From a bacterium (lineage in GTDB: Bacteria; Patescibacteriota; UBA1384; CAILIB01): a stretch of DNA of 64,000 bases. Below the pieces are notes generated by a model. That model did not search any database. It was given only the letters and a program-made list of their open reading frames with translations, and was not told the origin of the DNA. The first letter of the stretch is position 1, and each line of letters starts with the position of its first letter. The stretch lies in NCBI GenBank assembly GCA_037131105.1, contig JBAXRQ010000002.1, positions 94,100 through 158,099 of the forward strand. The letters run 5' to 3'. Positions 1 to 64,000 of the stretch are shown piece after piece. The position numbers and the translations under genes are program-made.

Positions 1-1682
1 CCCCACTCCACTACCGTAAACCCGTTGCGAGCCCGGGCCGAGAGATGCTGGGCAGGCAGGCTCACTGACTGCTGCAATCCTTCGAAGTCCAGGAAGACGC
101 GGATCACTGTATCAGGCTTTGGAGTGACTTCCAGAGGGGCCAGACGGTTCATATCTGCAGTACCCAGCCAGGAGAGGCGTACGTACGGGGTGGTAGGCAG
201 CTTAGGCAGCCAGAAGTCCAGGAAGTCGGACTGTTCCTGCTTGTTCAGACCCAGCTGTACCAACTGCTGCTTCAGAGTGGCAGCCGCCTCGCTTCCCTTC
301 ACCACCACTCCGGAGTTGATGGTAGGATAAGTGCCGTTGCCCAGACCCTCCCAGAAGAGGTTGCCGAAGCTCTTGCCTGCGGCAGTGGTCAGTGCGCCAT
401 TTGGCTTAGCCAGAACGTTCCAGCCACCATTGTAGGCAGGCTCGGACTTGGTAATGCTCGCCCCCACCTTCACCGAGACCTGGGTGTCCTTGGTCGGATA
501 GAGGTAGACCACGGGCTTGCCGCATTCAGCTTGGGAGCCGTAGACAGAATTCCGCAACACGATCATGTTGCCGAGCGGGTCCTGGGTTAAGATGACCGGA
601 TGCTTTTTCAGGAAGTCAGCATAGCTGATGGTGATGCTCTCACCGGTCTTGGTGTCGAAATATTTTCCGTCATTGAGCATGGCATAGGCGCCCTTGGTAA
701 CAGCATTGTTGGTGTCCTTGTACTCATAGACCGCCTTACCAGCTGCCGTAGTACCGACCTGGGTGAAAAGTGAAAGATCAGGGCTAGCCACAACATTGAC
801 TCCCGAAGCCCTACCGCACGCGCCCCCTCCGTCAATCCGATAGGTGTCGGCATTCTTCGCGCCGTCCTTCCAGGTGACACTTGCCACCATACTGTCATTC
901 AGAACTGCCGAGGTGGGAGCCGTATACGTTACCGCCGTACCGTCGAAACGTCGAAGGACCAGATAATAAATCGCAGTGCCGTCATCCAAGGTCTTAGCAA
1001 ATGAATAGACCGGTCCATACGGCGTTGTATCGACAGGTTGAGCGGACTGCTTAAAGGAATCACCAGCAAAGATAGAGAAGAGGCCAGTAACTGTGCCCAC
1101 ATCCAGGTTTGCTCCCTTTACCTTTAAGGTCGTCTGTTGAGCGACCGACTGAAGAGTAACTGTGTTATTTGCAGTAACAATGCCGGCATAGCCGATATTT
1201 TCGGCGCCACCACTATTTTGAGCATATACCGCCTTATTGTATGTGGTGAGAAGAGTATAGGTTCCCTTGCTCCCAGTATCCTTCAAGAACAACTCACTAT
1301 CAGGGCCACCCAAGCCCAAAGCTACCAATTGGGTCAACACAATATCGCGACCGTTATAATCTCCTACATGGTAATAAGAGGTCTCGTCTGCACTACCGGC
1401 ATAGCCTTCAGGATAGACATACAGCTTCAGATCTGCCAGCTTCACTGGCGCAGCCAGCCACGTCACTCCTGCCTCGGCAAACGGTGTCGGCGCTGGTGTA
1501 GCCGTCGGGGTAGCCGTAGCCTTGGCACCTGCGCTTGGCGTAGGCGTTGCGGTAGTCTTGGTACTGTTCTGCTGGCCTTGGGCATACCAGGCTACCCCGG
1601 CACCGGCCACTACCACTACCGCCAACCCCACCAATACCACCGGACTAATGCCCTTTGCTGCCCCCTCCTTTTTGTTGTTCAT
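1..1682 (-). CDS. Partial surface/secreted protein. Start codon at 1682-1680; the C-terminus runs off the left edge of the window. It has an N-terminal signal-anchor, a Thr/Pro/Ala-rich linker and a large extracytoplasmic domain.
   Basis: Seen in sequence: the minus-strand frame appears open (translated by eye) from ATG at 1682 (MNNKKEGAAKGISPVVLVGLAVVVVAGAG...) to the window edge. It is missing from the ORF track only because no stop lies inside the window. The hydrophobic N-terminus followed by TATPTPSAGAKATATPTATPAPTP matches the linker style of other surface proteins here. No family recognised. Confidence 0.5.
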   Translation of the reverse strand, partial: MNNKKEGAAKGISPVVLVGLAVVVVAGAGVAWYAQGQQNSTKTTATPTPSAGAKATATPTATPAPTPFAEAGVTWLAAPVKLADLKLYVYPEGYAGSADETSYYHVGDYNGRDIVLTQLVALGLGGPDSELFLKDTGSKGTYTLLTTYNKAVYAQNSGGAENIGYAGIVTANNTVTLQSVAQQTTLKVKGANLDVGTVTGLFSIFAGDSFKQSAQPVDTTPYGPVYSFAKTLDDGTAIYYLVLRRFDGTAVTYTAPTSAVLNDSMVASVTWKDGAKNADTYRIDGGGACGRASGVNVVASPDLSLFTQVGTTAAGKAVYEYKDTNNAVTKGAYAMLNDGKYFDTKTGESITISYADFLKKHPVILTQDPLGNMIVLRNSVYGSQAECGKPVVYLYPTKDTQVSVKVGASITKSEPAYNGGWNVLAKPNGALTTAAGKSFGNLFWEGLGNGTYPTINSGVVVKGSEAAATLKQQLVQLGLNKQEQSDFLDFWLPKLPTTPYVRLSWLGTADMNRLAPLEVTPKPDTVIRVFLDFEGLQQSVSLPAQHLSARARNGFTVVEW

Positions 1683-1718
1683 AAAAAAGTCTAACGTTCA
1701 GTTACTTCCCAGTTTATG

Positions 1719-3479
1719 TCAGGGACGAGGAAAGTACAACTCAGTTCCCGTTTCGGTCGTCCGGAGGCTACTTTTCAGAGGGTCATATATCCGGCTCAGA
1801 CGCGTTGCCTTTTCTGCCCCCGTAAGCAGGCTGGGCGCTGACGACTTAATCCCCACCGGTAGGCCAAAGATCCGCAGCCCCTGGTCAGTAAACTCGCCCC
1901 CGACCAGCATGCCCCGCTGGGTCTCCACTGAAAAACCCTGGTCGAAGATGAGATTGCCCATGGAGTAGATGATGGGCACGCCCTTGTACAGCTCCGAGTC
2001 CTGCACCACATGGGGATGTGCCCCGATCACCAGATCAGCGCCAGCGTCGATCCAAGCATGGGCCTGGGAGGCCTGACCTGAAGAATGGGTGGTCTGGTAC
2101 TCCACTCCCCAATGGGGAAATACCAGCACCCGGTCGGAAGCCGTCTGCTTCAGCGACTTAATCAGACTGCTCAGATCAGGATTGCTGTCCAAGGTCAGTA
2201 CCGTGATCACATGCAGCGAAATACCCTGGCCGGAAATAGTCAGCGCCTTCACCGTGTCGACATCACTAGGTCCGCCCACTGGCGTCACCCCAGCCGCTGT
2301 CAGCACCGAACGGGTATTCTCGAGACCAGCTTGGCCAGCGTTCAGACTGTGGTTATTGGCCAGGCTAACCGCATTTACGTGCAGAGCCTTCACCACGTCG
2401 ATGGACTGGGGCGGGAAGTTGAAGACCAGGTTGTTTGAGGTCACGTTATTATCCACCGGACCGGAAGCTATCGGCCCCTCGTGGTTAAGCATTCCCAGAT
2501 CAGCACCCCAGAAGGTACGCGGACTGAACTTGTCCACCACCTGAGTGAACTTCCCACCGTTCTTGAAGAAATACTGGTCGGCCACCGATCTATCCAGCAT
2601 GATGTCCCCCCCTAGCAAGAACGAGACGCTGGCGGCCGGCACCGTCTTGGCGCCTGGCTCATACCAACCAAAGAGGTGGGTGGTGCCCTCCCCGTCCAGA
2701 TCCTTCACCAGCACACCAGAGTTAGTGTGGTTCTTCAGGACGAAATGGCCGGCTGCCCGGTCAGTGGCAAAGCGAGAGGCTAGCACCAGGCTTAACGGCG
2801 AGTCCACCTCAGCCACCTTGGTCAACGTATCGAGATCAAGATTGTCCAGGGCCCGGATACTGACAGCATCATGCAGCTCCCCCAGCTTGGCCGGCTGATA
2901 ATGGGAAAAGTCCACCGAGGCGATCACTAGGCAGTCAGGACAGACATCGGAGATATCGTCGGCCAGCTTAGTTGCCTGGCTCTGGGTGGCCTTTGAGCCG
3001 ATGATCAGGGGCACTATCTTGGCGCCAGGAAAGGTATGGGCGATGTCATGGAGAATATTCCTGATCCCATGCTCATTGGTAAAGCTGCCGATCTCCTCAG
3101 TTACACCGTCCTTCTCCACCCGCTTAATCAGGTCCAGATCGGGGTCAATGATACCAGCATCGGTGGACCAGCTCTGAGGTGTAGTCTGGATGGCGCCACT
3201 ACCTGACTCGTAGTGGTTAGGAGAGACCAGCACTATGGTCTTAGGCTTCAGACCAGTGGTTGCAGCCTGGGTAAAGAGCTCGGCCCGCTGAGTTGCTACC
3301 AGCTGGTGATGCGGCACAATGAGGGCCACCGGTAGTGGATTTGGCCGAGGCGTGACCGTTGCCCTCGGTACCAGTTTAGTGGGCGTATGCACGTCCACCT
3401 TATAAAAGTACCCTATCCCCACCAGAATAAGGGCCACGGAGGCTAGAGAGAAGGCCAAGGAAATGATCTGCCGTCTCAT
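1719..3479 (-). CDS. Fusion protein: N-terminal TM anchor, then a MEMO1-like domain (AmmeMemoRadiSam system protein B family), then a CapA/PGA_cap-type metallophosphatase domain.
   Basis: Seen in sequence: N-terminal hydrophobic helix; HH...SPNHY...DFSHY segment typical of the MEMO/extradiol-dioxygenase-like fold; C-terminal GGDIMLDR...GAHPHVVQ...MGNLIFDQ typical of CapA-family calcineurin-like phosphoesterases. Family assignment from established knowledge of motifs; not searched. Confidence 0.6.
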   Translation of the reverse strand: MRRQIISLAFSLASVALILVGIGYFYKVDVHTPTKLVPRATVTPRPNPLPVALIVPHHQLVATQRAELFTQAATTGLKPKTIVLVSPNHYESGSGAIQTTPQSWSTDAGIIDPDLDLIKRVEKDGVTEEIGSFTNEHGIRNILHDIAHTFPGAKIVPLIIGSKATQSQATKLADDISDVCPDCLVIASVDFSHYQPAKLGELHDAVSIRALDNLDLDTLTKVAEVDSPLSLVLASRFATDRAAGHFVLKNHTNSGVLVKDLDGEGTTHLFGWYEPGAKTVPAASVSFLLGGDIMLDRSVADQYFFKNGGKFTQVVDKFSPRTFWGADLGMLNHEGPIASGPVDNNVTSNNLVFNFPPQSIDVVKALHVNAVSLANNHSLNAGQAGLENTRSVLTAAGVTPVGGPSDVDTVKALTISGQGISLHVITVLTLDSNPDLSSLIKSLKQTASDRVLVFPHWGVEYQTTHSSGQASQAHAWIDAGADLVIGAHPHVVQDSELYKGVPIIYSMGNLIFDQGFSVETQRGMLVGGEFTDQGLRIFGLPVGIKSSAPSLLTGAEKATRLSRIYDPLKSSLRTTETGTELYFPRP

Positions 3480-3958
3480 TCCCCCGTCGCTACCCGGAGA
3501 ATCTCCTGCTGCAAAGTATAGGGGTCAGGGACGCTGCGGATCAGAAAGGGCTCCCCCGTGCCCGGTGTCCTGATGGTGATATCACCGAAGCCAAACAGCG
3601 TGTTGAACAGGCCTTTTACCTCATGGGATACCTGCAGCACCGCCTGAAGGCTGCATTCTACCAGCTCCCGGTTGAACGGTCCCTTCTGGGAAAGGAAGAT
3701 CACCCGCTCATTGGTAAGTAGTACCAGAGAGTTGTTCCAGGCGTGCCAAGCCAATACTCCTCGCACCACTGCTAGCACCAGGCAGAGCAAGAACAAGGCC
3801 GAAAGAAATGAATTCGAAGTAATGAAGACAAAGGCAGCTAACGGGAGCAGTAGAAGACTGCCCGCCACCATAAAGGGACGAAGCAGTACCAGGGGGTGCT
3901 GATGACTAAAGAGAACTACCTCCTCACTGTTGTGCTGGCCCTGGAAGCGATAGGACAT
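3476..3958 (-). CDS. Small integral membrane protein, hypothetical.
   Basis: 160-aa ORF with two long hydrophobic segments. Overlaps neighbouring genes in operon fashion (4-nt ATGA overlap with the downstream gene). An alternative internal start is possible. Confidence 0.4.
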   Translation of the reverse strand: MSYRFQGQHNSEEVVLFSHQHPLVLLRPFMVAGSLLLLPLAAFVFITSNSFLSALFLLCLVLAVVRGVLAWHAWNNSLVLLTNERVIFLSQKGPFNRELVECSLQAVLQVSHEVKGLFNTLFGFGDITIRTPGTGEPFLIRSVPDPYTLQQEILRVATGE

Positions 3959-4334
3959 ACTGTTTGATCTTCTCCACTACCGCACCGGGTAAAATGCCGC
4001 CCTTGGTGATGTAGTCACTAGCTCCAAGCTGCAGGCCCTTTGCCTGGTCGTCGATGTCTCCGAGTGCTGAAACAATGATCACTGGAATATGCTTGGTGGC
4101 AGGATCAGCCTTTACCATGGATAGGACGTCATATCCTGAGATCTTTGGGATCATGATGTCCAGCAGGATGAGCTGAGTATCAGGGTGAGCTGCCAACTGG
4201 TCCAGGGCCTGCTGTCCGTCGAAGGCCTGCACCACGTTAAAACCGGCACCGATAAAGCGGTCCAGATAGAGCTCCTGGAGGATGCGATCGTCTTCTACAA
4301 GCAGGATCTTGGCGGGGGTGGGTTGGTCGGCCAT
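3924..4334 (-). CDS. Stand-alone response-regulator receiver (CheY-like REC) protein.
   Basis: LLVEDD...ILLDIMIPKISGYDVL...K pattern of REC domains (acidic pocket, phospho-acceptor Asp, conserved Lys). No output domain. Confidence 0.8.
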   Translation of the reverse strand: MADQPTPAKILLVEDDRILQELYLDRFIGAGFNVVQAFDGQQALDQLAAHPDTQLILLDIMIPKISGYDVLSMVKADPATKHIPVIIVSALGDIDDQAKGLQLGASDYITKGGILPGAVVEKIKQYVLSLPGPAQQ

Positions 4335-4479
4335 AAAGGGTAGTTAATGCTTTAGGACTTAATCATTCTGGTGCGTAGCGAGGAATCCCTGAGAAACGGA
4401 GTGAGACGTACTTGTTGGTACGTTGAACGAGTATCGGAGGGGATGACGACGCTAGGCGCAGAATGGGGCCCTTCAGAAG

Positions 4480-5571
4480 TTAGTTTACTCTTTTTAGAGC
4501 ACGCTGTTCAAGAGCATAGGTGACCAGAATCAGGCCGGTCATACACACCACCAGGCCGATAGCCAGTTTGCCCTTATCGGCCGATTCAGAGCCCCGTACT
4601 GCCAGAAGGCCAAAGGTAAGTGAGAAAGCGTTGATGAGAATGACCACCTGCGGCACCGTGAAGCCTATTTTCATCAGGCGGTGGTGCAGATGACGCTGGT
4701 CGGCCATGAAGGGGCTTTGCCGGGCCCGTAGACGCCTGAAAATGACCACTAGGGCATCGAGAACCGGAATCCCCATGACCAGGGCGGCAGTAGCCACCTT
4801 GCCCCCGGAAATGATAGCAATCACCGCTAAGAGAAAACCAAGTAGCTGCGAGCCCACTGTGCCCATAAACAGCTTGGAGGGAAACCAGTTCCAGGGAAGA
4901 AAGCCCAGGGTCACCCCAAAGAGGAGTAGTGAAAGTGTCGCCGTACCCATTAGCCCCAGCTGTAGGCTCAGTAAGAACAAGGTTACCGAAGCAGTCAGGG
5001 CAATACTCCCGGCCAACCCGTCCAGTCCGTCAAACCAGTTCATGACGTTGATCATTATCATTACCCAGACCACGGTAAAGGCATCGGACCAGAATACTCC
5101 CAGCTGGAGCTCTCCACCCCAGGGTAGACGCAAGAAGGGCACAGTCACTCCTGCTGCTACCAGGATCAGTCCTGCCACTAGCTGGCCGGCCAGTTGCCCT
5201 TGCCAGGAGACACCCTTCAGATCATCCCAAAGGCCGACAATTAAGAGCAACGTCATGCCACCAAGTAGGCCCCAGACTGCCCCGTCTATACCCAGGAAAG
5301 GTGGTCTTCCAAAGTCGAGGCTCCCGTACTGTTTTCCCAGGGTTAGCAACCAGCCGAGCGTCACGACAACAGTAAGCCACATGGCTACTCCCCCTACCCG
5401 GGGCTTGCGTACCGTATGCATGTCACGGGTACGAATGCTGGGCAACAGATGGCGCTTCAGGGCCAGCTGCCTCAAGACGCCGGTCAATGCGCAGGAAAGC
5501 ACCAAGGCAAATCCCGCCAAAGCCCAGGGCTCAGGGTATCGTTCCAGCAGCCTCACCCACCATTCGAACAT
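4480..5571 (-). CDS. Glycosyltransferase family 4, MraY/WecA-like polyprenyl-phosphate N-acetylhexosamine-1-phosphate transferase.
   Basis: Polytopic membrane protein with DDxxG (WDDLKGVS) and NxxNxxDGxDGL (NVMNWFDGLDGLAGS) motifs of the MraY/WecA/TagO superfamily. Confidence 0.8.
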   Translation of the reverse strand: MFEWWVRLLERYPEPWALAGFALVLSCALTGVLRQLALKRHLLPSIRTRDMHTVRKPRVGGVAMWLTVVVTLGWLLTLGKQYGSLDFGRPPFLGIDGAVWGLLGGMTLLLIVGLWDDLKGVSWQGQLAGQLVAGLILVAAGVTVPFLRLPWGGELQLGVFWSDAFTVVWVMIMINVMNWFDGLDGLAGSIALTASVTLFLLSLQLGLMGTATLSLLLFGVTLGFLPWNWFPSKLFMGTVGSQLLGFLLAVIAIISGGKVATAALVMGIPVLDALVVIFRRLRARQSPFMADQRHLHHRLMKIGFTVPQVVILINAFSLTFGLLAVRGSESADKGKLAIGLVVCMTGLILVTYALEQRALKRVN

Positions 5572-5584
5572 AGACTAGGGTTAC

Positions 5585-6211
5585 CTACTGGTTGCGCTTG
5601 TCGCCGAACATTATCACATGGTCAGCCCGGTCATAGTCATTCAGCTCGCTGTCCTTGAACCAGTGTTTGATTTCATGGGCGGCCTCTTCGGCGGTCTCAG
5701 AAGCATGAACGATATTGAAGATACTACGACCCTCGAGGTTCGCGGCAGTAGGAGCGTCGATGGAGAAGTCTCCTCTGATAGTACCCGGCTCAGCGAAAAC
5801 CGGCAGCGTGGCACCAACCAGCTTGCGAATGATCGAAATGGCGTGTATGCCCTCCACCACCATCGGCACTACTGGTCCAATAACCATAAAGTCCACTAGT
5901 GCCTCGCGCACCTTGGCGCCGATCTCACCAGCGTCATCAGTGCCCATATGCTCTTTAGGATCCAATTCATACTCTGCGAAAGTCTTCAGCCCTTTATTTC
6001 CTAGCCGCTCTACCCATGTAGCATCCTTCGGATAAAAAGCATCAACATGAGCGGAGGTGGCTGACATCATCTTCATGGCAATGATCTTGAGGCCGCGCTG
6101 CTCTAGGCGCTTGATTACCTCGCCGATCAGACCGCGCATGACGCCGTCTGGCTTTACCATGATAAAACTACGCTCAGTCGGCAGTTCGTGTGTCTTGTAT
6201 TTTGAAGCCAT
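5585..6211 (-). CDS. ndk: Nucleoside diphosphate kinase (long form with an internal insertion).
   Basis: FIMVKPDGV...GLIGEVI...NIVHASE (His active site region) are Ndk hallmarks. The 208-aa length implies insertions. Confidence 0.85.
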   Translation of the reverse strand: MASKYKTHELPTERSFIMVKPDGVMRGLIGEVIKRLEQRGLKIIAMKMMSATSAHVDAFYPKDATWVERLGNKGLKTFAEYELDPKEHMGTDDAGEIGAKVREALVDFMVIGPVVPMVVEGIHAISIIRKLVGATLPVFAEPGTIRGDFSIDAPTAANLEGRSIFNIVHASETAEEAAHEIKHWFKDSELNDYDRADHVIMFGDKRNQ

Positions 6212-6220
6212 GCAACGTTC

Positions 6221-7510
6221 TTACTGGTTAATATGTTCTAAGGTAAGTAGTTGAGAAAGTCCATCCGCATCCTCTTGGGGACCAATGACAGCTAACCGTA
6301 GCCACTGCTCTTGCAATAGTTCTTGTGCCACCTCACGGATCTCTTCTGCAGTAACCGCCAGGATCTTTTTCTCAATGCTCTCGGTATCCTCGATCCCCTT
6401 CTCAAGCAGGCTCTGCATGCCGTAGAACTCTGCCACCTGCTCGGAGTCCTCTAGTGAGAGCAGCATTTTGCCGAGCAGGAACTGCTGGGCCCGGTCCAAC
6501 TCTTCAGGGGTTACTAGCTCTTCGCGGATCTTGCGAAGCTCCACCATAATGGCGGCCACAGCCTGGGGCAGGCGCGCATTATCCACTCCCGCTGAAGCTA
6601 CTAGCATGCCGGTCTCACGATAGCTGTCAGGCATGGCCCGTACGTAGTAGCAGAGACCCTGCTGCTCACGTACCGAGGTAAACAGACGAGAGCTCATGTT
6701 GCCACCTAGAATAGTGGCCAGCAGCCGGTAGGGGTACTTCTTGGGATGAGCGATAGGATAACCCTTGGTGACTAGCATGAGGTGGGTCTGCTCGGAGGCC
6801 TTGTGCTCCAGCCGAACTCGCTTCTCGGTAGCCTGGTATTCAGCTACCTCAGGTTCGTAGCCCTCACCCTGGGGAAGCTCGGCGAAGAATCGCTCCACCA
6901 TCTCCTTGGCCTGGTCGAACTCAACGGCCCCGGCAATGATCACCGTGCACTTGGAGCCCATATAGAACTGCTTTCGATAGTCGCGAAAGTCCTCAGCAGT
7001 AAAAGCGGTGACACTTTCCTTGGTACCGGTAATCGGACGTCCTAGTGGTGAGTCGCCATATACTAAGTCGGCTAGCACCTGGTCTACCTTGCGCATCGGC
7101 ATGTCCTCGTACATATTGATCTCTTCGACGATCACCCCCTTCTCCTTGGTCAGCTCCTCTTCAGGGAAGGTCGCGTGCAGGACCATGTCAGAGAGCACGT
7201 CGAGACCAAGCTCCAGATGGTTGCCTGCAGTTTTGGTGTAGAAACCGGTAAACTCCTGGGCGGTGAAGGCATTGAACTCACCCCCTACGGCGTCCAGGGT
7301 CTGAGCAATCTGCTGAGCAGTAAGAAACTTACGCCCTCCTTTGAAAACCATGTGCTCGGCAAAATGAGCCAGGCCACGCTGGTGGTCGCTTTCATAACGA
7401 GAACCCACTTCCATCAGAACGATGGCCGTCACTGCAGCTGTAGCGGGGAGAGGCACCACCACTAAGGAGATACCGTTGCTGGTCGTATGCTGGATAATGG
7501 TGTGCTTCAT
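6221..7510 (-). CDS. M16-family (pitrilysin/insulinase-like) zinc metallopeptidase.
   Basis: Inverted zinc motif HxxEH (GLAHFAEHMVFKG) near the N-terminus and a ~430-aa two-lobed architecture. Confidence 0.85.
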   Translation of the reverse strand: MKHTIIQHTTSNGISLVVVPLPATAAVTAIVLMEVGSRYESDHQRGLAHFAEHMVFKGGRKFLTAQQIAQTLDAVGGEFNAFTAQEFTGFYTKTAGNHLELGLDVLSDMVLHATFPEEELTKEKGVIVEEINMYEDMPMRKVDQVLADLVYGDSPLGRPITGTKESVTAFTAEDFRDYRKQFYMGSKCTVIIAGAVEFDQAKEMVERFFAELPQGEGYEPEVAEYQATEKRVRLEHKASEQTHLMLVTKGYPIAHPKKYPYRLLATILGGNMSSRLFTSVREQQGLCYYVRAMPDSYRETGMLVASAGVDNARLPQAVAAIMVELRKIREELVTPEELDRAQQFLLGKMLLSLEDSEQVAEFYGMQSLLEKGIEDTESIEKKILAVTAEEIREVAQELLQEQWLRLAVIGPQEDADGLSQLLTLEHINQ

Positions 7511-7561
7511 AGGGGGTGACGCGGATACGCTGAGTTGACCGCACCGTGAAGTGCGGATTGT

Positions 7562-7727
7562 CTAGGATCTATCTCACGATTGCTTAAAGAATGGAATTTC
7601 CACTGTATGAGACGAAAGTGGTGAGAGACAAGGAGTCGTATCGGATATACGGCGACGAGTCTCAAGCCGCTTACAGTCCGTACGGTGGGAATTCCACTTA
7701 CTTTAGTAATCGTGAGATAGATCCTAG
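7562..7727. repeat. Long imperfect palindrome (~165 bp) with nested inverted repeats, MITE-like.
   Basis: Seen in sequence: CTAGGATCTATCTCACGATTGCTTAAAG at the left pairs with CTTTAGTAATCGTGAGATAGATCCTAG at the right. Inner arms GGAATTTCCACTG / GTGGGAATTCCAC. Sits in the divergent intergenic region upstream of the M16 peptidase gene. Confidence 0.6.
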
Positions 7728-7807
7728 CTGCTTCTACATTAGCAAGTTGTCCTTTACGAAGCCAGCTCTGGCCGATATAGTGGTCTTAGCTTTTAGTAAC
7801 TGCGATC

Positions 7808-8437
7808 ATGCTGCACATCGACCTGAATAACATCCTGTCCGAGGAAGACGCACTCCAGAAGATTTCCGACATCTTTACCAAGGTGGAGAATGAAAAGGTA
7901 ACCTATGTACTCACCAAATCAGGCCGTCCGGTACTGGCTATCGTGGACATCGACCAGCTTGAGCAGAATTTCAAGACCGTTGGTATCGATGCGCCTGCTG
8001 CACCCGTAGAGATGCCTGCCGTCCAGCCGACCATGCCCAGCCTCACCGCTTCGCCCTCCGCTTCCATGCCCACAATGTCTGAATCCACTTCTCCAGCCGC
8101 CGCCTCAGCTATCATTAGTCCTACTATGGCGGCACCGGCTCCCGTGGCACCTCCCGTCCCTATGGCGGCTCCAGATCCCATGGCTGCACCTGCCAACCCT
8201 ATCAACGCTCCTTGGGCCGAAGAACTCCCTGATGAGACTGCTCCCGTAGCCGCTCCTGTTGTCGCTCCTGTCGCGCCGGCTGCTCCACCAGTCGATCCAG
8301 CGGCTCCCGCACCAGCTACTGATCCTGCCGCCGCCGTCACCCCGCAGGCACCACCTGCCGGCGTGCCGCCTATCAATGGCAGTCTAGAGCTACCCGAAAT
8401 GCCCGAAGACCCAACTAATAGTTCCCCTCTCGCGTAA
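7808..8437 (+). CDS. Protein with an N-terminal Phd/YefM-like (antitoxin-fold) domain fused to a long Pro/Ala-rich low-complexity tail.
   Basis: The N-terminal ~55 aa (EDALQKISDIFTKVENEKVTYVLTKSGRPVLAIVDIDQLEQ) fit the Phd/YefM pattern (hydrophobic core, TKxGxP..vivs.eeye). The rest is PAAP/APVA repeats. No adjacent toxin gene. Confidence 0.5.
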   Translation: MLHIDLNNILSEEDALQKISDIFTKVENEKVTYVLTKSGRPVLAIVDIDQLEQNFKTVGIDAPAAPVEMPAVQPTMPSLTASPSASMPTMSESTSPAAASAIISPTMAAPAPVAPPVPMAAPDPMAAPANPINAPWAEELPDETAPVAAPVVAPVAPAAPPVDPAAPAPATDPAAAVTPQAPPAGVPPINGSLELPEMPEDPTNSSPLA

Positions 8438-8458
8438 GACGTCACATACGTTCATAGG

Positions 8459-8567
8459 AAACTTTTGAGACGTATCCTGAAGGGATACTGTAGACAGGCT
8501 CCCTTGAGTCGATCAGTTTCCTGGGAATGTATGTGCGGCGACTCTCCGGAGTACGTCTCAAAAGTTT
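8459..8567. repeat. Copy of the 'CGTCTCAAGG / CGACTCAAGGG + covarying hairpin' palindromic repeat family (see the 42.6-43.2 kb cluster).
   Basis: Seen in sequence: TTGAGACG-TATCC-TGAA-GGGATAC ... CCCTTGAGTCGATCAG ... CTCCGGAGTACGTCTCAA. Outer arms AAACTTTTGAGACGTA / TACGTCTCAAAAGTTT are inverted repeats. Confidence 0.6.
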
Positions 8568-8645
8568 TTGATGGAAAGCCGTATGACAGCTTAGACTATT
8601 TGAACGGACGCCGTGCGCTCATAATGACGACACGTGCCGGACCAG

Positions 8646-8680
8646 GTAAAAGGACTCCTTAATCAGGAGTCCTTTTACAG
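8646..8680. terminator. Bidirectional intrinsic terminator hairpin.
   Basis: AAAAGGACTCCT-TAATC-AGGAGTCCTTTTAC: perfect 10-bp GC-containing stem flanked by A-run and T-run. Immediately downstream of the minus-strand HTH gene stop. Confidence 0.6.
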
Positions 8681-8694
8681 CCCAACAGAAAATT

Positions 8695-9276
8695 CTAGAC
8701 AGTGTGCATGATGTAGAGGAATGCCCCGACTGCGGCGGCGGCCATAAGCACGATAAGAACCGTCATGAGAACAGTCATCAGCCAACCACCACCTTCTTTA
8801 GCAGGTACTACCGGTGCCTGAGGTTGGGCCGCATCGGAACTAGCTGGCAATAGCTTCATCAACATAGCCTGGGACTGCTCGGCCCGTCCCCGCCAGACGC
8901 CAAGCTCCTCGCGAGCCTGAGAATGCTTGACCACTTCATCATTGTATTTGTCCTCGTACATGTCGGCCTTCTTCTGCCAATACTCATGGGCAGCGCCTGA
9001 CTCACCGGCCACTGCCACCCGGATGGCATGGGTAGGAATCGAAGCCGGCTCTGTAGCATCAGACTCCTCGTCCACAGGAACGCTCTCAGGCTTGATTTCA
9101 ATTGGAGCACCGCTGTAGAAGGCGCGTACCTGGTCAGGATCCACCATGTAAATAAAGCCGGTCAGGGTCTTCTCCTTGTGAAAAGGAATCTTGCCCGCTT
9201 TGATCAGGCGACGCAGGGTGACTTCTGATTTGCCAGCCGCGGCGGCGGCCCGGTCCAGCTGCATGAGTTCGGCCAT
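8695..9276 (-). CDS. Helix-turn-helix (MerR/excisionase-type) DNA-binding protein with a C-terminal transmembrane anchor.
   Basis: N-terminal LMQLDRAAAAAGKSEVTLRRLIKAGKIPFHK is an excisionase/MerR-type HTH. Hydrophobic C-terminus (WLMTVLMTVLIVLMAAAAVGAFLYIM). Start placed at internal MAELMQLD (ORF-track start at 9348 is probably too long). Confidence 0.6.
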   Translation of the reverse strand: MAELMQLDRAAAAAGKSEVTLRRLIKAGKIPFHKEKTLTGFIYMVDPDQVRAFYSGAPIEIKPESVPVDEESDATEPASIPTHAIRVAVAGESGAAHEYWQKKADMYEDKYNDEVVKHSQAREELGVWRGRAEQSQAMLMKLLPASSDAAQPQAPVVPAKEGGGWLMTVLMTVLIVLMAAAAVGAFLYIMHTV

Positions 9277-9340
9277 GGGTAGTAAAAGACTAGGCTTGAA
9301 TAGAACTAGTATAACGAATTCGAGCCACCTGAGTATACAC

Positions 9341-11935
9341 TCAGCCAATCAGCTGCCCGGACTCCTCAGGTGCGGCTGGCACTGGCGCCTCCTCTACCCT
9401 CTGTACACGAAATATTGAGCGCATGGTCTGTTGGTCGACGGCAGCGAGCAGCTGGGTAAATAGCCGATACCCCTCGGACTTATAAGCTACGAGCGGATCA
9501 TTCTGGGCATAGCCCTGCAGTCCGATACCGGTGCGCAACTCCTGCATGGTGTTGAGGTGCTCGACCCAGAGCAGGTCAATGGTACGCAGGTAGATGCTCC
9601 TTAGTACGTTGCCAAAGTGTTCGCCGAACTCGGTCTTCTTGCTGGCGTAGACCTCTTCAAAGAGATGACTGAGCCGTCCCTCCACTGCCGCGTCGCTCTG
9701 AAAGTCATCGAGCTCCTTATGCAGCACCTGGACAGCCTGGTCAGAAAGACCCAGCATGGCATGGACATCGCGGGACAGCTGTTCCAGATTCCATTCGTGC
9801 TTACCGCCGGAGGCGTGTACACCAGCCAAATGACGGGCCTCGCCGGCCATAGCTGCCTCCACCAGACTCTCGATCTCCTCATTGTTCTCAGCAGCAGCCA
9901 CCAGGGCCTTGCGCCGGCGCTTGTAGATCACCTCGCGGTGGCGGTTCATGACGTCGTCAAACTGGACTAGACGCTTTCGCATGTCAAAGTTATGGCCTTC
10001 CACCTTCTTCTGGGCCGACTCGATGGTACGGGAGATCATCTTGTGCTCAATGGCATCGTCGTCAGGAACGCCCATGACATCCAGCCAGTGCTTCATCCGC
10101 TCACCACCAAAGATACGCATCAGATCATCGTCGGTAGAAATGAAGAACTGGGAGGAACCGGCGTCACCCTGGCGTCCAGCCCGACCGCGCAGCTGGTTGT
10201 CGATACGGCGGGATTCGTGGCGCTCAGTACCCAATACGTGCAGGCCACCTAGCCTCAGCACCTCATCGTGGGCCATCTGCCAATCGCTGTGAGCCACTTC
10301 GTAACCTGCAGCGGTGTCGAAATCAGCCCTACGTGGAGGGACGCCACCCAACATGATGTCCGTACCTCGACCGGCGAGGTTCGTGGCGAGGGTGACGGCG
10401 TTCTTGCGGCCAGCCTGGGCAATGATATGGGCCTCGCGCTCGTTGTTCTTGGCATTGAGGATCTCATGCTTGATGCCCCCCTTCTTCAGGGCCTCGGCCA
10501 GCCGCTCATTCTTCTCAATAGAGATAGTACCGATCAGAATAGGCTGTCCAGCCTGATGACGCTCCTTGATGCTGGCTACCAATGCCTTAAACTTGCCCTG
10601 CTCGCTCTTGTAGATCTGGTCGGGCAGGTCCTTGCGCACCATAGGACGGTTCGTAGGAATCGGGATAACCTCGAGTCCGTAGATCTTAATGAACTCCTCT
10701 TCCTCAGTCTTGGCGGTACCGGTCATACCTGAAAGCTTGGTATAGAGGCGGAACAGGTTCTGGAATGAGATGGTCGCGAGCGTATCGGACTCGCGCTGCA
10801 CCTTCACGCCCTCCTTGGCCTCAATAGCCTGGTGCAAACCCTCACTGTAGCGGCGTCCGGGCATCAGGCGGCCAGTGAACTCATCTACGATGACCACTTC
10901 CCCCTCCTGCACCACGTAGTCCTTATCGCGGCGGAAGAGGATGTTGGCCTTCAAGGCTTCTTCAAGATGATAGGCCAGCGACATTTCTTGGCCGGCATAG
11001 ATATTCTCCACGCCCAGCCACTCCTCCATCTTGGCAAGGCCCGACTGGGTAAGGGAAACTACCTTGTCCTTCTCATCCACCGTATAGTCGTCCTCAGCCT
11101 TCAGACGGGGCACCAGCCTTGAGAACTGTACGTACATGTCAGCCGACTCTTCGGCAGGCCCGGAGATAATAAGCGGGGTACGAGCTTCGTCGATAAGAAT
11201 GGAGTCCACTTCGTCGACAATGGCGTAGAACAGCTCGCGCTGCACCAGGTGTTCCTGGGTGGGCGCCATATTGTCACGCAGGTAGTCGAAACCGAACTCG
11301 TTGTTAGTACCGTAGGTAATGTCGCAGGCGTAGGCCTCCTTGCGGCTGACCGGCACCAGCTCACCCTCCTGGTATTTTAGGGCAGTATCATGCACCACTA
11401 TGCCGACGGTCAGGCCCAAGTAGTCATAGACGGGTCCGTAGTCCTCTACCGCCTTCTTGGCCAGGTAGTCGTTGACGGTGACCAGGTGGACGCCGCGGCC
11501 GGCCAGTGCATTTAAGTAAAGTGGCAAGGTAGCGACCAAGGTCTTACCTTCACCAGTCTTCATCTCAGCAATGTTTCCCAGGTGCAGGGCAATGCCACCC
11601 AGCATCTGGACGTCGAAATGCCGCTGGCCCACCGTCCGCTTGGACGCCTCACGCACGACGGCGAAGGCCTCAGGCAAAATGTGACTGAGGGAGGCATTCA
11701 CCTCTTTTTTCTCGTTCACCCGGTCAGACATCTCCAGCATGGCCAGAGGGTCATGCTCATTCTTGGAAAGGCGCTCCTTGGCCTTTTCCCTGAGCTCGGC
11801 GGTCTTGGCCTTCAGCTTGGCATCAGAGAGCGCAGCCAGTGGCTCCTCGAAAGCATTAATCGCATCGAGAGTCTTCTTATGCTGCTTGAGGAATGCTTTG
11901 GAGCTGTCACCAGCCAACCGATCCAATAGGTTCAT
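9341..11935 (-). CDS. secA: Preprotein translocase ATPase SecA.
   Basis: 864 aa. MNLLDRLAGDSSKAFLKQHKK N-terminus, DEAD-like motor motifs, preprotein cross-linking and wing/scaffold regions recognisable throughout. Confidence 0.95.
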   Translation of the reverse strand: MNLLDRLAGDSSKAFLKQHKKTLDAINAFEEPLAALSDAKLKAKTAELREKAKERLSKNEHDPLAMLEMSDRVNEKKEVNASLSHILPEAFAVVREASKRTVGQRHFDVQMLGGIALHLGNIAEMKTGEGKTLVATLPLYLNALAGRGVHLVTVNDYLAKKAVEDYGPVYDYLGLTVGIVVHDTALKYQEGELVPVSRKEAYACDITYGTNNEFGFDYLRDNMAPTQEHLVQRELFYAIVDEVDSILIDEARTPLIISGPAEESADMYVQFSRLVPRLKAEDDYTVDEKDKVVSLTQSGLAKMEEWLGVENIYAGQEMSLAYHLEEALKANILFRRDKDYVVQEGEVVIVDEFTGRLMPGRRYSEGLHQAIEAKEGVKVQRESDTLATISFQNLFRLYTKLSGMTGTAKTEEEEFIKIYGLEVIPIPTNRPMVRKDLPDQIYKSEQGKFKALVASIKERHQAGQPILIGTISIEKNERLAEALKKGGIKHEILNAKNNEREAHIIAQAGRKNAVTLATNLAGRGTDIMLGGVPPRRADFDTAAGYEVAHSDWQMAHDEVLRLGGLHVLGTERHESRRIDNQLRGRAGRQGDAGSSQFFISTDDDLMRIFGGERMKHWLDVMGVPDDDAIEHKMISRTIESAQKKVEGHNFDMRKRLVQFDDVMNRHREVIYKRRRKALVAAAENNEEIESLVEAAMAGEARHLAGVHASGGKHEWNLEQLSRDVHAMLGLSDQAVQVLHKELDDFQSDAAVEGRLSHLFEEVYASKKTEFGEHFGNVLRSIYLRTIDLLWVEHLNTMQELRTGIGLQGYAQNDPLVAYKSEGYRLFTQLLAAVDQQTMRSIFRVQRVEEAPVPAAPEESGQLIG

Positions 11936-11939
11936 AGGA

Positions 11940-12365
11940 GGTTCTGTATAGGAGAAAGTTGCATTCGTATGATAGCCGTTCCTACAGAAAAGCGCAAAGG
12001 AGAAGGACAGGTAAGGTCAACGCCCCAAAACAAAACGAAGGCCCGATGATCTGGGTCCTTCGTTTAGAGGTGCTCGGCCGTAGCCAGGCACCGAGACTTT
12101 CACACCAAGTTGGGATCGGGTCTCCACTCTGGACCAGCACTTCTTAGTACTGGCACCTCAACCAACAAATGCTGGTGGTCGCGCCTGGGACGCCATACCC
12201 TTCGAACACTCAGGCTGAAGGCCCTTCCACTGCCCTGAGCACTCCAGACGTACCTTTGCTGCCGGTTTGCTACGATTGCCCCACCGCGATGCGGTTGGGC
12301 ATGTGCTGCTCCTGCGGGTTTCCCCGCAATCGTTACTGCGATTTTCACTTTGTCCTCCCCAATAT
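11940..12365 (-). ncRNA. rnpB: Candidate RNase P RNA (rnpB-like) directly upstream of secA.
   Basis: Seen in sequence (minus strand): AGGGCAG; GGUGCCAG-UACUAAGAAG-UGCUGG hairpin; GGUGUGAAAGUC followed by CUCGGUGCC..GGCCGAG..CACC hairpin; and ACAGAACC near the 3' end. Each resembles a conserved block of bacterial RNase P RNA (AUAGGGCAGG, GGUGCCAGGUAACGCCUGG, GGGUGAAA..GGUG..CACC, ACAGAACCCGGCUUA). Extensive nested stems (ACGATTGC/GCAATCGT, CCACCGC/GCGGTTGG, GCGGG/CCCGC) occupy a 550-bp intergenic region with no credible ORF. Boundaries approximate. The 5' P4 strand (GGAAAGUCCGG) is not cleanly present, and the 3' end would abut the secA start codon. Confidence 0.4.
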
Positions 12366-12492
12366 ACGTCCCTTAGCTACGGAACGATTGCCTCTTGTAT
12401 AGCAGGAAATCCGAATAATGTCAATGCCGGAGTTGCCTCATGGGCTACAAACGTTTAAGGCCCCGGCAACAATGCCAGGGCCTTACGTAAAA

Positions 12493-13086
12493 TCACTTTC
12501 TTCTCGCGCTCCTTGTTTCCCAGAGCTCAAAGCTCTTCATGACGTCTTCTAAGTCTGGGCCAACTTTGGCAACGCCAGCGAGGCTGGCCTTACGGAGTAG
12601 GAGACCTAAGATGTGCAACTCTTCAGCTTCCTGAGCGCTCAACACGTCTTGAGACGGCTTGAGTTGCTTTGCTAATGCCCCCCTCTCCTCTGGAGGACAT
12701 TCCTCTAACTGCCTGCATTTCTCCCAATACATCCCTACTTTAACAAGCAGCTCCTCAATTCTCGGCATGACCAATGACTGTATTCTAGTAAACTCGTCAC
12801 TCCGGTCCAGCTTCAGGTATACGGCATCGTTCCCCGTAATCAGTGCCTCAGCGATAACCGGCTGGTCGCCACTGAGAAATTGGGCCCTATCCGGATAAGC
12901 AGAAGAATCTGCATCCCCCTTAGGGAGCCTTGGGAGAAGAGAGCCATGGCAAAGCTCTAGGTGGTGAAGATTGGGAAGGACGATTTGTATCCCCCGATCG
13001 ACTACCTCCTCCTGCTTGCCGTTCTTGATCACATAGATCGTAGCGCCTCCTGGCAGTCTCGACATTAATTCACCCCTTTCAATCAA
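12493..13086 (-). CDS. Hypothetical protein in a locally lower-GC segment.
   Basis: 197-aa ORF (start may be the internal MSRLPGG...). No family recognised. Composition visibly more AT-rich than the flanking secA/serS. Confidence 0.4.
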   Translation of the reverse strand: MIERGELMSRLPGGATIYVIKNGKQEEVVDRGIQIVLPNLHHLELCHGSLLPRLPKGDADSSAYPDRAQFLSGDQPVIAEALITGNDAVYLKLDRSDEFTRIQSLVMPRIEELLVKVGMYWEKCRQLEECPPEERGALAKQLKPSQDVLSAQEAEELHILGLLLRKASLAGVAKVGPDLEDVMKSFELWETRSARRK

Positions 13087-13155
13087 AATACAAAACAGAG
13101 ACGATCATACAGCATCGTCCTCGCTAAGTCAATCACTCCTGATCAAAAAGGACTC

Positions 13156-14448
13156 TTAGTCCCGCTTCCGGATCTCGCTAAAGCCGGTATAGGGAATCAG
13201 CACCTCAGGAATAGCAATGCTGCCATCCTCGCGCTGGTTGTTTTCTAGAATAGGTATCAGGATACGGGGCGAGGCGAAGGCCGTAGAGTTCAGGGTATGC
13301 ACAAACTCGGTCTCCCCCGTCTGGTCGCCCCCCACCCTACGGAAGCGGATGCCCAGGGTACGGGCTTGGTAGTCGGTGTCATTGGAAGCCGAGCAAGTCT
13401 CGCCGTACTTATCCATGCCGGCCATCCAGGTCTCGACGTCCCATTTCTTAGCCTGGGGCGTGCCAAGATCACCGCCGCAATTCAGTACTACCTGGTACGG
13501 CAGGCCAAGCTTCTGGAGCAAGTCTTCGTGCAATGAAAGCAGCAGCTCGTGCTCTTTCACCGTATCGTCAGGGCGGGCATAGGAGAACATTTCCACCTTA
13601 TTGAACTGGTGTACCCGGTAGAGACCGCGGGTCTCTTTGCCGTAGGTGCCAGCCTCTCGACGGAAGCAGGCGGAAATACCAGCGTAGCGCAGAGGTAGCT
13701 CGGACTCGGAGAGAATCTCGCCGGCATGGTAGTTGGCCAGGGCGACTTCAGCAGTACCGGCTAGGTACAGTCCGTCCCGGTCCACCTTATAGGCGTCGCC
13801 GTCCTGCTCGTCCTCGGGAGCGGCAAAATGACCGGCCCCGTACATGGCCTCGGCTCTTACCAGGTCTGGCACCGACAGCAAGGTAAAGCCCTTGGCCTTC
13901 AAGGTGTCGAGAGCCAGGCGCAGTACCGCCTGCTCCAGGATGACCAGCTCATTCTTCAGATAATAGAACTTAGCACCGGAGACCTTGGCCGCCCTTTTGG
14001 TGTCCAGCAGGTCGAGCTCCTCGCAGAGCACCTCGTGATCTTTGGGGGTAAAGGCGAAGGCAGGCTTCTCCCCCACCGTCTTTACGACTACGTTCTCCTT
14101 GTCGGAGGCACCCTCTGGCACGTCCTCAGTAGGAAGGTTGGGGATCTGGCGCATAAGCACCGTCCAGGACTCGTCCAGAGCGGTCAGGCGGTCCTTGTCG
14201 GCCTTAATGGCATCAGACAGCTCCTTGAGGTCGCCACGCAGCTTCTCGCGATCCTCAGGCGTCGCCTTGGCCATCTCGTTACTGGCCTGGTTCTGCTTGG
14301 CTTGGCGGGTCTCACTTTCCTGACGCAGGGATTTACGCTCAGAATCGACGGTCAACAACCGGTCGACCAGGGAAGGGTCGCCGTGTTTCTTGGTAATGCC
14401 GGCCTTTACCAGGTCGGGATTGTCGCGAATGAGCTTGATGTCGAGCAT
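13156..14448 (-). CDS. serS: Seryl-tRNA synthetase.
   Basis: MLDIKLIRDNPDLVK N-terminal coiled-coil arm and class II aaRS motifs in the C-terminal catalytic domain (…FRRE…, GSALA-like motif 3 region). 430 aa. Confidence 0.95.
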   Translation of the reverse strand: MLDIKLIRDNPDLVKAGITKKHGDPSLVDRLLTVDSERKSLRQESETRQAKQNQASNEMAKATPEDREKLRGDLKELSDAIKADKDRLTALDESWTVLMRQIPNLPTEDVPEGASDKENVVVKTVGEKPAFAFTPKDHEVLCEELDLLDTKRAAKVSGAKFYYLKNELVILEQAVLRLALDTLKAKGFTLLSVPDLVRAEAMYGAGHFAAPEDEQDGDAYKVDRDGLYLAGTAEVALANYHAGEILSESELPLRYAGISACFRREAGTYGKETRGLYRVHQFNKVEMFSYARPDDTVKEHELLLSLHEDLLQKLGLPYQVVLNCGGDLGTPQAKKWDVETWMAGMDKYGETCSASNDTDYQARTLGIRFRRVGGDQTGETEFVHTLNSTAFASPRILIPILENNQREDGSIAIPEVLIPYTGFSEIRKRD

Positions 14449-14519
14449 AGAGAGACGTTAATCCTGCGGGATATGTCTCATACTAGCCGATTCCTTTCCA
14501 GGTGTACAGATCAAAAAAA

Positions 14520-14556
14520 GGTGCCGAGCCTTGCGGCGCAGCACCTTCCCTAGAAA
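14520..14556 (-). terminator. Intrinsic terminator on the minus strand.
   Basis: Minus strand reads AAGGUGCUGCGCCGCAAGGCUCGGCACCUUUUUUUGAUC: 7-bp outer stem plus inner GC stem followed by U7. Confidence 0.5.
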
Positions 14557-14920
14557 CATACGAGAACATTTTAACTACCGGGATGACCCCGCCTGAAGGC
14601 TTCTACACCAGGCTGAGGTCTCCCAGGTCTCTCACGTCGGGAGAGACAGTCCGATCAGCCTGGCACCGGGGCTGTACATCCGGCCTTTTTATCGTGTCGC
14701 ACAAGCAAGCACGAAGGAGCAAGGGAATTTAAGAATCGATCGGAGCCTCTGACACATCCTGGGCGGCTGTCAGTACGTCGTCACCGGCAAACCCGTGCTA
14801 GCACACAATGAAACGTGAGCGTTCACCGCTCGAGACGGGTGGGGTGAGTAAATGACTCACCCGCACTCGAGACGTGAACTGTCCTAATCTATGGGCCTCC
14901 TTCCCGGCCCCGTCACATCC

Positions 14921-15310
14921 TTACTTGCGGAAGCAGATTTCCTTGCTCCCCCGCATAAGGTGCACACCCCAAATGTGCAGCTCCACCGGGTGCTTGAGAT
15001 CCGGATAAACGACATCCTGCTGGATGGTCCGGGTATACGTGCGTCGGTCCTTCAGGACGTACGTATCCACGAACCACGGCAGAAGATCATGTTCATCCGG
15101 TTCCGCCTGGAGCCAGACTTCGGCCATCTGGATGCCGCGGTAGTCCATGACCGTCCGGACCCGCTCGAACGGAGCCGCACTCCACTCCTTGTAAGGGAGG
15201 GGGTGGGCCGTCGGCTGGTTGGCACGGTGGACCGCCACAGCAAGAATGACGAAAAGGATGGCCCCGGCGAGGTACGACGCGATTTTCTGAAAGGTATTCA
15301 TAACTATCAT
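14921..15310 (-). CDS. Small membrane-anchored hypothetical protein.
   Basis: 129 aa with one N-terminal hydrophobic helix (IASYLAGAILFVILAVAV). No family recognised. Confidence 0.4.
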   Translation of the reverse strand: MIVMNTFQKIASYLAGAILFVILAVAVHRANQPTAHPLPYKEWSAAPFERVRTVMDYRGIQMAEVWLQAEPDEHDLLPWFVDTYVLKDRRTYTRTIQQDVVYPDLKHPVELHIWGVHLMRGSKEICFRK

Positions 15311-15693
15311 TTCTCCTGCGTACTGGCCCGCCGGCTCGAATTTTCAAACTATTGAGTCGCTTTCAGCGCTCAGGATGGATACTTAGTAGCCTAAGGAACG
15401 CACCCGAACCCGGAACAGCGCTACAAGCGAAACCTGGCGACCAGCAAGCGTCTCAAGGCGGGGTACATCACTACACGCAGTGGATGATCGCCCGAATTCC
15501 TATTACTTGGCGGATTGTCAGTCGTTATCAGGTCTCGCTCGTTTGCAGGAAGAGTTATATCATTTTGATTTATATTTGTCAAGTATATTTGAAAGGTAAA
15601 TATAAAATAGGAGAATTTATAAGGTTAAAATACTATCTTTTTTACTTTCATTTCAAATTGAATATGGACAAAAGCTATTATTTGTGTCATACT

Positions 15694-16494
15694 ATGAGCA
15701 TGGTAAAAATCACTACTTTCCTCAAGCGCATCGGCCTCAGTGACAAAGAGGCGATCATCTATGAGTATCTCCTGAATAAGGGAGAGCTCTCGGTTGCTGA
15801 GCTGAGCCAAGTCAGCCAGCTTAAGCGCGGTGACCTCTATAACGTCCTCTATAGCCTCCGCGACCGCGACCTGGTACAGCAGGTGGACCGCGGACGTAGC
15901 TCCACCTTCTCGGTCACTGACCCTACCCTCCTGAAAAACCAGATCGAGGTACAAAAAGACCGCCTGGCCGAGGCGGAGGCAGCTACCAGCGTCCTCCTCC
16001 CCAAGCTGGTATCCCAGTACACCATCACCTCAAACCGGCCCTCTGTGCGTTACCTCGAAGGACTTCCCGGACTGATAAGCGTCTACGACGAGCTCTTTGC
16101 ATCCAAGGAAAAGGAGTTCCTTCTTCTGCGCTCGGTGTACGACAATACGACCCCGGAGATTTCCGAGGTCATCAACCAGATGGTTGAACGTCAGATCGCC
16201 CAGAAGATGAAGGTGCGCCTGATTGCCCCCCTTGAGGAGAAGAGCAAGCGACGCTACCTGGTCACTGACAAGGAGCGCGGCATCGAGCGTCGCATCGTGG
16301 AGGAAAGCCAGCTCCAGTCCCCCGCCCAGATCATGATCTGGGGTGACTGTGTCGCCATTATTTCCCTGAAGGGCCATACCGTTATTACCCTCATGGAGAA
16401 TGCCGACATCGCTCAGACCTTCCGCAATATGTTCACCTATATGTGGGAAAAGGCCGAGCCTTACCACGATAAGGTAGTGAAGAGTTGGAAATGA
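15694..16494 (+). CDS. TrmB-family HTH transcriptional regulator.
   Basis: Start placed at ATG 15694 (MSMVKITTFLKRIGLSDKEAIIYEYLLNKGELSVAELSQVSQLKRGDLYNVLYSLRDRDLV), downstream of a strongly AT-rich promoter-like stretch (15540-15690). N-terminal winged-HTH of TrmB type. The ORF-track start at 15352 runs through the AT-rich region and is too long. Confidence 0.7.
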   Translation: MSMVKITTFLKRIGLSDKEAIIYEYLLNKGELSVAELSQVSQLKRGDLYNVLYSLRDRDLVQQVDRGRSSTFSVTDPTLLKNQIEVQKDRLAEAEAATSVLLPKLVSQYTITSNRPSVRYLEGLPGLISVYDELFASKEKEFLLLRSVYDNTTPEISEVINQMVERQIAQKMKVRLIAPLEEKSKRRYLVTDKERGIERRIVEESQLQSPAQIMIWGDCVAIISLKGHTVITLMENADIAQTFRNMFTYMWEKAEPYHDKVVKSWK

Positions 16495-16498
16495 TACC

Positions 16499-18448
16499 CT
16501 ACGACGATTTGTGAGTCGTCTCTTTCTTGCTGTCCCTGTGTGCAGGAGAAGCTTTCTTCCTGCCTCTTTTCCATAGAATCAGACCGAGGACTGCGGCAAG
16601 CGCCGCTACGGCGAGTACTCCCGCAAGTATCCACCAGATATACCCTTTGCCTGACTGATTCGTGAGCCCGCTGCCGACCACCTTGAAGTCAAATACGTCC
16701 TGCTCATCAGGCTGAGCCACCGTACTCACCGTTATTTTGTGCGTACCGCTGGGAAGGGTGGCCGCATCGACTGAATAGGTCCACTCCCCCTTGTCATCGG
16801 CAGTCACCGCATAGCTTTTTACTGTGCTATAGACCCGTATAGTAACCACCTCATTCGGCTGGGCAGTACCGTTCAGCAGAATGGGCTGTGAGGTTTTCAC
16901 CTGCACATTCTTTCCTACGCCGGCCTCATAGGTTGCCGCACCGACCTTAACTCGTATGGCAGCCAAGGGAGGCGGGGCACCCTCAGGTACAGTACTGGCC
17001 TCAGGAGTAGCAGCGGGTATAGGTGTCGCCTTAGTTCCTGGCTTGGGTGTGGCAGTTGGCTTGGGAGTGGCAGTTGGCTTTGAGGAGGTCTTGGGAGTAG
17101 GGTTAGCCCCTGAAGCAGGAGTACTCGCGGCGGTCGGGGTGGCAGGTGCCACCACCGGAGGAATGCCTATATAGGCGAGCCTGGTACTCAGCAGCACATC
17201 CCAACGATGAGCCACCTCGCGCTGTCCGGCCTGATTCCAATGGGTGCCTTCCCTTCTCCAGGCAAGATCAATCAGGTCGTCACTGTCTACTCCAGGAAAT
17301 ATGTCCTGGCCGTTTATTACTTCATTCTGAGCCTGGCGGATCACTTGCATGGCTGCCAGGTCCGCGGGACTTGTGTTCACAGTTGCACCGGCGGTAGCGA
17401 AATAAGTGCTGTGAGAGACATACCATGGCACCGTCCAGCCGGAATCGCGACGGGAGGCATTGATGAGGTCCATGATCCCTGCCTTGTAGGCGTCCTTCGA
17501 GGTCTTAAGGTTGGCATCGGCCTCGCCCTGGACCCAGAGAATACCCCGCACCCCGTTCTTGCCAAAGTAGTCCAGCCCCATCTTCATACGGTTGCCATAC
17601 AGGTAATAGTCGTCTGGCGTCCAGTTGTGGACTCTTGGCTGATGGGTCACCGAGGTACCACCTTCAGCTATCGAAAGGAAGCCTATGGGCACGTGGAGGC
17701 TGGCTTCGAGATTAGCACCTACTTGGGACCAGATAGAGCCATTAACGACCTGGGGCTGGCTGGGAATGGGCTGGGTGCGAATATTGGGCTGTGGCTCATT
17801 AGCTTTTTCCCATCCTCGGTCAGGCTGGCCGGGGTAGAAGCCGGCTATAGTTATACCGTCGGCAGTCTGGGTCCCTTCCCCCCGCCAGGCAGACACACGG
17901 TCGGAAGTAGTGGCCATGTAGCTGCCTGTATTGGCGGCATTTGACTGCCCTGCCGTAATAAACACCTCGCCCACACCGACCCGGTCGACCTGGGCGCTGG
18001 CGGCGGTCACGCCACTGCGTGTCGCCCTCACCTCTACGGAATACCAGCCTCCCGCTGTCATCCTCAGACTTCCAGAAAATGAACCGTCTGATGCGGTAGT
18101 AGCCACCTCCGTCCAATCGGTACCCACCCCCTTCTGCCCCGACATGACGGTGGAACGAGCCTCCACCCTGAGGCCAGCCGGGCTGCTGCCGGCAAAGGAT
18201 CCCTTGACCGGGACCAGCGCATAGTTACTATCATTTCGCTGAACCACCTCTCGGGCCTGGGGATACTTGATGCTTACGCTGCTGCCCACTGAGAGATCGA
18301 TGGCATGGCTACGTCTGGCAAGATAGCCGTAGGTTCCCAGTGCCGTCAAAGCGAGCAGCAGAATGACGGGTCCCGCTATCCTGAGAACACTTCGCGGCAC
18401 GGTGACGTGGTTCATCCTGAGAATTCGCTTACAGATGTAATGTCTCAA
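16499..18448 (-). CDS. Cell-surface carbohydrate esterase: SASA-family (sialate O-acetylesterase-like, SGNH-type) domain flanked by Ig-like domains, with a Pro/Thr linker and C-terminal TM anchor.
   Basis: GQSN nucleophile block (ITAGQSNAANTGS) and ILWVQGEAD block typical of the SASA/DUF303 family. PTATPKPTATPKPGTKATP linker. C-terminal hydrophobic helix followed by KRGRKK. Confidence 0.7.
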   Translation of the reverse strand: MRHYICKRILRMNHVTVPRSVLRIAGPVILLLALTALGTYGYLARRSHAIDLSVGSSVSIKYPQAREVVQRNDSNYALVPVKGSFAGSSPAGLRVEARSTVMSGQKGVGTDWTEVATTASDGSFSGSLRMTAGGWYSVEVRATRSGVTAASAQVDRVGVGEVFITAGQSNAANTGSYMATTSDRVSAWRGEGTQTADGITIAGFYPGQPDRGWEKANEPQPNIRTQPIPSQPQVVNGSIWSQVGANLEASLHVPIGFLSIAEGGTSVTHQPRVHNWTPDDYYLYGNRMKMGLDYFGKNGVRGILWVQGEADANLKTSKDAYKAGIMDLINASRRDSGWTVPWYVSHSTYFATAGATVNTSPADLAAMQVIRQAQNEVINGQDIFPGVDSDDLIDLAWRREGTHWNQAGQREVAHRWDVLLSTRLAYIGIPPVVAPATPTAASTPASGANPTPKTSSKPTATPKPTATPKPGTKATPIPAATPEASTVPEGAPPPLAAIRVKVGAATYEAGVGKNVQVKTSQPILLNGTAQPNEVVTIRVYSTVKSYAVTADDKGEWTYSVDAATLPSGTHKITVSTVAQPDEQDVFDFKVVGSGLTNQSGKGYIWWILAGVLAVAALAAVLGLILWKRGRKKASPAHRDSKKETTHKSS

Positions 18449-18487
18449 CTATATAAGACTGGTCCGGCAAAAGGAACCGACAAAAAA

Positions 18488-18520
18488 AGACGGCCAGCAC
18501 AGCCGTCCCATGCCCCACCA
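18488..18520 (-). terminator. Intrinsic terminator downstream of lysS.
   Basis: Minus strand: GACGGCUGUGCUGGCCGUC followed by UUUUUUUG. Confidence 0.5.
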
Positions 18521-18529
18521 ACAAGTCGC

Positions 18530-20032
18530 CTATTCGAAGTTCTCTTCAGGTTCCGGCCGCATAGTCGGGAAGAACACTATCTCCCGAATTGACTCCAGGT
18601 CCATAAAAATGGCCAGAGCGCGGTCAATCCCTCCCCCGTAACCACCAGTAGGCGGCATTCCGTACTCAAGGGCGCGCAGGAAGTCCTTGTCCATACGCTG
18701 GGCCTCAGGATCACCGGCCAGGCGCAGCTTCTCCTGCTCCTCAAACCGCTCACGCTGGTCGATAGGATCGTTCAGCTCACTGAAGGCATTGCCCAGCTCG
18801 GCACCGTCAATGAGTAGCTGGAAACGCTGGGTGATCTTGGGATTGTCAGCATGCTTCTTGGCCAGCGGCGAGAACTCCAAGGGATGGTCAATAATAAACT
18901 GGGGCTGGATCAGGTTCGGACGTACTGTCTTCTTGTACAGCTGGTCCATCAGGCGGCCGCGTCCGAGGGAAAGGTCAGTGTCCACCCGGTATTTCTTGAC
19001 GGTTTCAACGAGCTCTTCGTCGGTGATGGTAAGGATATCGATGCCTGCATACTGCCTGAGTAGCTCCTGGTAGCTGGTACGTGGCCAAGGGCCGGAAAAA
19101 TCCAGCACATGCTCTCCCCGCTGCAGCTGGAGAGTACCAAATGTCTCCTGAATGATATAGCGATACATCTCCTCGACCAGATCCATGAGCTGGGTATAGT
19201 CGGCGTAGGCCCAGTAGAACTCCATCGTGGTGAACTCCTGCAGGTGCTGGGGACTGATCCCTTCGTTACGATAGGCACGGCCGATCTCAAACACCTTGTC
19301 AAAGCCGCCGACAATCAGACGCTTCAGATGTAGTTCCGGTGAGATGCGCAGGAACAGGTCTACGTCCAGGGCGTTGTGATGGGTGACGAAGGGCTCGGCA
19401 TCGGCGCCCCCAGGGATCTCCTCCAGGGTAGGTGTTTCCACCTCTATGAAGCCCTTCTCAGTAAGGAAACGACGCATGGCTGCCACATAGCGGCTGCGCT
19501 TAGCGAAGCGCTCGCGGACATCGGAGCTCACGATGAGCTCAGCATAGCGCTGGCGCTGGCGCTGCTCGACGTCCTGCAGGCCCTTCCAGAGGTCCGGCAT
19601 GGGGCGCAAAGCCTTGGTCAGGATAGTCCAGTCCTTTACCTCTACGGTAAGCTCTCCTCGCTTGGTCACGAAGAGCGGCCCGGAAGCATGGATGAAGTCA
19701 CCCAGATCCAGCAGCTGGATACGCTCGAACCATTCCTCGGAGATGATATCCTTCTTCAACATAAGCTGTATCTTGCCGCTCTCATCCTGGAGATCGACGA
19801 AATACAGCCCTCCCTGCCCACGCAGGGAATAGATGCGGCCTGCTACTGAGACTCCTCCCTCAAGACGAGCACCCTCCCCCATTCCTAGGAGATGGTTGCC
19901 CGAATCACGCACTGAAGACACCGAGTCATGCTCGGGTACGGTGGCTGGATAGGGGTCAATGCCGGCGTCATACCACGCCTGCAGCTTGGCCCTGCGAGCC
20001 TCAAACGGGTCTAGTCCTTCGAACTGATACAT
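18530..20032 (-). CDS. lysS: Lysyl-tRNA synthetase (class II).
   Basis: N-terminal OB anticodon-binding domain (…FVDLQDESGKIQLMLKKD…) and class II catalytic core with motifs 1-3. 500 aa. Confidence 0.9.
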   Translation of the reverse strand: MYQFEGLDPFEARRAKLQAWYDAGIDPYPATVPEHDSVSSVRDSGNHLLGMGEGARLEGGVSVAGRIYSLRGQGGLYFVDLQDESGKIQLMLKKDIISEEWFERIQLLDLGDFIHASGPLFVTKRGELTVEVKDWTILTKALRPMPDLWKGLQDVEQRQRQRYAELIVSSDVRERFAKRSRYVAAMRRFLTEKGFIEVETPTLEEIPGGADAEPFVTHHNALDVDLFLRISPELHLKRLIVGGFDKVFEIGRAYRNEGISPQHLQEFTTMEFYWAYADYTQLMDLVEEMYRYIIQETFGTLQLQRGEHVLDFSGPWPRTSYQELLRQYAGIDILTITDEELVETVKKYRVDTDLSLGRGRLMDQLYKKTVRPNLIQPQFIIDHPLEFSPLAKKHADNPKITQRFQLLIDGAELGNAFSELNDPIDQRERFEEQEKLRLAGDPEAQRMDKDFLRALEYGMPPTGGYGGGIDRALAIFMDLESIREIVFFPTMRPEPEENFE

Positions 20033-20066
20033 CGCTTCTCGTTACCTGACGTTTCTCGAACCTAGA

Positions 20067-20534
20067 CTACGATATCTTAATGATACTATAATCTACTGTT
20101 CCGCCGTCGGGAATAGCAACTTTCACAGTGTCACCTACCTTAGCGCCCATAAGAGCCACACCCAGGGGGGACTCAATGGAGATCAGTCCCTTGGTAGGAT
20201 CGGACTCAGCGGAGCCGACCAGATTGAATACCATGTCGTCGCCATCTATCTTGACCTCGACCTTGGAACCCATAGCCACCTTGTTGCCGGCCTTGGCCTT
20301 GGCAGTGTCGATGACGCGGGCCTTGCGAAGCAGAGCCTCGAGCTCCTCAATGCGACCCTCAATCATGGACTGGGAAGTGCGAGCAGCGTCATATTCAGCG
20401 TTCTCAGAAAGATCACCGTACTCACGGGTCTCTTTGATCTTCTTAATGACGTCTTTTCGGTCAACATCAATAAGCTGCTTGAGCTCAAGCTGCAGCTTCT
20501 CGATGCCTTCTTTGGTCAGGTAGATGTCCTTCAT
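20067..20534 (-). CDS. greA: Transcription elongation factor GreA.
   Basis: MKDIYLTKEGIEKLQLELKQL...GDLSENAEYDAA: coiled-coil with acidic tip, plus FKBP-like C-terminal domain. 155 aa. Confidence 0.9.
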   Translation of the reverse strand: MKDIYLTKEGIEKLQLELKQLIDVDRKDVIKKIKETREYGDLSENAEYDAARTSQSMIEGRIEELEALLRKARVIDTAKAKAGNKVAMGSKVEVKIDGDDMVFNLVGSAESDPTKGLISIESPLGVALMGAKVGDTVKVAIPDGGTVDYSIIKIS

Positions 20535-20771
20535 GCTCGTAATTTCTTGTTTCTAGTGTAAAAAAAAGCAAAAAGTACCACCGTTTTTCGATCGCGCTGT
20601 CATGCGGCTCCGAATGGATTTCTCCCTGGCTACCGTACCGTTAGCGCCGATCGTCGAGTACTTTTTATCGCTGTTAAGTATAGGCCAAACTGGTTTTGCT
20701 GTCAATCCTTCTAAAAACCTTTTTGGAAGCTGATTATGACAAAATTATGAAAAATGTCACACCCCCATTTC

Positions 20772-22619
20772 TTACTCCAATACCGCTTTAATGCGCCGTA
20801 CTCCGGCACTAACCGCCTCCTCTTTCGCGATTCGAAACTTCCCCATTCCCCCGGTATGCTCCACGTGGGGACCGGTGCAGATCTCCTTGCTGAAGTCGCC
20901 CATAGTGTATACCGAGACGCTGTCGCCGTACTTGTGGCCGAAGAGCCCGATAGCCCCCTCCTGCTTAGCCTGGTCAGGGCTCATAGTGGCACTGGTCACC
21001 TGCAGGTCGCGCTGGATCTGCTCATTGACCATAGTCTCAACGGCCGCAATCTGCTCAGGCGTCATTTTCTCGGGGTACGAGAAGTCAAAGCGCAGCCGCT
21101 CAGGAGTAATGTTGCTCCCCTTCTGCTGGACGCCATCGCCCAGGACCTTGCGCAGGGACTGGTGCAGAAGATGGGTGGCGGTGTGGTACCGGACCGACAT
21201 CTCGCTGGTGTCACCTAATCCGCTCTTAAACATCTTGTCGGAGCTGGAGCGGGACAGCTCCTGGTGAGCCTTAAGTTCAGCTCGGAACCCAAGAGAATCC
21301 ACGGCGACCCCCTTTTCATAGGCCAGCTCCTCAGTCAGTTCAATAGGAAAGCCATACGACTGATATAAGTTGAAAGCATCCTTACCCGAAATGTCATCGG
21401 CGCTGATCTTCTCAAACTCCTTCTTACCCTGCTGCAGCGTCTTTCTGAATTTCTCTTCCTCTTTGACTATCTCGGCCTTGATTTCGTCCTTCTTGACGAA
21501 GGTTTCTGGGTAGGCATCTTCGTAACAACCGAGTATTGCATCGACGGTCGATTCAAGACCCCCCCGCTCAATGCCTAGACGGTCCCAATGCCTCACCGAG
21601 CGGCGGATTAAACGCCGGACATAATACCCTTTCTCGGTATTACTGGGGATTACCCCATCGGAAATGAGGAAGGCAGCGGCCCGTACATGGTCAAGAATGA
21701 TCTGAAAAGACTTGGTATAGTCAGCGTCATCGTAGGACAGCCCCGAGAGACTCTCCAGGAGCTTCACGCCCCCGTCAAACATGTCGGTACGAAATATGTC
21801 CGGCTGGTCGTTAGTAGCGGCAAGCATGCGCTCAAGGCCTCCCCCGAAGTCCACGTTCTGCTTGGCAAGCTTGTCAAAACCCTTGCCATCCTTCTTGCGG
21901 TACTCCATGAAGACAGAATTGCCGATCTCAAAGTAACGGCCGCAGTCACAGTTAGGGTGACAATGCTCCCCGAAGGCAGGATTGTGCTCCACATCGAACT
22001 CAAAGAATAGTTCCGAGTCCGGACCTCCCGGCTCACCTGGCGACATCTTATCTATCGAACCCTGACGGGCCCACCAGTTCTTCTTGGTGTAGTAGAAGAT
22101 GCGTCCGCCCTGCATGCCAGCCTTGGCGCCGTTCTCTTCTGTTCCCAGGTCCACAGCTGTGGCCTCAATTCCTTTTTCAGCAAACAGCTTCTGCCAGAGA
22201 CTTACTGTTTCTTCATCCCTGGGAATCCCGTTCTCTTCATCTCCACCAAAGGCTGTCACGAACAGCCGCTTAGGATCCAGGCCGATCTCCTCAGTCAGGA
22301 ACTGGAATACCCAGGGGATCTGCTCATTCTTGAAGTAATCCCCCAGGGACCAGTTCCCCAGCATCTCAAAGAAGGTAGTGTGGCGGCTGTCACCTATTTC
22401 CTCTATGTCGTCGGTGCGGAAGCTCTTTTGGGAGTTCGCTAGCCTGGTCCCGTCAGCGTGGGGCTGCCCCAGCAGATACGGCACCAGCGGCTGCATGCCC
22501 GACCCGGTAAAAAGAGTGGTCGGGTCATTTTCAGGCACCAGAGAAGCTGAGGGCATGATCACATGTCCTCTCTTGGCATAGAACTCAAGGAAACGGCGGC
22601 GGATTTCTGTGCTGTGCAT
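20772..22619 (-). CDS. alaS: Alanyl-tRNA synthetase, short form (catalytic + tRNA-recognition + editing domains; lacks the C-terminal C-Ala domain).
   Basis: N-terminus MHSTEIRRRFLEFYAKRGHVIMPSASLVPENDPTTLFTGSGMQ is canonical AlaRS. Editing-domain HxxxH…CGGTHV-like block near the C-terminus (HTATHLLHQ…CTGPHV). 615 aa. Confidence 0.85.
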   Translation of the reverse strand: MHSTEIRRRFLEFYAKRGHVIMPSASLVPENDPTTLFTGSGMQPLVPYLLGQPHADGTRLANSQKSFRTDDIEEIGDSRHTTFFEMLGNWSLGDYFKNEQIPWVFQFLTEEIGLDPKRLFVTAFGGDEENGIPRDEETVSLWQKLFAEKGIEATAVDLGTEENGAKAGMQGGRIFYYTKKNWWARQGSIDKMSPGEPGGPDSELFFEFDVEHNPAFGEHCHPNCDCGRYFEIGNSVFMEYRKKDGKGFDKLAKQNVDFGGGLERMLAATNDQPDIFRTDMFDGGVKLLESLSGLSYDDADYTKSFQIILDHVRAAAFLISDGVIPSNTEKGYYVRRLIRRSVRHWDRLGIERGGLESTVDAILGCYEDAYPETFVKKDEIKAEIVKEEEKFRKTLQQGKKEFEKISADDISGKDAFNLYQSYGFPIELTEELAYEKGVAVDSLGFRAELKAHQELSRSSSDKMFKSGLGDTSEMSVRYHTATHLLHQSLRKVLGDGVQQKGSNITPERLRFDFSYPEKMTPEQIAAVETMVNEQIQRDLQVTSATMSPDQAKQEGAIGLFGHKYGDSVSVYTMGDFSKEICTGPHVEHTGGMGKFRIAKEEAVSAGVRRIKAVLE

Positions 22620-22791
22620 GGGCCCACATTATCAGATCACAAATAGATTTGAAAGCGAAAACACGAGTTCACAAGGGCCGCTGGAGTCGGATGTATTTCA
22701 AGAAAGGAGCGAGTACAGTACTGAGGCGTACTAGCGTACGTCGAAGGAGGCTCGGAGCTCCTGACGCAGAAAGACGCCGGGTCCAGTGGCT

Positions 22792-23682
22792 CTAAAGGGA
22801 GGGGAACTCGAAGACAGCAGTAGTCCCCTTCTTCTGCCTTGACGTAAACGTAATATTTCCCTGGTGCAACCTGGCGATAGCCTGGGCGATGTGCAAGCCC
22901 AGTCCCAGCCCCTCATAGTCAAAGGTGTACATCGAAGTGCCCCGGTAAAACTCCTCGCTGGCATGGGCGATAACCTCGTCAGGCATGCCGATGCCATTGT
23001 CCACTATCATTACCGAGAAGATCCCCCGCTCCTGCTTGATATTCACCTTTACCTCGCCCCCATCCAGACTGAACTTGACCGCATTATCCGCTAGGGCGAT
23101 CAGCGCCTGCTTCAGGCGACGCTCATCAAAGCGAGCCTCCTTTACCTCATGACTGTCATCTGTAATCGTCATCTTAAGCCCTTTGGCCCGGGCGAAGGGA
23201 TCGACGGCAGTGACAGCGGCGCTTACTGTATCCATGAGATTACCTACACCCAGGTTGAGCGTAAGATTTTTCTGGTCAATCTCACCTACTAGTACCAGCT
23301 GCTGGGTAACAATCCAGAGGCGCTGCTGGCCTCGCACAATGGCCTCGTAATAATTCCCACGCTGCTCTGCGGTCAAAGACGTATCGCCTTCCTGCAGGCT
23401 GCTGACCGCAGTCTGGATGATGGTAATCGGATTGAGAAGATAATGAGAGGCCAGTGAAATGAACTGGTCCTTCCTATCGCGCAGCTCCTTCTCCACTCCC
23501 CGCCGCAGCAACGGGTGAATGAAAAAGGCATACAGAACCAGGCACAGCAGAAAGCCGACCACTACGCCTATTTCCAGGCTGCCCGGATCAAATGCAAAGA
23601 AGGTGGTATCCATACCGTCCAGTATAGCAAATGTGCTACCATAGGAGGTAAGCGCGCCCTCTGCGCCATCAGCAATCAGCAC
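22792..23682 (-). CDS. Sensor histidine kinase (HisKA + HATPase_c) with an N-terminal TM segment.
   Basis: H-box region LASHYLLNPI and N/G1/G2 boxes (ALADNAVKFS…VDNGIGMP…GLGLGLHIAQ). The true start may be the internal MDTTFF…. No cognate regulator adjacent. Confidence 0.8.
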   Translation of the reverse strand: MLIADGAEGALTSYGSTFAILDGMDTTFFAFDPGSLEIGVVVGFLLCLVLYAFFIHPLLRRGVEKELRDRKDQFISLASHYLLNPITIIQTAVSSLQEGDTSLTAEQRGNYYEAIVRGQQRLWIVTQQLVLVGEIDQKNLTLNLGVGNLMDTVSAAVTAVDPFARAKGLKMTITDDSHEVKEARFDERRLKQALIALADNAVKFSLDGGEVKVNIKQERGIFSVMIVDNGIGMPDEVIAHASEEFYRGTSMYTFDYEGLGLGLHIAQAIARLHQGNITFTSRQKKGTTAVFEFPSL

Positions 23683-23696
23683 CAGAAGCCACTCCT

Positions 23697-24965
23697 ATGC
23701 TTTTCTCTTCTCGCAAGCGGACTCCTCGCAAACCCGCAGCACTTGCCCTCGACATCGGTACTGAGTTCGTCAAGGTACTGGTCTTTGAGATTGAGGATGA
23801 GCGTGGCACCGTTATCAGCCAGGCACGGGCTCGCCAACGCCTTTCCGACATGCACGGCGGCAGCGTCACTGATATCGCCGGAGTCATCCACACCGCCAGC
23901 AAGGCCATTACTGAAGCTTTTGAGGCGGCAGGACGCGAACCAGAACAGGTAGTGGTGGGCATCGCCGGAGAGCTAGTAAAGGGAAATACCACTGTCACTA
24001 CCGCTACCCGCAAGAAGCCCCAGACCCCCATTGGCGAGTCCGAGCTCAAGGAGATCATCAACCATGCCCAGAAGGAAACCCTTTCCAAATCCCGCAAGGA
24101 CCTGTCCTGGGAAAGCGGCTACTCTGAAATCGACGTCCAGCTGGTAAATTCTGCAGTAGTCAGCGTCAAAATCGACGGCTACCGCGTCTCCAACCCCCTG
24201 GGCTTCCAAGGTCGCCAGGTAGAAGTCGGCATCTATACCGCCTACGCTCCCACCGTCCATCTCGGCGCCATACAGGCCATAGTGGAAGGCCTTGACCTTG
24301 ACCTGTTATCCATCGCCACCGAGCCCTACGCCGTGGCCCGCTGCTTTGGGTCTGACGAGGCCAGCGACATTTCCAGCATCTTCATAGACATTGGCGGCGG
24401 CACCACCGACATCGCCGTTGTCCGTTCAGGAGGCCTGGAGGGCACCAAAATGTTCGCCCTAGGAGGTCGCGTATTTACCAAGCGGATCGCCACCATGCTG
24501 AAGCTTTCGTTCGCAGAGGCCGAGAAGATCAAGATCGCCTATTCCGAGGGCAGGCTGGAGGAAAAGGACATGAAGCGGGTCGGCGAGTTCATTAAGAACG
24601 AGGTGGCCGTCTGGATCTCAGGCATTGAGTTGGCCCTGGAGGAGTTCACCCAGTCTGATCGTTTTACCGACAATCGCCTGCTCCCCTCCAAGATGTACAT
24701 CTGCGGCGGCGGCAGTCTGCTTCCTGATCTGAAGAAGGCCCTGGAAAAGAAGGCCTGGACCAAGTCGCTCCCCTTTGCAAAGGAGCCGGAAGTACAGTAC
24801 ATTAAACCTGACCAAGTGGCCAATATCGTCGACGGCACCGGCAAGCTGGACAGCGCCCAAGACGTCACCCCGATGGCCCTGGCAAATCTCGCCCTTGACC
24901 TGGTCGGCAACGAATCACCGGTAGCGGGCACCTTCACCAAGATCCTCAAAGGCCTGCGGACATAA
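23697..24965 (+). CDS. ftsA: Cell division protein FtsA.
   Basis: Actin-fold motifs ALDIGTEFVKVLVFE and DIGGGTTDIAVV. 422 aa. Confidence 0.9.
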   Translation: MLFSSRKRTPRKPAALALDIGTEFVKVLVFEIEDERGTVISQARARQRLSDMHGGSVTDIAGVIHTASKAITEAFEAAGREPEQVVVGIAGELVKGNTTVTTATRKKPQTPIGESELKEIINHAQKETLSKSRKDLSWESGYSEIDVQLVNSAVVSVKIDGYRVSNPLGFQGRQVEVGIYTAYAPTVHLGAIQAIVEGLDLDLLSIATEPYAVARCFGSDEASDISSIFIDIGGGTTDIAVVRSGGLEGTKMFALGGRVFTKRIATMLKLSFAEAEKIKIAYSEGRLEEKDMKRVGEFIKNEVAVWISGIELALEEFTQSDRFTDNRLLPSKMYICGGGSLLPDLKKALEKKAWTKSLPFAKEPEVQYIKPDQVANIVDGTGKLDSAQDVTPMALANLALDLVGNESPVAGTFTKILKGLRT

Positions 24966-24973
24966 GCATTCCC

Positions 24974-26764
24974 ATGAATCCCATCTACGTAGAAGTCAGC
25001 GACGAGATCACCACGGTCATTGAACGGATGTCGGGAAGCCCCGATCCGGTCATTGCCCTGGTCATTCCCCGTGGTGCCCTTCTATTGCAGAGCCTGGTAA
25101 ACCTGAAGCTGGCCAAGAAGACCGCTGCCGACGCCGGCAAACAGCTGGTACTAGTGACTACCGATAAGATAGGCAGAAATCTGGCTGCCCAGGTTGGCCT
25201 TTCGGTGGTCTCGCAGCTTGAAGATGCCGGTTCGTTGGAGAAGGCGGTTCCTGCTGATGAAGGCGTGAAGATGATCGACGGGGTAAAAGTACACCGTTAC
25301 TATGAGGAAGGCACGGGCGCACCTGAAGAAGCTGCTGAAGGCGTCGAAGCGTCTGGAGTAGTGGGAGCTACTGCCGCCGTAGAGCCTATCGTCCCCCGTG
25401 AGATCATGAAGGCCAAGAAGACTGAGGAAGCTCCGGAGGAGATCCGACCCATCACCACCCGCGAGGTCAAGACAGACCTGCCAGCTGCAGCAGAATCAGT
25501 AGACGCACCCATCGAGATCAAGCCCACTGCCGAGCCTACCATTGCCACTGCGGCGGTCGATATCACACCCGCAGTCAAAGACACACCTCCGACTGACGAC
25601 CCACTCTCTATGGCTTCAGCCTCCACTCCCCCCGCGGCAAGTCCTAGCAATCCCCGCAGGCGCAAGTTCATCCTGCTCGGCGTCTATGTGGTCATCCTAC
25701 TACTGCTGGCCGCTACCGGCGTCAGCGCTTTTTACCTACCAAAGACCGAGGTCGATATCATCGTTGACTCCCAGCCTTGGAAGAAGGATACCACTATCGC
25801 CGCTACTACCGGCAGCCCTACTCTACCTTCTGAACTCATTACCTCCCAGCTGGACGATACCCTTACCTTCTCTGCCACCGGAAGCGTTGAACTGGGCAAT
25901 AAAGCCCAGGGTACCGCCTCAGTCTCCAACCTTGACTCAAGTGATCCTAAGTTATTACCTGCCGGCAGTCAGATTCTCGCTAATGGCCTCACCTTCATTA
26001 CCCAGGAGAAGGTGACGGTGCCCGGAGCTAGTATCGTCAGCGGCACCCCCGTACCCGGAACAACCAACGTGCAAATCTCCGCCCAGGCCCCTGGTACAGC
26101 CAGCAATCTTTCCCAGACTCCCGCCACCGTCCCCGGCCAGAAGCTTTTTGCCCAAATCATCAGTACTACCGCTGGCACCAGCAAGGTAGCGGCCGTCGTT
26201 ACCGATACTGATATTGCCAATGCCAAGGCTGCCCTGATCAAGAAAGGCAAGGATGATGTTGGGGCCAAGCTGGTAGCATCGCTCAAAGACCGCGACGTAC
26301 TCTTTGATCCCGGCACCGACATCTTCAGCAATGACGCGTTCCACCCCTCTGTAGCTTCCGGCAGTCAGAACAGCTCAGGTACGGTTACTGCCACCTTCAC
26401 CTTAAAGCGACTGGTCGCCGACAAGGCCAAGGCTACGGCCGCCGCCAAAACGTCTCTCACTACCAGCTCCGACCCCAGCCTCACCTATGTCACTGAAAAG
26501 GTCGACTTTACCAAGACGGTAGTCGATATGGCCGGCAGCACGGTCACCCTTTCAGCCACCGGACAGGGGCGCTTCTCAGCTACGATAGATCCTGCTCCCA
26601 TCCGTAGTCAGCTAGTAGGCAAGAGCCGCAGTGCCGGTGAAGCCCTTCTGAAGACTTCTGTCAAAAACGGACAAGTGGTCATCAAGCAGCAGCCCAGCTG
26701 GTGGCCCATCCACAACTTCCCTTATTCGGGCAAGTATCTGACTGTCCTCGTAAAATATGAATAG
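24974..26764 (+). CDS. Bitopic membrane protein co-transcribed with ftsA: small cytoplasmic N-terminal domain, acidic/Pro-rich linker, single TM, and a large Ser/Thr-rich extracytoplasmic domain. Putative divisome-associated.
   Basis: 8-nt gap after ftsA. TM helix FILLGVYVVILLLLAATGVSAFYL near residue 225. No tubulin signature (GGGTG[ST]G), so this is not FtsZ. Confidence 0.5.
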   Translation: MNPIYVEVSDEITTVIERMSGSPDPVIALVIPRGALLLQSLVNLKLAKKTAADAGKQLVLVTTDKIGRNLAAQVGLSVVSQLEDAGSLEKAVPADEGVKMIDGVKVHRYYEEGTGAPEEAAEGVEASGVVGATAAVEPIVPREIMKAKKTEEAPEEIRPITTREVKTDLPAAAESVDAPIEIKPTAEPTIATAAVDITPAVKDTPPTDDPLSMASASTPPAASPSNPRRRKFILLGVYVVILLLLAATGVSAFYLPKTEVDIIVDSQPWKKDTTIAATTGSPTLPSELITSQLDDTLTFSATGSVELGNKAQGTASVSNLDSSDPKLLPAGSQILANGLTFITQEKVTVPGASIVSGTPVPGTTNVQISAQAPGTASNLSQTPATVPGQKLFAQIISTTAGTSKVAAVVTDTDIANAKAALIKKGKDDVGAKLVASLKDRDVLFDPGTDIFSNDAFHPSVASGSQNSSGTVTATFTLKRLVADKAKATAAAKTSLTTSSDPSLTYVTEKVDFTKTVVDMAGSTVTLSATGQGRFSATIDPAPIRSQLVGKSRSAGEALLKTSVKNGQVVIKQQPSWWPIHNFPYSGKYLTVLVKYE

Positions 26765-26915
26765 AGTTCATAGCCTAACTATTACAGTAAGTGAAATCAT
26801 CACTCTACCAGCTGCAAACAGTTCACGGTTCGTCGTCGTATATCCAATACACCTCCTCACCCCTTACTGTTTTCGCTGTGTATAGTGACTATTTCATTCT
26901 TGTAACAGCTAGGCG

Positions 26916-27326
26916 ATGAACTCTCGCCCCATTCTGGGGCTTGATATTGGCTTCAAACGGACAGGGGTGGCCGTCTCTGAAAGCGGCCTGATCGCCCAGC
27001 CGCTGGGAGTCCTCGAGGCTGACATGCCCCACATGACCAAGGTCCTGCACGGGATCGTCGCGTACGTAGATGAGTACTCTGTCGGCACTATAGTTGTTGG
27101 CCTCCCCTACACCGAAGACGGTGAACCGACCAGTCAGTCCCTCAGGGTGGAGGGTGTACTTGAGTCCCTCCGTGCACTCCTAGCCGACCGGCAGCCCCCT
27201 GTCGAAATCGTTACCGTAAATGAGTTCTACTCAAGCCAGGAAGCCGACGAGATGTACCCCAACGTAGAACGCGATGCGGCGGCGGCGGCCATTATTCTCC
27301 AGCACTACTTAGACCAAATCACCTGA
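26916..27326 (+). CDS. ruvX: YqgF/RuvX Holliday-junction resolvase-like nuclease (pre-16S rRNA processing).
   Basis: LGLDIGFKRTGVAVSE N-terminal RNase H-like motif. 136 aa. Confidence 0.85.
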   Translation: MNSRPILGLDIGFKRTGVAVSESGLIAQPLGVLEADMPHMTKVLHGIVAYVDEYSVGTIVVGLPYTEDGEPTSQSLRVEGVLESLRALLADRQPPVEIVTVNEFYSSQEADEMYPNVERDAAAAAIILQHYLDQIT

Positions 27327-28108
27327 TGTTTTCCTCCCTCTTCCATAAACTGGTCTTTTCCTTCCTGGTGGTCCTCGTCATCGGCAGCGGTGCCGCGTAT
27401 TTCGGTGTAAAACACCTACAGAAGATTCGTGACGAACGTGATACAGCTGCACTTAACGAAAAGAAGCGAGACATTAGTATTACCGTTATCGAGGGCAAGC
27501 GCCGGGAAGAAGTGGCTACCCTCATGCAGGAGAAGGGCATCTGTACGGCCGCCGACTTCCTTACCGCCAGCGAAGGCATGGAGGGCACCCTGTTCCCTGA
27601 TACCTACCGGTTCTTTGCAAATACCACCGCCAAGGACGTCGTAGCCGAGATGACCGCCGACTACACGAAGCGTACCGCCGATCTCAATCCCACCCCCGAC
27701 CAGCTGATCATTGCCTCCATTGTCGAACGCGAGGCGTTGCGGGATGCGGACCGGGCCGCCATAGCTAGCATTTACCTGAACCGGCTGAAGATCGGTATGA
27801 AGCTTGAGGCCGACCCCAGTGTGCAATATGCCAAGGATAGCCAGGCCTTTGTAGCACAAGGCAACCCGGTAAGCTACAAGTTCTGGGTACCCATTATCCA
27901 GGCTGATTATCAGTCGGTGCAGTCTCCTTACAACCTTTACACCGTCACCGGCCTACCTCCCGGCCCTATCGACAGCCCCGGCCTTGAAAGTATCAAAGCT
28001 GCCGTCAATCCGACCAAGACAAACTATTACTTCCTTTACTACGGCAAGGACGGCACCTTCCTACCTGCCAAGACCTACGACGAGCACCTCAGAAACCTGA
28101 GCAAATAG
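27326..28108 (+). CDS. mltG: Endolytic murein transglycosylase MltG (YceG family).
   Basis: N-terminal TM followed by a YceG domain with the conserved C-terminal block (…YNLYTVTGLPPGPI…NYYFLY…). Confidence 0.85.
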   Translation: MFSSLFHKLVFSFLVVLVIGSGAAYFGVKHLQKIRDERDTAALNEKKRDISITVIEGKRREEVATLMQEKGICTAADFLTASEGMEGTLFPDTYRFFANTTAKDVVAEMTADYTKRTADLNPTPDQLIIASIVEREALRDADRAAIASIYLNRLKIGMKLEADPSVQYAKDSQAFVAQGNPVSYKFWVPIIQADYQSVQSPYNLYTVTGLPPGPIDSPGLESIKAAVNPTKTNYYFLYYGKDGTFLPAKTYDEHLRNLSK

Positions 28109-28195
28109 AAATCTCTCCTTCCTAGCCCATAGCCGCGACTAGCTAAATCTGCTACTCTGATAGGTGCATACAAACACTATTTTGATCGTCCTTCC

Positions 28196-29248
28196 ATGCG
28201 TTTTCGCGCCCTCGACTTCCTCCTCGGCAACATCTCCCACGACATCGGCATCGACCTGGGCACCGCCTATTGTCTGGTCTATGTGCGTGGCCAGGGCGTG
28301 GTCATCAACGAGCCCAGCGTGGTAGCCATCAACAAGAAGACCAAGCAGATCCTGGCCATCGGCGACGAGGCCAAGAAGATGGTAGGCCGCACTCCCGCCC
28401 ACATCGTCGCCATCCGTCCGCTGGTGGACGGCGTCGTCTCCGACTTCGAGGTCACCGAGGCCATGCTCAAATACTTCATTGAAAAGGTGGAGAAAGCCAA
28501 GTTCTCCTTAGTACCTCGTCCGCGCCTACTGGTAGGTATTCCCTACGGCGTCACTGAGGTAGAGCGCCGCGCCGTGGAAGAGGCTGGCTTGAACGCCGGC
28601 GCCCGCCAGGTATTCCTTATCGAGGAGCCCATGGCTGCCGCCATCGGGGCCAATCTTCCTGTCCAGGAAGCCACCGGAAACCTCATAGTAGACATCGGCG
28701 GCGGCACCACTGAGGTAGCCGTCATCAGCCTGGGAGGCATCGTCACCTCCCGGTCGCTTCGTATCGCCGGAGATGAGCTGAACGACGACATCATCTCCTT
28801 CGCCCGCGACCAGTACAATCTGTTGCTCGGTGAGCGCACGGCAGAGGACCTTAAGATCGCCATCGGCAGCGCTTTCCCGTTGACCGAGAAAATGACCGCC
28901 CCCATGCGTGGCCGAGACCTGATTACCGGCCTCCCCAAGGAGATCATCGTCACCGACGAGGAAATCCGCAAAGCTCTTTCTAAGTCAGTTACTGCTATCG
29001 TGGACGCGGTGAAGCTCACCGTCGAAGAGACTCCGCCAGAGCTGCTGGCCGATGTTATGGACCGCGGAGTCATACTGGCCGGCGGCGGCGCTCTACTGCG
29101 CGGCCTTGATAAGCTACTTCAACAGGTCACTGGTATGCCGGTATACCTAGCTGAAGACCCGCTCAGCTGCGTGGTGCGCGGCACCGGCGCCGTCCTTGAG
29201 AACCTCGACCACCTCCAGGCCCTCCTGCTTCCGGCCGTCTACCGCTAA
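28196..29248 (+). CDS. mreB: Rod-shape determining actin homologue MreB.
   Basis: IGIDLGTAYCLVYV, DIGGGTTEVAVIS, and overall MreB length and conservation. Confidence 0.95.
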   Translation: MRFRALDFLLGNISHDIGIDLGTAYCLVYVRGQGVVINEPSVVAINKKTKQILAIGDEAKKMVGRTPAHIVAIRPLVDGVVSDFEVTEAMLKYFIEKVEKAKFSLVPRPRLLVGIPYGVTEVERRAVEEAGLNAGARQVFLIEEPMAAAIGANLPVQEATGNLIVDIGGGTTEVAVISLGGIVTSRSLRIAGDELNDDIISFARDQYNLLLGERTAEDLKIAIGSAFPLTEKMTAPMRGRDLITGLPKEIIVTDEEIRKALSKSVTAIVDAVKLTVEETPPELLADVMDRGVILAGGGALLRGLDKLLQQVTGMPVYLAEDPLSCVVRGTGAVLENLDHLQALLLPAVYR

Positions 29249-29260
29249 ACCACCCCCTCT

Positions 29261-30043
29261 ATGCTCAAGCGCCTCGGCGTCTTCTTCGGCATCCTCATCC
29301 TCCTGTTCATCATACCGATCTCATGGACGGCCCCTTTGCGTGATATCACCGTCCAAGCAGTGAAGCCTCTGGGCTCTGCTCTCATCCGCCAGAACACCTC
29401 GTTCTTCAATACCATACAGAGCCTGCGCCAGATCGGTACCCTGCGCGACCAAAACCTGAAACTTGAGCAGCAGGTGGTAACCCTGCAGCAGACCCTGGCT
29501 GACAAGCAGACGGTAGAGCGAGAAAATGACGCCCTGCGCAAAGAAGTCGGAGTTACCGGCGTCACCCAGACTACTGAAAAAGCCCTGGCCCATATCGTAC
29601 TGATAAGTGACAACCCTCTTGATCGCACAGTGACCGTCGACATCGGTAGCGCCGAAGGCATAAAACCAGACCAGCCGGCCGTGTCCCAAGGCGCCTTGGT
29701 TGGAAAGGTGGTAAGCGTCAGGCAGCATTCAGCCGTCATCAGGCTCATTACCTCGAACCAGTCCCGTATCCAGGTATGGCTCTCTAACAACAGGGAAAAA
29801 GGCCTCCTGGTTGGCGACGGAAACAGCGTGCTGCTGACCAACATCACCCAGGGGGTAGAGGTAAAGAATGACTCCATAGTAGAGACCAGCGGCCTGGGCG
29901 GATCCGTCCCCCAGGGCATCCTAGTTGGTGAGACTACCGGACTAGCCTCCAAAAAAAGTGACCTCAGCCAGAGCTTCAAGGTGAAGCCGGCCCAAGACCC
30001 CTTCGGCATCGAGTCGGTATTCATACTCCTAACCTCAGGATGA
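29261..30043 (+). CDS. mreC: Rod-shape determining protein MreC.
   Basis: N-terminal TM, coiled-coil (LKLEQQVVTLQQTLADKQTVERENDALRKE), then beta-rich domain. Sits between mreB and mreD/PBP2. Confidence 0.8.
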   Translation: MLKRLGVFFGILILLFIIPISWTAPLRDITVQAVKPLGSALIRQNTSFFNTIQSLRQIGTLRDQNLKLEQQVVTLQQTLADKQTVERENDALRKEVGVTGVTQTTEKALAHIVLISDNPLDRTVTVDIGSAEGIKPDQPAVSQGALVGKVVSVRQHSAVIRLITSNQSRIQVWLSNNREKGLLVGDGNSVLLTNITQGVEVKNDSIVETSGLGGSVPQGILVGETTGLASKKSDLSQSFKVKPAQDPFGIESVFILLTSG

Positions 30044-30501
30044 TGGGACGCCTCCTCCTAGCCCTACTCGGCTTTCTCGCCGTCATCTTCTCCTTGACCC
30101 TACTGGCCAGCACCTCCTTTCAAGTAGTCGCAACTCTTTATGCCCTCGCTTTACTCACCCTCTTCTTCAGAAACAATCCCGCCGAAGGCTACTGGCTCCT
30201 TGGGGGCATCACCGTGGGACTTGAGCTACTTGGCACCAGCCACCCCGGAGAAGCTTCCTTGGTGAGCCTTATCGTAGTCGGCAGCCATCTCCTTTTTGGA
30301 GAACAGCTGCGTTTTACAGCACCCCTAGTCCGTTTTGTGGCCGCCCTGCTGGTGGTCTTTATCTCATACGATCTTATTATCCTTTCCTGGCGGCACGCCA
30401 TCGGTTATCTCTTCCCCCTCTTCATTACCTATCTGCTTATCTGTCTCGGCACCTGGCTGCTTACCACCTTCCGCCATACCCCCCACCATGAGTTCATTTG
30501 A
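30040..30501 (+). CDS. mreD: Polytopic membrane protein, probable MreD.
   Basis: 153 aa, about five hydrophobic helices. Position between mreC and PBP2, with overlapping stop/start. Confidence 0.55.
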   Translation: MMGRLLLALLGFLAVIFSLTLLASTSFQVVATLYALALLTLFFRNNPAEGYWLLGGITVGLELLGTSHPGEASLVSLIVVGSHLLFGEQLRFTAPLVRFVAALLVVFISYDLIILSWRHAIGYLFPLFITYLLICLGTWLLTTFRHTPHHEFI

Positions 30502-32563
30502 CCTGTTCGGCAATCCGAGCCAGGAGCGCAAGATGGAGGAAGACACCTTCTACGACTCTCGTGATTACCGCTTGCCCCCGGAAGAGCTGGAGCATGGGGT
30601 CGAGGAAGACCAGCGCCCGGTACCTGCTCTCAACGGGCTACGCGTAGCCTTCGTCCTTTGCATCACCATGCTCGGTGTCCAGTGTTTTCGTCTTCAGGTA
30701 AGCCAAGGCGCCCAGAACCGAGCCCAGGCTGAGAGCAACAGCATCAAGCTGATCAATGTACCTGCTGACCGCGGTCTCATTGAGGATAGCAAGGGCACTA
30801 TCATTGCCCAAAATACCCGCCAGCTGGCTCTGGCCATAAATCCACAGACCCTACCTGCCAAAAAAACTGACCGCCAGACTGTCTACGACCTGTTACAGAA
30901 AAAAGCCGGCATCGACAGCCAAACCATTGCCATTATTGAGGACACCACCCACCCCACCGACCCCAGCGCTTTCCGTAGCCCTGATATTTTCACTATCAAA
31001 AGTAGTCTGACCAAGGACGAAAGTCTCCTTTACCAGGAATGGTTCGCCGCTACGCCCGGAGTACTTATCCAGGAGGCGCCCATTCGTCAGTACACTTCAT
31101 TCACTTCCATGGGCCACCTACTCGGCTACGTTGGGCAAGCCACTGAGAATGACATTAAGAGCAATGGGGCTATCCGCGGCCAGATTCTTGGCAAGGGAGG
31201 CCTCGAGGAGCAGTACAATGACCTACTAGGCGGCATTCCCGGCAAACAGAAGGCAGAGGTGGACGCAGCAGGAAACATCGTAAGAACTCTTTCGGGTGGC
31301 ACCGTGGTGCAGCCAGGCACGACCCTCCGTATTAGCCTGGACACCAATCTCCAGAAGATTGTGGCGGCCTCCCTCCAGAATGCCATCGAGCTCCGCTCCA
31401 AGACCTTCGGTGATGCCACCAAGAAGCTCGGTGCTTCGGCGGTCATCCTCAACCCTAGCAACGGCGCCATCCTGGCCATGGTTTCATTGCCAGATTATGA
31501 CGGCAACCTATTCGCCAACGGCATTAGCCAGGCCAATTATAAGAAGTTGCTAGACGATCCTGCCGATCCACTGCTGAACCGGGCCATCCAAGGACTCTAC
31601 CCCTCTGGCTCAGTCATCAAGCCCATCATCGCCGCTGGTGCCCTCCAGGATGGCATAGTCACCGCCAACCGCACCCTCGACACCTCGTCTCCGGTAAAGA
31701 TTGGTGGCTTCACCTTCCCTGACTGGAAGACCCATGGCACCAGTGACATCCGCAAGGCCATCGCCCAGTCTAATGACATCTTTTTCTACGCCATCGGCGG
31801 CGGACTGCCCAGCCAAGGGGTAAAGGGGTTAGGGATCGACGCCTTGAATAAGGTCCTGAACGGCTTCGGCTTCGGCACACCTACCGGCATCGATCTGCCT
31901 GGAGAAGAAGCAGGACTTACTCCCGGACCCGATTGGAAGGAGCAGAACATCAAGGAAGACTGGTATATCGGCGACACCTACCATCAGTCCATCGGCCAGG
32001 GGTATTTCCTGACCACTCCGCTCCAGATCGCTGCCGCCACTGCTGCCATCGCAAATGGTGGCACCCTGTATCAGCCCCAGTTGGGCTGGTCTACGGTGGA
32101 CCCAATCACAGGAAAGGAACGTCTAATGCCTCACAAGGTCCTTAACTCAAACTGGATCAGCGCCGCCAATATCCGTTCAGTCCAAGAGGGCATGGAAATG
32201 ACCACCCAACCAGGAGGAACCGCTCAGCTACTCGGTAAACTAACTGTCGTGACGGCTGGTAAAACAGGAACGGCTGAATTTGGCACCGACGGCCTCACCC
32301 ATTCCTGGTATTCTGGGTATGCGCCGGCCAAGGACCCTAAGTACGTCATTGCCATTCTTATAGAAGGTGACGGAAATGTGACCGAGGCCACTGAGAGTTC
32401 CGAGCCTGTAGCCGAGGAGATACTACGCGGCATCTTCAACCAACCCCTGGAACCTGGCCAGCCGCTCTTTACCCAGGCCCTCTTGCCTGGCGGGACCAAA
32501 ACCACGACGCCCGAGGCTACGCCCACGCCCAGTCCGACACCCACACCGACTCCAGCCCCTTAA
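30487..32563 (+). CDS. mrdA: Penicillin-binding protein 2 (class B transpeptidase) with a C-terminal Thr/Pro repeat tail.
   Basis: Start placed at ATG 30487 (MSSFDLFGN…). Transpeptidase motifs SxxK (SGSVIKP), SxN-like, and KTGT (KTGTAEF). C-terminal TPTPSPTPTPTPAP. Confidence 0.85.
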
Positions 32564-32573
32564 TCTTCAAACC

Positions 32574-32861
32574 GTGCCCTGGAAAAAGACCTCTCAGCTG
32601 ATTAGCAAGAACATGTACCGCAACGGGCTTGGTCCTATTCTAATCGCCGGACAGGTATGCCGCGAGGCCGAACGCCTCTACCCCGGCCTCTACAAAGCAG
32701 TTTCCCTGAAAGATGGCTGCCTAAACCTGGAAATCCAACGTACAGACAGACTCAAACTGGTCATGATCCAAGGCAAGCTTATCGAGGATCTCAAGGCCTA
32801 TTCCACCGCCCAAAATCTCCCTCCCATCGACCGGATACGATTGACATTTTACTCAGAATAA
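32574..32861 (+). CDS. DUF721-family small protein (zinc-ribbon-like, often near replication genes).
   Basis: 95 aa. Pattern LISKNMYRNGLGP…AVSLKDGCLNLEI…LKLVMIQGKLIEDLKAY resembles DUF721. Moderate confidence, by eye only. Confidence 0.45.
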   Translation: MPWKKTSQLISKNMYRNGLGPILIAGQVCREAERLYPGLYKAVSLKDGCLNLEIQRTDRLKLVMIQGKLIEDLKAYSTAQNLPPIDRIRLTFYSE

Positions 32862-32920
32862 GGTATACTCGTGATGTACAAGTTTGCGCTCTCCTCGTTT
32901 CACCCTCCTTTCCGCTTCTG

Positions 32921-33493
32921 ATGGACTCCTCCACCCATAAGCTCTCCGACCTGGCAGACCAGGTCCGTACCTGCACTCTCTGTCGCCTTTGTGAAGGCCG
33001 CACCAATGCAGTCCCGGGGGAAGGAAATTTCTCCGCCGACGTGGTATTTATCGGCGAGGGACCAGGAAAAAATGAAGACGAGCAAGGCATCCCCTTCTGC
33101 GGAGCCTCAGGCAAGCTGCTTGACAGTCTTCTTGCCACCATCAATCTCTCCCGTCAGGACGTATTTATTACCAATGTCGTTAAGTGCCGCCCACCGGGCA
33201 ATCGCGACCCCCTTCCTGACGAGAAGCAGACCTGTGCTACCACCTACCTCAACCGACAGCTCGAATTGATCAACCCTAAGCTCATTGTCACCCTCGGTCG
33301 TCACGCCCTTGGCCATTTTATCCCGGACCTCAAGATCTCTCAGGTTCACGGTCAGCCCAAGCGCCATCACGGCCAAGTCTACCTAGCCCTCTACCACCCT
33401 GCAGTCGCCCTTTATAACGGCGGCATGCGTCAAACCCTCGAGGAGGATTTCCTCATTATTCCAAAAGTATTACGCACACTAGCATCCCAATAA
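32921..33493 (+). CDS. Uracil-DNA glycosylase, family 4.
   Basis: Start placed at ATG 32921 (MDSSTHKLS…). Motifs CTLCRLCEGR (Fe-S cysteines), GEGPG, and FITNVVKCRPPGNRDP (family-4 motif B). Confidence 0.8.
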   Translation: MDSSTHKLSDLADQVRTCTLCRLCEGRTNAVPGEGNFSADVVFIGEGPGKNEDEQGIPFCGASGKLLDSLLATINLSRQDVFITNVVKCRPPGNRDPLPDEKQTCATTYLNRQLELINPKLIVTLGRHALGHFIPDLKISQVHGQPKRHHGQVYLALYHPAVALYNGGMRQTLEEDFLIIPKVLRTLASQ

Positions 33494-35829
33494 TGGACAT
33501 CATCACAAACAAAGAAGTGTTCTCCAGCGAGAACCAGGCTAATATGCCTAAGAAGGTCGGACGACGCCCTAGCCGTCCCCGCACTACATCCGGGCCACGT
33601 AACTCACGCCCAGCTGCCGGTGACCAGCACTCAAAGGCACCCGTAGCTACTCAGGCTGCCCCGGCTGCAGTACCTGCTGACGTACAGCCTACCACTGTCG
33701 GCCCCCACACCGACTCTACTACCTACCAGGCAGAGCCTAAGAAGACTGTCTTCTACCAGGCCTCCCGTCCTCGTACGCCTCTGGCCGGTGAGACCCCTGC
33801 CCCCGAAGGCGCTGCTCCTGCAGCCCCTCTTGGCGACCGCCAGCCTCGCAATGACCGACGCCCCCGTCGGCCGCTTCCTGGTGGCTTCTCTTCTGGCGGC
33901 CAGCGTTCCAGTATGCCACGTCCTACCCCTCAGGCACCCGCTCAGTCGAGCGCTCCCGCCGAGAACCCGGCCAGCCTGCCTATCGGCCACCCCAACCATC
34001 CTGACAATCCTCGTAATCCCGGCCGCTTCCAGGCCCCTGCTCGTCGTCCTGACCGCCGTCGCTATCCCGAGGACAGCGGAGGTGTCTTCATGCAGCCAGG
34101 TGGCAACCTGAAGGCCCTCAGCGAGACCCAGCCCGAGTCTTCCGTCCCCAAGAACACCACCGGCGAGAAGCTGAAGATCATTCCTCTGGGTGGTCTTGAG
34201 GAAATCGGCAAGAACATGACAGTTTTCGAATACGGCAATGACATTATCATCGTCGACATGGGCTTCCAGTTCCCTGAGTCCGACATGTTAGGTATCGACT
34301 ATGTCATCCCTGACGTTACCTACCTCGAGGCCAAGAAGGCCAACATCCGCGGTGCCATCATCACCCACGGCCACCTTGACCACACCGGTGCCATTCCTTA
34401 CATCGTCCAGAAGCTCGGCTTCCCTACCCTATACGGAACCGCCATCACCATGGGCATGGCCAAGGGCCGACTGACCGAGTTCGGTCTTGAGGGCAAGAAC
34501 AAGATGGTCGCCATCGAGCCTGAGAAGGACGTCCTGCGCCTCGGTGTCTTCACCATCCGTCCCTTCCGCCTAATGCACAGCATCCCCGGCGCCATCGGTC
34601 TAGAGATCGAGACCCCTAACGGACGTATCTCCTACTGTACCGACTGGAAGTTCGACTACACCCCAGCCTCCGGCGAGCAGATCGACTTCCGTACCCTGGC
34701 CGCCATCGGTACCCGCGGCGTAGACCTGCTGTTCTCTGACTCCACCAATGTCGACCGTCCCGGCCACTCCATCTCTGAGAAGGTGGTTGAGACCTCGTTG
34801 AACACCGCCATTTCTGAGGCGAAGGCCCGCGTGATTATCGCGATGTTCTCCTCTGACCTGAACCGGGTCCAGATGGCGCTCAATGCCGCCGCCAAGTCAG
34901 GCCGCAAGGTACTGGTAGTCGGCCGCAGTATGATGCAGAACGTTGAAATGGCCGTGAACCTGAAGGCTCTGAACGTACCACCAAACACCCTGGTCTCCGA
35001 GCGTGAGATCAACCGATTCGCCGACGAGAAGGTACTGGTACTTTCTACCGGTGCCCAAGGTGAGGACCGGGCTGCCCTGTCCCGCATGGCTTCCGGTGAG
35101 CACCGCGTCATCAAGATCAAGAAGGGCGACACCGTCATTCTTTCCTCTTCCCCTATCCCAGGTAACGAGCGAGCTGTCAGCGGCGTCATGGACAAGCTGT
35201 ACAAGGCTGGTGCCAGCGTGATCTACAACAAGATCATGGACACCCACACCTCAGGCCACGCCTACCAGGAAGACCTGAAGCTGATGCTCGCATTGATGCG
35301 GCCTAAGTACTTCGTACCGCTGCACGGTGAGCGCGCCCGCCTGATATTGCACGGCAAGCTGGCCCAAGAGGTCGGCGTCAGCCCAGAGAACGTCATCATC
35401 GGTGACAACGGTCTGATCCTCGAGATGGACAGTACCGGTAAGGTGTATCCTACCGAGAACCACGCCCCTGCCGGCTACGTCATGGTGGACGGCCTCGGTG
35501 TCGGTGACGTTGGAAACATCGTCCTGCGTGACCGCCAGGCCATGGCCCAGGAAGGCGTATTCTTCATCGTCAGCGTCTATGACGCCAAGCAGAAGCGATT
35601 CCTGAACTCACCCGACCTTATCTCCCGTGGATTTATCTACATGCGTGAGAATGAGGGCTTCGTGAACGAGGTGCGCAATGAGATTAAGGGCTTCCTCGCC
35701 AAGGCAGTAGCCAGCGGCAAGGTTGACCTTCCTGCTATCCGGAACGACCTGCGCGACCGGGTCAGCAAGTACCTCTATGAGAAGACCGAGCGCCAGCCAA
35801 TGGTTATCCCGGTGATTATTGAGGTCTAA
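33493..35829 (+). CDS. rnj: Ribonuclease J (metallo-beta-lactamase/beta-CASP) with a ~220-aa Pro/Arg/Ala-rich disordered N-terminal extension.
   Basis: IIPLGGLEEIGKNMTVFEY…IIVDMG…THGHLDHTGAIP (HxHxDH) and the beta-CASP and C-terminal domains. The N-terminal 220 aa are low complexity (RPSRPRTTSGPRNSRPAAG…). Confidence 0.9.
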   Translation: MDIITNKEVFSSENQANMPKKVGRRPSRPRTTSGPRNSRPAAGDQHSKAPVATQAAPAAVPADVQPTTVGPHTDSTTYQAEPKKTVFYQASRPRTPLAGETPAPEGAAPAAPLGDRQPRNDRRPRRPLPGGFSSGGQRSSMPRPTPQAPAQSSAPAENPASLPIGHPNHPDNPRNPGRFQAPARRPDRRRYPEDSGGVFMQPGGNLKALSETQPESSVPKNTTGEKLKIIPLGGLEEIGKNMTVFEYGNDIIIVDMGFQFPESDMLGIDYVIPDVTYLEAKKANIRGAIITHGHLDHTGAIPYIVQKLGFPTLYGTAITMGMAKGRLTEFGLEGKNKMVAIEPEKDVLRLGVFTIRPFRLMHSIPGAIGLEIETPNGRISYCTDWKFDYTPASGEQIDFRTLAAIGTRGVDLLFSDSTNVDRPGHSISEKVVETSLNTAISEAKARVIIAMFSSDLNRVQMALNAAAKSGRKVLVVGRSMMQNVEMAVNLKALNVPPNTLVSEREINRFADEKVLVLSTGAQGEDRAALSRMASGEHRVIKIKKGDTVILSSSPIPGNERAVSGVMDKLYKAGASVIYNKIMDTHTSGHAYQEDLKLMLALMRPKYFVPLHGERARLILHGKLAQEVGVSPENVIIGDNGLILEMDSTGKVYPTENHAPAGYVMVDGLGVGDVGNIVLRDRQAMAQEGVFFIVSVYDAKQKRFLNSPDLISRGFIYMRENEGFVNEVRNEIKGFLAKAVASGKVDLPAIRNDLRDRVSKYLYEKTERQPMVIPVIIEV

Positions 35830-35847
35830 ATAGCTTGGTGCAGCAGA

Positions 35848-35878
35848 AAAGGGACCCGAATAGGGTCCTTTTTCGTAT
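35848..35878 (+). terminator. Intrinsic terminator after rnj.
   Basis: AAAAGGGACCC-GAATA-GGGTCCTTTTTCG. Confidence 0.6.
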
Positions 35879-36105
35879 CAAGAAATCTTGTTATCCTTTT
35901 CTTATCATGACTAACACTCCCGACAAACAACTCGAGAAGATTACCAGCATGCTTCCTCCTCTTCCCAAGAAGTACCAGGGTAATAACCTTGATACTATCA
36001 TTGTAGAAGCAACTGATGCTTTCTTCTTCGAAAAGTACCTCAGTCAGACTGACTAGGCCACGTACTTAAGAATCGTTCTTTTAAACGCTCTAGCTCTATG
36101 GGCAT

Positions 36106-36134
36106 GTTGGCGCAGGGCTCTTCTTTCGGTATAC
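36106..36134 (+). promoter_or_regulatory. Sigma70-like promoter for the helicase gene.
   Basis: TTGGCG – 17 nt – TATACT, ending ~10 nt before the ATG at 36145 (near-leaderless transcript). Confidence 0.4.
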
Positions 36135-36144
36135 TCAACCCCGC

Positions 36145-37506
36145 ATGACTACACCCGAGATCACCCCCCAGTTCCAAGCCGCCCTCGACCTCATGGAGGA
36201 CAGTAATCAGCACGTCTTCCTCACCGGACGGGCCGGCACTGGCAAATCCACTCTCTTGAATCACTTTAGAACCATCACCAAGAAGAAGGTGGCGGTACTG
36301 GCCCCCACCGGAGTGGCAGCCATTAATGTAGGAGGACAGACCATCCACTCATTCTTCAGATTTCGTCCCGACGTTACTCCTGACACTGCCAGCCGCAGTC
36401 GCCCGGCCGCTGAGAATGCCAAGCTGTATAAGACCCTGGACACCATAGTCATCGACGAGGTCTCCATGCTTCGGGCCGACATGCTGGACTGCATAAACAG
36501 GTTCCTGCGCCTCTACGGGCCCCACAAGGACAGGCCATTCGGCGGCGTCCAGATGATCTTCATCGGTGACCTCTACCAGCTGCCTCCCGTAGTCACCACC
36601 CAGGACCGTGAGATCTTCAACTCTCAGTATAAGAGCCCCTACTTCTTCGACGCCAAGATTATTGATGACATTACCCTTTACCTGGCCGAGCTGGACCACA
36701 TCTTCAGGCAGAAGGATGACTCCTTCATCTCCATCCTGAACGCCATCCGGGAAAACGCCGTCACACCCGAACAACTGGAGGAGCTCAATGAGCGACAAGT
36801 ACTGTATCAGGGGCAAGAGGAAGGACTCATCTCCCTCACCACTACCAACGACCTTGCCCACAAAATCAACGACGAGCACCTGCGGGAGCTGCCAGCCCCA
36901 GAGCACACCTTCGTCGGCACTCCCACCGGCAGCTTCAAGGAGCGTGACTTCCCCACCCCGCAAGAACTCAAGCTCAAGCCCGACGCCCAAGTCATGCTAC
37001 TGGTAAATGACCCCAAAGGACGCTGGGTAAACGGCAGCATAGGGCGGGTAAAACGGGTATATGACGACCCTCAAGGTAGCGACCCCGTGGTGGAGGTCGA
37101 GCTTTCAGACGGCCGGCTTATCAAGGTCCTCCCATTCATGTGGGAGATGTCAAAGTACGTGCTAAGCCCCGAGAGCGGCCAGCTCGAGTCAGAGCTGGTA
37201 GGCAGTTACCGCCACTACCCGTTGCGCCTGGCCTGGGCTGTAACCATACATAAGAGCCAGGGATCAACCTTCGACCGGGTCCATATCGATTTGGGTCGCG
37301 GGACCTTCAGTCACGGCCAATTATACGTGGCGCTGAGCCGTTGCCGAACCCTCGACGGCATCACACTGAAGCAAAGTATCGTCCCTCGATACATAGTGAC
37401 CGACAAGCGCATCAGTGAGTTTCTCAAAAGCTTCAAGGACGGCATGCGGCAAGTCGGCCAAGCCAGCCTAGCCTTTGGGGATGGCTGGTCGGAATGGGGA
37501 GCCTAA
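36145..37506 (+). CDS. Pif1/RecD-family (SF1B) DNA helicase.
   Basis: Walker A (FLTGRAGTGKST); motif II and Pif1-style blocks (VIDEVSMLRADMLDCINRFLR…FGGVQMIFIGDLYQLPPV); C-terminal …AVTIHKSQGSTFDRV. Confidence 0.8.
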   Translation: MTTPEITPQFQAALDLMEDSNQHVFLTGRAGTGKSTLLNHFRTITKKKVAVLAPTGVAAINVGGQTIHSFFRFRPDVTPDTASRSRPAAENAKLYKTLDTIVIDEVSMLRADMLDCINRFLRLYGPHKDRPFGGVQMIFIGDLYQLPPVVTTQDREIFNSQYKSPYFFDAKIIDDITLYLAELDHIFRQKDDSFISILNAIRENAVTPEQLEELNERQVLYQGQEEGLISLTTTNDLAHKINDEHLRELPAPEHTFVGTPTGSFKERDFPTPQELKLKPDAQVMLLVNDPKGRWVNGSIGRVKRVYDDPQGSDPVVEVELSDGRLIKVLPFMWEMSKYVLSPESGQLESELVGSYRHYPLRLAWAVTIHKSQGSTFDRVHIDLGRGTFSHGQLYVALSRCRTLDGITLKQSIVPRYIVTDKRISEFLKSFKDGMRQVGQASLAFGDGWSEWGA

Positions 37507-37571
37507 CACACAGTAGCAGGGCGCCGCTCTCGACGCCCTGCTACATATCTTCAGGCTTTAGTGTGCCTCTA

Positions 37572-37847
37572 TTACTGCTGGCCATCTGATGCGCCGTCCC
37601 TTACCTTTGCCCAAAGCTCGTCAAGTCTCTCCTGTGAGATTCCTTCCCGTCCCCGCTCTTCATCAATCTCCGCGAGAACATCCCTGTGCTCATACATAAT
37701 CGCCATTACCGGACCGACTTTCTCTATCGTCTCCAGATCCAATCCCTCGGTTAGACGTGCCCGTTCCTCTTCGGGGATACCTTCAAGAGGATCCTTCTTC
37801 TGGTTAGGACTCTCGCCAAACCCGCCACCAAATTGTTCTTCGTACAT
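37572..37847 (-). CDS. Small acidic hypothetical protein.
   Basis: 91-aa ORF, Glu/Asp-rich. No family recognised. Confidence 0.35.
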   Translation of the reverse strand: MYEEQFGGGFGESPNQKKDPLEGIPEEERARLTEGLDLETIEKVGPVMAIMYEHRDVLAEIDEERGREGISQERLDELWAKVRDGASDGQQ

Positions 37848-37976
37848 CGTGCTCCTTTCTCTCTAGTTAGCGATCTTTTCTTAATACTAATCCTTCGGAC
37901 CCCACTGTCAATCCTCAGTTGAGTCACATCCTGCCGTGGTATACAGTAAGGGCAGCCTCAGCCCCTTATTAACACC

Positions 37977-38321
37977 ATGAACAAGAATGGCCCTGTACTC
38001 TCAACCCTCTTTTTTATTTCAGTCTGCCTCTCTGCTGGCTCCTACCTTATTAAGAGCTACGACACATTCAGCTGCACCGACGTCATTGACCTTTCCAGGC
38101 CAACCCTAACCTGCAAAGACACCCTGCGAGGCTGGCCCGTCACCTACTATTATTCAAATCTTGAAGGACAGGACCTGGCGCTACGGGGATATGACAGCCT
38201 CAATAAGCCCCTCCCAATTACCATGGAGTTCGCCTTAAATACCTGCTGCTACCTGGTACCCCTTGGCCTGGCCTATGGCCTACTTATCGCGCTAAAGAAG
38301 AAGCCGGCTAAAGCTCAATAA
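37977..38321 (+). CDS. Small membrane/secreted hypothetical protein.
   Basis: 114 aa with N-terminal and C-terminal hydrophobic segments and several Cys. Confidence 0.35.
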   Translation: MNKNGPVLSTLFFISVCLSAGSYLIKSYDTFSCTDVIDLSRPTLTCKDTLRGWPVTYYYSNLEGQDLALRGYDSLNKPLPITMEFALNTCCYLVPLGLAYGLLIALKKKPAKAQ

Positions 38322-39342
38322 CCTTCACCTCCCCCTTCAACAGCTTCTCCACCGTCCCCAGCTCAGTGGTGGTCATAATCACCTGGTAGTCGCCAAATAC
38401 CGTCACCAGCCGCTCCCGCCGCTCGGCGTCCAGCTCTGAAAATATGTCGTCCAGCAGCAGTACCGGCCTGGTCTCCGTTCTTTCGGTCATATACTCCAAC
38501 TCAGCCATCTTGAAGGCCACCAGCAGTGACCGGGCCTGGCCGCGCGACATGGACTCATGCACCGGATGGTCGCCCCAGTACACCTCAAAGTCCTCCCGGT
38601 GAGGGCCATAGAGACTATTGCCGGAAGCTATCTCCTTCTCACGGTTCATTTTCAAATGCTCGAGAAAACTGTGGGAATGCCCGTGTGGGCTCTGATGGTA
38701 GCGAAGTGAAATCTCACCCATCCCCGGCACCATCTGCTCAAATATGGCCGGTATAAGTCCCTGTAGGGCCTCGGTAAAGCCTATGCGCCCGGCCTGGATG
38801 ACTGCCTGCACCTCGGCCAGCTGCTCATCCCAGAACTCCAGCTCACTGGGGCCAGACAACCCCTCGGCTATATTCTTCAATAGTCGGTTCCGCTGCTTCA
38901 GCACTTTACCTAGCTGGATGATGGCCTGGGTATAGGTCTGTGAGGTCTGGGAAATGACCCGGTCCAAGTACTGGCGCCTATAGGTAGGCGCTCCATAGAG
39001 CAGTGACATATCGTCTGGCTGGAAAAGGATGGTGGGAAACAACCCGATCACCTGGGTAGTCCGCTTACTGACCCCGTCTATCTTCATCCGCTTCAGGTAG
39101 GGCGAATGCTGCACCACCAGTTCGGTCACCCCGCTTACCACCCGGCAAAAGGGCGCCTCCCAGCGGATTACCTCGGTATCTTTTTCGGTTTTCCACGAGG
39201 TCGTCAGTGACAAAAGCGATATAGCCTCGAGGATCGATGTCTTACCGGCTCCGTTGTTTCCGGTGATGATGGTGAGCGGCGAAAAGTCGAACGAGGCCTT
39301 TTCAAAACCCCGGAATTGGTCGAGTTCTAACCTGTTGATCAT
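38308..39342 (-). CDS. recF: DNA replication and repair protein RecF.
   Basis: FRGFEKASFDFSPLTIITGNNGAGKTSILEAISLL (Walker A), SMC-like signature and Walker B at the C-terminus. Directly downstream of dnaN. Confidence 0.9.
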   Translation of the reverse strand: MINRLELDQFRGFEKASFDFSPLTIITGNNGAGKTSILEAISLLSLTTSWKTEKDTEVIRWEAPFCRVVSGVTELVVQHSPYLKRMKIDGVSKRTTQVIGLFPTILFQPDDMSLLYGAPTYRRQYLDRVISQTSQTYTQAIIQLGKVLKQRNRLLKNIAEGLSGPSELEFWDEQLAEVQAVIQAGRIGFTEALQGLIPAIFEQMVPGMGEISLRYHQSPHGHSHSFLEHLKMNREKEIASGNSLYGPHREDFEVYWGDHPVHESMSRGQARSLLVAFKMAELEYMTERTETRPVLLLDDIFSELDAERRERLVTVFGDYQVIMTTTELGTVEKLLKGEVKVIEL

Positions 39343-40451
39343 GAATCAAGCCGGATCGGCATCACCAGTTGAAGGTACGTAGGATCCTCGGTCCCGATGA
39401 CCAGTGCGGTGGTGGGTCCGCTGAAGCGCAGCTCCAAGTGGGGCGAGTTGCTGGCCGTGCAGGCGTCCAAAAGGAACTTGGCATTGAAGGCTGCCCGGAC
39501 CGGTTCGAAGCCCTCCTGCATCACCGCATAGACCGTATGACTAGTACTCCCCCTCTGGGAGCCGTAACTAGCGATAGTAAAGGTTCCCTCGGAGTCGATC
39601 TCCACCATGACATTGGCCACACCAGACTGGGAAAAGATGGCCGATAGACGTAATGCCTGTACCAGCTCGGTAGTTGTCACTTCGGCTACGGCCATGAACT
39701 TCTGGGGAATGATGGCGTGGTACTTGGGGAAATTGCCGGTCAGCAGCCTGGAATAGATCTCCAAGGTGTCCAGCCTCATCAGAAGCTGCTGGTCGGTGAT
39801 CTCCACTTCCAGGTCAGGAAACTCTACGAAGGATGCCGAGATCCGGATAAGCTCCTGGATGGTCCGCATCGGCACCAGGAAGGTAAATGAGTCCTGGATG
39901 GGCACAATGGGAATGCGACGCTCCACCAACCTGAAGCTGTCGGTAGCAGCTAAAACGGCTGTCTCCTCAGAAAGGTTCATATATACCCCAGTAAGTACTG
40001 GTCGGGACTGGTCCTGAGCACAAGCAATCACCACCTGCTTCAGAGCCTCTACCAGAGGCGTCAGGGGCAGTCTGACCTTAGAACCCTTCTCCAGCTTAGG
40101 CAGGTCAGGAAACTCCTCGGCGTCGATGCCGGCAATACGCCCAGTCACCTTATTACTCTTCCCCACCATTTCAAACGACTCCAAGCTAAACGTAAGAGTG
40201 TCATCAGGATTCTGGTGCACGAACTCCTGAAAAATCTTAGCTGGCACCGTAAAGGTCCCCTCCTGCTCGATAGTGGCAGGGATATGGGTGGTCATGGCCA
40301 ATTCCAGGTCAGTAGCAGTGATCCTTAGGATGTCCTTGTCGGTCTCTAGGAGGATATTTGAAAGCACTGGCAGGCTGCTCCGTATAGTAATGATGCGGCT
40401 AACGTACTGGAGGTGTCGGTCAAGTAGTTCCCGGGAGCAGCTGAATTTCAT
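39339..40451 (-). CDS. dnaN: DNA polymerase III beta sliding clamp.
   Basis: 370 aa, three-domain clamp. Position dnaA-dnaN-recF, with a 4-nt overlap with recF. Confidence 0.9.
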   Translation of the reverse strand: MKFSCSRELLDRHLQYVSRIITIRSSLPVLSNILLETDKDILRITATDLELAMTTHIPATIEQEGTFTVPAKIFQEFVHQNPDDTLTFSLESFEMVGKSNKVTGRIAGIDAEEFPDLPKLEKGSKVRLPLTPLVEALKQVVIACAQDQSRPVLTGVYMNLSEETAVLAATDSFRLVERRIPIVPIQDSFTFLVPMRTIQELIRISASFVEFPDLEVEITDQQLLMRLDTLEIYSRLLTGNFPKYHAIIPQKFMAVAEVTTTELVQALRLSAIFSQSGVANVMVEIDSEGTFTIASYGSQRGSTSHTVYAVMQEGFEPVRAAFNAKFLLDACTASNSPHLELRFSGPTTALVIGTEDPTYLQLVMPIRLDS

Positions 40452-41096
40452 GGTATATCCCTAGAATGTGGATAAGTAGTGGAAAACGTGGGGAGAACCC
40501 TGTGTATTATATGGGGGAAATGGCGGGATAACTATGGGATAAGTAGCGTCTTTCCCCACCCTCGCCACCTACCTGTGGGCAAACTCCGACTTCTCCCGGT
40601 TCTTTCCGTAGGTTGTCCGAAGGTTCTCCCCATAGTATAGCAGGAAAAAGAACGCTACCGGAGGGGTTTCCACCAGTCTTTCCACATCTCCCCACCCCTT
40701 ATTGTCATTGTTGTTATAAATACTTATTAAAGAGAGAAGAGAACCCATATAATACATCCTATAAAAATCAGAAGGCCCCCCACTAAGTGAGAGGCGTTCC
40801 GTACGGCTAAACATGTTTCTACTCCGGCCAAACCCGTTCTTCGTGCTGGATAAGGAACGCGTCTTTATCCATTAAGATTACTACTGCCAAAGATTGGCGA
40901 TTGTGGTGTCCCATAATGAGCACCACGGCCGGCTCGTCTTTGAGGTTGAGGATTTGATATCCCCCACCTCTTAGTGTAGCTAACTGCTGTGTGGCCCAGG
41001 TGCGCGGCGCTGTAACGACGGTGACTGGTATTTTCATGATTCCTCTCCTTAAAACGTGCCTGGAGTATACGCCAAAACCCTGAAAAAGTCAACCCC
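40452..41096. promoter_or_regulatory. dnaA-dnaN intergenic region with origin-like features (DnaA box plus AT-rich unwinding-element candidate).
   Basis: TGTGGATAA (perfect DnaA box, 40467-40475). Degenerate GGGATAAGT/GGGATAACT boxes at ~40520-40550. A very AT-rich run at ~40700-40770 (TTGTTGTTATAAATACTTATTAAAGAGAG…ATATAATACATCCTATAAAAATC). Confidence 0.5.
40819..41037 (-). CDS. DUF370 (RemA/YaaB-like) small protein between dnaA and dnaN.
   Basis: 72 aa. VVTAPRT… and SLAVVILMDKDAFL resemble the IVSANR… and TRAVIITDSDHVIL blocks of DUF370 proteins. Assignment by eye, moderate. Confidence 0.4.
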   Translation of the reverse strand: MKIPVTVVTAPRTWATQQLATLRGGGYQILNLKDEPAVVLIMGHHNRQSLAVVILMDKDAFLIQHEERVWPE

Positions 41097-42572
41097 CTAA
41101 GGCTTGTGGCCGCCTACATAAAACAGTTCCTTTATCCGGCTGAGCTCATCGAGAAGATCTGGTGATTTCTTCATTTCCTTCTCAATCTTGTCTACGGAGT
41201 GCATAGCGGTGGTATGATCGCGTCCCCCAATCTCACGGCCGATGGTGGGAAAGGTCATACCGAGTTCGTTCTTCATCAAATACATGAGGATCTGACGTGG
41301 CTTGACTATCTCCTGTTGGCGACGTGGACCTTGTACATCTTTGAAGTCTACTCCGTAATATTCGCAGACTATCTCTTTAATCTGTTCAAAGGTGGTCTTC
41401 TTTAGTGGTTTATGTAATGAAAATGCCCGCAGCATATCCCGTACTTCTTCAAGGGAAGGCGGCGTGTCGCTAGAGGCTAGGTGTACAAGTACGGTGGTAA
41501 GAGCCCCTTCGAGCTCCCGGATGTTCGTCTCCACCAGGTCGGCTATATAGAAGATAACCTGGTCGGGTAGGCTGATGCCCTTCTCCTCACACTTAGCCTG
41601 GAGAATGGCCTGACGGGTCTCCTGGTCAGGTAGCTGCATGTCAGCGATCATACCAGAGCTGAACCGGCTAGAAAGACGCTCTTCTAGGTCAGCGATCTCG
41701 CTTGGCGCCTTATCTGAGGTGATAATAATTTGCTTATCAGTCTGGTAGAGGGAGTTAAAGGTGTGGAAGAACTCCTCCTGGATACCATCTTTACCGGCGA
41801 TAAACTGGATGTCGTCTATCAGGAAGACGTCGACGTTCCGGTACTTCTTCTTAAAGGCATCCATCTTATTGCCGCGGATACCAGCCACATACTCGTTCAT
41901 GAGGCTTTCACTGGAGACGTAGACCACCCGCTTTTGTGGTTCTCGGGCAATAATCTCATTACCTACTGCCTGCATCAGGTGAGTTTTACCGAGTCCTACT
42001 CCCCCATAAAGGTAGAGGGGGTTATACATTTTACCAGGACGTTCAGCTACGGCTTTGGCGGCGGCGTGGGCTAGTCGATTGCGGTTACCGATGATAAAGG
42101 TGTCAAAGCGGTACTTCGGGTTGAGGTTTGACTCCGGGATGGGGTCTGAGCTGCGCTGCTGAGCGGCTTGGGAGGGTGAGACGGGTTCTGAGTCATCCAC
42201 GCTATTGAAGAGGCTCTGCCCGCCGGCTGGCGCGTTCTTACGGCCTACCTTGGGCTTTGCGACGATGATATATTCTATAGTTGTGACTTCATATCCGGCC
42301 TGCTGGGAAATGGAGGCTAGAATCTTACCTTCAGCGTATTTATGGATGAATCCTTTAGAGTGGATGTTTTCCACAGTAACCTGGGCGGAACCTGGTGTGA
42401 GGGCGGTTAGTTGGGCTCCATGGAACCAAGTCTTGAAGACAGCCGGCGAAATCTCCCCTTCTATCTCAGAGAGGGCCTGTTTCCAGATTAGATTGAGCTG
42501 TTCTTCGGTCATGGCGGCGGAAAGGAAGGTGTAAAAATAAGGGCTGCTGCCCCTTAGTGAATAGGATACCAA
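41097..42572 (-). CDS. dnaA: Chromosomal replication initiator DnaA.
   Basis: AAA+ Walker A/B, sensor motifs, and C-terminal DnaA-box-binding HTH. The likely true start is the second Met (MTEEQLNLIWKQ…, ~42512); the ORF-track start at 42572 would abut the DnaA boxes. Confidence 0.95.
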   Translation of the reverse strand: MVSYSLRGSSPYFYTFLSAAMTEEQLNLIWKQALSEIEGEISPAVFKTWFHGAQLTALTPGSAQVTVENIHSKGFIHKYAEGKILASISQQAGYEVTTIEYIIVAKPKVGRKNAPAGGQSLFNSVDDSEPVSPSQAAQQRSSDPIPESNLNPKYRFDTFIIGNRNRLAHAAAKAVAERPGKMYNPLYLYGGVGLGKTHLMQAVGNEIIAREPQKRVVYVSSESLMNEYVAGIRGNKMDAFKKKYRNVDVFLIDDIQFIAGKDGIQEEFFHTFNSLYQTDKQIIITSDKAPSEIADLEERLSSRFSSGMIADMQLPDQETRQAILQAKCEEKGISLPDQVIFYIADLVETNIRELEGALTTVLVHLASSDTPPSLEEVRDMLRAFSLHKPLKKTTFEQIKEIVCEYYGVDFKDVQGPRRQQEIVKPRQILMYLMKNELGMTFPTIGREIGGRDHTTAMHSVDKIEKEMKKSPDLLDELSRIKELFYVGGHKP

Positions 42573-42575
42573 GAG

Positions 42576-42604
42576 TTATCCACAGGTGTAAAGAGTTATC
42601 CACA
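42576..42604. promoter_or_regulatory. Two consensus DnaA boxes immediately upstream of dnaA.
   Basis: TTATCCACA at 42576-42584 and 42596-42604 (GAGTTATCCACAGGTGTAAAGAGTTATCCACAATA). Confidence 0.75.
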
Positions 42605-42606
42605 AT

Positions 42607-43160
42607 AAACCTAGATGTTCTCTTATTTCGAACTGATCGACTCAAGGGAACCCATCTTATATATCCTTCCAGGATATGTCTCAAGGTCCGAAATAAGAGA
42701 ACATCTAGGTTTACAGTAAACTCCCAGGGCGGACTGATCGACTCAAGGAAACTATATACTTGTACTCCTTCGGAGTACGTCTCAAGGTTCAAATTACCAA
42801 TGCGCATGCAGATACAGGTTAATACCCTGAAAAGTCGTTCGACTCAAGGGAGCCTGTCAGAAAGTACTCCTCCAGAGTACGTCTCAAAGACTTTTCAGGT
42901 ACTTGCATGAAGATTCAGGCTAATACTGAAAACGACTGACTGACTCACTCCTATAAGAAAAGACCGGCAGCCCGACAAGAGGCCTTGAGACGTATCCCGG
43001 AGGGATACTGCTATATGGCCTCACTAAGTCGAACGACTCTTGTTGGGCTGCTGGTCTTTATTACTTCGGAATACGTCTCAAGGTCCATTTCAGGCAAGCA
43101 GCGGCAGATTCAGGTGATGTAGTAATCAAAGCTGTTCGACTCAAGGGCCCCGATGTTATT
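42607..43160. repeat. Cluster of about five to six degenerate copies of a ~100-bp palindromic repeat unit (half-sites CGACTCAAGGGA and a covarying hairpin followed by CGTCTCAAGG).
   Basis: Seen in sequence: unit 1 (42611-42708) is bounded by perfect 20-bp terminal inverted repeats CTAGATGTTCTCTTATTTCG / CGAAATAAGAGAACATCTAG. Recurrent CTGATCGACTCAAGG (42628, 42733), GTTCGACTCAAGGG (42835, 43132) and (G)AGTACGTCTCAAGG (42672, 42770, 42878, 43070; inverted copy at 42985). Internal hairpins covary between copies: ATATCCT/AGGATAT, GTACTCC/GGAGTAC, AGTACTC/GAGTACT, GTATCCC/GGGATAC. Confidence 0.65.
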
Positions 43161-43179
43161 TTTCTGATACTATTTTCTT

Positions 43180-43707
43180 ATGAAACTCATAATTATATAC
43201 GGTCCTCCAGCCGCTGGTAAGCTCACTGTCGCCCAGGAGCTTGCCCGAATAACGGGATACCGTCTTTTCCATAATCACCTTACCATTGAGCTGGCCAAGG
43301 AGATATTTCCTGAGCGGAATCAGCAAAGTGCTGATTTAATTTCCCAACTAAGGCTTGATGTTTTTGATGCTGCGGCTAAAGCTGGCACTGACCTTATCTT
43401 TACCATGGTATACGCGGCTGGACTGGATGACGAGTACTTCTCTAGGGTCGTTGAAATTATAGAGTCTTCCGGTGGTGAAGTGTGCTTCGTTCAACTTCTA
43501 CCAAGTGAAAAAGTCTTGGAAAGTCGAATATCTGCCCAGTCTCGAGCCGCCTACTCAAAAATCAGAGACGTTGAGGTCTTAAGGAACCTGACCGCAACCC
43601 GCGACCTTCTTACGCCAGTGAGCCATGATTTAAATCTCTCCATTGATAATAGTGAAAGATCACCTCAGGACGTCGCCGAACAGATAAGCCGACATTTCTC
43701 TCTCTAG
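43180..43707 (+). CDS. Small P-loop NTPase / nucleotide-kinase-fold protein (AAA_33/shikimate-kinase-like).
   Basis: Walker A at the N-terminus (IIIYGPPAAGKLT). 175 aa. Substrate not determinable. Confidence 0.6.
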   Translation: MKLIIIYGPPAAGKLTVAQELARITGYRLFHNHLTIELAKEIFPERNQQSADLISQLRLDVFDAAAKAGTDLIFTMVYAAGLDDEYFSRVVEIIESSGGEVCFVQLLPSEKVLESRISAQSRAAYSKIRDVEVLRNLTATRDLLTPVSHDLNLSIDNSERSPQDVAEQISRHFSL

Positions 43708-43709
43708 TT

Positions 43710-44144
43710 CTAACCTGAGACGATCCAGGAAAAGGTCTTAGGGTGGACGATAGCCACACCTTCCCATTCCTTAAGGTCGAGCAGGTCCTTGTCTAGGGTG
43801 ATTATTAGATTCGCCTTGCCAGCTTGGGCGCAAGCTAAGATGTGGTTGTCGTCAGGATCTCGAAGGATGACTTTAGGAACCAGGGGTGCCTCAATGATCG
43901 CTGTTCCCTTTCTAATGAAGTCTAGGTATTTACCAACCTGCTCAGCTGTAAATTCAAACTTAGTACCCATCTTTCTTTTTAGTTCGCCCAGGATATATTC
44001 CGAGCAAAGGACGGTGAATTCACCGTATAATCCTCGTTTAACCAGTTCCTCGGACATCCCGGGACGCAAAAAGGCCGCAATATAGATATTGGTGTCAAAT
44101 ACTACTCGAAGCTGGTGGGAGCTAGCCGAAGATCCGCTCGACAT
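43710..44144 (-). CDS. PIN-domain toxin (PIN_3 / TIGR00305-like VapC family).
   Basis: VVFDTNIYIAA N-terminal acidic motif and DPDDNHILACAQAGKANLIITLDKDL C-terminal PIN_3 block. 4-codon overlap with the upstream RHH gene. Confidence 0.75.
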   Translation of the reverse strand: MSSGSSASSHQLRVVFDTNIYIAAFLRPGMSEELVKRGLYGEFTVLCSEYILGELKRKMGTKFEFTAEQVGKYLDFIRKGTAIIEAPLVPKVILRDPDDNHILACAQAGKANLIITLDKDLLDLKEWEGVAIVHPKTFSWIVSG

Positions 44145-44343
44145 CGTCGTCGGATTCTATACCTAGCTGCTTGGCGATGCGGTCACCTGCTTTCCGTATC
44201 TCTTGCCACTGTGACTCAAAGGAGTATAGATGTAAGGCATCCTTAAAAATCTGACTGCGAGAACGGTTTGAGTCAGTCGCCAGCTTATTAACCTGGGCAA
44301 CCTCGCTATCAGAGAGTGAAATCGAGACAATATTGGCAGGCAT
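44122..44343 (-). CDS. Ribbon-helix-helix (CopG-like) antitoxin partnered with the PIN toxin.
   Basis: Start placed at MPANIVSISLSDSEVAQVNKLATDSNRSRSQIFKDAL: N-terminal beta-strand plus two helices typical of RHH. Immediately upstream of, and overlapping, the PIN gene. Confidence 0.65.
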   Translation of the reverse strand: MPANIVSISLSDSEVAQVNKLATDSNRSRSQIFKDALHLYSFESQWQEIRKAGDRIAKQLGIESDDDVERIFG

Positions 44344-44480
44344 AAAAAGCAATGAAGTGATATATCTGTATATTAATAATATTTATTAATACTGTCAATA
44401 TTCCGTCCCTGTCCCACACCTTGTCCTAAGTAAAAAAATAAGATATAGTAAGGCCTGACTAATTACTCGAGTACTCACAG

Positions 44481-44639
44481 ATGTATCTCAATTTCAAACC
44501 CAACAAGCGCAAGCGCGTTCGTACCCACGGCTTCCGCGAGCGCATGCTGACCAAGAAGGGCCGCCAGGTCATTCTTCGCCGTATGGCCAAGGGCCGCGTT
44601 AAGCTGACTGTCTCCAACGAGAACAAGAAGTTTAAGTAG
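44481..44639 (+). CDS. rpmH: 50S ribosomal protein L34.
   Basis: 52-aa [55 protein letters not shown], absent from the ORF track because it is short. Classic L34 pattern (KR…HGFR.RM.T..GR.VL..RR.KGR..L) and classic position immediately before rnpA. Confidence 0.85.
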
Positions 44640-44644
44640 GTCCG

Positions 44645-44968
44645 GTGTTCTCCCGTCCAAACCGCCTTCGTCGCGGGGCCGATATCATCACCGTACTACG
44701 TAAGGGCCGCCGGCAGAATGCACCGGCGGTTACCTGTTCTTTTATAGCCAAACCGGCTACACTGGGAAGGATCGCCGTGATCGTAGACACTAAGGTGTCC
44801 AAGCGAGCGGTAGTCAGGAACCTTATAAAGCGCCGTGTGCGTTCTATAGTTCGAGAGCTTGGCCTCCCCCAAGGTGACCTGGTGATCCGGGTCTGGAAAG
44901 GTGGTGACGCCCTGAGCTTCGACCAACTCCATCAGCAAGTACGCCAATGCCTGGGCAAGCTCGCCTGA
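44645..44968 (+). CDS. rnpA: RNase P protein component.
   Basis: GTG start. RNR-like basic motif region (…KRAVVRNLIKRRVRSIVRE…). 107 aa. Follows rpmH. Confidence 0.85.
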   Translation: MFSRPNRLRRGADIITVLRKGRRQNAPAVTCSFIAKPATLGRIAVIVDTKVSKRAVVRNLIKRRVRSIVRELGLPQGDLVIRVWKGGDALSFDQLHQQVRQCLGKLA

Positions 44969-45207
44969 ATCCGGCCCAAAAGGTGCTCTTGGCCGCTATC
45001 AAGTGGTACCAGACGCACCTCTCCCCTGACCACAGTCCGCGTAAGGTGTTCTACCCCTACGGCTACTGTCGTTATACGCCAACCTGTAGCCAGTACAGTG
45101 TCGACGCTATTCGGAAACACGGTGCGATCTGGGGCTCGGTTCTTACTCTCTGGCGTATTCTCCGTTGTAATCCCTGGTCGCATGGCGGCCACGACCCAGT
45201 CAGATAA
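44947..45207 (+). CDS. yidD: Membrane protein insertion efficiency factor YidD.
   Basis: …LAAIKWYQTHLSP…CRYTPTCSQYSVDAIRKHG… matches the conserved YidD core. Overlaps the rnpA 3' end. Confidence 0.8.
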   Translation: MPGQARLNPAQKVLLAAIKWYQTHLSPDHSPRKVFYPYGYCRYTPTCSQYSVDAIRKHGAIWGSVLTLWRILRCNPWSHGGHDPVR

Positions 45208-45221
45208 TATTCTTACCTTCC

Positions 45222-46061
45222 ATGCCTGAGATTCTTTCCGCCATCGTCTATTATCCCTTCGTCAACGTCCTCAACTTCTTTATTTGGGCGACGCCGGGCC
45301 ATTATGCAGCAGCAGGTATTGCCCTGCTGACCATCCTAGTACGGCTTGTCCTGATTGTCCCTTATAAGAAGGGGGCCCAGAGCCAGCGCCGTATGATGCA
45401 GCTGCAACCGCTGCTTGACGAGCTGAAGAAGGAATACGCTGGTGACCAGCAGGGTCTGGCAGCCGCCCAGATGGAGCTGTATAAGAAGAACAACATCAAC
45501 CCGTTCTCTAGCTGTGGTTCTCTTCTACTCCAGCTTCCGGTGCTATACCTCCTGTATTACACTATCCAGCACGGCCTAGTAGCTCACAATCCACACTTGT
45601 ACGGATGGCTGCCGAAGCCTGAGTTCATTAATACTGCTTTCTTTGGCATTGACCTGCTGAAGCCTGATAAGACGTTCATCCTACCTATTATTGCCTCCGG
45701 TCTGCAGTTGATCCAGGTGAAGATGACACTTCCTCCTAAGTCTGCCAGTAGTAATGACGCCCAGCAGGCTACCCAGCGGATGATGATGTACCTGGCACCG
45801 GCCCTCACATTGTATATCTCATATCGTCTCGAAGCCGGCGTAGCCGTGTACTGGATAGTGACCAACCTGTTCTCTATTGTTCAGCAGTACTATGTCAATA
45901 AGGAGCGCTTGAGCCTAACTGGTGTCGAGAAGGTTGTGGAAGCAGCTGAGAAGGCTCACCCAGAGGCAATCGCTGCTATGGAGAAGGCTGAAGCTGAGGT
46001 GTTGGGCACTGAAGTGAAGAAGGGCGTCCAGGTTACCGTTCGTAAGAAATCCAAAAAATAG
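45222..46061 (+). CDS. yidC: Membrane protein insertase YidC (short, Oxa1-like form).
   Basis: 279 aa. Five TM core with the conserved hydrophilic-groove arginine region (…PYKKGAQSQRRMMQLQPLL…) and a C-terminal basic tail. Follows yidD. Confidence 0.85.
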   Translation: MPEILSAIVYYPFVNVLNFFIWATPGHYAAAGIALLTILVRLVLIVPYKKGAQSQRRMMQLQPLLDELKKEYAGDQQGLAAAQMELYKKNNINPFSSCGSLLLQLPVLYLLYYTIQHGLVAHNPHLYGWLPKPEFINTAFFGIDLLKPDKTFILPIIASGLQLIQVKMTLPPKSASSNDAQQATQRMMMYLAPALTLYISYRLEAGVAVYWIVTNLFSIVQQYYVNKERLSLTGVEKVVEAAEKAHPEAIAAMEKAEAEVLGTEVKKGVQVTVRKKSKK

Positions 46062-46077
46062 CCACCCTTGTGGCTTT

Positions 46078-46167
46078 GGAGAGATGGCTGAGTGGTCGAA
46101 GGCGGCGGTCTCGAAAACCGTTATGCGGGCAACTGCATCTAGGGTTCGAATCCCTATCTCTCCGCCA
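46078..46167 (+). tRNA. tRNA-Ser (anticodon CGA), type II with long variable arm, CCA encoded.
   Basis: GGAGAGA (acceptor) … anticodon loop CU-CGA-AA … long variable arm TATGCGGGCAACTGCATC … T-arm TAGGG-TTCGAAT-CCCTA … TCTCTCC-G-CCA. Acceptor and T stems pair perfectly. Confidence 0.85.
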
Positions 46168-46170
46168 AAG

Positions 46171-46200
46171 TAAAAAGAGTATCTAAGGATACTCTTTTTA
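46171..46200. terminator. Bidirectional intrinsic terminator after tRNA-Ser.
   Basis: AAAAAGAGTATC-TAAG-GATACTCTTTTTAC. Confidence 0.6.
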
Positions 46201-46209
46201 CTTTGTGCT

Positions 46210-46365
46210 TCGCGATAGGGATTCGAGTCCCGCTTTGACCTGCTGGAGCAGGTCGGAATGTTCGCGGAAGCGAGTGACCGAATCCCTATCTTCCATGGAG
46301 TGGTGATTGCTTACTCGGTCAAGGAGTGGAGAAGGCCCGGCCGCCATCCCTATCTCTTCCTTATG
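46210..46365. repeat. Three partial copies of the tRNA-Ser 3' end (one inverted, two direct), att-site-like remnants.
   Basis: GCGATAGGGATTCGAGTCCCGC (inverted copy of GGGTTCGAATCCCTATC), CCGAATCCCTATCTTCC and CATCCCTATCTCTTCC (direct copies of CGAATCCCTATCTCTCC). Confidence 0.55.
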
Positions 46366-46431
46366 TCCCCTACCTTACATAATTCCGACACATTGCTGCT
46401 ACACTTAGGTCAAACATCCTAACCACCCCCT

Positions 46432-46800
46432 ATGGAAAGGCCATCCTTTCTGGGAAGCGCTCTGGAGCACGAAGCGTCAGTGGAATCCACTCAGGTTAGG
46501 AGCTTCATAGCGGATCTACTCCCTCAGGCCCTGGTGAGAATTGAGGGTACTATACTCCTGGCTGAGGTGGATAGAGGTGGAGCCAAGCGGGTTGGCGAAG
46601 AAATCTGGGGGGCTTATATTGAGATGATGGCCCAAGATGCCTTATTTTCTAGTGTTCATTATGAGCCTGGCTTTATATCAGCGGACCTGGTGAAGCCTGA
46701 GTCGGGTATCACCTCGTTACGGGTACGTAAGGTGGCCTCTACTCCTCAGGCTACATTACCGACAGCATATACCGGTCAACCGGTGCGTATTCATCAGTGA
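46432..46800 (+). CDS. Hypothetical protein.
   Basis: 122-aa ORF. No family recognised. Its 3' end overlaps the convergent spermidine-synthase-like gene by ~50 nt, so it may be spurious. Confidence 0.3.
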   Translation: MERPSFLGSALEHEASVESTQVRSFIADLLPQALVRIEGTILLAEVDRGGAKRVGEEIWGAYIEMMAQDALFSSVHYEPGFISADLVKPESGITSLRVRKVASTPQATLPTAYTGQPVRIHQ

Positions 46801-48241
46801 GTACTGGCTGGCTGGTCTCTACCTGTTTAGTCCAGAGATGATTAAAATACCCCTGGATCTCTTTGTCGGGACTTACGAATGAAGGCTTTGTGGGGCTTTT
46901 GAGTGCTACTATCATCACATTTTGGACATCGGTACCGTTTTCAGGTTTGTTGACCGCAAAAGCGTAGACCTGGGGAAATACCGACTTATAGGTGGCGTAC
47001 TCGGCTTGGAAGAACTGACTTTTGGGGCCGTTGATAGCGGAGATAACATTGAGGATCACCACTCCCTTTGGCGTGAGCCTGTCGTACATGCGCTGGACCG
47101 CTTCCTGGGTGGTCAGCTGGTAGGGTACCGACATTGATCTAAAGGCGTCACCGTAGATGACGTCATAGGTCTGGGTGGTCTCATTGAGATAGGTGCGGGC
47201 GTCAGCGTGGAAGATGTTCAGCCGGTCAGAATCCTTCAGGTTGAAATACTGCTTGGCTAGCTCGGTCACCTTGGGATCGATCTCCACCACGTCCATCTTA
47301 GCCTCTGGATAATGGGTTAGGAAATCCTTGGGATAGGAATAGGCCGCCCCACCCAGCATCAGTCCTCTACCCTGGGCAATGGCAGGGTTCAGAGTGCTGT
47401 CCAGCCTGTAATAGTTTGTGTAGGGAAAGGTAAGCTTGTCACCGTTAAGGTACATGGCAGAGCTAAACTCATTGCCGATCTGCATGAAGCGAGCTTCTTC
47501 AGTCTGCCCTGGAAAATAGCCAGAATAGATCCAGATACGAGAATATTGCGAGTCAGTATCGATAAAACCCTGCTGGGCCAGGACGAGGTCATGAACACGG
47601 AAGATGACCAGGCCGGCTACTAGTATGAGCGCCAGTCCAGTCTGCAGAGGCAGGCTGCGCCGGGTGAATCCGACGGCGAGGAGAGAAGCTGCCAGTAAGA
47701 TAGCGGCTACCAGAAGTAAGACGGTGGTGGTGCGTAGATACTCGATCAGGAAAAAGCCGGCTAGAAAGGTGCCGGTGATGCTCCCTAGGGTAGAAATAGC
47801 GTAGAGATTGCCCACGGTGCTACCTGTGTATTTAAGGGTCTCCATCTTCAGTTTCACCGCGTACGGCGATACCATGCCCAGCAGTACGGTAGCAGGGGCG
47901 AAGAGCACCAGACAGACTACCACCGAGCGGATATAGAGGGATTGGGTCGCGGCTGTGGCAAGGGTAAAGAGACTTCCCTGGATATAAGGTATGCAGGCCA
48001 CGAGTATGCCTGATACCAGTAAAAGGCTGGCTAAGACCTGGTAAGAAGGCCTGCGGTCGGCTAGGCGGCCACCCAGCCAGTATCCTAGGCTTAGGCTTCC
48101 CAGTATTATTCCGATCAGGCTGGACCAGACTACTATAGTGGTGCCCAGGTATGGAGAAAGCACCCGGGAGCCGTCTAATTCAAGGATCATGCCGGCAGCG
48201 CCGACCAAAAAGACGAGAATCTCTAGGAAGTATTTTTTCAT
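46751..48241 (-). CDS. Fused polytopic membrane domain plus spermidine-synthase-like (PABS) aminopropyltransferase domain.
   Basis: N-terminal ~220 aa with about seven hydrophobic helices. C-terminal GGAAYSYPKDFLTHYPEAKMDVVEIDPKVTELAKQYF…IYGDAF… matches the PABS/SpeE fold (GGGDG-like, D(V)VEID). Confidence 0.75.
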   Translation of the reverse strand: MKKYFLEILVFLVGAAGMILELDGSRVLSPYLGTTIVVWSSLIGIILGSLSLGYWLGGRLADRRPSYQVLASLLLVSGILVACIPYIQGSLFTLATAATQSLYIRSVVVCLVLFAPATVLLGMVSPYAVKLKMETLKYTGSTVGNLYAISTLGSITGTFLAGFFLIEYLRTTTVLLLVAAILLAASLLAVGFTRRSLPLQTGLALILVAGLVIFRVHDLVLAQQGFIDTDSQYSRIWIYSGYFPGQTEEARFMQIGNEFSSAMYLNGDKLTFPYTNYYRLDSTLNPAIAQGRGLMLGGAAYSYPKDFLTHYPEAKMDVVEIDPKVTELAKQYFNLKDSDRLNIFHADARTYLNETTQTYDVIYGDAFRSMSVPYQLTTQEAVQRMYDRLTPKGVVILNVISAINGPKSQFFQAEYATYKSVFPQVYAFAVNKPENGTDVQNVMIVALKSPTKPSFVSPDKEIQGYFNHLWTKQVETSQPVLTDEYAPVDRYMLSVM

Positions 48242-48413
48242 GGTTTCATTATACCTTCTTGGAGCTATCTATTGCACCATTGCATTTTTTGGGAAACAGG
48301 TGTACAGTTAAGCAGTCTTTTAGAGACGTGTCTCCGTCTTGCTGGGTCGAGGGTAGGTAGGAAGACAGAATCGTAGAAACAAGTGTAATTCGTTTGAACT
48401 AAATTTTTCCCAT

Positions 48414-48692
48414 ATGTCCAAGAAGCTATACGTTGGTGGTCTTCCTTATTCCACCACCACTGAGGAACTAGAGGCTGCATTCGCCCCTTTCGGTACCGTT
48501 GAAGAGGCTATCATCATCTCCGACCGTGAGACCGGCCGCAGCAAGGGTTTTGGTTTCGTTACCATCACCGAAGACAAGGGTGCTGACGACGCTATCGAAG
48601 CTATGAACGGCAAGGACTTCAATGGTCGTCCTCTTACCGTCAATGAGGCTCGTCCTAAGGAGGCTGCTCCTGCTTACCGCTCTGAGCGCTAA
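48414..48692 (+). CDS. RRM-type RNA-binding protein.
   Basis: RNP-2 (LYVGGL) and RNP-1 (KGFGFVTI) motifs. 92 aa. Confidence 0.85.
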   Translation: MSKKLYVGGLPYSTTTEELEAAFAPFGTVEEAIIISDRETGRSKGFGFVTITEDKGADDAIEAMNGKDFNGRPLTVNEARPKEAAPAYRSER

Positions 48693-48711
48693 TCAGTTTT
48701 CAGCTTTAGGA

Positions 48712-48745
48712 TAAGAAAGGGACCCCCTAGGGGGTCCCTTTCTTT
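48712..48745. terminator. Intrinsic terminator after the RRM gene.
   Basis: AAAGGGACCCCC-TA-GGGGGTCCCTTTCTTT. Confidence 0.7.
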
Positions 48746-48778
48746 GCCATATCCTCCCCTTCTCCCACAAAAATGAAT

Positions 48779-48990
48779 GATCTTCGCTGGTGTGGGCCCA
48801 CACGGCGGAGAACGCTCAGATCCTAAGACCGCCTTCCGAGGCAGCGTCGCTTCCGGGCTAACAGTTAAGGAATCGTCCTCCCTGCCACATCTACAATGTG
48901 GAAGATCTTCGCTGGTATGAGATTCATACGGCGGAGGCCGCTCAGATCCTAGGACCGCCTTCCGGCGGTCCGTCGCTCCCGAAGCGGCGT
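48779..48990. repeat. Two tandem ~100-nt structured repeats (candidate small RNAs) between the convergent RRM and pilB genes.
   Basis: Unit A GATCTTCGCTGG-GTGTGGGCCCACAC-GGCGGAGAACGCTCAGATCCTAAGACCGCCTTCCG… and unit B GATCTTCGCTGG-GTATGAGATTCATAC-GGCGGAGGCCGCTCAGATCCTAGGACCGCCTTCCGGCGGTCC…. Flanks are conserved while the hairpin stem covaries (GTGTGGG/CCCACAC versus GTATGAG/TTCATAC). Each unit also carries a tiny ATG…RRRxLRS* ORF (17-18 aa) whose hairpin-encoded residues are not conserved. Confidence 0.55.
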
Positions 48991-50510
48991 TAGGCCGAGG
49001 TAACTCGATAGATCTCTGACTCGGTGGTCATCCCCCGCTTTACCTTGTCCAGGCCGTCATTAAGCATGGAGACCATACCGCCACGCTCGGCGATCTGTTC
49101 CAGGCCTCCCTGGTCACGGTGCTGCATGACCGCTTGCTCGAACTCAGTGTTGGGGCAGAGTACTTCGCCGATGACTATGCGGCCGGAGTACTCTGGTTTC
49201 TCAGCGGTGGTTCCCGGTACCAGTTTGCGCACCAAGCGTTGGGCGACGACCATCTGGATACTGCCGGCCAGCAGGAACGGCTCGATTCCCATCTCCAGGA
49301 AACGGGTATGGGCAGTGACTGCGTTGTTGGTGTGCAGGGTGGAAAGCACCAGGTGGCCGGTAAGGCTGGCATTCAGGGCGATGGTGGCGGTCTCAGGGTC
49401 CCGAATTTCACCGATCATGACAATGTCAGGGTCCTGACGCATGGCCCCACGCAATCCTTCCGCAAAGGTGAAGCCGTGCTCGCTGTCGATCTGGCTCTGT
49501 TGCAATCCAGGTAGGCGGTACTCGATAGGATCCTCCAGGGTAATAATCTTCTTCTCGGGCGAGTTCAGTACTTTGAGCAGTGCGTACAAGGTAGTGGACT
49601 TTCCTGATCCGGTAGGTCCCGTCACAATGATTAGCCCGTAAGGCTTCTTGATGATCCTATTGATGAGTCCCTGGTTATATTCTGAGAATCCCAGCTCCTG
49701 GATGGTAAGGGTCTGCATGTCCTGGCGCAGTATTCTCATGACGATCCCCTCTCCGTAGCCAGTCGGGATGGTGGCGACGCGCAGGTCGGCGTTGATGCCT
49801 TTGTCTTGGAGGCCGAAGCGACCGTCCTGGGTGTTGCTCTTGTCGTCCAACTTCATCTTTGACTGGACCTTGATGCGGGAGACTAGGCCGTGATGCTGGG
49901 CCATGGGAAGCTCCAGAACCTTCTGTAGTACGCCATCTATGCGGAAGCGGATCTCCAGGACCTTCTCGCTAGGCTCGAGGTGGATATCCGAGGCCTGGGC
50001 ATTGAAGGCAGCGGCTAGAATAACATCTAGTAGTTCTGTCGTACTGGCCTTACCCGCCTGTTCGCGCAGGTCGTCCAGGGTACGGATGTTGTGGAAGTAG
50101 TCTTTTTTCTGCTCCTCGGTGCGGTTCCGGGAGAACTGAGCCTCTTCTTCCACCCGCTCATTACGGAGTTTCTGATAGGCGTCTATGAGCACATTCATAC
50201 TGGTTGCCGAGACTACGGTGAGCTCCAGGTCCTTATGCCAGTCATTCGCAAGGGCTATCAACTCCTTGTGGATCTCCTCATCGTCAGGGCGTTCTACCGC
50301 CATATGTACCTTGGTAGATGACCGCACGTAGGCGGCGTAGCGGCGCTTGGTAACCGTTTCTATAGGGACAAGCTCCAATACGTCCAGGTTAAAGGGGAAG
50401 TCGTCCAGCTGGGTAGTGGTCATTCCCATGTTGGCGGCCATGGCGGCGGCCTGGTGCTCTTCCTTCTCGCGCTGGAACTGCCTGAGTGAGACGTCTAATG
50501 AGGCGGGCAT
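48990..50510 (-). CDS. PilB/GspE-family secretion ATPase (type IV pilus / T2SS-like assembly ATPase; VirB11 superfamily).
   Basis: Walker A (IIVTGPTGSGKSTTLYALL), Asp box, Walker B and His box. ~506 aa with an N-terminal GspE_N-like domain. Confidence 0.85.
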   Translation of the reverse strand: MPASLDVSLRQFQREKEEHQAAAMAANMGMTTTQLDDFPFNLDVLELVPIETVTKRRYAAYVRSSTKVHMAVERPDDEEIHKELIALANDWHKDLELTVVSATSMNVLIDAYQKLRNERVEEEAQFSRNRTEEQKKDYFHNIRTLDDLREQAGKASTTELLDVILAAAFNAQASDIHLEPSEKVLEIRFRIDGVLQKVLELPMAQHHGLVSRIKVQSKMKLDDKSNTQDGRFGLQDKGINADLRVATIPTGYGEGIVMRILRQDMQTLTIQELGFSEYNQGLINRIIKKPYGLIIVTGPTGSGKSTTLYALLKVLNSPEKKIITLEDPIEYRLPGLQQSQIDSEHGFTFAEGLRGAMRQDPDIVMIGEIRDPETATIALNASLTGHLVLSTLHTNNAVTAHTRFLEMGIEPFLLAGSIQMVVAQRLVRKLVPGTTAEKPEYSGRIVIGEVLCPNTEFEQAVMQHRDQGGLEQIAERGGMVSMLNDGLDKVKRGMTTESEIYRVTSA

Positions 50511-50526
50511 AGAGGTGATTTAGTAG

Positions 50527-53500
50527 TTACCAGCGGACATGTATGCGGTCCCAGAAACTTGAATCGGGGAAGAATCCGGCGCGGTAGTCTGTGATTGGCG
50601 TGTAATACTTGTACCCGTTCTTTTCCTGGACGGCATTGGTATTTGCCCTATCGGTAAGAGCGCCATACCCGTAGCTTCCATCCTGCTGCCATGGGGCTGG
50701 TTCTGACAGATATCCTTCCAAGGAACCCAGATCGCCTGCCGGATGACTAAATACTTGGGATACCCAGAGGGAATTCGGGTGGGTCTGTGAGATGCCTGCC
50801 CATTTCTCTGGCATCTGCAACAGGTCAAGTAGTACGCTGTGGACGTTCTGCTGGGCTACTGCCTTGACTCCGGCGGCGTAGGTCACGGGATTCTTGGCGT
50901 CGAAGTCACTCTGGGGAAGATTATTGGCAGCCAGGCTTGCTCCAGCATTGGGCGGATTCGGAGCGCCAAGCGGCCAGTAGCCGTCTCCGGTAGCTCTCTG
51001 CACAACCACTACCTTATATACTCCGAACAAGTTGACCAGGATGAACTGCAGCAGCATTACCGGTGCCAGGGCGGGGCAGATGAAGAGATCGACTATGGCA
51101 CCCACCAGGAGATCCAGGCTGCCCGGTACCAGTCCCAGGGAAGTTTCCAGGCTGCGCAGCTGGTCGCCGAATACCGTGGTGATGGCTAGGGTGATAAGGA
51201 AAGCGGCGGCATTATCCTTAGCGCCCTGGCTGGCGTTGGTGGTAAGGGTATGGACTGCCTTGTAGACGTTGTAGAGCTTCTGGGCGGTACCCGGTTTGAA
51301 GCCGAACATCTTGTCACCGAAGGCGAACAGCTTCTGCTGACCTATCTGGGTAAGCAGGTTTGACATGCTAGGCACGGGCTTGCCATCCTTTCCGAGCTTG
51401 CCGCTGCCGTTATGGAACACGTCGGAACTGAAACCGCTGGAAGCCCAGCCGGCGAAGGCCTGCATAAACTGGGGGGTATTCTGGGCGCCGATAAGCTCGT
51501 TCAGCTTGGCAGTCACAAAGCCCCCCACCTTGGCCATGATGGCGTCAATGGCGGCCTGTTTCAGTCCATCCGCATAGGCAGAGGCGTTCTTAAAGCCGTT
51601 GGCGGCGAAGTCCTTCAGGGTGGCTATGTCGGCGGCGGTGAGGGCGCTTCCCAGGGCTCCTGCCAGGGCAGAGTTGATACCGTACTGGGCCAGCATGGTC
51701 ATTCTCTCGGCATCGGTACCGTGGGTAAGTGTCTCAATGAAGCCTGCCGGGATGTTCTTGTCCACCGAGAACAGCAGGGTGTCATAGATGGCGTTCTGCA
51801 TCTGGGACTTTACGTCCTGGATGAGGCTCTTCTGGAAGTCCTTCTTACCGATCTCCTTGATAGCGTTGAGCTCAGGCCCGATACCGGGGTCGTTCAGACA
51901 GTTGTCCAAAGAGCCGCAGGGGGCATTGGGGTACTTATCCTTGAAATAGCTGTTCAGGGCGTCCTTGCCTGCCGCCTCGACAACCGCCGTCGATAGGCTG
52001 AAGTCCTTCAGACTGTCTCTGAGGTTCTGGTATTGCAGGATAAAGTCGTCAATACGGTCGGCAACCCCCTCAAGCTTGCCTAGACCCTTGTTAAGGGTGC
52101 CGATGAGTTCCTGGACGGCAATGTCGGTAAGGCTGCTGACGTCGCCAGAAAGGATGGCCTGCAGGTCGACATGGCCTATGAGCCCCGGTAGGTTTCCTCC
52201 CCCCAGCTTGGCAATCTCGGCATTGATCATGCTGTTCAGGCTGTCCTGGAGAAGATCGCGGGCAGCAGTCTTATTGAAATCGAGTGAACAGCTTTGGGAG
52301 CCAAAGGTAATGTCGCAGTTGGCCGAGAGGAAGGCATTGCGGAAGCTGGCGGTGAACCCGTCGATGTCAGCTTGGTCAGCAACATTGAATATCTTGCTGG
52401 CTAGCTTCTGCATGCCGATGGTAAGCGCGATCTCTGGTGCCTGGGACGGGTTTAGTACCAGATCGGTAATGGTACCTGCAGGTAGCTGCAGCTTTGACTC
52501 CATGTCAGCGCTCCAAGTCTGGGCAAGACCTAGGTAGAGTGCCTGACCGTTGATGTTGCTGAAGGCGTTTGAAAGAGACCCAAAGCCTCCGGCCGGAGCA
52601 TGGCACGATCTCAGGCTGCTGCTCCCCACGAGGTAACCGTACAGGTCGCATCCTGTGGCATTCTGGATGGCGGCAAGGAGGGCTTGGGCGCTGGCCGGCG
52701 CCCCATTGGCATTAAGATTGGCCTGGGTTTGGGCTAGCTGGTGCTGGGTGGACGGAGTATACAGGACGTCGGCGGTGATCTGGCCGGTAATAAAGCTCTT
52801 AAGAGAGTCACCAGGAGTGGCCCCCAGCCCGTAGAGGCCGTTCAGCTGGCTGGTCCGCGACTGCAATCCGGCAATCTGGTTAGCATAGTCATCGTCATTG
52901 ACCGAGTATTCGGACTTTGTGTTGTTGACTAGATCACTAATGGCTACGTAGCCGCCGTCATTGGTCAGATCATGCAACAAGGTGTCGAAGGAGTCCTTAT
53001 CTTTCTTGACCAGCGGATTGGTAATGATGCTATTTGGTGAAGTCTGCCAGTAGGGCGAATTCGAGTCACTGATCTGGGAAATGACATCCTTACGTGTCTT
53101 AGCAATATAATTGGTCAGGATCCGGTCAGCCTTAGGGTCTGCCTGGGACGGATCGATACTTACCCGAGAGCTGATTCCGCTAAGGATCTTCAGGGCCGCC
53201 TGTACAGAGGGTGGGTCCTGAAGGCCTAGGCTGGTAAGAATGGCGCCGGGATCATTAAGATCGACTACCTGCTTGAAGTCTCCTTTGAAGCTGTTGGCGA
53301 CCAGTCCGAGGCCCTGGCTGAGAAGAGAGTTTCCGAAGTTCTGGTTAAAGGTGCCTGGAGTGGTGATGTCAAAGCCGGCTGGGAAGCCCAGGTCGCTGGC
53401 TACCGCCTGTATCCCCATCTGGCCCATGAAGGCAAAGCGTGCCCCGCTTGCCTCGGCAGCCGTACAGGTCTGAGGACTGTCGGCTGTACCACAGATGGGA

Positions 53501-56500
53501 TCAGCCAGGTTGATAGCGGTGCCGCTCTTCCAGTCCATCCGTTCATCGATAAGCTTCCCTCCGATCTTGGTGAGAAGATTCTGGCTCTGTCCGGTGAAAA
53601 GGCTGACTAGGTCGTTTGTAGAAACCTTGTAGCGTTCGTCATAGCTACTGTTTCCTGAAATGAGGTTGGTAAGTAGCTGCTGGGAGCGCTCGGTTATTGT
53701 TTTGGCACCGAAGGATAGGGCGTCTTCATCATTGATAGGTTGACTCTTCTGAGAAGCGTCAGCACGACCCACGGACATCTCCAGGCCAGCAAGGCTACTG
53801 TTGCCGCTTGTGAGCCAGCCAGTCAGGCTGCCGCTAGGAAGGTTGAGTGACTGGGTGAGCTGACAGTCTGCGGTATGCTCTGAGAAGTTGGTCAGCTGGC
53901 TGTCCAAGGCGTTAGCACGTACGGGGTCCGAAGCATCGCTGGTCTGACGTCCTGAAAGAATGGCCTGCTTCAGGGTGTCAGCGGCGCTGCAGGATCCGCT
54001 GCCATAGGTGTTGCCTGTGGACAGGGATGCCTGAGGGGCTAGAGAGCTTTGGCTATTGCCGTCCTGGGGAGTGTCCAGGCCCCGACCCACGATTGCTTCC
54101 TGAATGACGTGTGCGGCCTTCATGACGTCCTGGCGGCCTGACTCGTTGGCCGGGGCTGAGTTCAGGATGGCTGACTCGATATCGACTATTGCCTTCCTAA
54201 CTGCTTCCACTCCGTTCGGAGCCGACTTGTCCTTGAAGGTAGACAACGCTGGAGTGGCTCCGGCAAGTCCTCCCGAAGAAATCAGGTTACTTACCAGCCC
54301 CTGAAGTTGAGAATAACGGGCGTAATAGAAATCATCCCCACTTGGATCCGCGACGTCAGGGGGCGTCGAGCTCCCTGATCCAGACTGGGCCTGGAGCTGG
54401 TCTGGGCGCAAAGGCAGGTCGGTGCGTCCCCAGACTCCCTTGAGCAGTTCAACGGTACCTATTCGGTCAAATACCTGACTAGCTTCCTTACGGTAGAAGA
54501 TACGGTCCATGTCGGCAGAATCCAGCAGGCCGTTGGTACTGAGGAGGGTGCTGACTCCCGTAGAAGTGAAGTCGCCTTGGTAGGGGGTGCCGTCACCGTT
54601 AACCTCGTTAAAGAGCTGGTGCTGGGCCACTTTGTCGGTCGTGAGGGCGTGAGTGGCAACCTGCTGGCCGATAGTCTTCAGGATGCCGAGGCCGCCTTTC
54701 AGAAGCGTGGCGACGGGATCTCCGCTTCCTGGCTGGACACTGCTGATCTGACCCTGGGGAGTAAAGGTTACCGAAGTGCTGGTCAAATTCAGGCTGGCGC
54801 CCATGCCTCCCTGTCCGATCTTGTCGAAGTATCCCAGTACGCCGTCATCCAGCTGGTGTAGTTGGGAGATGATGGCGCTCAAAGCGTTCTGGGCCTGCTT
54901 GGTACTGGTACTTGATACGTATCCCTCGGTGGAGGCACCTGTGGTAGACAACTGGGAAAGACGCTGCTGGGCGGCTTGGAACTGGGTGAGCCACCCTGAT
55001 GACCAGTTGGAAGGTGTAGGGTCGTTGACTGTGTTGAAGGTGTTCTTCAGAACGGTGATCCTATCGGCCTGGGTCTGGGTGGGCGGCAGATGATAGGTAT
55101 TGCTCCAGACTACATTCTTGATTTGGGGAACAAGGGTATCTGCCTGGGCCTGGGTGAAAGCGCCGGCTCTGACCAGAGCCGTAATGTTAGGATCCCCTGC
55201 TGGGGCCTCCGGAGGTACGACCAGAGGCTTTCCAGGGACTATGACAGTCGTGAGTGGAGGAATAGTGGTAGTACCGGAGGTAGTGAGAAGGCTGTAGAGG
55301 TTGTTCTGGTTACAAATGTCCAGAGGGTTGCTCTCCTTGAACTGCGACAGAACAGTAGTGCAGTCGAGGCCGTTTGCGGCGATAGAGGTAACTCCAACAA
55401 GGGGAAATGGTACGCCGGCGAAGGTTCCGGTCCGGGTAACTGTTTCGGTCTGGTCGGCAGCCGTAGCGGTAGTAGTGAAGCTACCGATGTCCCCTTGAAT
55501 GGTGCGAGTACCTACTAGGTTGAAATAATCACTCAGTGACTTCTGTCCTCCGATCAGTTTGGCGGTGGGCCGGTCAAAGTCAGCCTGGGCGGTGGGCACC
55601 CCGAAGCTCGGTGTGCTAGTACCGGGTGATATATAAGTGAGGTAGAGGTCCTTGTCGAGCTGGTCGGCATTGGTGTTGGAGAAAATGGCCTTAGCAGCCG
55701 GTCCGGCGGCGAGAAGCTGGCTGAAGTCCGATACTCGCAGGCTTTGAGGGGGCAGATTATAGAGCTCCTCGATCCGCCCTATGCCGATGGCCTTGGCAAT
55801 ATCGGCAGCGCTCTGGAGAGAGAAGCCAGTGCTTGGGCTGAGGGTACCGGGGGTTACATGGAAGACATTCTCCTCAAGATAGCGGCTTCCTATCGATGTC
55901 TGTATGGCGGCCGGAGTACTACCTTGTACGGAATCGGCGGGTAGGTTCAGCATTTGCTCCAGGGTGGACTGGCCGACATTCTGGGTTATGGTCCCCCCTT
56001 TGTTGACGAGGGCATTGGGGAGTAGGCCGAGCTGCTGGCTTAGGTAGGCTCGTCCGAAGTTGTCCAGTGTGGAGGAAAGGTCAGAGCCCTTTAGTCCCCC
56101 GGTTGGCCCTCCTATCAGCTGACTTAATAACGAGGCGCCGGTCTGTTTGACCAAGTCCCCGATATTATTCATCGTGATGCCGGAGATATTGACGCTCGTC
56201 TGCAGGTCGAGGTTGGCCAGGAAGGTATCGAAGCCTCCCTTGAATGCGTTCAGTGCTCCCTGGTAGACAGTGCTGATATTCGGCAGGCCGCCAGACTGGG
56301 AGATGCCCTCGTCAGTCTGCCAGGCTACCTTGGTGGGGAACTGGGTGTACTGATAACTTACCTTGTCTCTTCCTATTCGTTTCTTCTCGGTGATCTTGGT
56401 GGTGACCCGGATGTTATCGATAGCGTCGATATCAAGGGCCTTGGCCAGGCAGGTGCTTCCGTGCGGCGGGTTTACATCATAATAATGGGCCGAGAAGATA

Positions 56501-57474
56501 CCACCATTACATTCATTGCGTGGTGCTGTTGAGTCGTCATTGGCAGTGAACTCCTTGTTCACCCCACCGGTCTGTAAAATCTGCCCTACGTCGATAAGCT
56601 CATGTCCTGCCCCTCCTTCAGAGGTAGGAGTGACCAGGTAGGTGAGGGTCCTCAGGATGCGGACGTCGGCCTTCGGGGCGTCCCAGCAGTTGTTTACCCA
56701 GGCTACGTCGTCGTAGTAGAGGGGTTTCCAGGCCTTTATGTCCAGGGAGCAGCCCGGGTCACTTTGTTGCTGGGTGTTTCCGTCAGAGTCCTTTATGGCG
56801 ACTCCCTTATCATCTATCTTGACCTTGGTCTCATCGCAGGCATTGCCATCCAGCTTCCGGCACGGCTCGCCTACCAGACCATAATAGTCGAGTGGGTTTT
56901 TGAAGGTTATCTTATTGGTAGGGAGAGTTGCGGCAGTCAGGACGCTCTCGGTGAGGCCACTGATGCCAAGTGGAGAAAGGAGGCGGCTAGCATCCTGATT
57001 ACAGACCCACCACCCCCCATCGTCTGCTGCGCCGACTCGGGCGATTTGGCTTTCGGTATCGGGAGGATAGGTCGGGCCGATATCATCCTTGGTGACGAAG
57101 GTCATTCCCCCATCTGGATCCTCGCTATATTTTAAGTAATCCTGGTACGAGAGCTGGTCGTTCTCATCCAGGACACTAGCACTGTCCGGGCTGCCAGTAT
57201 CATTAAGGCCGCTGATATCGTCAGGGCTTAGCTTACTGTACTCGGTATTTCCGTCGACGTAGTTTGGATCGGCGCTAGCGATGCCCTGGCCAATGGCGTT
57301 GCAGCGCTGCGAGAGCTCGGATTTGGTAAATGCGGTAGAGGTCGGGGCGGCCTGCACGGCAGCTGTCGGCATGGCTGCGGAGAGGAGAGGAACGTACACC
57401 ATTGTCTGGGCCATGACAATGATCAGGGTGGTCTTCGTTCCGCGACGAAATTGAGAGAAGAAAGAGGCCATCAT
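50527..57474 (-). CDS. Giant (2315 aa) secreted/surface protein with an N-terminal signal peptide, long Ser/Thr/Gly/Asn/Gln-rich low-complexity body, and C-terminal hydrophobic (TM) segments.
   Basis: Uninterrupted 6.9-kb ORF. N-terminus MMASFFSQFRRGTKTTLIIVMAQTMVYVPLLSAAMPTAAVQA is signal-like. C-terminal …AAAFLITLAITTVFG…LLVGAIVDLFICPALAPVMLLQFILVNLFGVY… are TM helices. No enzymatic motif recognised. Confidence 0.7.
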   Translation of the reverse strand: MMASFFSQFRRGTKTTLIIVMAQTMVYVPLLSAAMPTAAVQAAPTSTAFTKSELSQRCNAIGQGIASADPNYVDGNTEYSKLSPDDISGLNDTGSPDSASVLDENDQLSYQDYLKYSEDPDGGMTFVTKDDIGPTYPPDTESQIARVGAADDGGWWVCNQDASRLLSPLGISGLTESVLTAATLPTNKITFKNPLDYYGLVGEPCRKLDGNACDETKVKIDDKGVAIKDSDGNTQQQSDPGCSLDIKAWKPLYYDDVAWVNNCWDAPKADVRILRTLTYLVTPTSEGGAGHELIDVGQILQTGGVNKEFTANDDSTAPRNECNGGIFSAHYYDVNPPHGSTCLAKALDIDAIDNIRVTTKITEKKRIGRDKVSYQYTQFPTKVAWQTDEGISQSGGLPNISTVYQGALNAFKGGFDTFLANLDLQTSVNISGITMNNIGDLVKQTGASLLSQLIGGPTGGLKGSDLSSTLDNFGRAYLSQQLGLLPNALVNKGGTITQNVGQSTLEQMLNLPADSVQGSTPAAIQTSIGSRYLEENVFHVTPGTLSPSTGFSLQSAADIAKAIGIGRIEELYNLPPQSLRVSDFSQLLAAGPAAKAIFSNTNADQLDKDLYLTYISPGTSTPSFGVPTAQADFDRPTAKLIGGQKSLSDYFNLVGTRTIQGDIGSFTTTATAADQTETVTRTGTFAGVPFPLVGVTSIAANGLDCTTVLSQFKESNPLDICNQNNLYSLLTTSGTTTIPPLTTVIVPGKPLVVPPEAPAGDPNITALVRAGAFTQAQADTLVPQIKNVVWSNTYHLPPTQTQADRITVLKNTFNTVNDPTPSNWSSGWLTQFQAAQQRLSQLSTTGASTEGYVSSTSTKQAQNALSAIISQLHQLDDGVLGYFDKIGQGGMGASLNLTSTSVTFTPQGQISSVQPGSGDPVATLLKGGLGILKTIGQQVATHALTTDKVAQHQLFNEVNGDGTPYQGDFTSTGVSTLLSTNGLLDSADMDRIFYRKEASQVFDRIGTVELLKGVWGRTDLPLRPDQLQAQSGSGSSTPPDVADPSGDDFYYARYSQLQGLVSNLISSGGLAGATPALSTFKDKSAPNGVEAVRKAIVDIESAILNSAPANESGRQDVMKAAHVIQEAIVGRGLDTPQDGNSQSSLAPQASLSTGNTYGSGSCSAADTLKQAILSGRQTSDASDPVRANALDSQLTNFSEHTADCQLTQSLNLPSGSLTGWLTSGNSSLAGLEMSVGRADASQKSQPINDEDALSFGAKTITERSQQLLTNLISGNSSYDERYKVSTNDLVSLFTGQSQNLLTKIGGKLIDERMDWKSGTAINLADPICGTADSPQTCTAAEASGARFAFMGQMGIQAVASDLGFPAGFDITTPGTFNQNFGNSLLSQGLGLVANSFKGDFKQVVDLNDPGAILTSLGLQDPPSVQAALKILSGISSRVSIDPSQADPKADRILTNYIAKTRKDVISQISDSNSPYWQTSPNSIITNPLVKKDKDSFDTLLHDLTNDGGYVAISDLVNNTKSEYSVNDDDYANQIAGLQSRTSQLNGLYGLGATPGDSLKSFITGQITADVLYTPSTQHQLAQTQANLNANGAPASAQALLAAIQNATGCDLYGYLVGSSSLRSCHAPAGGFGSLSNAFSNINGQALYLGLAQTWSADMESKLQLPAGTITDLVLNPSQAPEIALTIGMQKLASKIFNVADQADIDGFTASFRNAFLSANCDITFGSQSCSLDFNKTAARDLLQDSLNSMINAEIAKLGGGNLPGLIGHVDLQAILSGDVSSLTDIAVQELIGTLNKGLGKLEGVADRIDDFILQYQNLRDSLKDFSLSTAVVEAAGKDALNSYFKDKYPNAPCGSLDNCLNDPGIGPELNAIKEIGKKDFQKSLIQDVKSQMQNAIYDTLLFSVDKNIPAGFIETLTHGTDAERMTMLAQYGINSALAGALGSALTAADIATLKDFAANGFKNASAYADGLKQAAIDAIMAKVGGFVTAKLNELIGAQNTPQFMQAFAGWASSGFSSDVFHNGSGKLGKDGKPVPSMSNLLTQIGQQKLFAFGDKMFGFKPGTAQKLYNVYKAVHTLTTNASQGAKDNAAAFLITLAITTVFGDQLRSLETSLGLVPGSLDLLVGAIVDLFICPALAPVMLLQFILVNLFGVYKVVVVQRATGDGYWPLGAPNPPNAGASLAANNLPQSDFDAKNPVTYAAGVKAVAQQNVHSVLLDLLQMPEKWAGISQTHPNSLWVSQVFSHPAGDLGSLEGYLSEPAPWQQDGSYGYGALTDRANTNAVQEKNGYKYYTPITDYRAGFFPDSSFWDRIHVRW

Positions 57475-58547
57475 AGGAAGGATTTGTTGACCAATAGGTC
57501 GTGGCCGCCGCCGTTTTTGCCACCACCCTGCTTCCCAAGGGTGCTAAATACGAAGTCGGCGGTTAAAACGTGTTTAAAGCGCCCAGTATTAGCATTCTTT
57601 ATGCTTCCGGCCGGCCAGGTGATTGGGTTGTTGACGTAGAGGCTCTTGTTGGCGGGATTGTATCCGGTCACCACTACGACGTGCACGGTGCCATAAAACG
57701 TTCCCCTCGTATAGATGTTGAAGGGATAGCCTCCGTTGATCGATTTCACGGCTAAATTGTAGAGCTGGTTAGCGCTACTTGCTGAGGCAAAGTCATAGTT
57801 AGCGCTCTTTCCGTATTGCCTGGCTACGGCATTTACATAGGAGGGGCTTGATACTGCGTTGAAAACTTCCCCATCTGGGTGCGCGCTAGTCAAGTGGCCC
57901 TTGGTGATTTCGACATGGTTTGATAAGGGGGTTCTGGAGTGATCCCCATGCGCCAGATACATCATGATCATCAAGGCCGAGGTCATAGCGCACCAGTTAT
58001 GTCCACCCTGGATCAGGAGAGGAACGTCTAGGCAAGTACCACCTTGGTCACAGGCCGTGGCTCCCCCAGGAAGGAGCTGATTGAGAGTCTTGCTATCAGC
58101 GATGAACTGTTTGGCGGCAGTCGTGCGCTTGTTCTTGCTGACCGTATCTATCGCCCCTATGGTCTGGCGCACAATGTCGATTTCCCCGACCATTCTATCT
58201 ATAAGAGGGATGAGCTCCGTGGAAGTGATGTTGGCATAGCCGGGCTTCTTCCCCTGGATATTACCCTTGATTGTCTGGAGGCGTGCCTTGAGGGCGTCGA
58301 GCTGGGCGGCATTTGCCAGGAGGAACTTGCCAGGGTCATTGTAGAGGGCCAGCTCTGACATGAGCTGAGCAATTGCAGGATCGGAGGGATCTGCCGGCTG
58401 CACGGCGGTATCACCAGTAGGACAGGGACCGGTACAGGTGTTTCCCGATCCAAAAGAGGCCGCCGCCAATAGAAAAAGCGTAGCCAGCATGATGCCGAGC
58501 ATGATGTAGATGTTGGCGCCTCCCCCCTTCTTTTCTGGTTCAGCCAC
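57471..58547 (-). CDS. Membrane-anchored C39-like (papain-fold, Peptidase_C39_2-type) cysteine peptidase domain protein.
   Basis: N-terminal TM (IYIMLGIMLATLFLLAAASF). …QGGHNWCAMTSALMIMMYL… (Cys) and …YGTVHVVVVTGYN… (His) spacing fits the C39-like fold. By eye only. Confidence 0.45.
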   Translation of the reverse strand: MAEPEKKGGGANIYIMLGIMLATLFLLAAASFGSGNTCTGPCPTGDTAVQPADPSDPAIAQLMSELALYNDPGKFLLANAAQLDALKARLQTIKGNIQGKKPGYANITSTELIPLIDRMVGEIDIVRQTIGAIDTVSKNKRTTAAKQFIADSKTLNQLLPGGATACDQGGTCLDVPLLIQGGHNWCAMTSALMIMMYLAHGDHSRTPLSNHVEITKGHLTSAHPDGEVFNAVSSPSYVNAVARQYGKSANYDFASASSANQLYNLAVKSINGGYPFNIYTRGTFYGTVHVVVVTGYNPANKSLYVNNPITWPAGSIKNANTGRFKHVLTADFVFSTLGKQGGGKNGGGHDLLVNKSFL

Positions 58548-58575
58548 GGTCCCCTCCCTTAGCTTGTTTGGTGTG

Positions 58576-59883
58576 CTATAAGGCTAATCCAACGGTATAC
58601 AGTGAACTATCGGTGTAGAATATCAGCGTCTTGCTTGTTCCGAAATAGAACATGCCCTTGATCGATAGCTGGGTCGGGAAGGCAAATACCACTTCCTTGC
58701 TGGTGCCGTCGATGCCATATGAGGTAATGGCGTTACTGTTCTGACTGGGGAGGTAAAAGCCGCTACTACCCTTCCAGGCTGCTTGGGCGACCTTGCCTGC
58801 CACATTCAGCTGTTTCTGCCCACTCCCATCCGGCTTCATGGTACCGAGAACGCTGATTCCTGCCGACTGACTCTCATAGAGAATTATACCACTGTCGGGA
58901 GAGAAAGAGGCATCGAGGATGGAGCCGCCAGTCGTCAGCTGCTTCAGGGTGCCATCCGCCGTGGTGTACACCCAAAGATTCTCAAGTCCTGGGTCGCTGG
59001 AACGAGCTACTAGAAGTATATAGGCGTCATTGGGAGACCAAATCAGTTTAGGATTGGGAATGGCACTGAGGTCTGCCTTGCGGTCCATCTTGGTAAGGCG
59101 CTTATCGCTAAATACCAATGAGCGCTCGCCCCCGGCGGTAAAGTAGGCGAAGGCCAACCGCTCGGGGTTCAGGGGGTCCCAGATGGGTGAGATTATCTCG
59201 GGGCCGCCCAGTTTGACCAGGGTTTGGGTAGTAAAGTTAAACGTAGGAATTTCTCTAAGGTAGACCCCGTCAGCTTCGGTGATGAGGGCGACATCAGGCT
59301 GACTTGACCACTGGACATCACTTACTCCATGCAGATTAGTGGTAGTGAGCGGCACACGGATCTGGCTGCTGATGTTCATTCGGTAAATGGTCTTGCGGTT
59401 GTCTCCCAGGTAGAAGACTGATTTTTCGTCAACAGAAGGCCTCACGTAGTCGACGGTGGCCACCTCTGACTGCTTGCTGGTGGGCTGGAAGGCGTAGGCC
59501 GGACGTACCTGGAGACTCTGCCCCCTGCCCAGTAGGATGTCCTGCACAAAGGGAAGGTAGTGGGTCTTGGCGATCTGCAGCCGGTAGCTCCCAGCGAATA
59601 CGGTGATCTCGTAGCCCTTGTTGGTGAGCTTGGTTGGTGCCTTCTGGCCGTTCAGGGTAATGGTGATATCCTTGCTGGTGTCGAGAATGAGAATGGTACT
59701 GCGACCGCTGGTATACAGGTATAGCCCCAGTAATGACAGGATGAACGCGGCTATGACGGCCGTAATCCCCCAGCTGCGTAGCTTCTTGCGGCGGATATCC
59801 TTAGTAAAAGGACTTGAAGATACAGGGGGTACCTTGCCCGTACTGGGCTTGTTGGGTGCGATAATAGGTGGCGGTGTCTCCAC
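58576..59883 (-). CDS. Bitopic membrane protein with a TolB-like (PD40/WD40-like) beta-propeller ectodomain.
   Basis: N-terminal TM (ITAVIAAFILSLLGLYLY). Repeated …WSP(N/D)…Y…… / …SFSPDSGIILYES… blocks typical of PD40 blades. Confidence 0.5.
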   Translation of the reverse strand: METPPPIIAPNKPSTGKVPPVSSSPFTKDIRRKKLRSWGITAVIAAFILSLLGLYLYTSGRSTILILDTSKDITITLNGQKAPTKLTNKGYEITVFAGSYRLQIAKTHYLPFVQDILLGRGQSLQVRPAYAFQPTSKQSEVATVDYVRPSVDEKSVFYLGDNRKTIYRMNISSQIRVPLTTTNLHGVSDVQWSSQPDVALITEADGVYLREIPTFNFTTQTLVKLGGPEIISPIWDPLNPERLAFAYFTAGGERSLVFSDKRLTKMDRKADLSAIPNPKLIWSPNDAYILLVARSSDPGLENLWVYTTADGTLKQLTTGGSILDASFSPDSGIILYESQSAGISVLGTMKPDGSGQKQLNVAGKVAQAAWKGSSGFYLPSQNSNAITSYGIDGTSKEVVFAFPTQLSIKGMFYFGTSKTLIFYTDSSLYTVGLAL

Positions 59884-59886
59884 GGG

Positions 59887-60393
59887 CTACTTTTTCGGAA
59901 CTGCAGGGGCGGCCGGCTTCGGAGTAGGTGCGGCCACTGGGAAGGCGCTGCCTTGGAGAGTAACGCTATTGGCTATCTGGTGCAGGATAAAGCTGACCGA
60001 GGCGAAGACTATGCCGCCTATGACTATTCCGATGATCCGCTGCTTAGCCTTCTTGGACTGCTCTGGTGAGACGCCTCCGAACATATACTGGACGCCAGAA
60101 AAGGCGATGGCGATGACTGCCACGAACAGAACCAGTGGAGAGATCTGCCTAATGATCTGGTCCATATACTGTGGGAAGGTGGTATTGTTCGTACAGCCAC
60201 TGACCAGGACCCCCTGGAAGCAGGGCTGGGAGGTGGGCTGGGGCGGTAGAAGGGATCCGACCGGACCCCCCACAACAGGAGTAGTCCCAGCAGCATAGAC
60301 ATGGGTCACACTTAATACGGCCAAAGCGTAGAATGAAGCGGCAAGTCCTACGAGGCGGGAGGCAGATCTATGGGTCATAGACTCATGATACAC
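59887..60393 (-). CDS. Small membrane protein with VirB2/TrbC-pilin-like architecture (signal peptide plus two hydrophobic helices).
   Basis: 168 aa. Signal-like N-terminus; two hydrophobic segments (ISPLVLFVAVIAIAFSGVQYMFGG … IIGIVIGGIVFASVSFIL) separated by a short polar loop; Pro/Ala-rich C-terminal tail. Architecture only, no sequence-level proof. Confidence 0.4.
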   Translation of the reverse strand: MYHESMTHRSASRLVGLAASFYALAVLSVTHVYAAGTTPVVGGPVGSLLPPQPTSQPCFQGVLVSGCTNNTTFPQYMDQIIRQISPLVLFVAVIAIAFSGVQYMFGGVSPEQSKKAKQRIIGIVIGGIVFASVSFILHQIANSVTLQGSAFPVAAPTPKPAAPAVPKK

Positions 60394-60418
60394 CTACGCC
60401 CCGACTGCTGAACAGGCT

Positions 60419-61492
60419 TTAGAGCGAAAGCGTGTAGAGTGTTGCATTGGTGAGAATCAAGACGCTGTCACCAAAGGGTAGTATCTGGTCTATGTTCTGA
60501 ATATAGGGCCCGTCAACTGAGTGGGTTGAAGTAACGGACCCACCTTCTGAAAGACTAACCATGATTACCTCGTCTCCGGCAGGAGAGGCTGCCACTAGTA
60601 GCTGGGAACCCACCCATGCCTGGGTCTGTCCGCACGCAGTAGTAGTATCGGTTACCTTGGAAGAGTACAGGCTAATCACTGATGCTGAATCAACTTGATG
60701 CTGAAATGCCAGGGTGCCTTCTGCTGACCACCCGATGAGGCCGGTAATAGCGGCGGCCACGTTTTTTTTGACAGTGCCGTTGGCCTCGATAATGGTGAGG
60801 CTGCTCTGGTCTCCGTCAGAGGATTGGTCGCTCACCATGAGGGCAATTCGCCCGTCTTTTTGTGAAATGACCATCTGATCAACCTGTCCTGTAATCTTGG
60901 AAAGGTTGAGGTTTCCTCCTCCCGGAGTCAGTGCGATTAGTTGGGTTGTGGCGCCATCCACGCTGCCCACTGCGTACACTACCTGCCCACTCATGCTCCA
61001 GGCACCTGAGGAGCCCGGAATGTCAGTAAGGGTGCCACTGGCGGCATTGAGAAGCTTCAGTGTCTTGGAATCGTCATCACTTTCGCCGGCGTATGAAAGC
61101 AGGGCGGTCTTTGAGTCTGGCGACCATTGGATCTGCCGGGGGGTAGGGTCAAGTGTGGTGATGGTGGTTACAGCCTTAGTTGCGGCTGAATATTCCTTGA
61201 GATTGCCGTCGCTGTCCAGATATCGAACCACTTGACCACCACTGACTGGGCTAGCCCGGTCTACGGTGTTGGCATCGACTGCTATGGCCACAGGAGTGGC
61301 AACCGGGAAGGGAGTTGGTACAACGCCGGGGGTACCTTGGCTGCTAGTAGCTGTCACGCCGGTATTCCCGGTTGATGTTGTGGCATGTCTCTTGGAAAAA
61401 TAGAGCGAAAGCAGGGCTCCTACTCCGAGTACAACAACCACGGCGGCGAGAATGAGGGTTGGCTTGGGGGTGCGTAGGTTCATGGTTACCAC
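60419..61492 (-). CDS. Second bitopic membrane protein with a TolB-like beta-propeller ectodomain.
   Basis: N-terminal TM (LILAAVVVVLGVGALLSLYF). Repeated …WSPDSKTALLSY…, …G(T/S)L(T/K)…, and …DG(R/A)…A(L/M)… blade-like blocks. Confidence 0.5.
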   Translation of the reverse strand: MVTMNLRTPKPTLILAAVVVVLGVGALLSLYFSKRHATTSTGNTGVTATSSQGTPGVVPTPFPVATPVAIAVDANTVDRASPVSGGQVVRYLDSDGNLKEYSAATKAVTTITTLDPTPRQIQWSPDSKTALLSYAGESDDDSKTLKLLNAASGTLTDIPGSSGAWSMSGQVVYAVGSVDGATTQLIALTPGGGNLNLSKITGQVDQMVISQKDGRIALMVSDQSSDGDQSSLTIIEANGTVKKNVAAAITGLIGWSAEGTLAFQHQVDSASVISLYSSKVTDTTTACGQTQAWVGSQLLVAASPAGDEVIMVSLSEGGSVTSTHSVDGPYIQNIDQILPFGDSVLILTNATLYTLSL

Positions 61493-63603
61493 TTACCGGT
61501 AGTACCGACTTTTGATTTAAGGGTCGCACAGGTCTGCTCTTCTCCAGCGTTATTGATGCCCAGCGGACCAAGCACAGCGTGCATGAAGGGAATGCCTGGA
61601 TCGGTACGGTGGAACTTCTGTTCTGCACCGGTCTGAATCACCCTACAGTCGGCGATCATGTGAGAGATGACGTCACCTGAAGGGATGCCGTATTTCTGCT
61701 GGAGGTACTTGACTAGCTTGGTGTTTGAAGCCACCTGTGCCGAGGTGAAGTTATGGCCCGCCCTTCCGTTTTCGAAGTCGCCCTCATTTTCCACCGATAT
61801 GGTGACTCCTCCGTTGGCCACGTTGTAGTGAGAGACACCCGCGGTTTGTTTTGTCTCTGGTAAGAACTGGTAGATGGTACCGTCCTTACCTACTACGAAC
61901 TGGACATATTTTTGTCCGTCGCCAGAAACTTTCATCGAGTTGTTGAACTGATCCCAGGCCTGCTGGACGGTCTCGTCAGGGTCTGTACTGTGGTCGCCGT
62001 AGGTGGAAAGGTAATGCAGAGCGATCACCTTAGGCATGGCGTAGTTGTGGTTGATGTTGGGATTTGTCTCTGTAGCGGCAGTGAGTGGCTTCTGGGTGCA
62101 GAACGTACAGATGCCCTTGTCTGCAGGTATGGACGTAACCAGTCCGGTCGATCCGGTTGAGGGAGGCCCAGTCAGTGCTACTGGACCGAGAGGCGTGTTT
62201 TGGTCTTTGACGATGGCGACAGTAACCCGGTTGTCGTTATCCTTGGGGGTTCTGTCAGCGTTAATGCCGTCCTGTTTGTCGTAACCCTTGCCGGGATTAG
62301 TCAGTCCGAGGGCATAGAATACCTCTGTAGTGGCACCGGCGCCGATCCCGTTTCGGCGTACTACATAGGAGTTAGGTCCGCAGTCGTCGATGCTGACGAC
62401 TACGCTCTTGTGGGTCTCTACGCTGGTAACCAGGAGCTTCTTTTTCCCCCAGGCATGACTGTAACCTCCATGACAGCCATCCAAATTCTTGTCGTATGCC
62501 CAGGGCTCGTTGAATAACCAGCGTTCCTGTTCAGGTGTCATCTTGCCAAAGGAGGCGCCCTGCCCACGATTCTTGGTATCGGTAGTGGGGTAGATCTTGC
62601 CAGAGTCTACTCCGGCATAATGGGTGCCAGTGATCATTTTATCCGCCATATGACTCTCATGTCCTAACTTGGTATCTGGAAATGGGAGGACCAGGCCGTC
62701 CAGGCTGGCTACTGTCTCTACGTTCGCAGTACCGTTAACACCCACAGCAGTGGGTGTGTCGCCGAAGGCTATGGAGGAGAGGGAGATAATCAGAACCACT
62801 ACAAGGATAATAATAAACAACACAGAGCTGATTGCTATTATCAGGATATCCCTCCTATGCTTGACTGCCCATTTTGTAGCTATTTCTCCTGCAACACCTG
62901 TTCCTGTGGCTGCCCCCACAGCCTTGGCGCCGGCATCTACTGCCATGTCCTTTACCTGGGATTTAGCATTTCCCCCTGTTGTCGCATGGGCTAGGGGGTT
63001 GCTGCTGAGGCTACTTGAGGAGGCAGCCGCAGACCCGGCCAGGCTTGCGGTAGTCCCAGACTTTTCACCCGCAGCTTTTCCAGCCACAGATGCAGCTCCG
63101 CCTCCGGCTTTTCCGGTCTGATTGGCCGGATTGGCGGTGAGCTGATATCCACCACTGCCGCCGGTGGTAATGTTGGCTTTGGGCTGGGGGCCGCCGCTTA
63201 GGTTGCCTGGGCCGGGCAGGGCGGCTCCAGCAGGAGAGACGTTCTGAGCGGCCACGGCATCAGGTGCTACGCCGGCCTCAGTCCGGCGTATGCTTTGAGG
63301 GTTCGCAATGGTCTGGTCAGGTCCCAGGCTCTGGTTATAGTAGGCAGTTGGATTAGGGGTTGTCCCACTGGTCTGGGTGGTCTCAGGAGCCTGGGCAGAG
63401 CCACTAGTCGCGGTGGTATCGGCGGGAGTACTGGAGGTAGAAGCTGTAGTCTCAGTGGTCCGAGGAGCCTCTCCCCCCTGGCTCTGGGTGACTGGTTCAG
63501 TGAAACTAGGCTCGGCAAGCTCCTGCTCACCAAGCTCCTGCTCGGACTCCTCGTCTAAGAGCCCGGCTAGCTCTTCCCCAGTGTCGACCTCTTCTACAGG
63601 CAT
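61486..63603 (-). CDS. T4SS-associated cell-wall hydrolase: disordered acidic/Ser-Thr-rich N-terminus, single TM, RlpA/3D-type double-psi beta-barrel (lytic transglycosylase-like) domain and a C-terminal Amidase_2 (PGRP-type N-acetylmuramoyl-L-alanine amidase) domain.
   Basis: TM ILIIAISSVLFIIILVVVLIISL. …GYSHAWGKKKLLVTSVETHKSVVVSIDDCGP… resembles the DPBB of RlpA/3D domains (…VvVrvnDrGP). …AGVSHYNVANGGVTISVENEGDF…HMIADCRVIQTGAEQKFHRTDPG resembles Amidase_2 (sYHy…iGIE…H.d…k.CPG). Confidence 0.6.
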   Translation of the reverse strand: MPVEEVDTGEELAGLLDEESEQELGEQELAEPSFTEPVTQSQGGEAPRTTETTASTSSTPADTTATSGSAQAPETTQTSGTTPNPTAYYNQSLGPDQTIANPQSIRRTEAGVAPDAVAAQNVSPAGAALPGPGNLSGGPQPKANITTGGSGGYQLTANPANQTGKAGGGAASVAGKAAGEKSGTTASLAGSAAASSSSLSSNPLAHATTGGNAKSQVKDMAVDAGAKAVGAATGTGVAGEIATKWAVKHRRDILIIAISSVLFIIILVVVLIISLSSIAFGDTPTAVGVNGTANVETVASLDGLVLPFPDTKLGHESHMADKMITGTHYAGVDSGKIYPTTDTKNRGQGASFGKMTPEQERWLFNEPWAYDKNLDGCHGGYSHAWGKKKLLVTSVETHKSVVVSIDDCGPNSYVVRRNGIGAGATTEVFYALGLTNPGKGYDKQDGINADRTPKDNDNRVTVAIVKDQNTPLGPVALTGPPSTGSTGLVTSIPADKGICTFCTQKPLTAATETNPNINHNYAMPKVIALHYLSTYGDHSTDPDETVQQAWDQFNNSMKVSGDGQKYVQFVVGKDGTIYQFLPETKQTAGVSHYNVANGGVTISVENEGDFENGRAGHNFTSAQVASNTKLVKYLQQKYGIPSGDVISHMIADCRVIQTGAEQKFHRTDPGIPFMHAVLGPLGINNAGEEQTCATLKSKVGTTGKW

Positions 63604-63612
63604 GCTTCGTGC

Positions 63613-64000
63613 TTAATTACCGCCGCCGCGCATGGCGAGCAGCTGCTTTGGATCGGTGGTAATGATCTGGTCTTCAGTGTAGGAGGCAGTAATCTTGATA
63701 GCTACGTGGTTCAGTCCGGCGAAGAAGAGGCCTTCCCCTACCGCTGCATTGAGCAGCAGATACTTTTCCTGTTCGGTCAGGTTGAATACGTTCGAGATCA
63801 CGTCAATGGATGAGGTGGACTGCTTCAGGAGTACCTGCATCGATGAGTTCGACACCACCGCCTTTCCGTACTTATTGGAGAGGAAGTCCTCAACGTCCTG
63901 GGAGATGATGGTAAGACCGAGGAAATACTTACGGGCGCGCTTGGCTAGACCGTACAGGAAGCGGGCCGAGTCCTCGTACTGCATCATCCACCAGGCTTCA
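63613..64000 (-). CDS. VirB4/TrbE/CagE-family conjugation (T4SS) ATPase, C-terminal fragment. The gene continues beyond the right edge of the window.
   Basis: ARKYFLGLTIISQDVEDFLSNKYGKAVVSNSSMQVLLKQ matches the VirB4 C-terminal block (ARKYg.s..laTQs..Dfl.s…ai.eNs.tki.L.q), followed by …LTEQEKYLLLNAAVGEGLF…. The reading frame is open to position 64000. Confidence 0.7.
   Translation of the reverse strand, partial: EAWWMMQYEDSARFLYGLAKRARKYFLGLTIISQDVEDFLSNKYGKAVVSNSSMQVLLKQSTSSIDVISNVFNLTEQEKYLLLNAAVGEGLFFAGLNHVAIKITASYTEDQIITTDPKQLLAMRGGGN

Follow-up and report, generated by a model that had tools for sequence, protein, structure and literature searches.

A giant gene in a Patescibacterial T4SS locus belongs to a previously undescribed and unannotated protein family that may well be a fixed component of this locus in the Patescibacteria. 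We argue that its product is best explained as a host-facing scaffold of the T4SS that spans the envelope and has a degenerate head, which would recognise peptidoglycan peptides. As a whole this explanation is finely balanced between right and wrong, and the function in it is read from the gene neighbourhood. The window is the whole stretch of DNA that was analysed, 64 kb in length, and all features given below with their coordinates lie on its (-) strand. The giant gene occupies 50527..57474, starts with ATG and encodes 2315 aa plus a stop. The preliminary description had reported a single ORF of about 6.9 kb covering about 11% of the window, and the ORF list with its translation bears this out (10.9%).

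It is worth considering what such a protein would mean. No T4SS before that of Southlakia had been shown to be essential to the growth of its own carrier bacterium (PMC10633639). The giant protein is a candidate for the part of this machine that contacts the host, and the machine is essential in the one cultivated species tested. The gene is the largest in the locus, its position is kept from Saccharibacteria to Berkelbacteria, and its family forms at least 244 sequence clusters. A survey of 2474 CPR virB4 loci does not mention it because only genes matching existing HMMs were catalogued there (PMC12102498). This is a sizeable family with neither a Pfam or NCBIfam model nor a detectable fold relative, and as a defined candidate for the envelope-spanning, host-facing part of the machine it would give experimenters a concrete target, made up of a pseudo-peptidase head that is conserved, a set of repeats, a membrane anchor and a tail.

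Judged by its gene content, the locus is a chromosomal T4SS cluster of the Patescibacteria type (MPF-FATA-derived). The operon order is PrgI/VirB3, TraC-like, VirB4, Amidase_2, VirB2-like pilin, TolB-like propeller, C39-like peptidase, giant gene, PilB. The VirB4-type ATPase (63613..63987, a P-loop_TraG hit) enters the window with its C-terminal 124 aa and its gene runs past the window end. The complete VirB4, 602 aa, is present on the same contig, with the PrgI/VirB3 and TraC-like genes upstream beyond the window. Next come a 705-aa protein with an N-acetylmuramoyl-L-alanine amidase domain (Amidase_2, 61486..63603, Pfam E = 7.6e-15, one TM segment at 255-273) and a bitopic protein of 357 aa without a family match (60419..61492). 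The VirB2/TrbC-like pilin (59887..60273) is 128 aa as called, although the mechanical ORF runs to 60393; it has two TM segments and matches T4SS_pilin (E = 1.2e-8) and TrbC (E = 1.5e-7) in Pfam. The bitopic, 435-aa TolB/PD40-like beta-propeller (58576..59883) has an NCBIfam TolB propeller hit of E = 9e-9, which is below the family cut-off. The bitopic Peptidase_C39_2 (papain-like) protein (57471..58547, 358 aa, Pfam E = 1e-13, TM 13-31) ends in a stop codon that shares 4 nt (ATGA) with the start of the giant gene. A gap of 16 nt separates the far end of the giant gene from the gene downstream, which encodes a PilB/GspE-type T2SSE ATPase (48990..50510, 506 aa, Pfam T2SSE E = 2e-112). The genes dnaA, dnaN, recF, rpmH, rnpA and yidC are at most 16 kb away, so the locus is chromosomal and oriC-proximal. 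There is no relaxase or VirD4 among the called genes of the contig region. This make-up (a pilin, proximity to dnaA, no relaxase or coupling protein) fits the published description of the CPR T4SS (PMC12102498). A double-glycine leader, as a C39-like peptidase might cleave, is not visible at the giant protein's N-terminus and was rejected.

The neighbourhood is conserved well beyond the window. An HMMER profile of the N-domain was searched exhaustively against 1.84 billion representatives and found relatives in 244 clusters at E <= 1e-3, of which 121 reach E <= 1e-30. Almost all are 1400-3300 aa long, and in the best 150 of the 244 the median is 2370 aa and the N-domain is always at about residues 100-750. 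VirB4 is 3-6 kb upstream of the giant gene in all 12 independent loci that have an upstream flank (the window, L003, L004, L005/7, L006, L008, L009, L010/15, L011, L012, L013 and L014), and PrgI and a TraC-like gene are present too wherever that flank reaches them. These loci come from unclassified Patescibacteria, Berkelbacteria and Saccharibacteria. By tblastn, the propeller gene is between VirB4 and the giant gene in all related loci but L003, where it follows the giant gene, and L011, where it is undetected. In L003, L004 and L009, too, a hydrolase-type gene either overlaps the giant gene or lies directly against it; the stretch shared with the giant gene start is 4 nt long in the window as well as in L003 and L009, and 14 nt long in L004. 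PilB is at the same position in L002, L004, L006 and L012. The preliminary description had placed the gene inside a secretion operon, after hydrolase, propeller and peptidase genes and before PilB. The order is as it said, with these genes on one strand, and the operon can now be named specifically as a Patescibacteria-type T4SS. We define the family by an N-terminal signal, an N-domain (DxRhLxxLxYLVTP...GGAG...AxDI...WQT), repeats, an anchor cluster, a tail motif, length and locus position. The window protein shows all of these traits (signal, N-domain, LxLPxGS repeats, a TM cluster with [TS]xDGY[YWF]P, more than 1400 aa, downstream of virB4).

Even so, the giant protein is not universal in Patescibacterial T4SS, because the largest gene product of the Southlakia cluster is 1113 aa. 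That product, SEML1_0007 of Ca. Southlakia epibionticum, is essential and belongs to the T4SS cluster SEML1_0006-0019 (PMC10633639). Like the giant protein it is large and unannotated, its gene comes immediately after virB4 in a Patescibacterial T4SS not far from dnaA, and it has a Hedgehog/DD-peptidase (M15-type) domain (PMC10633639), which makes it a precedent for the scaffold explanation. It differs in being half the size and in having the peptidase domain at the C-terminus (951-1105) instead of the N-terminus; this comparison is with its published description only.

The giant protein is most likely exported and membrane-anchored via its C-terminal part, to judge from its sequence. Residues 1-42 (57349..57474) are a putative Sec-type signal peptide or N-terminal anchor, with R10, R11 and K14 in the n-region, an h-region at 17-34 and a hydropathy peak of 1.91 over residues 17-35. 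Possible cleavage sites, read by eye, follow SAA34 or VQA42. An N-terminal hydrophobic segment is found in 66 of the 71 full-length relatives. The predicted membrane-anchor cluster is at residues 2088-2158 (51001..51213) and is supported by hydropathy, model helices and its arrangement across the family. Its first element is a hydrophobic helix (2088-2105); the motif LETSLGLVPGSL comes next, and then a two-helix hydrophobic hairpin (2120-2158) that is split by PALAP. AlphaFold places helices in this region at 2083-2101, 2119-2132 and 2134-2150. Family-wide, 2-4 hydrophobic segments directly precede TxDGYYP, and in most relatives there are none between the N-terminal segment and the cluster; the window protein has none from residue 581 to 2087. 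The anchor would have 2 or 3 putative spans, so the C-terminal module could face either side of the membrane. This module (residues 2159-2315, about 155 aa, 50530..51000, pLDDT 65-82) is conserved by family motif and alignment. It begins T-G-D-G-Y-W-P and continues with a long helix and a small beta-rich domain ending HVRW. Of the best 150 relatives, 71 have the motif [TS]xDGY[YWF]P at a distance of 120-200 aa from their C-terminal end. The module has no Pfam match and no meaningful hit in a profile search of PDB sequences, and no LPXTG sorting signal was noticed by eye in the C-terminal sequence. The signal peptide, the C-terminal TM helices and the C-terminally anchored surface protein of the preliminary description all agree with this picture, the signal being Sec-like by hydropathy.

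The N-domain is the family's most conserved block. It is a conserved alpha/beta domain at residues ~255-395 (56290..56712), delimited by conservation, AlphaFold and sub-threshold Pfam hits, with the pattern DxRILxxLxYLVTP-GGAGH ... SAH ... AxDI ... KVAWQT. In the model (pLDDT ~75-89) residues 271-281 are helical and residues 348-382 form a long beta hairpin. Within it a SxHxxGxAxD(I) motif can be recognised by comparison with the family consensus, SAHxxGQAVDISEID, at residues 328-349 (56428..56493, SAHYYDVNPPHGSTCLAKALDI). In the window protein an 11-residue insertion splits this motif between H330 and D348, so that it reads SAH-(17 residues)-D. The motif is canonical in 30 of 52 anchored members, and 28 canonical members all keep both the H and the D. 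The insertion and a partial loss of the motif characterise the window protein's clade. Relatives of about 2900-3300 aa such as P0004 are without the motif His, and P0004 is also without the Asp.

This motif resembles the LAS peptidases (MEROPS M15: VanX, VanY, phage L-Ala-D-Glu endopeptidases; PF02557). The likeness extends to an Arg-strand, SxHxxGxAxD and a Trp-containing third motif, all in order, and the family's SAHxxGQAVDI is comparable to the SMHEAGLAFDI of the VanY protein in L005. The differences are just as plain. The third motif is E-x-W-H in VanY and A-W-Q-T in the giant family, the second zinc-ligand His being an invariant Gln (V-A-W-Q aligned to the E-A-W-H of a VanY protein), and by the same comparison the LAS catalytic Glu is missing. 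The H-x6-D spacing is broken in the window protein by its insertion, and no comparison is significant. Compact relatives have sub-threshold hits to VanY, DUF5715 and Extensin-like_C, which are the sole recurrent weak Pfam hits besides HTH_68. The best of these weak hits have E = 0.0017-0.0036, and VanY at best reaches E = 0.0036 with 17.5 bits against a cut-off of 25. An hhalign comparison of the N-domain with the L005 VanY protein aligned the three motifs in order with a probability below 1%. Neither the N-region nor a compact N-domain gave a meaningful hit when its profile was searched against PDB sequences. With the N-half model, the 50 best Foldseek matches listed from PDB and the 50 best from BFVD include no LAS enzyme, and none of those matches had E <= 0.001. 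We therefore treat a degenerate, VanY/M15-like or LAS-derived N-domain as a lead without statistical support. Hydrolysis by this domain is doubtful because the second zinc-ligand His is a Gln family-wide. The preliminary description saw no catalytic motif, which holds only in part, since a degenerate VanY/M15-like one is present at 328-349.

The wall hydrolases of Gram-positive MPF-FATA systems (VirB1-like PrgK, TraG of pIP501, CwlT, TcpG) are also found beside virB4, are exported or membrane-anchored and have peptidoglycan-hydrolase-type domains. They typically range from a few hundred to less than 900 aa. Their SLT, CHAP, NlpC-P60 or LytM domains have intact catalytic residues, whereas the sole hydrolase-like element of the giant protein is a degenerate N-terminal LAS-like domain on a 2315-aa helical chain that has a TM cluster near its C-terminus. 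No sequence or fold similarity between the two was detected. The role proposed for the Gram-positive hydrolases is to make way for the channel through the wall (PMC12102498).

After the N-domain comes a set of helix-loop repeats. An iterated HMM found four tandem copies with a period of ~28 aa at residues 466-580 (55735..56079), and six further copies are dispersed at residues ~1198, 1300, 1376, 1650, 2040 and 2107. The motif is [hydrophobic]-G-x3-[hydrophobic]-E-x2-L-x-L-P-x-G-S-L. The tandem region is modelled at pLDDT ~90 as helix alternating with extended loop. Relatives of the giant protein have weak HTH_68 and Cro hits, and Pfam finds nothing on the repeat region of the window protein. 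A true helix-turn-helix DNA-binding repeat was rejected on the models, in which the 8-12 residues after the LPxGS loop are extended and form no recognition helix. The rest of the predicted ectodomain, residues 581-2087 (51214..55734), appears long and mainly alpha-helical from the conservation profile and AlphaFold; the whole predicted ectodomain is ~2050 aa. A profile over 71 full-length relatives has conserved islands at ~950-1010, 1200-1400, 1650-1690 and 1900-1920 and variable stretches at ~660-900 and 1450-1650. In the AlphaFold models, which are of moderate confidence (mean pLDDT 64 and 68), helix makes up 53% and strand 6%. The confident blocks are 190-390, 466-660, 760-960 and 1200-1620; at residues ~1000-1200 the input alignments were distorted by globally aligning half-queries to whole proteins. 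Pfam, NCBIfam and PHROGs assign no family to the whole giant protein, and there is no significant match in PDB or by Foldseek. When the two half-models were compared with PDB by Foldseek, and the N half also with BFVD, the matches were all of a generic helical kind (E >0.008, probability <0.2).

We argue that these parts can be combined into an envelope-spanning scaffold as follows. The giant gene would be co-transcribed with the T4SS genes, with which it is co-oriented, and translationally coupled to the upstream hydrolase-type gene. Its product would be exported by Sec via the N-terminal signal, and the 2-3-helix C-terminal cluster would hold it in the epibiont membrane beside the T4SS inner-membrane platform. 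The mostly helical ectodomain would then form an extended scaffold across the cell wall and S-layer toward the host. The membrane-distal, LAS-derived N-domain may keep the H...D of a zinc site, and together with the approximately ten helix-loop repeats it may recognise or weakly process peptidoglycan stem peptides; both steps are leads. The scaffold would position the amidase, the C39-like peptidase and the TolB-like propeller encoded with it and would guide a VirB2-like pilus or channel through two cell walls. Between loci the giant protein is 26-39% identical while VirB4 is 67-87% identical, so the giant protein evolves fast, in keeping with the variability suggested in the preliminary description. 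Such fast divergence would fit a host-facing surface.

An alternative is a host-recognition adhesin. Here the ectodomain would mainly bind the host surface and set the host range, and the T4SS linkage would serve co-expression only. The giant protein is among the fastest-evolving of its locus, the predicted ectodomain is large and the anchoring is C-terminal. Giant membrane proteins of CPR bacteria have generally been proposed to act in attachment (PMC8080830), and a PrgB-type adhesin is not known from CPR T4SS loci (PMC12102498). However, Pfam finds no adhesin domain, and there is no lectin, Ig or beta-helix domain in a model with so little strand. The conserved islands along the full length and the strongly conserved C-terminal module suggest contacts with the machine besides ligand binding. 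We consider this alternative unlikely. It overlaps with the scaffold explanation, and the two are compatible. The preliminary description suggested a surface fibre or adhesin, to be checked for beta-helix or Ig-like repeats; the structure prediction does not support one, and on the best reading the giant protein is not a beta-rich adhesin fibre. PrgB-type, LPXTG-anchored, Ig/beta-rich Gram-positive adhesins also end differently, as the giant protein has a globular module (…HVRW) after its TM helices.

Another possibility is that the protein substitutes for VirB6/TrbL. Its C-terminal TM cluster would be the translocon or pilus-assembly platform and the ectodomain an appendage. There is no polytopic VirB6-like protein in the clusters of the window, L003, L004, L006 and L012. 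PrgI and the pilin aside, the other membrane proteins of the cluster are bitopic, which leaves the giant protein as the sole large one with a cluster of several hydrophobic helices. In CPR genomes 480 VirB6 homologues were detected against 2474 VirB4 (PMC12102498). Extended VirB6 proteins, for example the RvhB6 paralogues of Rickettsiales, are likewise very large membrane proteins encoded by T4SSs, and they have extensive hydrophilic domains to which no role is assigned (PMC12857230). However, the TrbL/VirB6 domain in those proteins has at least 5 TM helices, against 2-3 hydrophobic helices in the giant protein, and neither the window protein nor 28 relatives have a TrbL/VirB6 hit even at E <= 1. 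On the Berkelbacteria contig L005, next to the cluster and in addition to the giant protein, a further protein of 1032 aa gives weak TrbL hits. It must also be said that the absence of VirB6 concerns the clusters only, and the gene could be elsewhere in the genome. A VirB6 substitute is improbable on this evidence.

A bolder variant would make the protein a tape-measure-like helical element that penetrates the host. A wall-binding pseudo-peptidase head and the hydrophobic hairpin would bridge both envelopes, or the protein would double as the "missing" VirB6-type platform in those lineages that have no recognisable VirB6. This is a long shot. If it were true the family would define how ultrasmall bacteria tap their hosts.

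It is less probable still that the protein is itself a T4SS substrate or extruded element, either an effector or something like a tape measure or T7 gp16 whose hydrophobic hairpin is inserted in the host envelope. Tape-measure proteins and gp16 are also long and alpha-helical with a wall-hydrolase-type domain and hydrophobic segments, a combination that many tape-measure proteins are generally known to have. They are among the weak top Foldseek and PHROG hits. Phage tape-measure proteins are over-represented among the weak Foldseek hits that the N half has in the viral library (E = 0.03-1), T7 core proteins occur among the weak hits of the C half (E ~0.9), and one relative has a PHROG tape-measure hit at E = 0.0025. 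None of this is significant. The viral tape-measure and tail hits have E >= 0.03 and the best viral hit of any kind 0.009, with probability <0.2 and TM-score <0.1, as is expected of any long helical protein, and PHROGs gave no hit on the window protein. The giant gene is surrounded by chromosomal housekeeping and T4SS genes, not phage tail genes. The Sec-type signal points to ordinary export, the cluster is without a VirD4 coupling protein and a strict single copy in the operon is typical of structural parts. The preliminary description had suggested that the protein is the cargo or tip of the apparatus. We argue that it would be a built-in component and not cargo, because it combines a Sec-type signal and a conserved TM cluster with strict single-copy conservation in the operon.

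The giant ORF is one intact, genuine gene by its homologues, neither a chimera nor a set of split genes, because full-length homologues are collinear with it. The exact protein is recorded at NCBI as the MAG hypothetical protein WCO52_05830. P0002 (2277 aa) and P0003 (2280 aa) are 28-30% identical to it over alignments spanning 93% of the length, relatives of 2277-2345 aa from other samples align with it end to end, and 71 full-length relatives are collinear. The frameshifts, chimerism or split orthologues that the preliminary description had allowed for did not turn up. The idea that the ORF arose from a frameshift or chimerism in the assembly, or that a sequencing error joined several genes, found no support beyond the unusual length and the metagenomic origin, and it is already refuted by the collinear orthologues and has practically no chance of being right given that two contigs carry the identical protein, that about three quarters of the best 150 relatives exceed 1800 aa and that the N- and C-terminal modules are found together in relatives.

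The composition of the protein had been taken for low complexity, and hypervariability through low-complexity repeats had been suggested. There are no meaningful DNA repeats in the gene by TRF and a repeat finder, and no template/variable pair of the DGR type was found for it. We reject variability from low-complexity sequence or tandem repeats, since DNA repeats are absent and the Shannon entropy per 100 aa is a normal 3.66-4.08 bits. The part of that claim that stands is the enrichment itself, with S+T+G+N+Q making up 38% of the protein.

The giant gene (50527..57474, minus strand) is a single ORF with an ATG start. It encodes 2315 aa and takes up 10.9% of the window. NCBI names the exact protein 'MAG: hypothetical protein WCO52_05830 [bacterium]'. 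L, A, S, G and T are abundant, and S+T+G+N+Q make up 38% of the residues. The preliminary description was right that one 2315-aa ORF sits within a secretion locus, which is a T4SS locus, but its view of the protein as low-complexity and perhaps hypervariable through repeats finds no support. Its Shannon entropy is at an ordinary level (3.66-4.08 bits per 100 residues), Tandem Repeats Finder and a repeat finder gave no meaningful DNA repeats in the gene, and there is no DGR-template-like repeat pair elsewhere in the window. Hydropathy places an N-terminal hydrophobic segment at residues 17-35, with R10, R11 and K14 before it and SAA/VQA sites after it, which has the look of a Sec signal. Nothing else is hydrophobic until a cluster at about 2088-2158.

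This is one real gene. It is not the product of a frameshift or a chimera and its orthologues are not split, since full-length relatives come from other samples and align collinearly. A word-indexed search found two such relatives of 2277 and 2280 aa (28-30% identical across 93% of the length) and two of about 2950 aa, one from Berkelbacteria, that have the N- and C-terminal parts in common with the giant protein. When 1.84 billion cluster representatives were searched exhaustively by HMMER for matches to a profile of residues 150-720, 244 clusters passed E <= 1e-3, 200 passed 1e-10 and 121 passed 1e-30. With few exceptions the relatives are 1400-3300 aa long (median 2370 aa in the listed 150), and the profiled domain is always near the N-terminus. 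The motif [TS]xDGY[YWF]P lies 120-200 aa from the C-terminus in 71 of the 150 best relatives, and a MAFFT alignment of these 71 is collinear. It has conserved islands at 255-600, 950-1010, 1200-1400, 1650-1690, 1900-1920, 2050-2240 and the extreme C-terminus, and variable stretches at residues 1-250, 660-900 and 1450-1650. Searches of Pfam, NCBIfam and PHROGs gave no family for the protein. The giant family is large, unannotated and fast-evolving, and its architecture is fixed.

The flanking genes are all on the same strand as the giant gene. Gene order was taken from the window and from L001, a 283-kb ENA contig that an exact-protein look-up identified. In transcriptional order the genes are PrgI (VirB3-like), TraC-like/TrsD, VirB4 (602 aa, only the last 124 inside the window), a 705-aa Amidase_2 protein (61486-63603, minus strand), a 357-aa bitopic protein, a VirB2/TrbC-like pilin, a 435-aa TolB-like propeller with an N-terminal TM segment, a membrane-anchored 358-aa Peptidase_C39_2 protein, the giant gene, and a PilB/T2SSE ATPase (48990-50510, minus strand; 506 aa with a weak MshEN N-domain). 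Beyond PilB are an RRM protein and then yidC, rnpA, rpmH, dnaA, dnaN and recF. The stop codon of the C39-like gene shares ATGA with the ATG of the giant gene, and PilB starts 16 nt past the giant gene's stop. The Patescibacteria T4SS is chromosomal, oriC-proximal and MPF-FATA-derived, with pilins present and the relaxase absent (PMC12102498), and the window's locus matches it. This system is essential to epibiotic growth in Ca. Southlakia (PMC10633639). It must be noted that the only hydrophobic segment of the Amidase_2 protein is at residues 255-273 and the amidase domain is at 524-653, so the roughly 250 N-terminal residues would be across the membrane from that domain.

Other loci were collected by exact-protein look-ups and by scanning GTDB species genomes and JGI metagenomes. 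Twelve independent loci have an upstream flank (the window, L003, L004, L005/7, L006, L008, L009, L010/15, L011, L012, L013 and L014). VirB4 is 3-6 kb upstream of the giant gene in 12/12, and PrgI and the TraC-like gene precede VirB4 in every locus whose flank reaches that far. The giant gene has a fixed place in the Patescibacterial T4SS locus, downstream of virB4. A TolB-like propeller lies between the two in most loci; in L003 it comes after the giant gene, and none was detected in L011. Of the genomes that carry names, two are unclassified 'Patescibacteria group' MAGs, two belong to Berkelbacteria and one to Saccharibacteria. The Saccharibacteria locus (L009) reads VirB4, C39_2 peptidase, PEGA/PD40 propeller, M23 peptidase, a 2797-aa giant protein and a LamG protein, and its M23 gene overlaps the giant gene's start. 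An upstream gene overlaps this start in the window, L003 and L004 as well. Where the gene immediately 5' matches a family, which is in two loci, it is of a wall-hydrolase type (C39_2 in the window, M23 in L009); its counterparts in L003, L004 and L005 match none. A VanY gene in L005 is one gene further upstream than the abutting neighbour. This 435-aa VanY protein of Berkelbacteria GCA_026397135.1 has an intact SxHxxGxAxD / EAWH site and an N-terminal half similar to part of the L009 C39_2 protein; it and a separate 1032-aa protein, described below, are placed at L005 1-50 and 7018-8325. Identity between loci is 67-87% for VirB4 and 55-68% for PilB but only 26-39% for the giant protein, so it is among the fastest-evolving products of the locus, alongside its other extracytoplasmic proteins. 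As for PilB, this PilB/GspE-type T2SSE ATPase comes straight after the giant gene in the window's subclade (window, L002, L004, L006 and L012) and after the pilin and propeller genes in L003. A type IV pilus-type ATPase is thus kept within a T4SS operon.

The two halves of the protein were modelled with AlphaFold2 using 30-sequence alignments. Residues 41-1150 have a mean pLDDT of 63.9 and a pTM of 0.51, and residues 1151-2315 have 68.4 and 0.42. Together the models are 53% helix, 6% strand and 40% coil. Residues of about 1000-1200 are not interpretable because the alignments are distorted there. The confident blocks are an alpha/beta domain at about 190-390 (helix 271-281, long beta hairpin 348-382), helical repeats at 466-660 with pLDDT about 90, and helical regions at 760-960 and 1200-1620. 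After these come helices of lower confidence, among them the TM helices, and the C-terminal end is a long helix (2196-2229) and a small beta-rich domain. A motif of about 21 residues, [hydrophobic]-G-x3-[hydrophobic]-E-x2-L-x-L-P-x-G-S-L, occurs in about ten copies per protein, four of them in tandem at 470-580 and one within the membrane-anchor region (LETSLGLVPGSL). Each tandem copy is modelled as a helix and then an extended loop. In relatives this motif draws weak HTH_68 and Cro matches, and no recognition helix follows it.

The conserved block near residues 255-395, or N-domain, offers a lead on function. Its family consensus is DxRVLxTLxYLVTPxxxGGAGHxRIKVxRI ... SAHxxGQAVDISEID ... PIKVAWQTxxG. 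SxHxxGxAxD is the hallmark motif of LAS/M15 (VanY-type) zinc peptidases; among 28 diverse canonical members of the giant family, neither its H nor its D varies. Compact domains of relatives match Pfam families over exactly this stretch (VanY E = 0.0036-0.13, DUF5715 0.0017, Extensin-like_C 0.17); we take DUF5715 and Extensin-like_C to belong to the same clan as VanY. The only recurrent Pfam families in a set of 28 whole relatives are DUF5715 (5 members), HTH_68 (4) and VanY (2), the rest being singletons. The third VanY motif, E-A-W-H in the L005 protein, aligns with V-A-W-Q-T of the giant proteins, so an invariant Gln stands where the second zinc-ligand His would be, and there is no catalytic Glu. 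The window's clade has an 11-residue insertion between H330 and D348. Related proteins of about 2900-3300 aa, such as P0004, have lost the His, and P0004 lacks the Asp too. Comparison of the N-domain with the VanY protein by hhalign was not significant (probability below 1%), PDB profile searches with the N-region were empty, and no LAS enzyme is among the 50 best Foldseek matches listed per library. Given the Gln, the missing Glu, the insertion and the lack of a significant comparison, we regard the N-domain as a candidate LAS derivative of non-canonical type, which is a lead and not a result. A stem-peptide-binding pseudo-enzyme seems more likely than an active hydrolase. There is a precedent for a peptidase-like domain in a large T4SS-linked protein. 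In the Southlakia cluster, VirB4 is directly followed by an essential protein of 1113 aa that carries a Hedgehog/DD-peptidase domain, and an essential lysozyme/cysteine-proteinase protein is encoded there too (PMC10633639 supplement). However, no gene in that cluster exceeds 1113 aa, so the giant form is lineage-specific.

We infer that the giant protein is Sec-exported and anchored C-terminally, with a long helical ectodomain that would serve as an envelope-spanning, host-facing scaffold of the T4SS machine. Its head would be the degenerate LAS-type domain, working alongside the co-encoded wall hydrolases. One can imagine instead that it substitutes for VirB6, as the cluster encodes no other polytopic VirB6-like protein. 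However, neither the query nor 28 of its relatives show TrbL similarity, and the Berkelbacteria contig (L005) has a separate 1032-aa protein with weak TrbL/VirB6 matches beside the cluster. This is a minority reading, less likely than a scaffold. A pure adhesin is also less likely. Giant CPR membrane proteins have been treated only in general terms, as attachment factors (PMC8080830), and a giant component is mentioned neither in the two key papers on the CPR T4SS nor in a recent T4SS review. The surface fibre first proposed fits in part as to location but not as to fold, since models with 53% helix and 6% strand are not those of a beta-helix or Ig-type fibre, and its alternative as cargo finds no support. 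An extruded tape-measure-like element is less likely too: Foldseek gave no significant match for either half among solved or viral predicted structures, and the weak viral matches, mostly phage tape-measure proteins, are as expected of any long helical protein.

The C-terminal part of the proposed scaffold has a set order across the family. A moderately hydrophobic helix is followed by QIAxxExxLGLVPGTG, two hydrophobic helices split by a Pro-containing turn, (K/R)-rich residues, TxDGYYP and a conserved module of about 120-200 aa with no Pfam or PDB relative. Three spans would put this module in the cytoplasm, where docking on the ATPase platform would be possible; two would put it outside. Conserved Cys pairs in some clades could form disulfides or a metal site. 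In an alignment of C-terminal modules (A8), relatives including P0005, P0039, P0048 and P0054 have three conserved Cys and one His (C-T-x-DGYYP ... C-x-x-x-GG-C ... T-H-I-G-F), a pattern of the clade with the canonical N-domain motif that may be either of these; the window's clade has lost the Cys.

The origin region (38308-46167) has recF, dnaN and dnaA on the minus strand and rpmH, rnpA, yidC and tRNA-Ser(CGA) on the plus strand, and the sign of the GC skew switches at about 42-46 kb. Here, between rpmH/rnpA and dnaA, lies an RHH antitoxin / PIN-domain toxin pair (43710-44343, minus strand). An element of about 50-57 nt with an internal hairpin (e.g. GTACTCCTTCGGAGTAC) occurs at 42631-42684, 42738-42819, 42983-43032, 43059-43115 and 8465-8518. 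Most copies are in the intergenic region just 5' of dnaA and one is 34 kb off; it may belong to oriC or be a small element of REP-like type. Two 57-nt direct repeats (48799-48855 and 48925-48981; 82% alike, with GGCGG...CCGCC stems) separate the end of PilB from the convergent RRM-protein gene and are possible tandem terminators. The gene at 46751-48241 (minus strand) encodes a protein of 496 aa in which about nine hydrophobic segments are joined to a methyltransferase domain of spermine/spermidine-synthase-like type.
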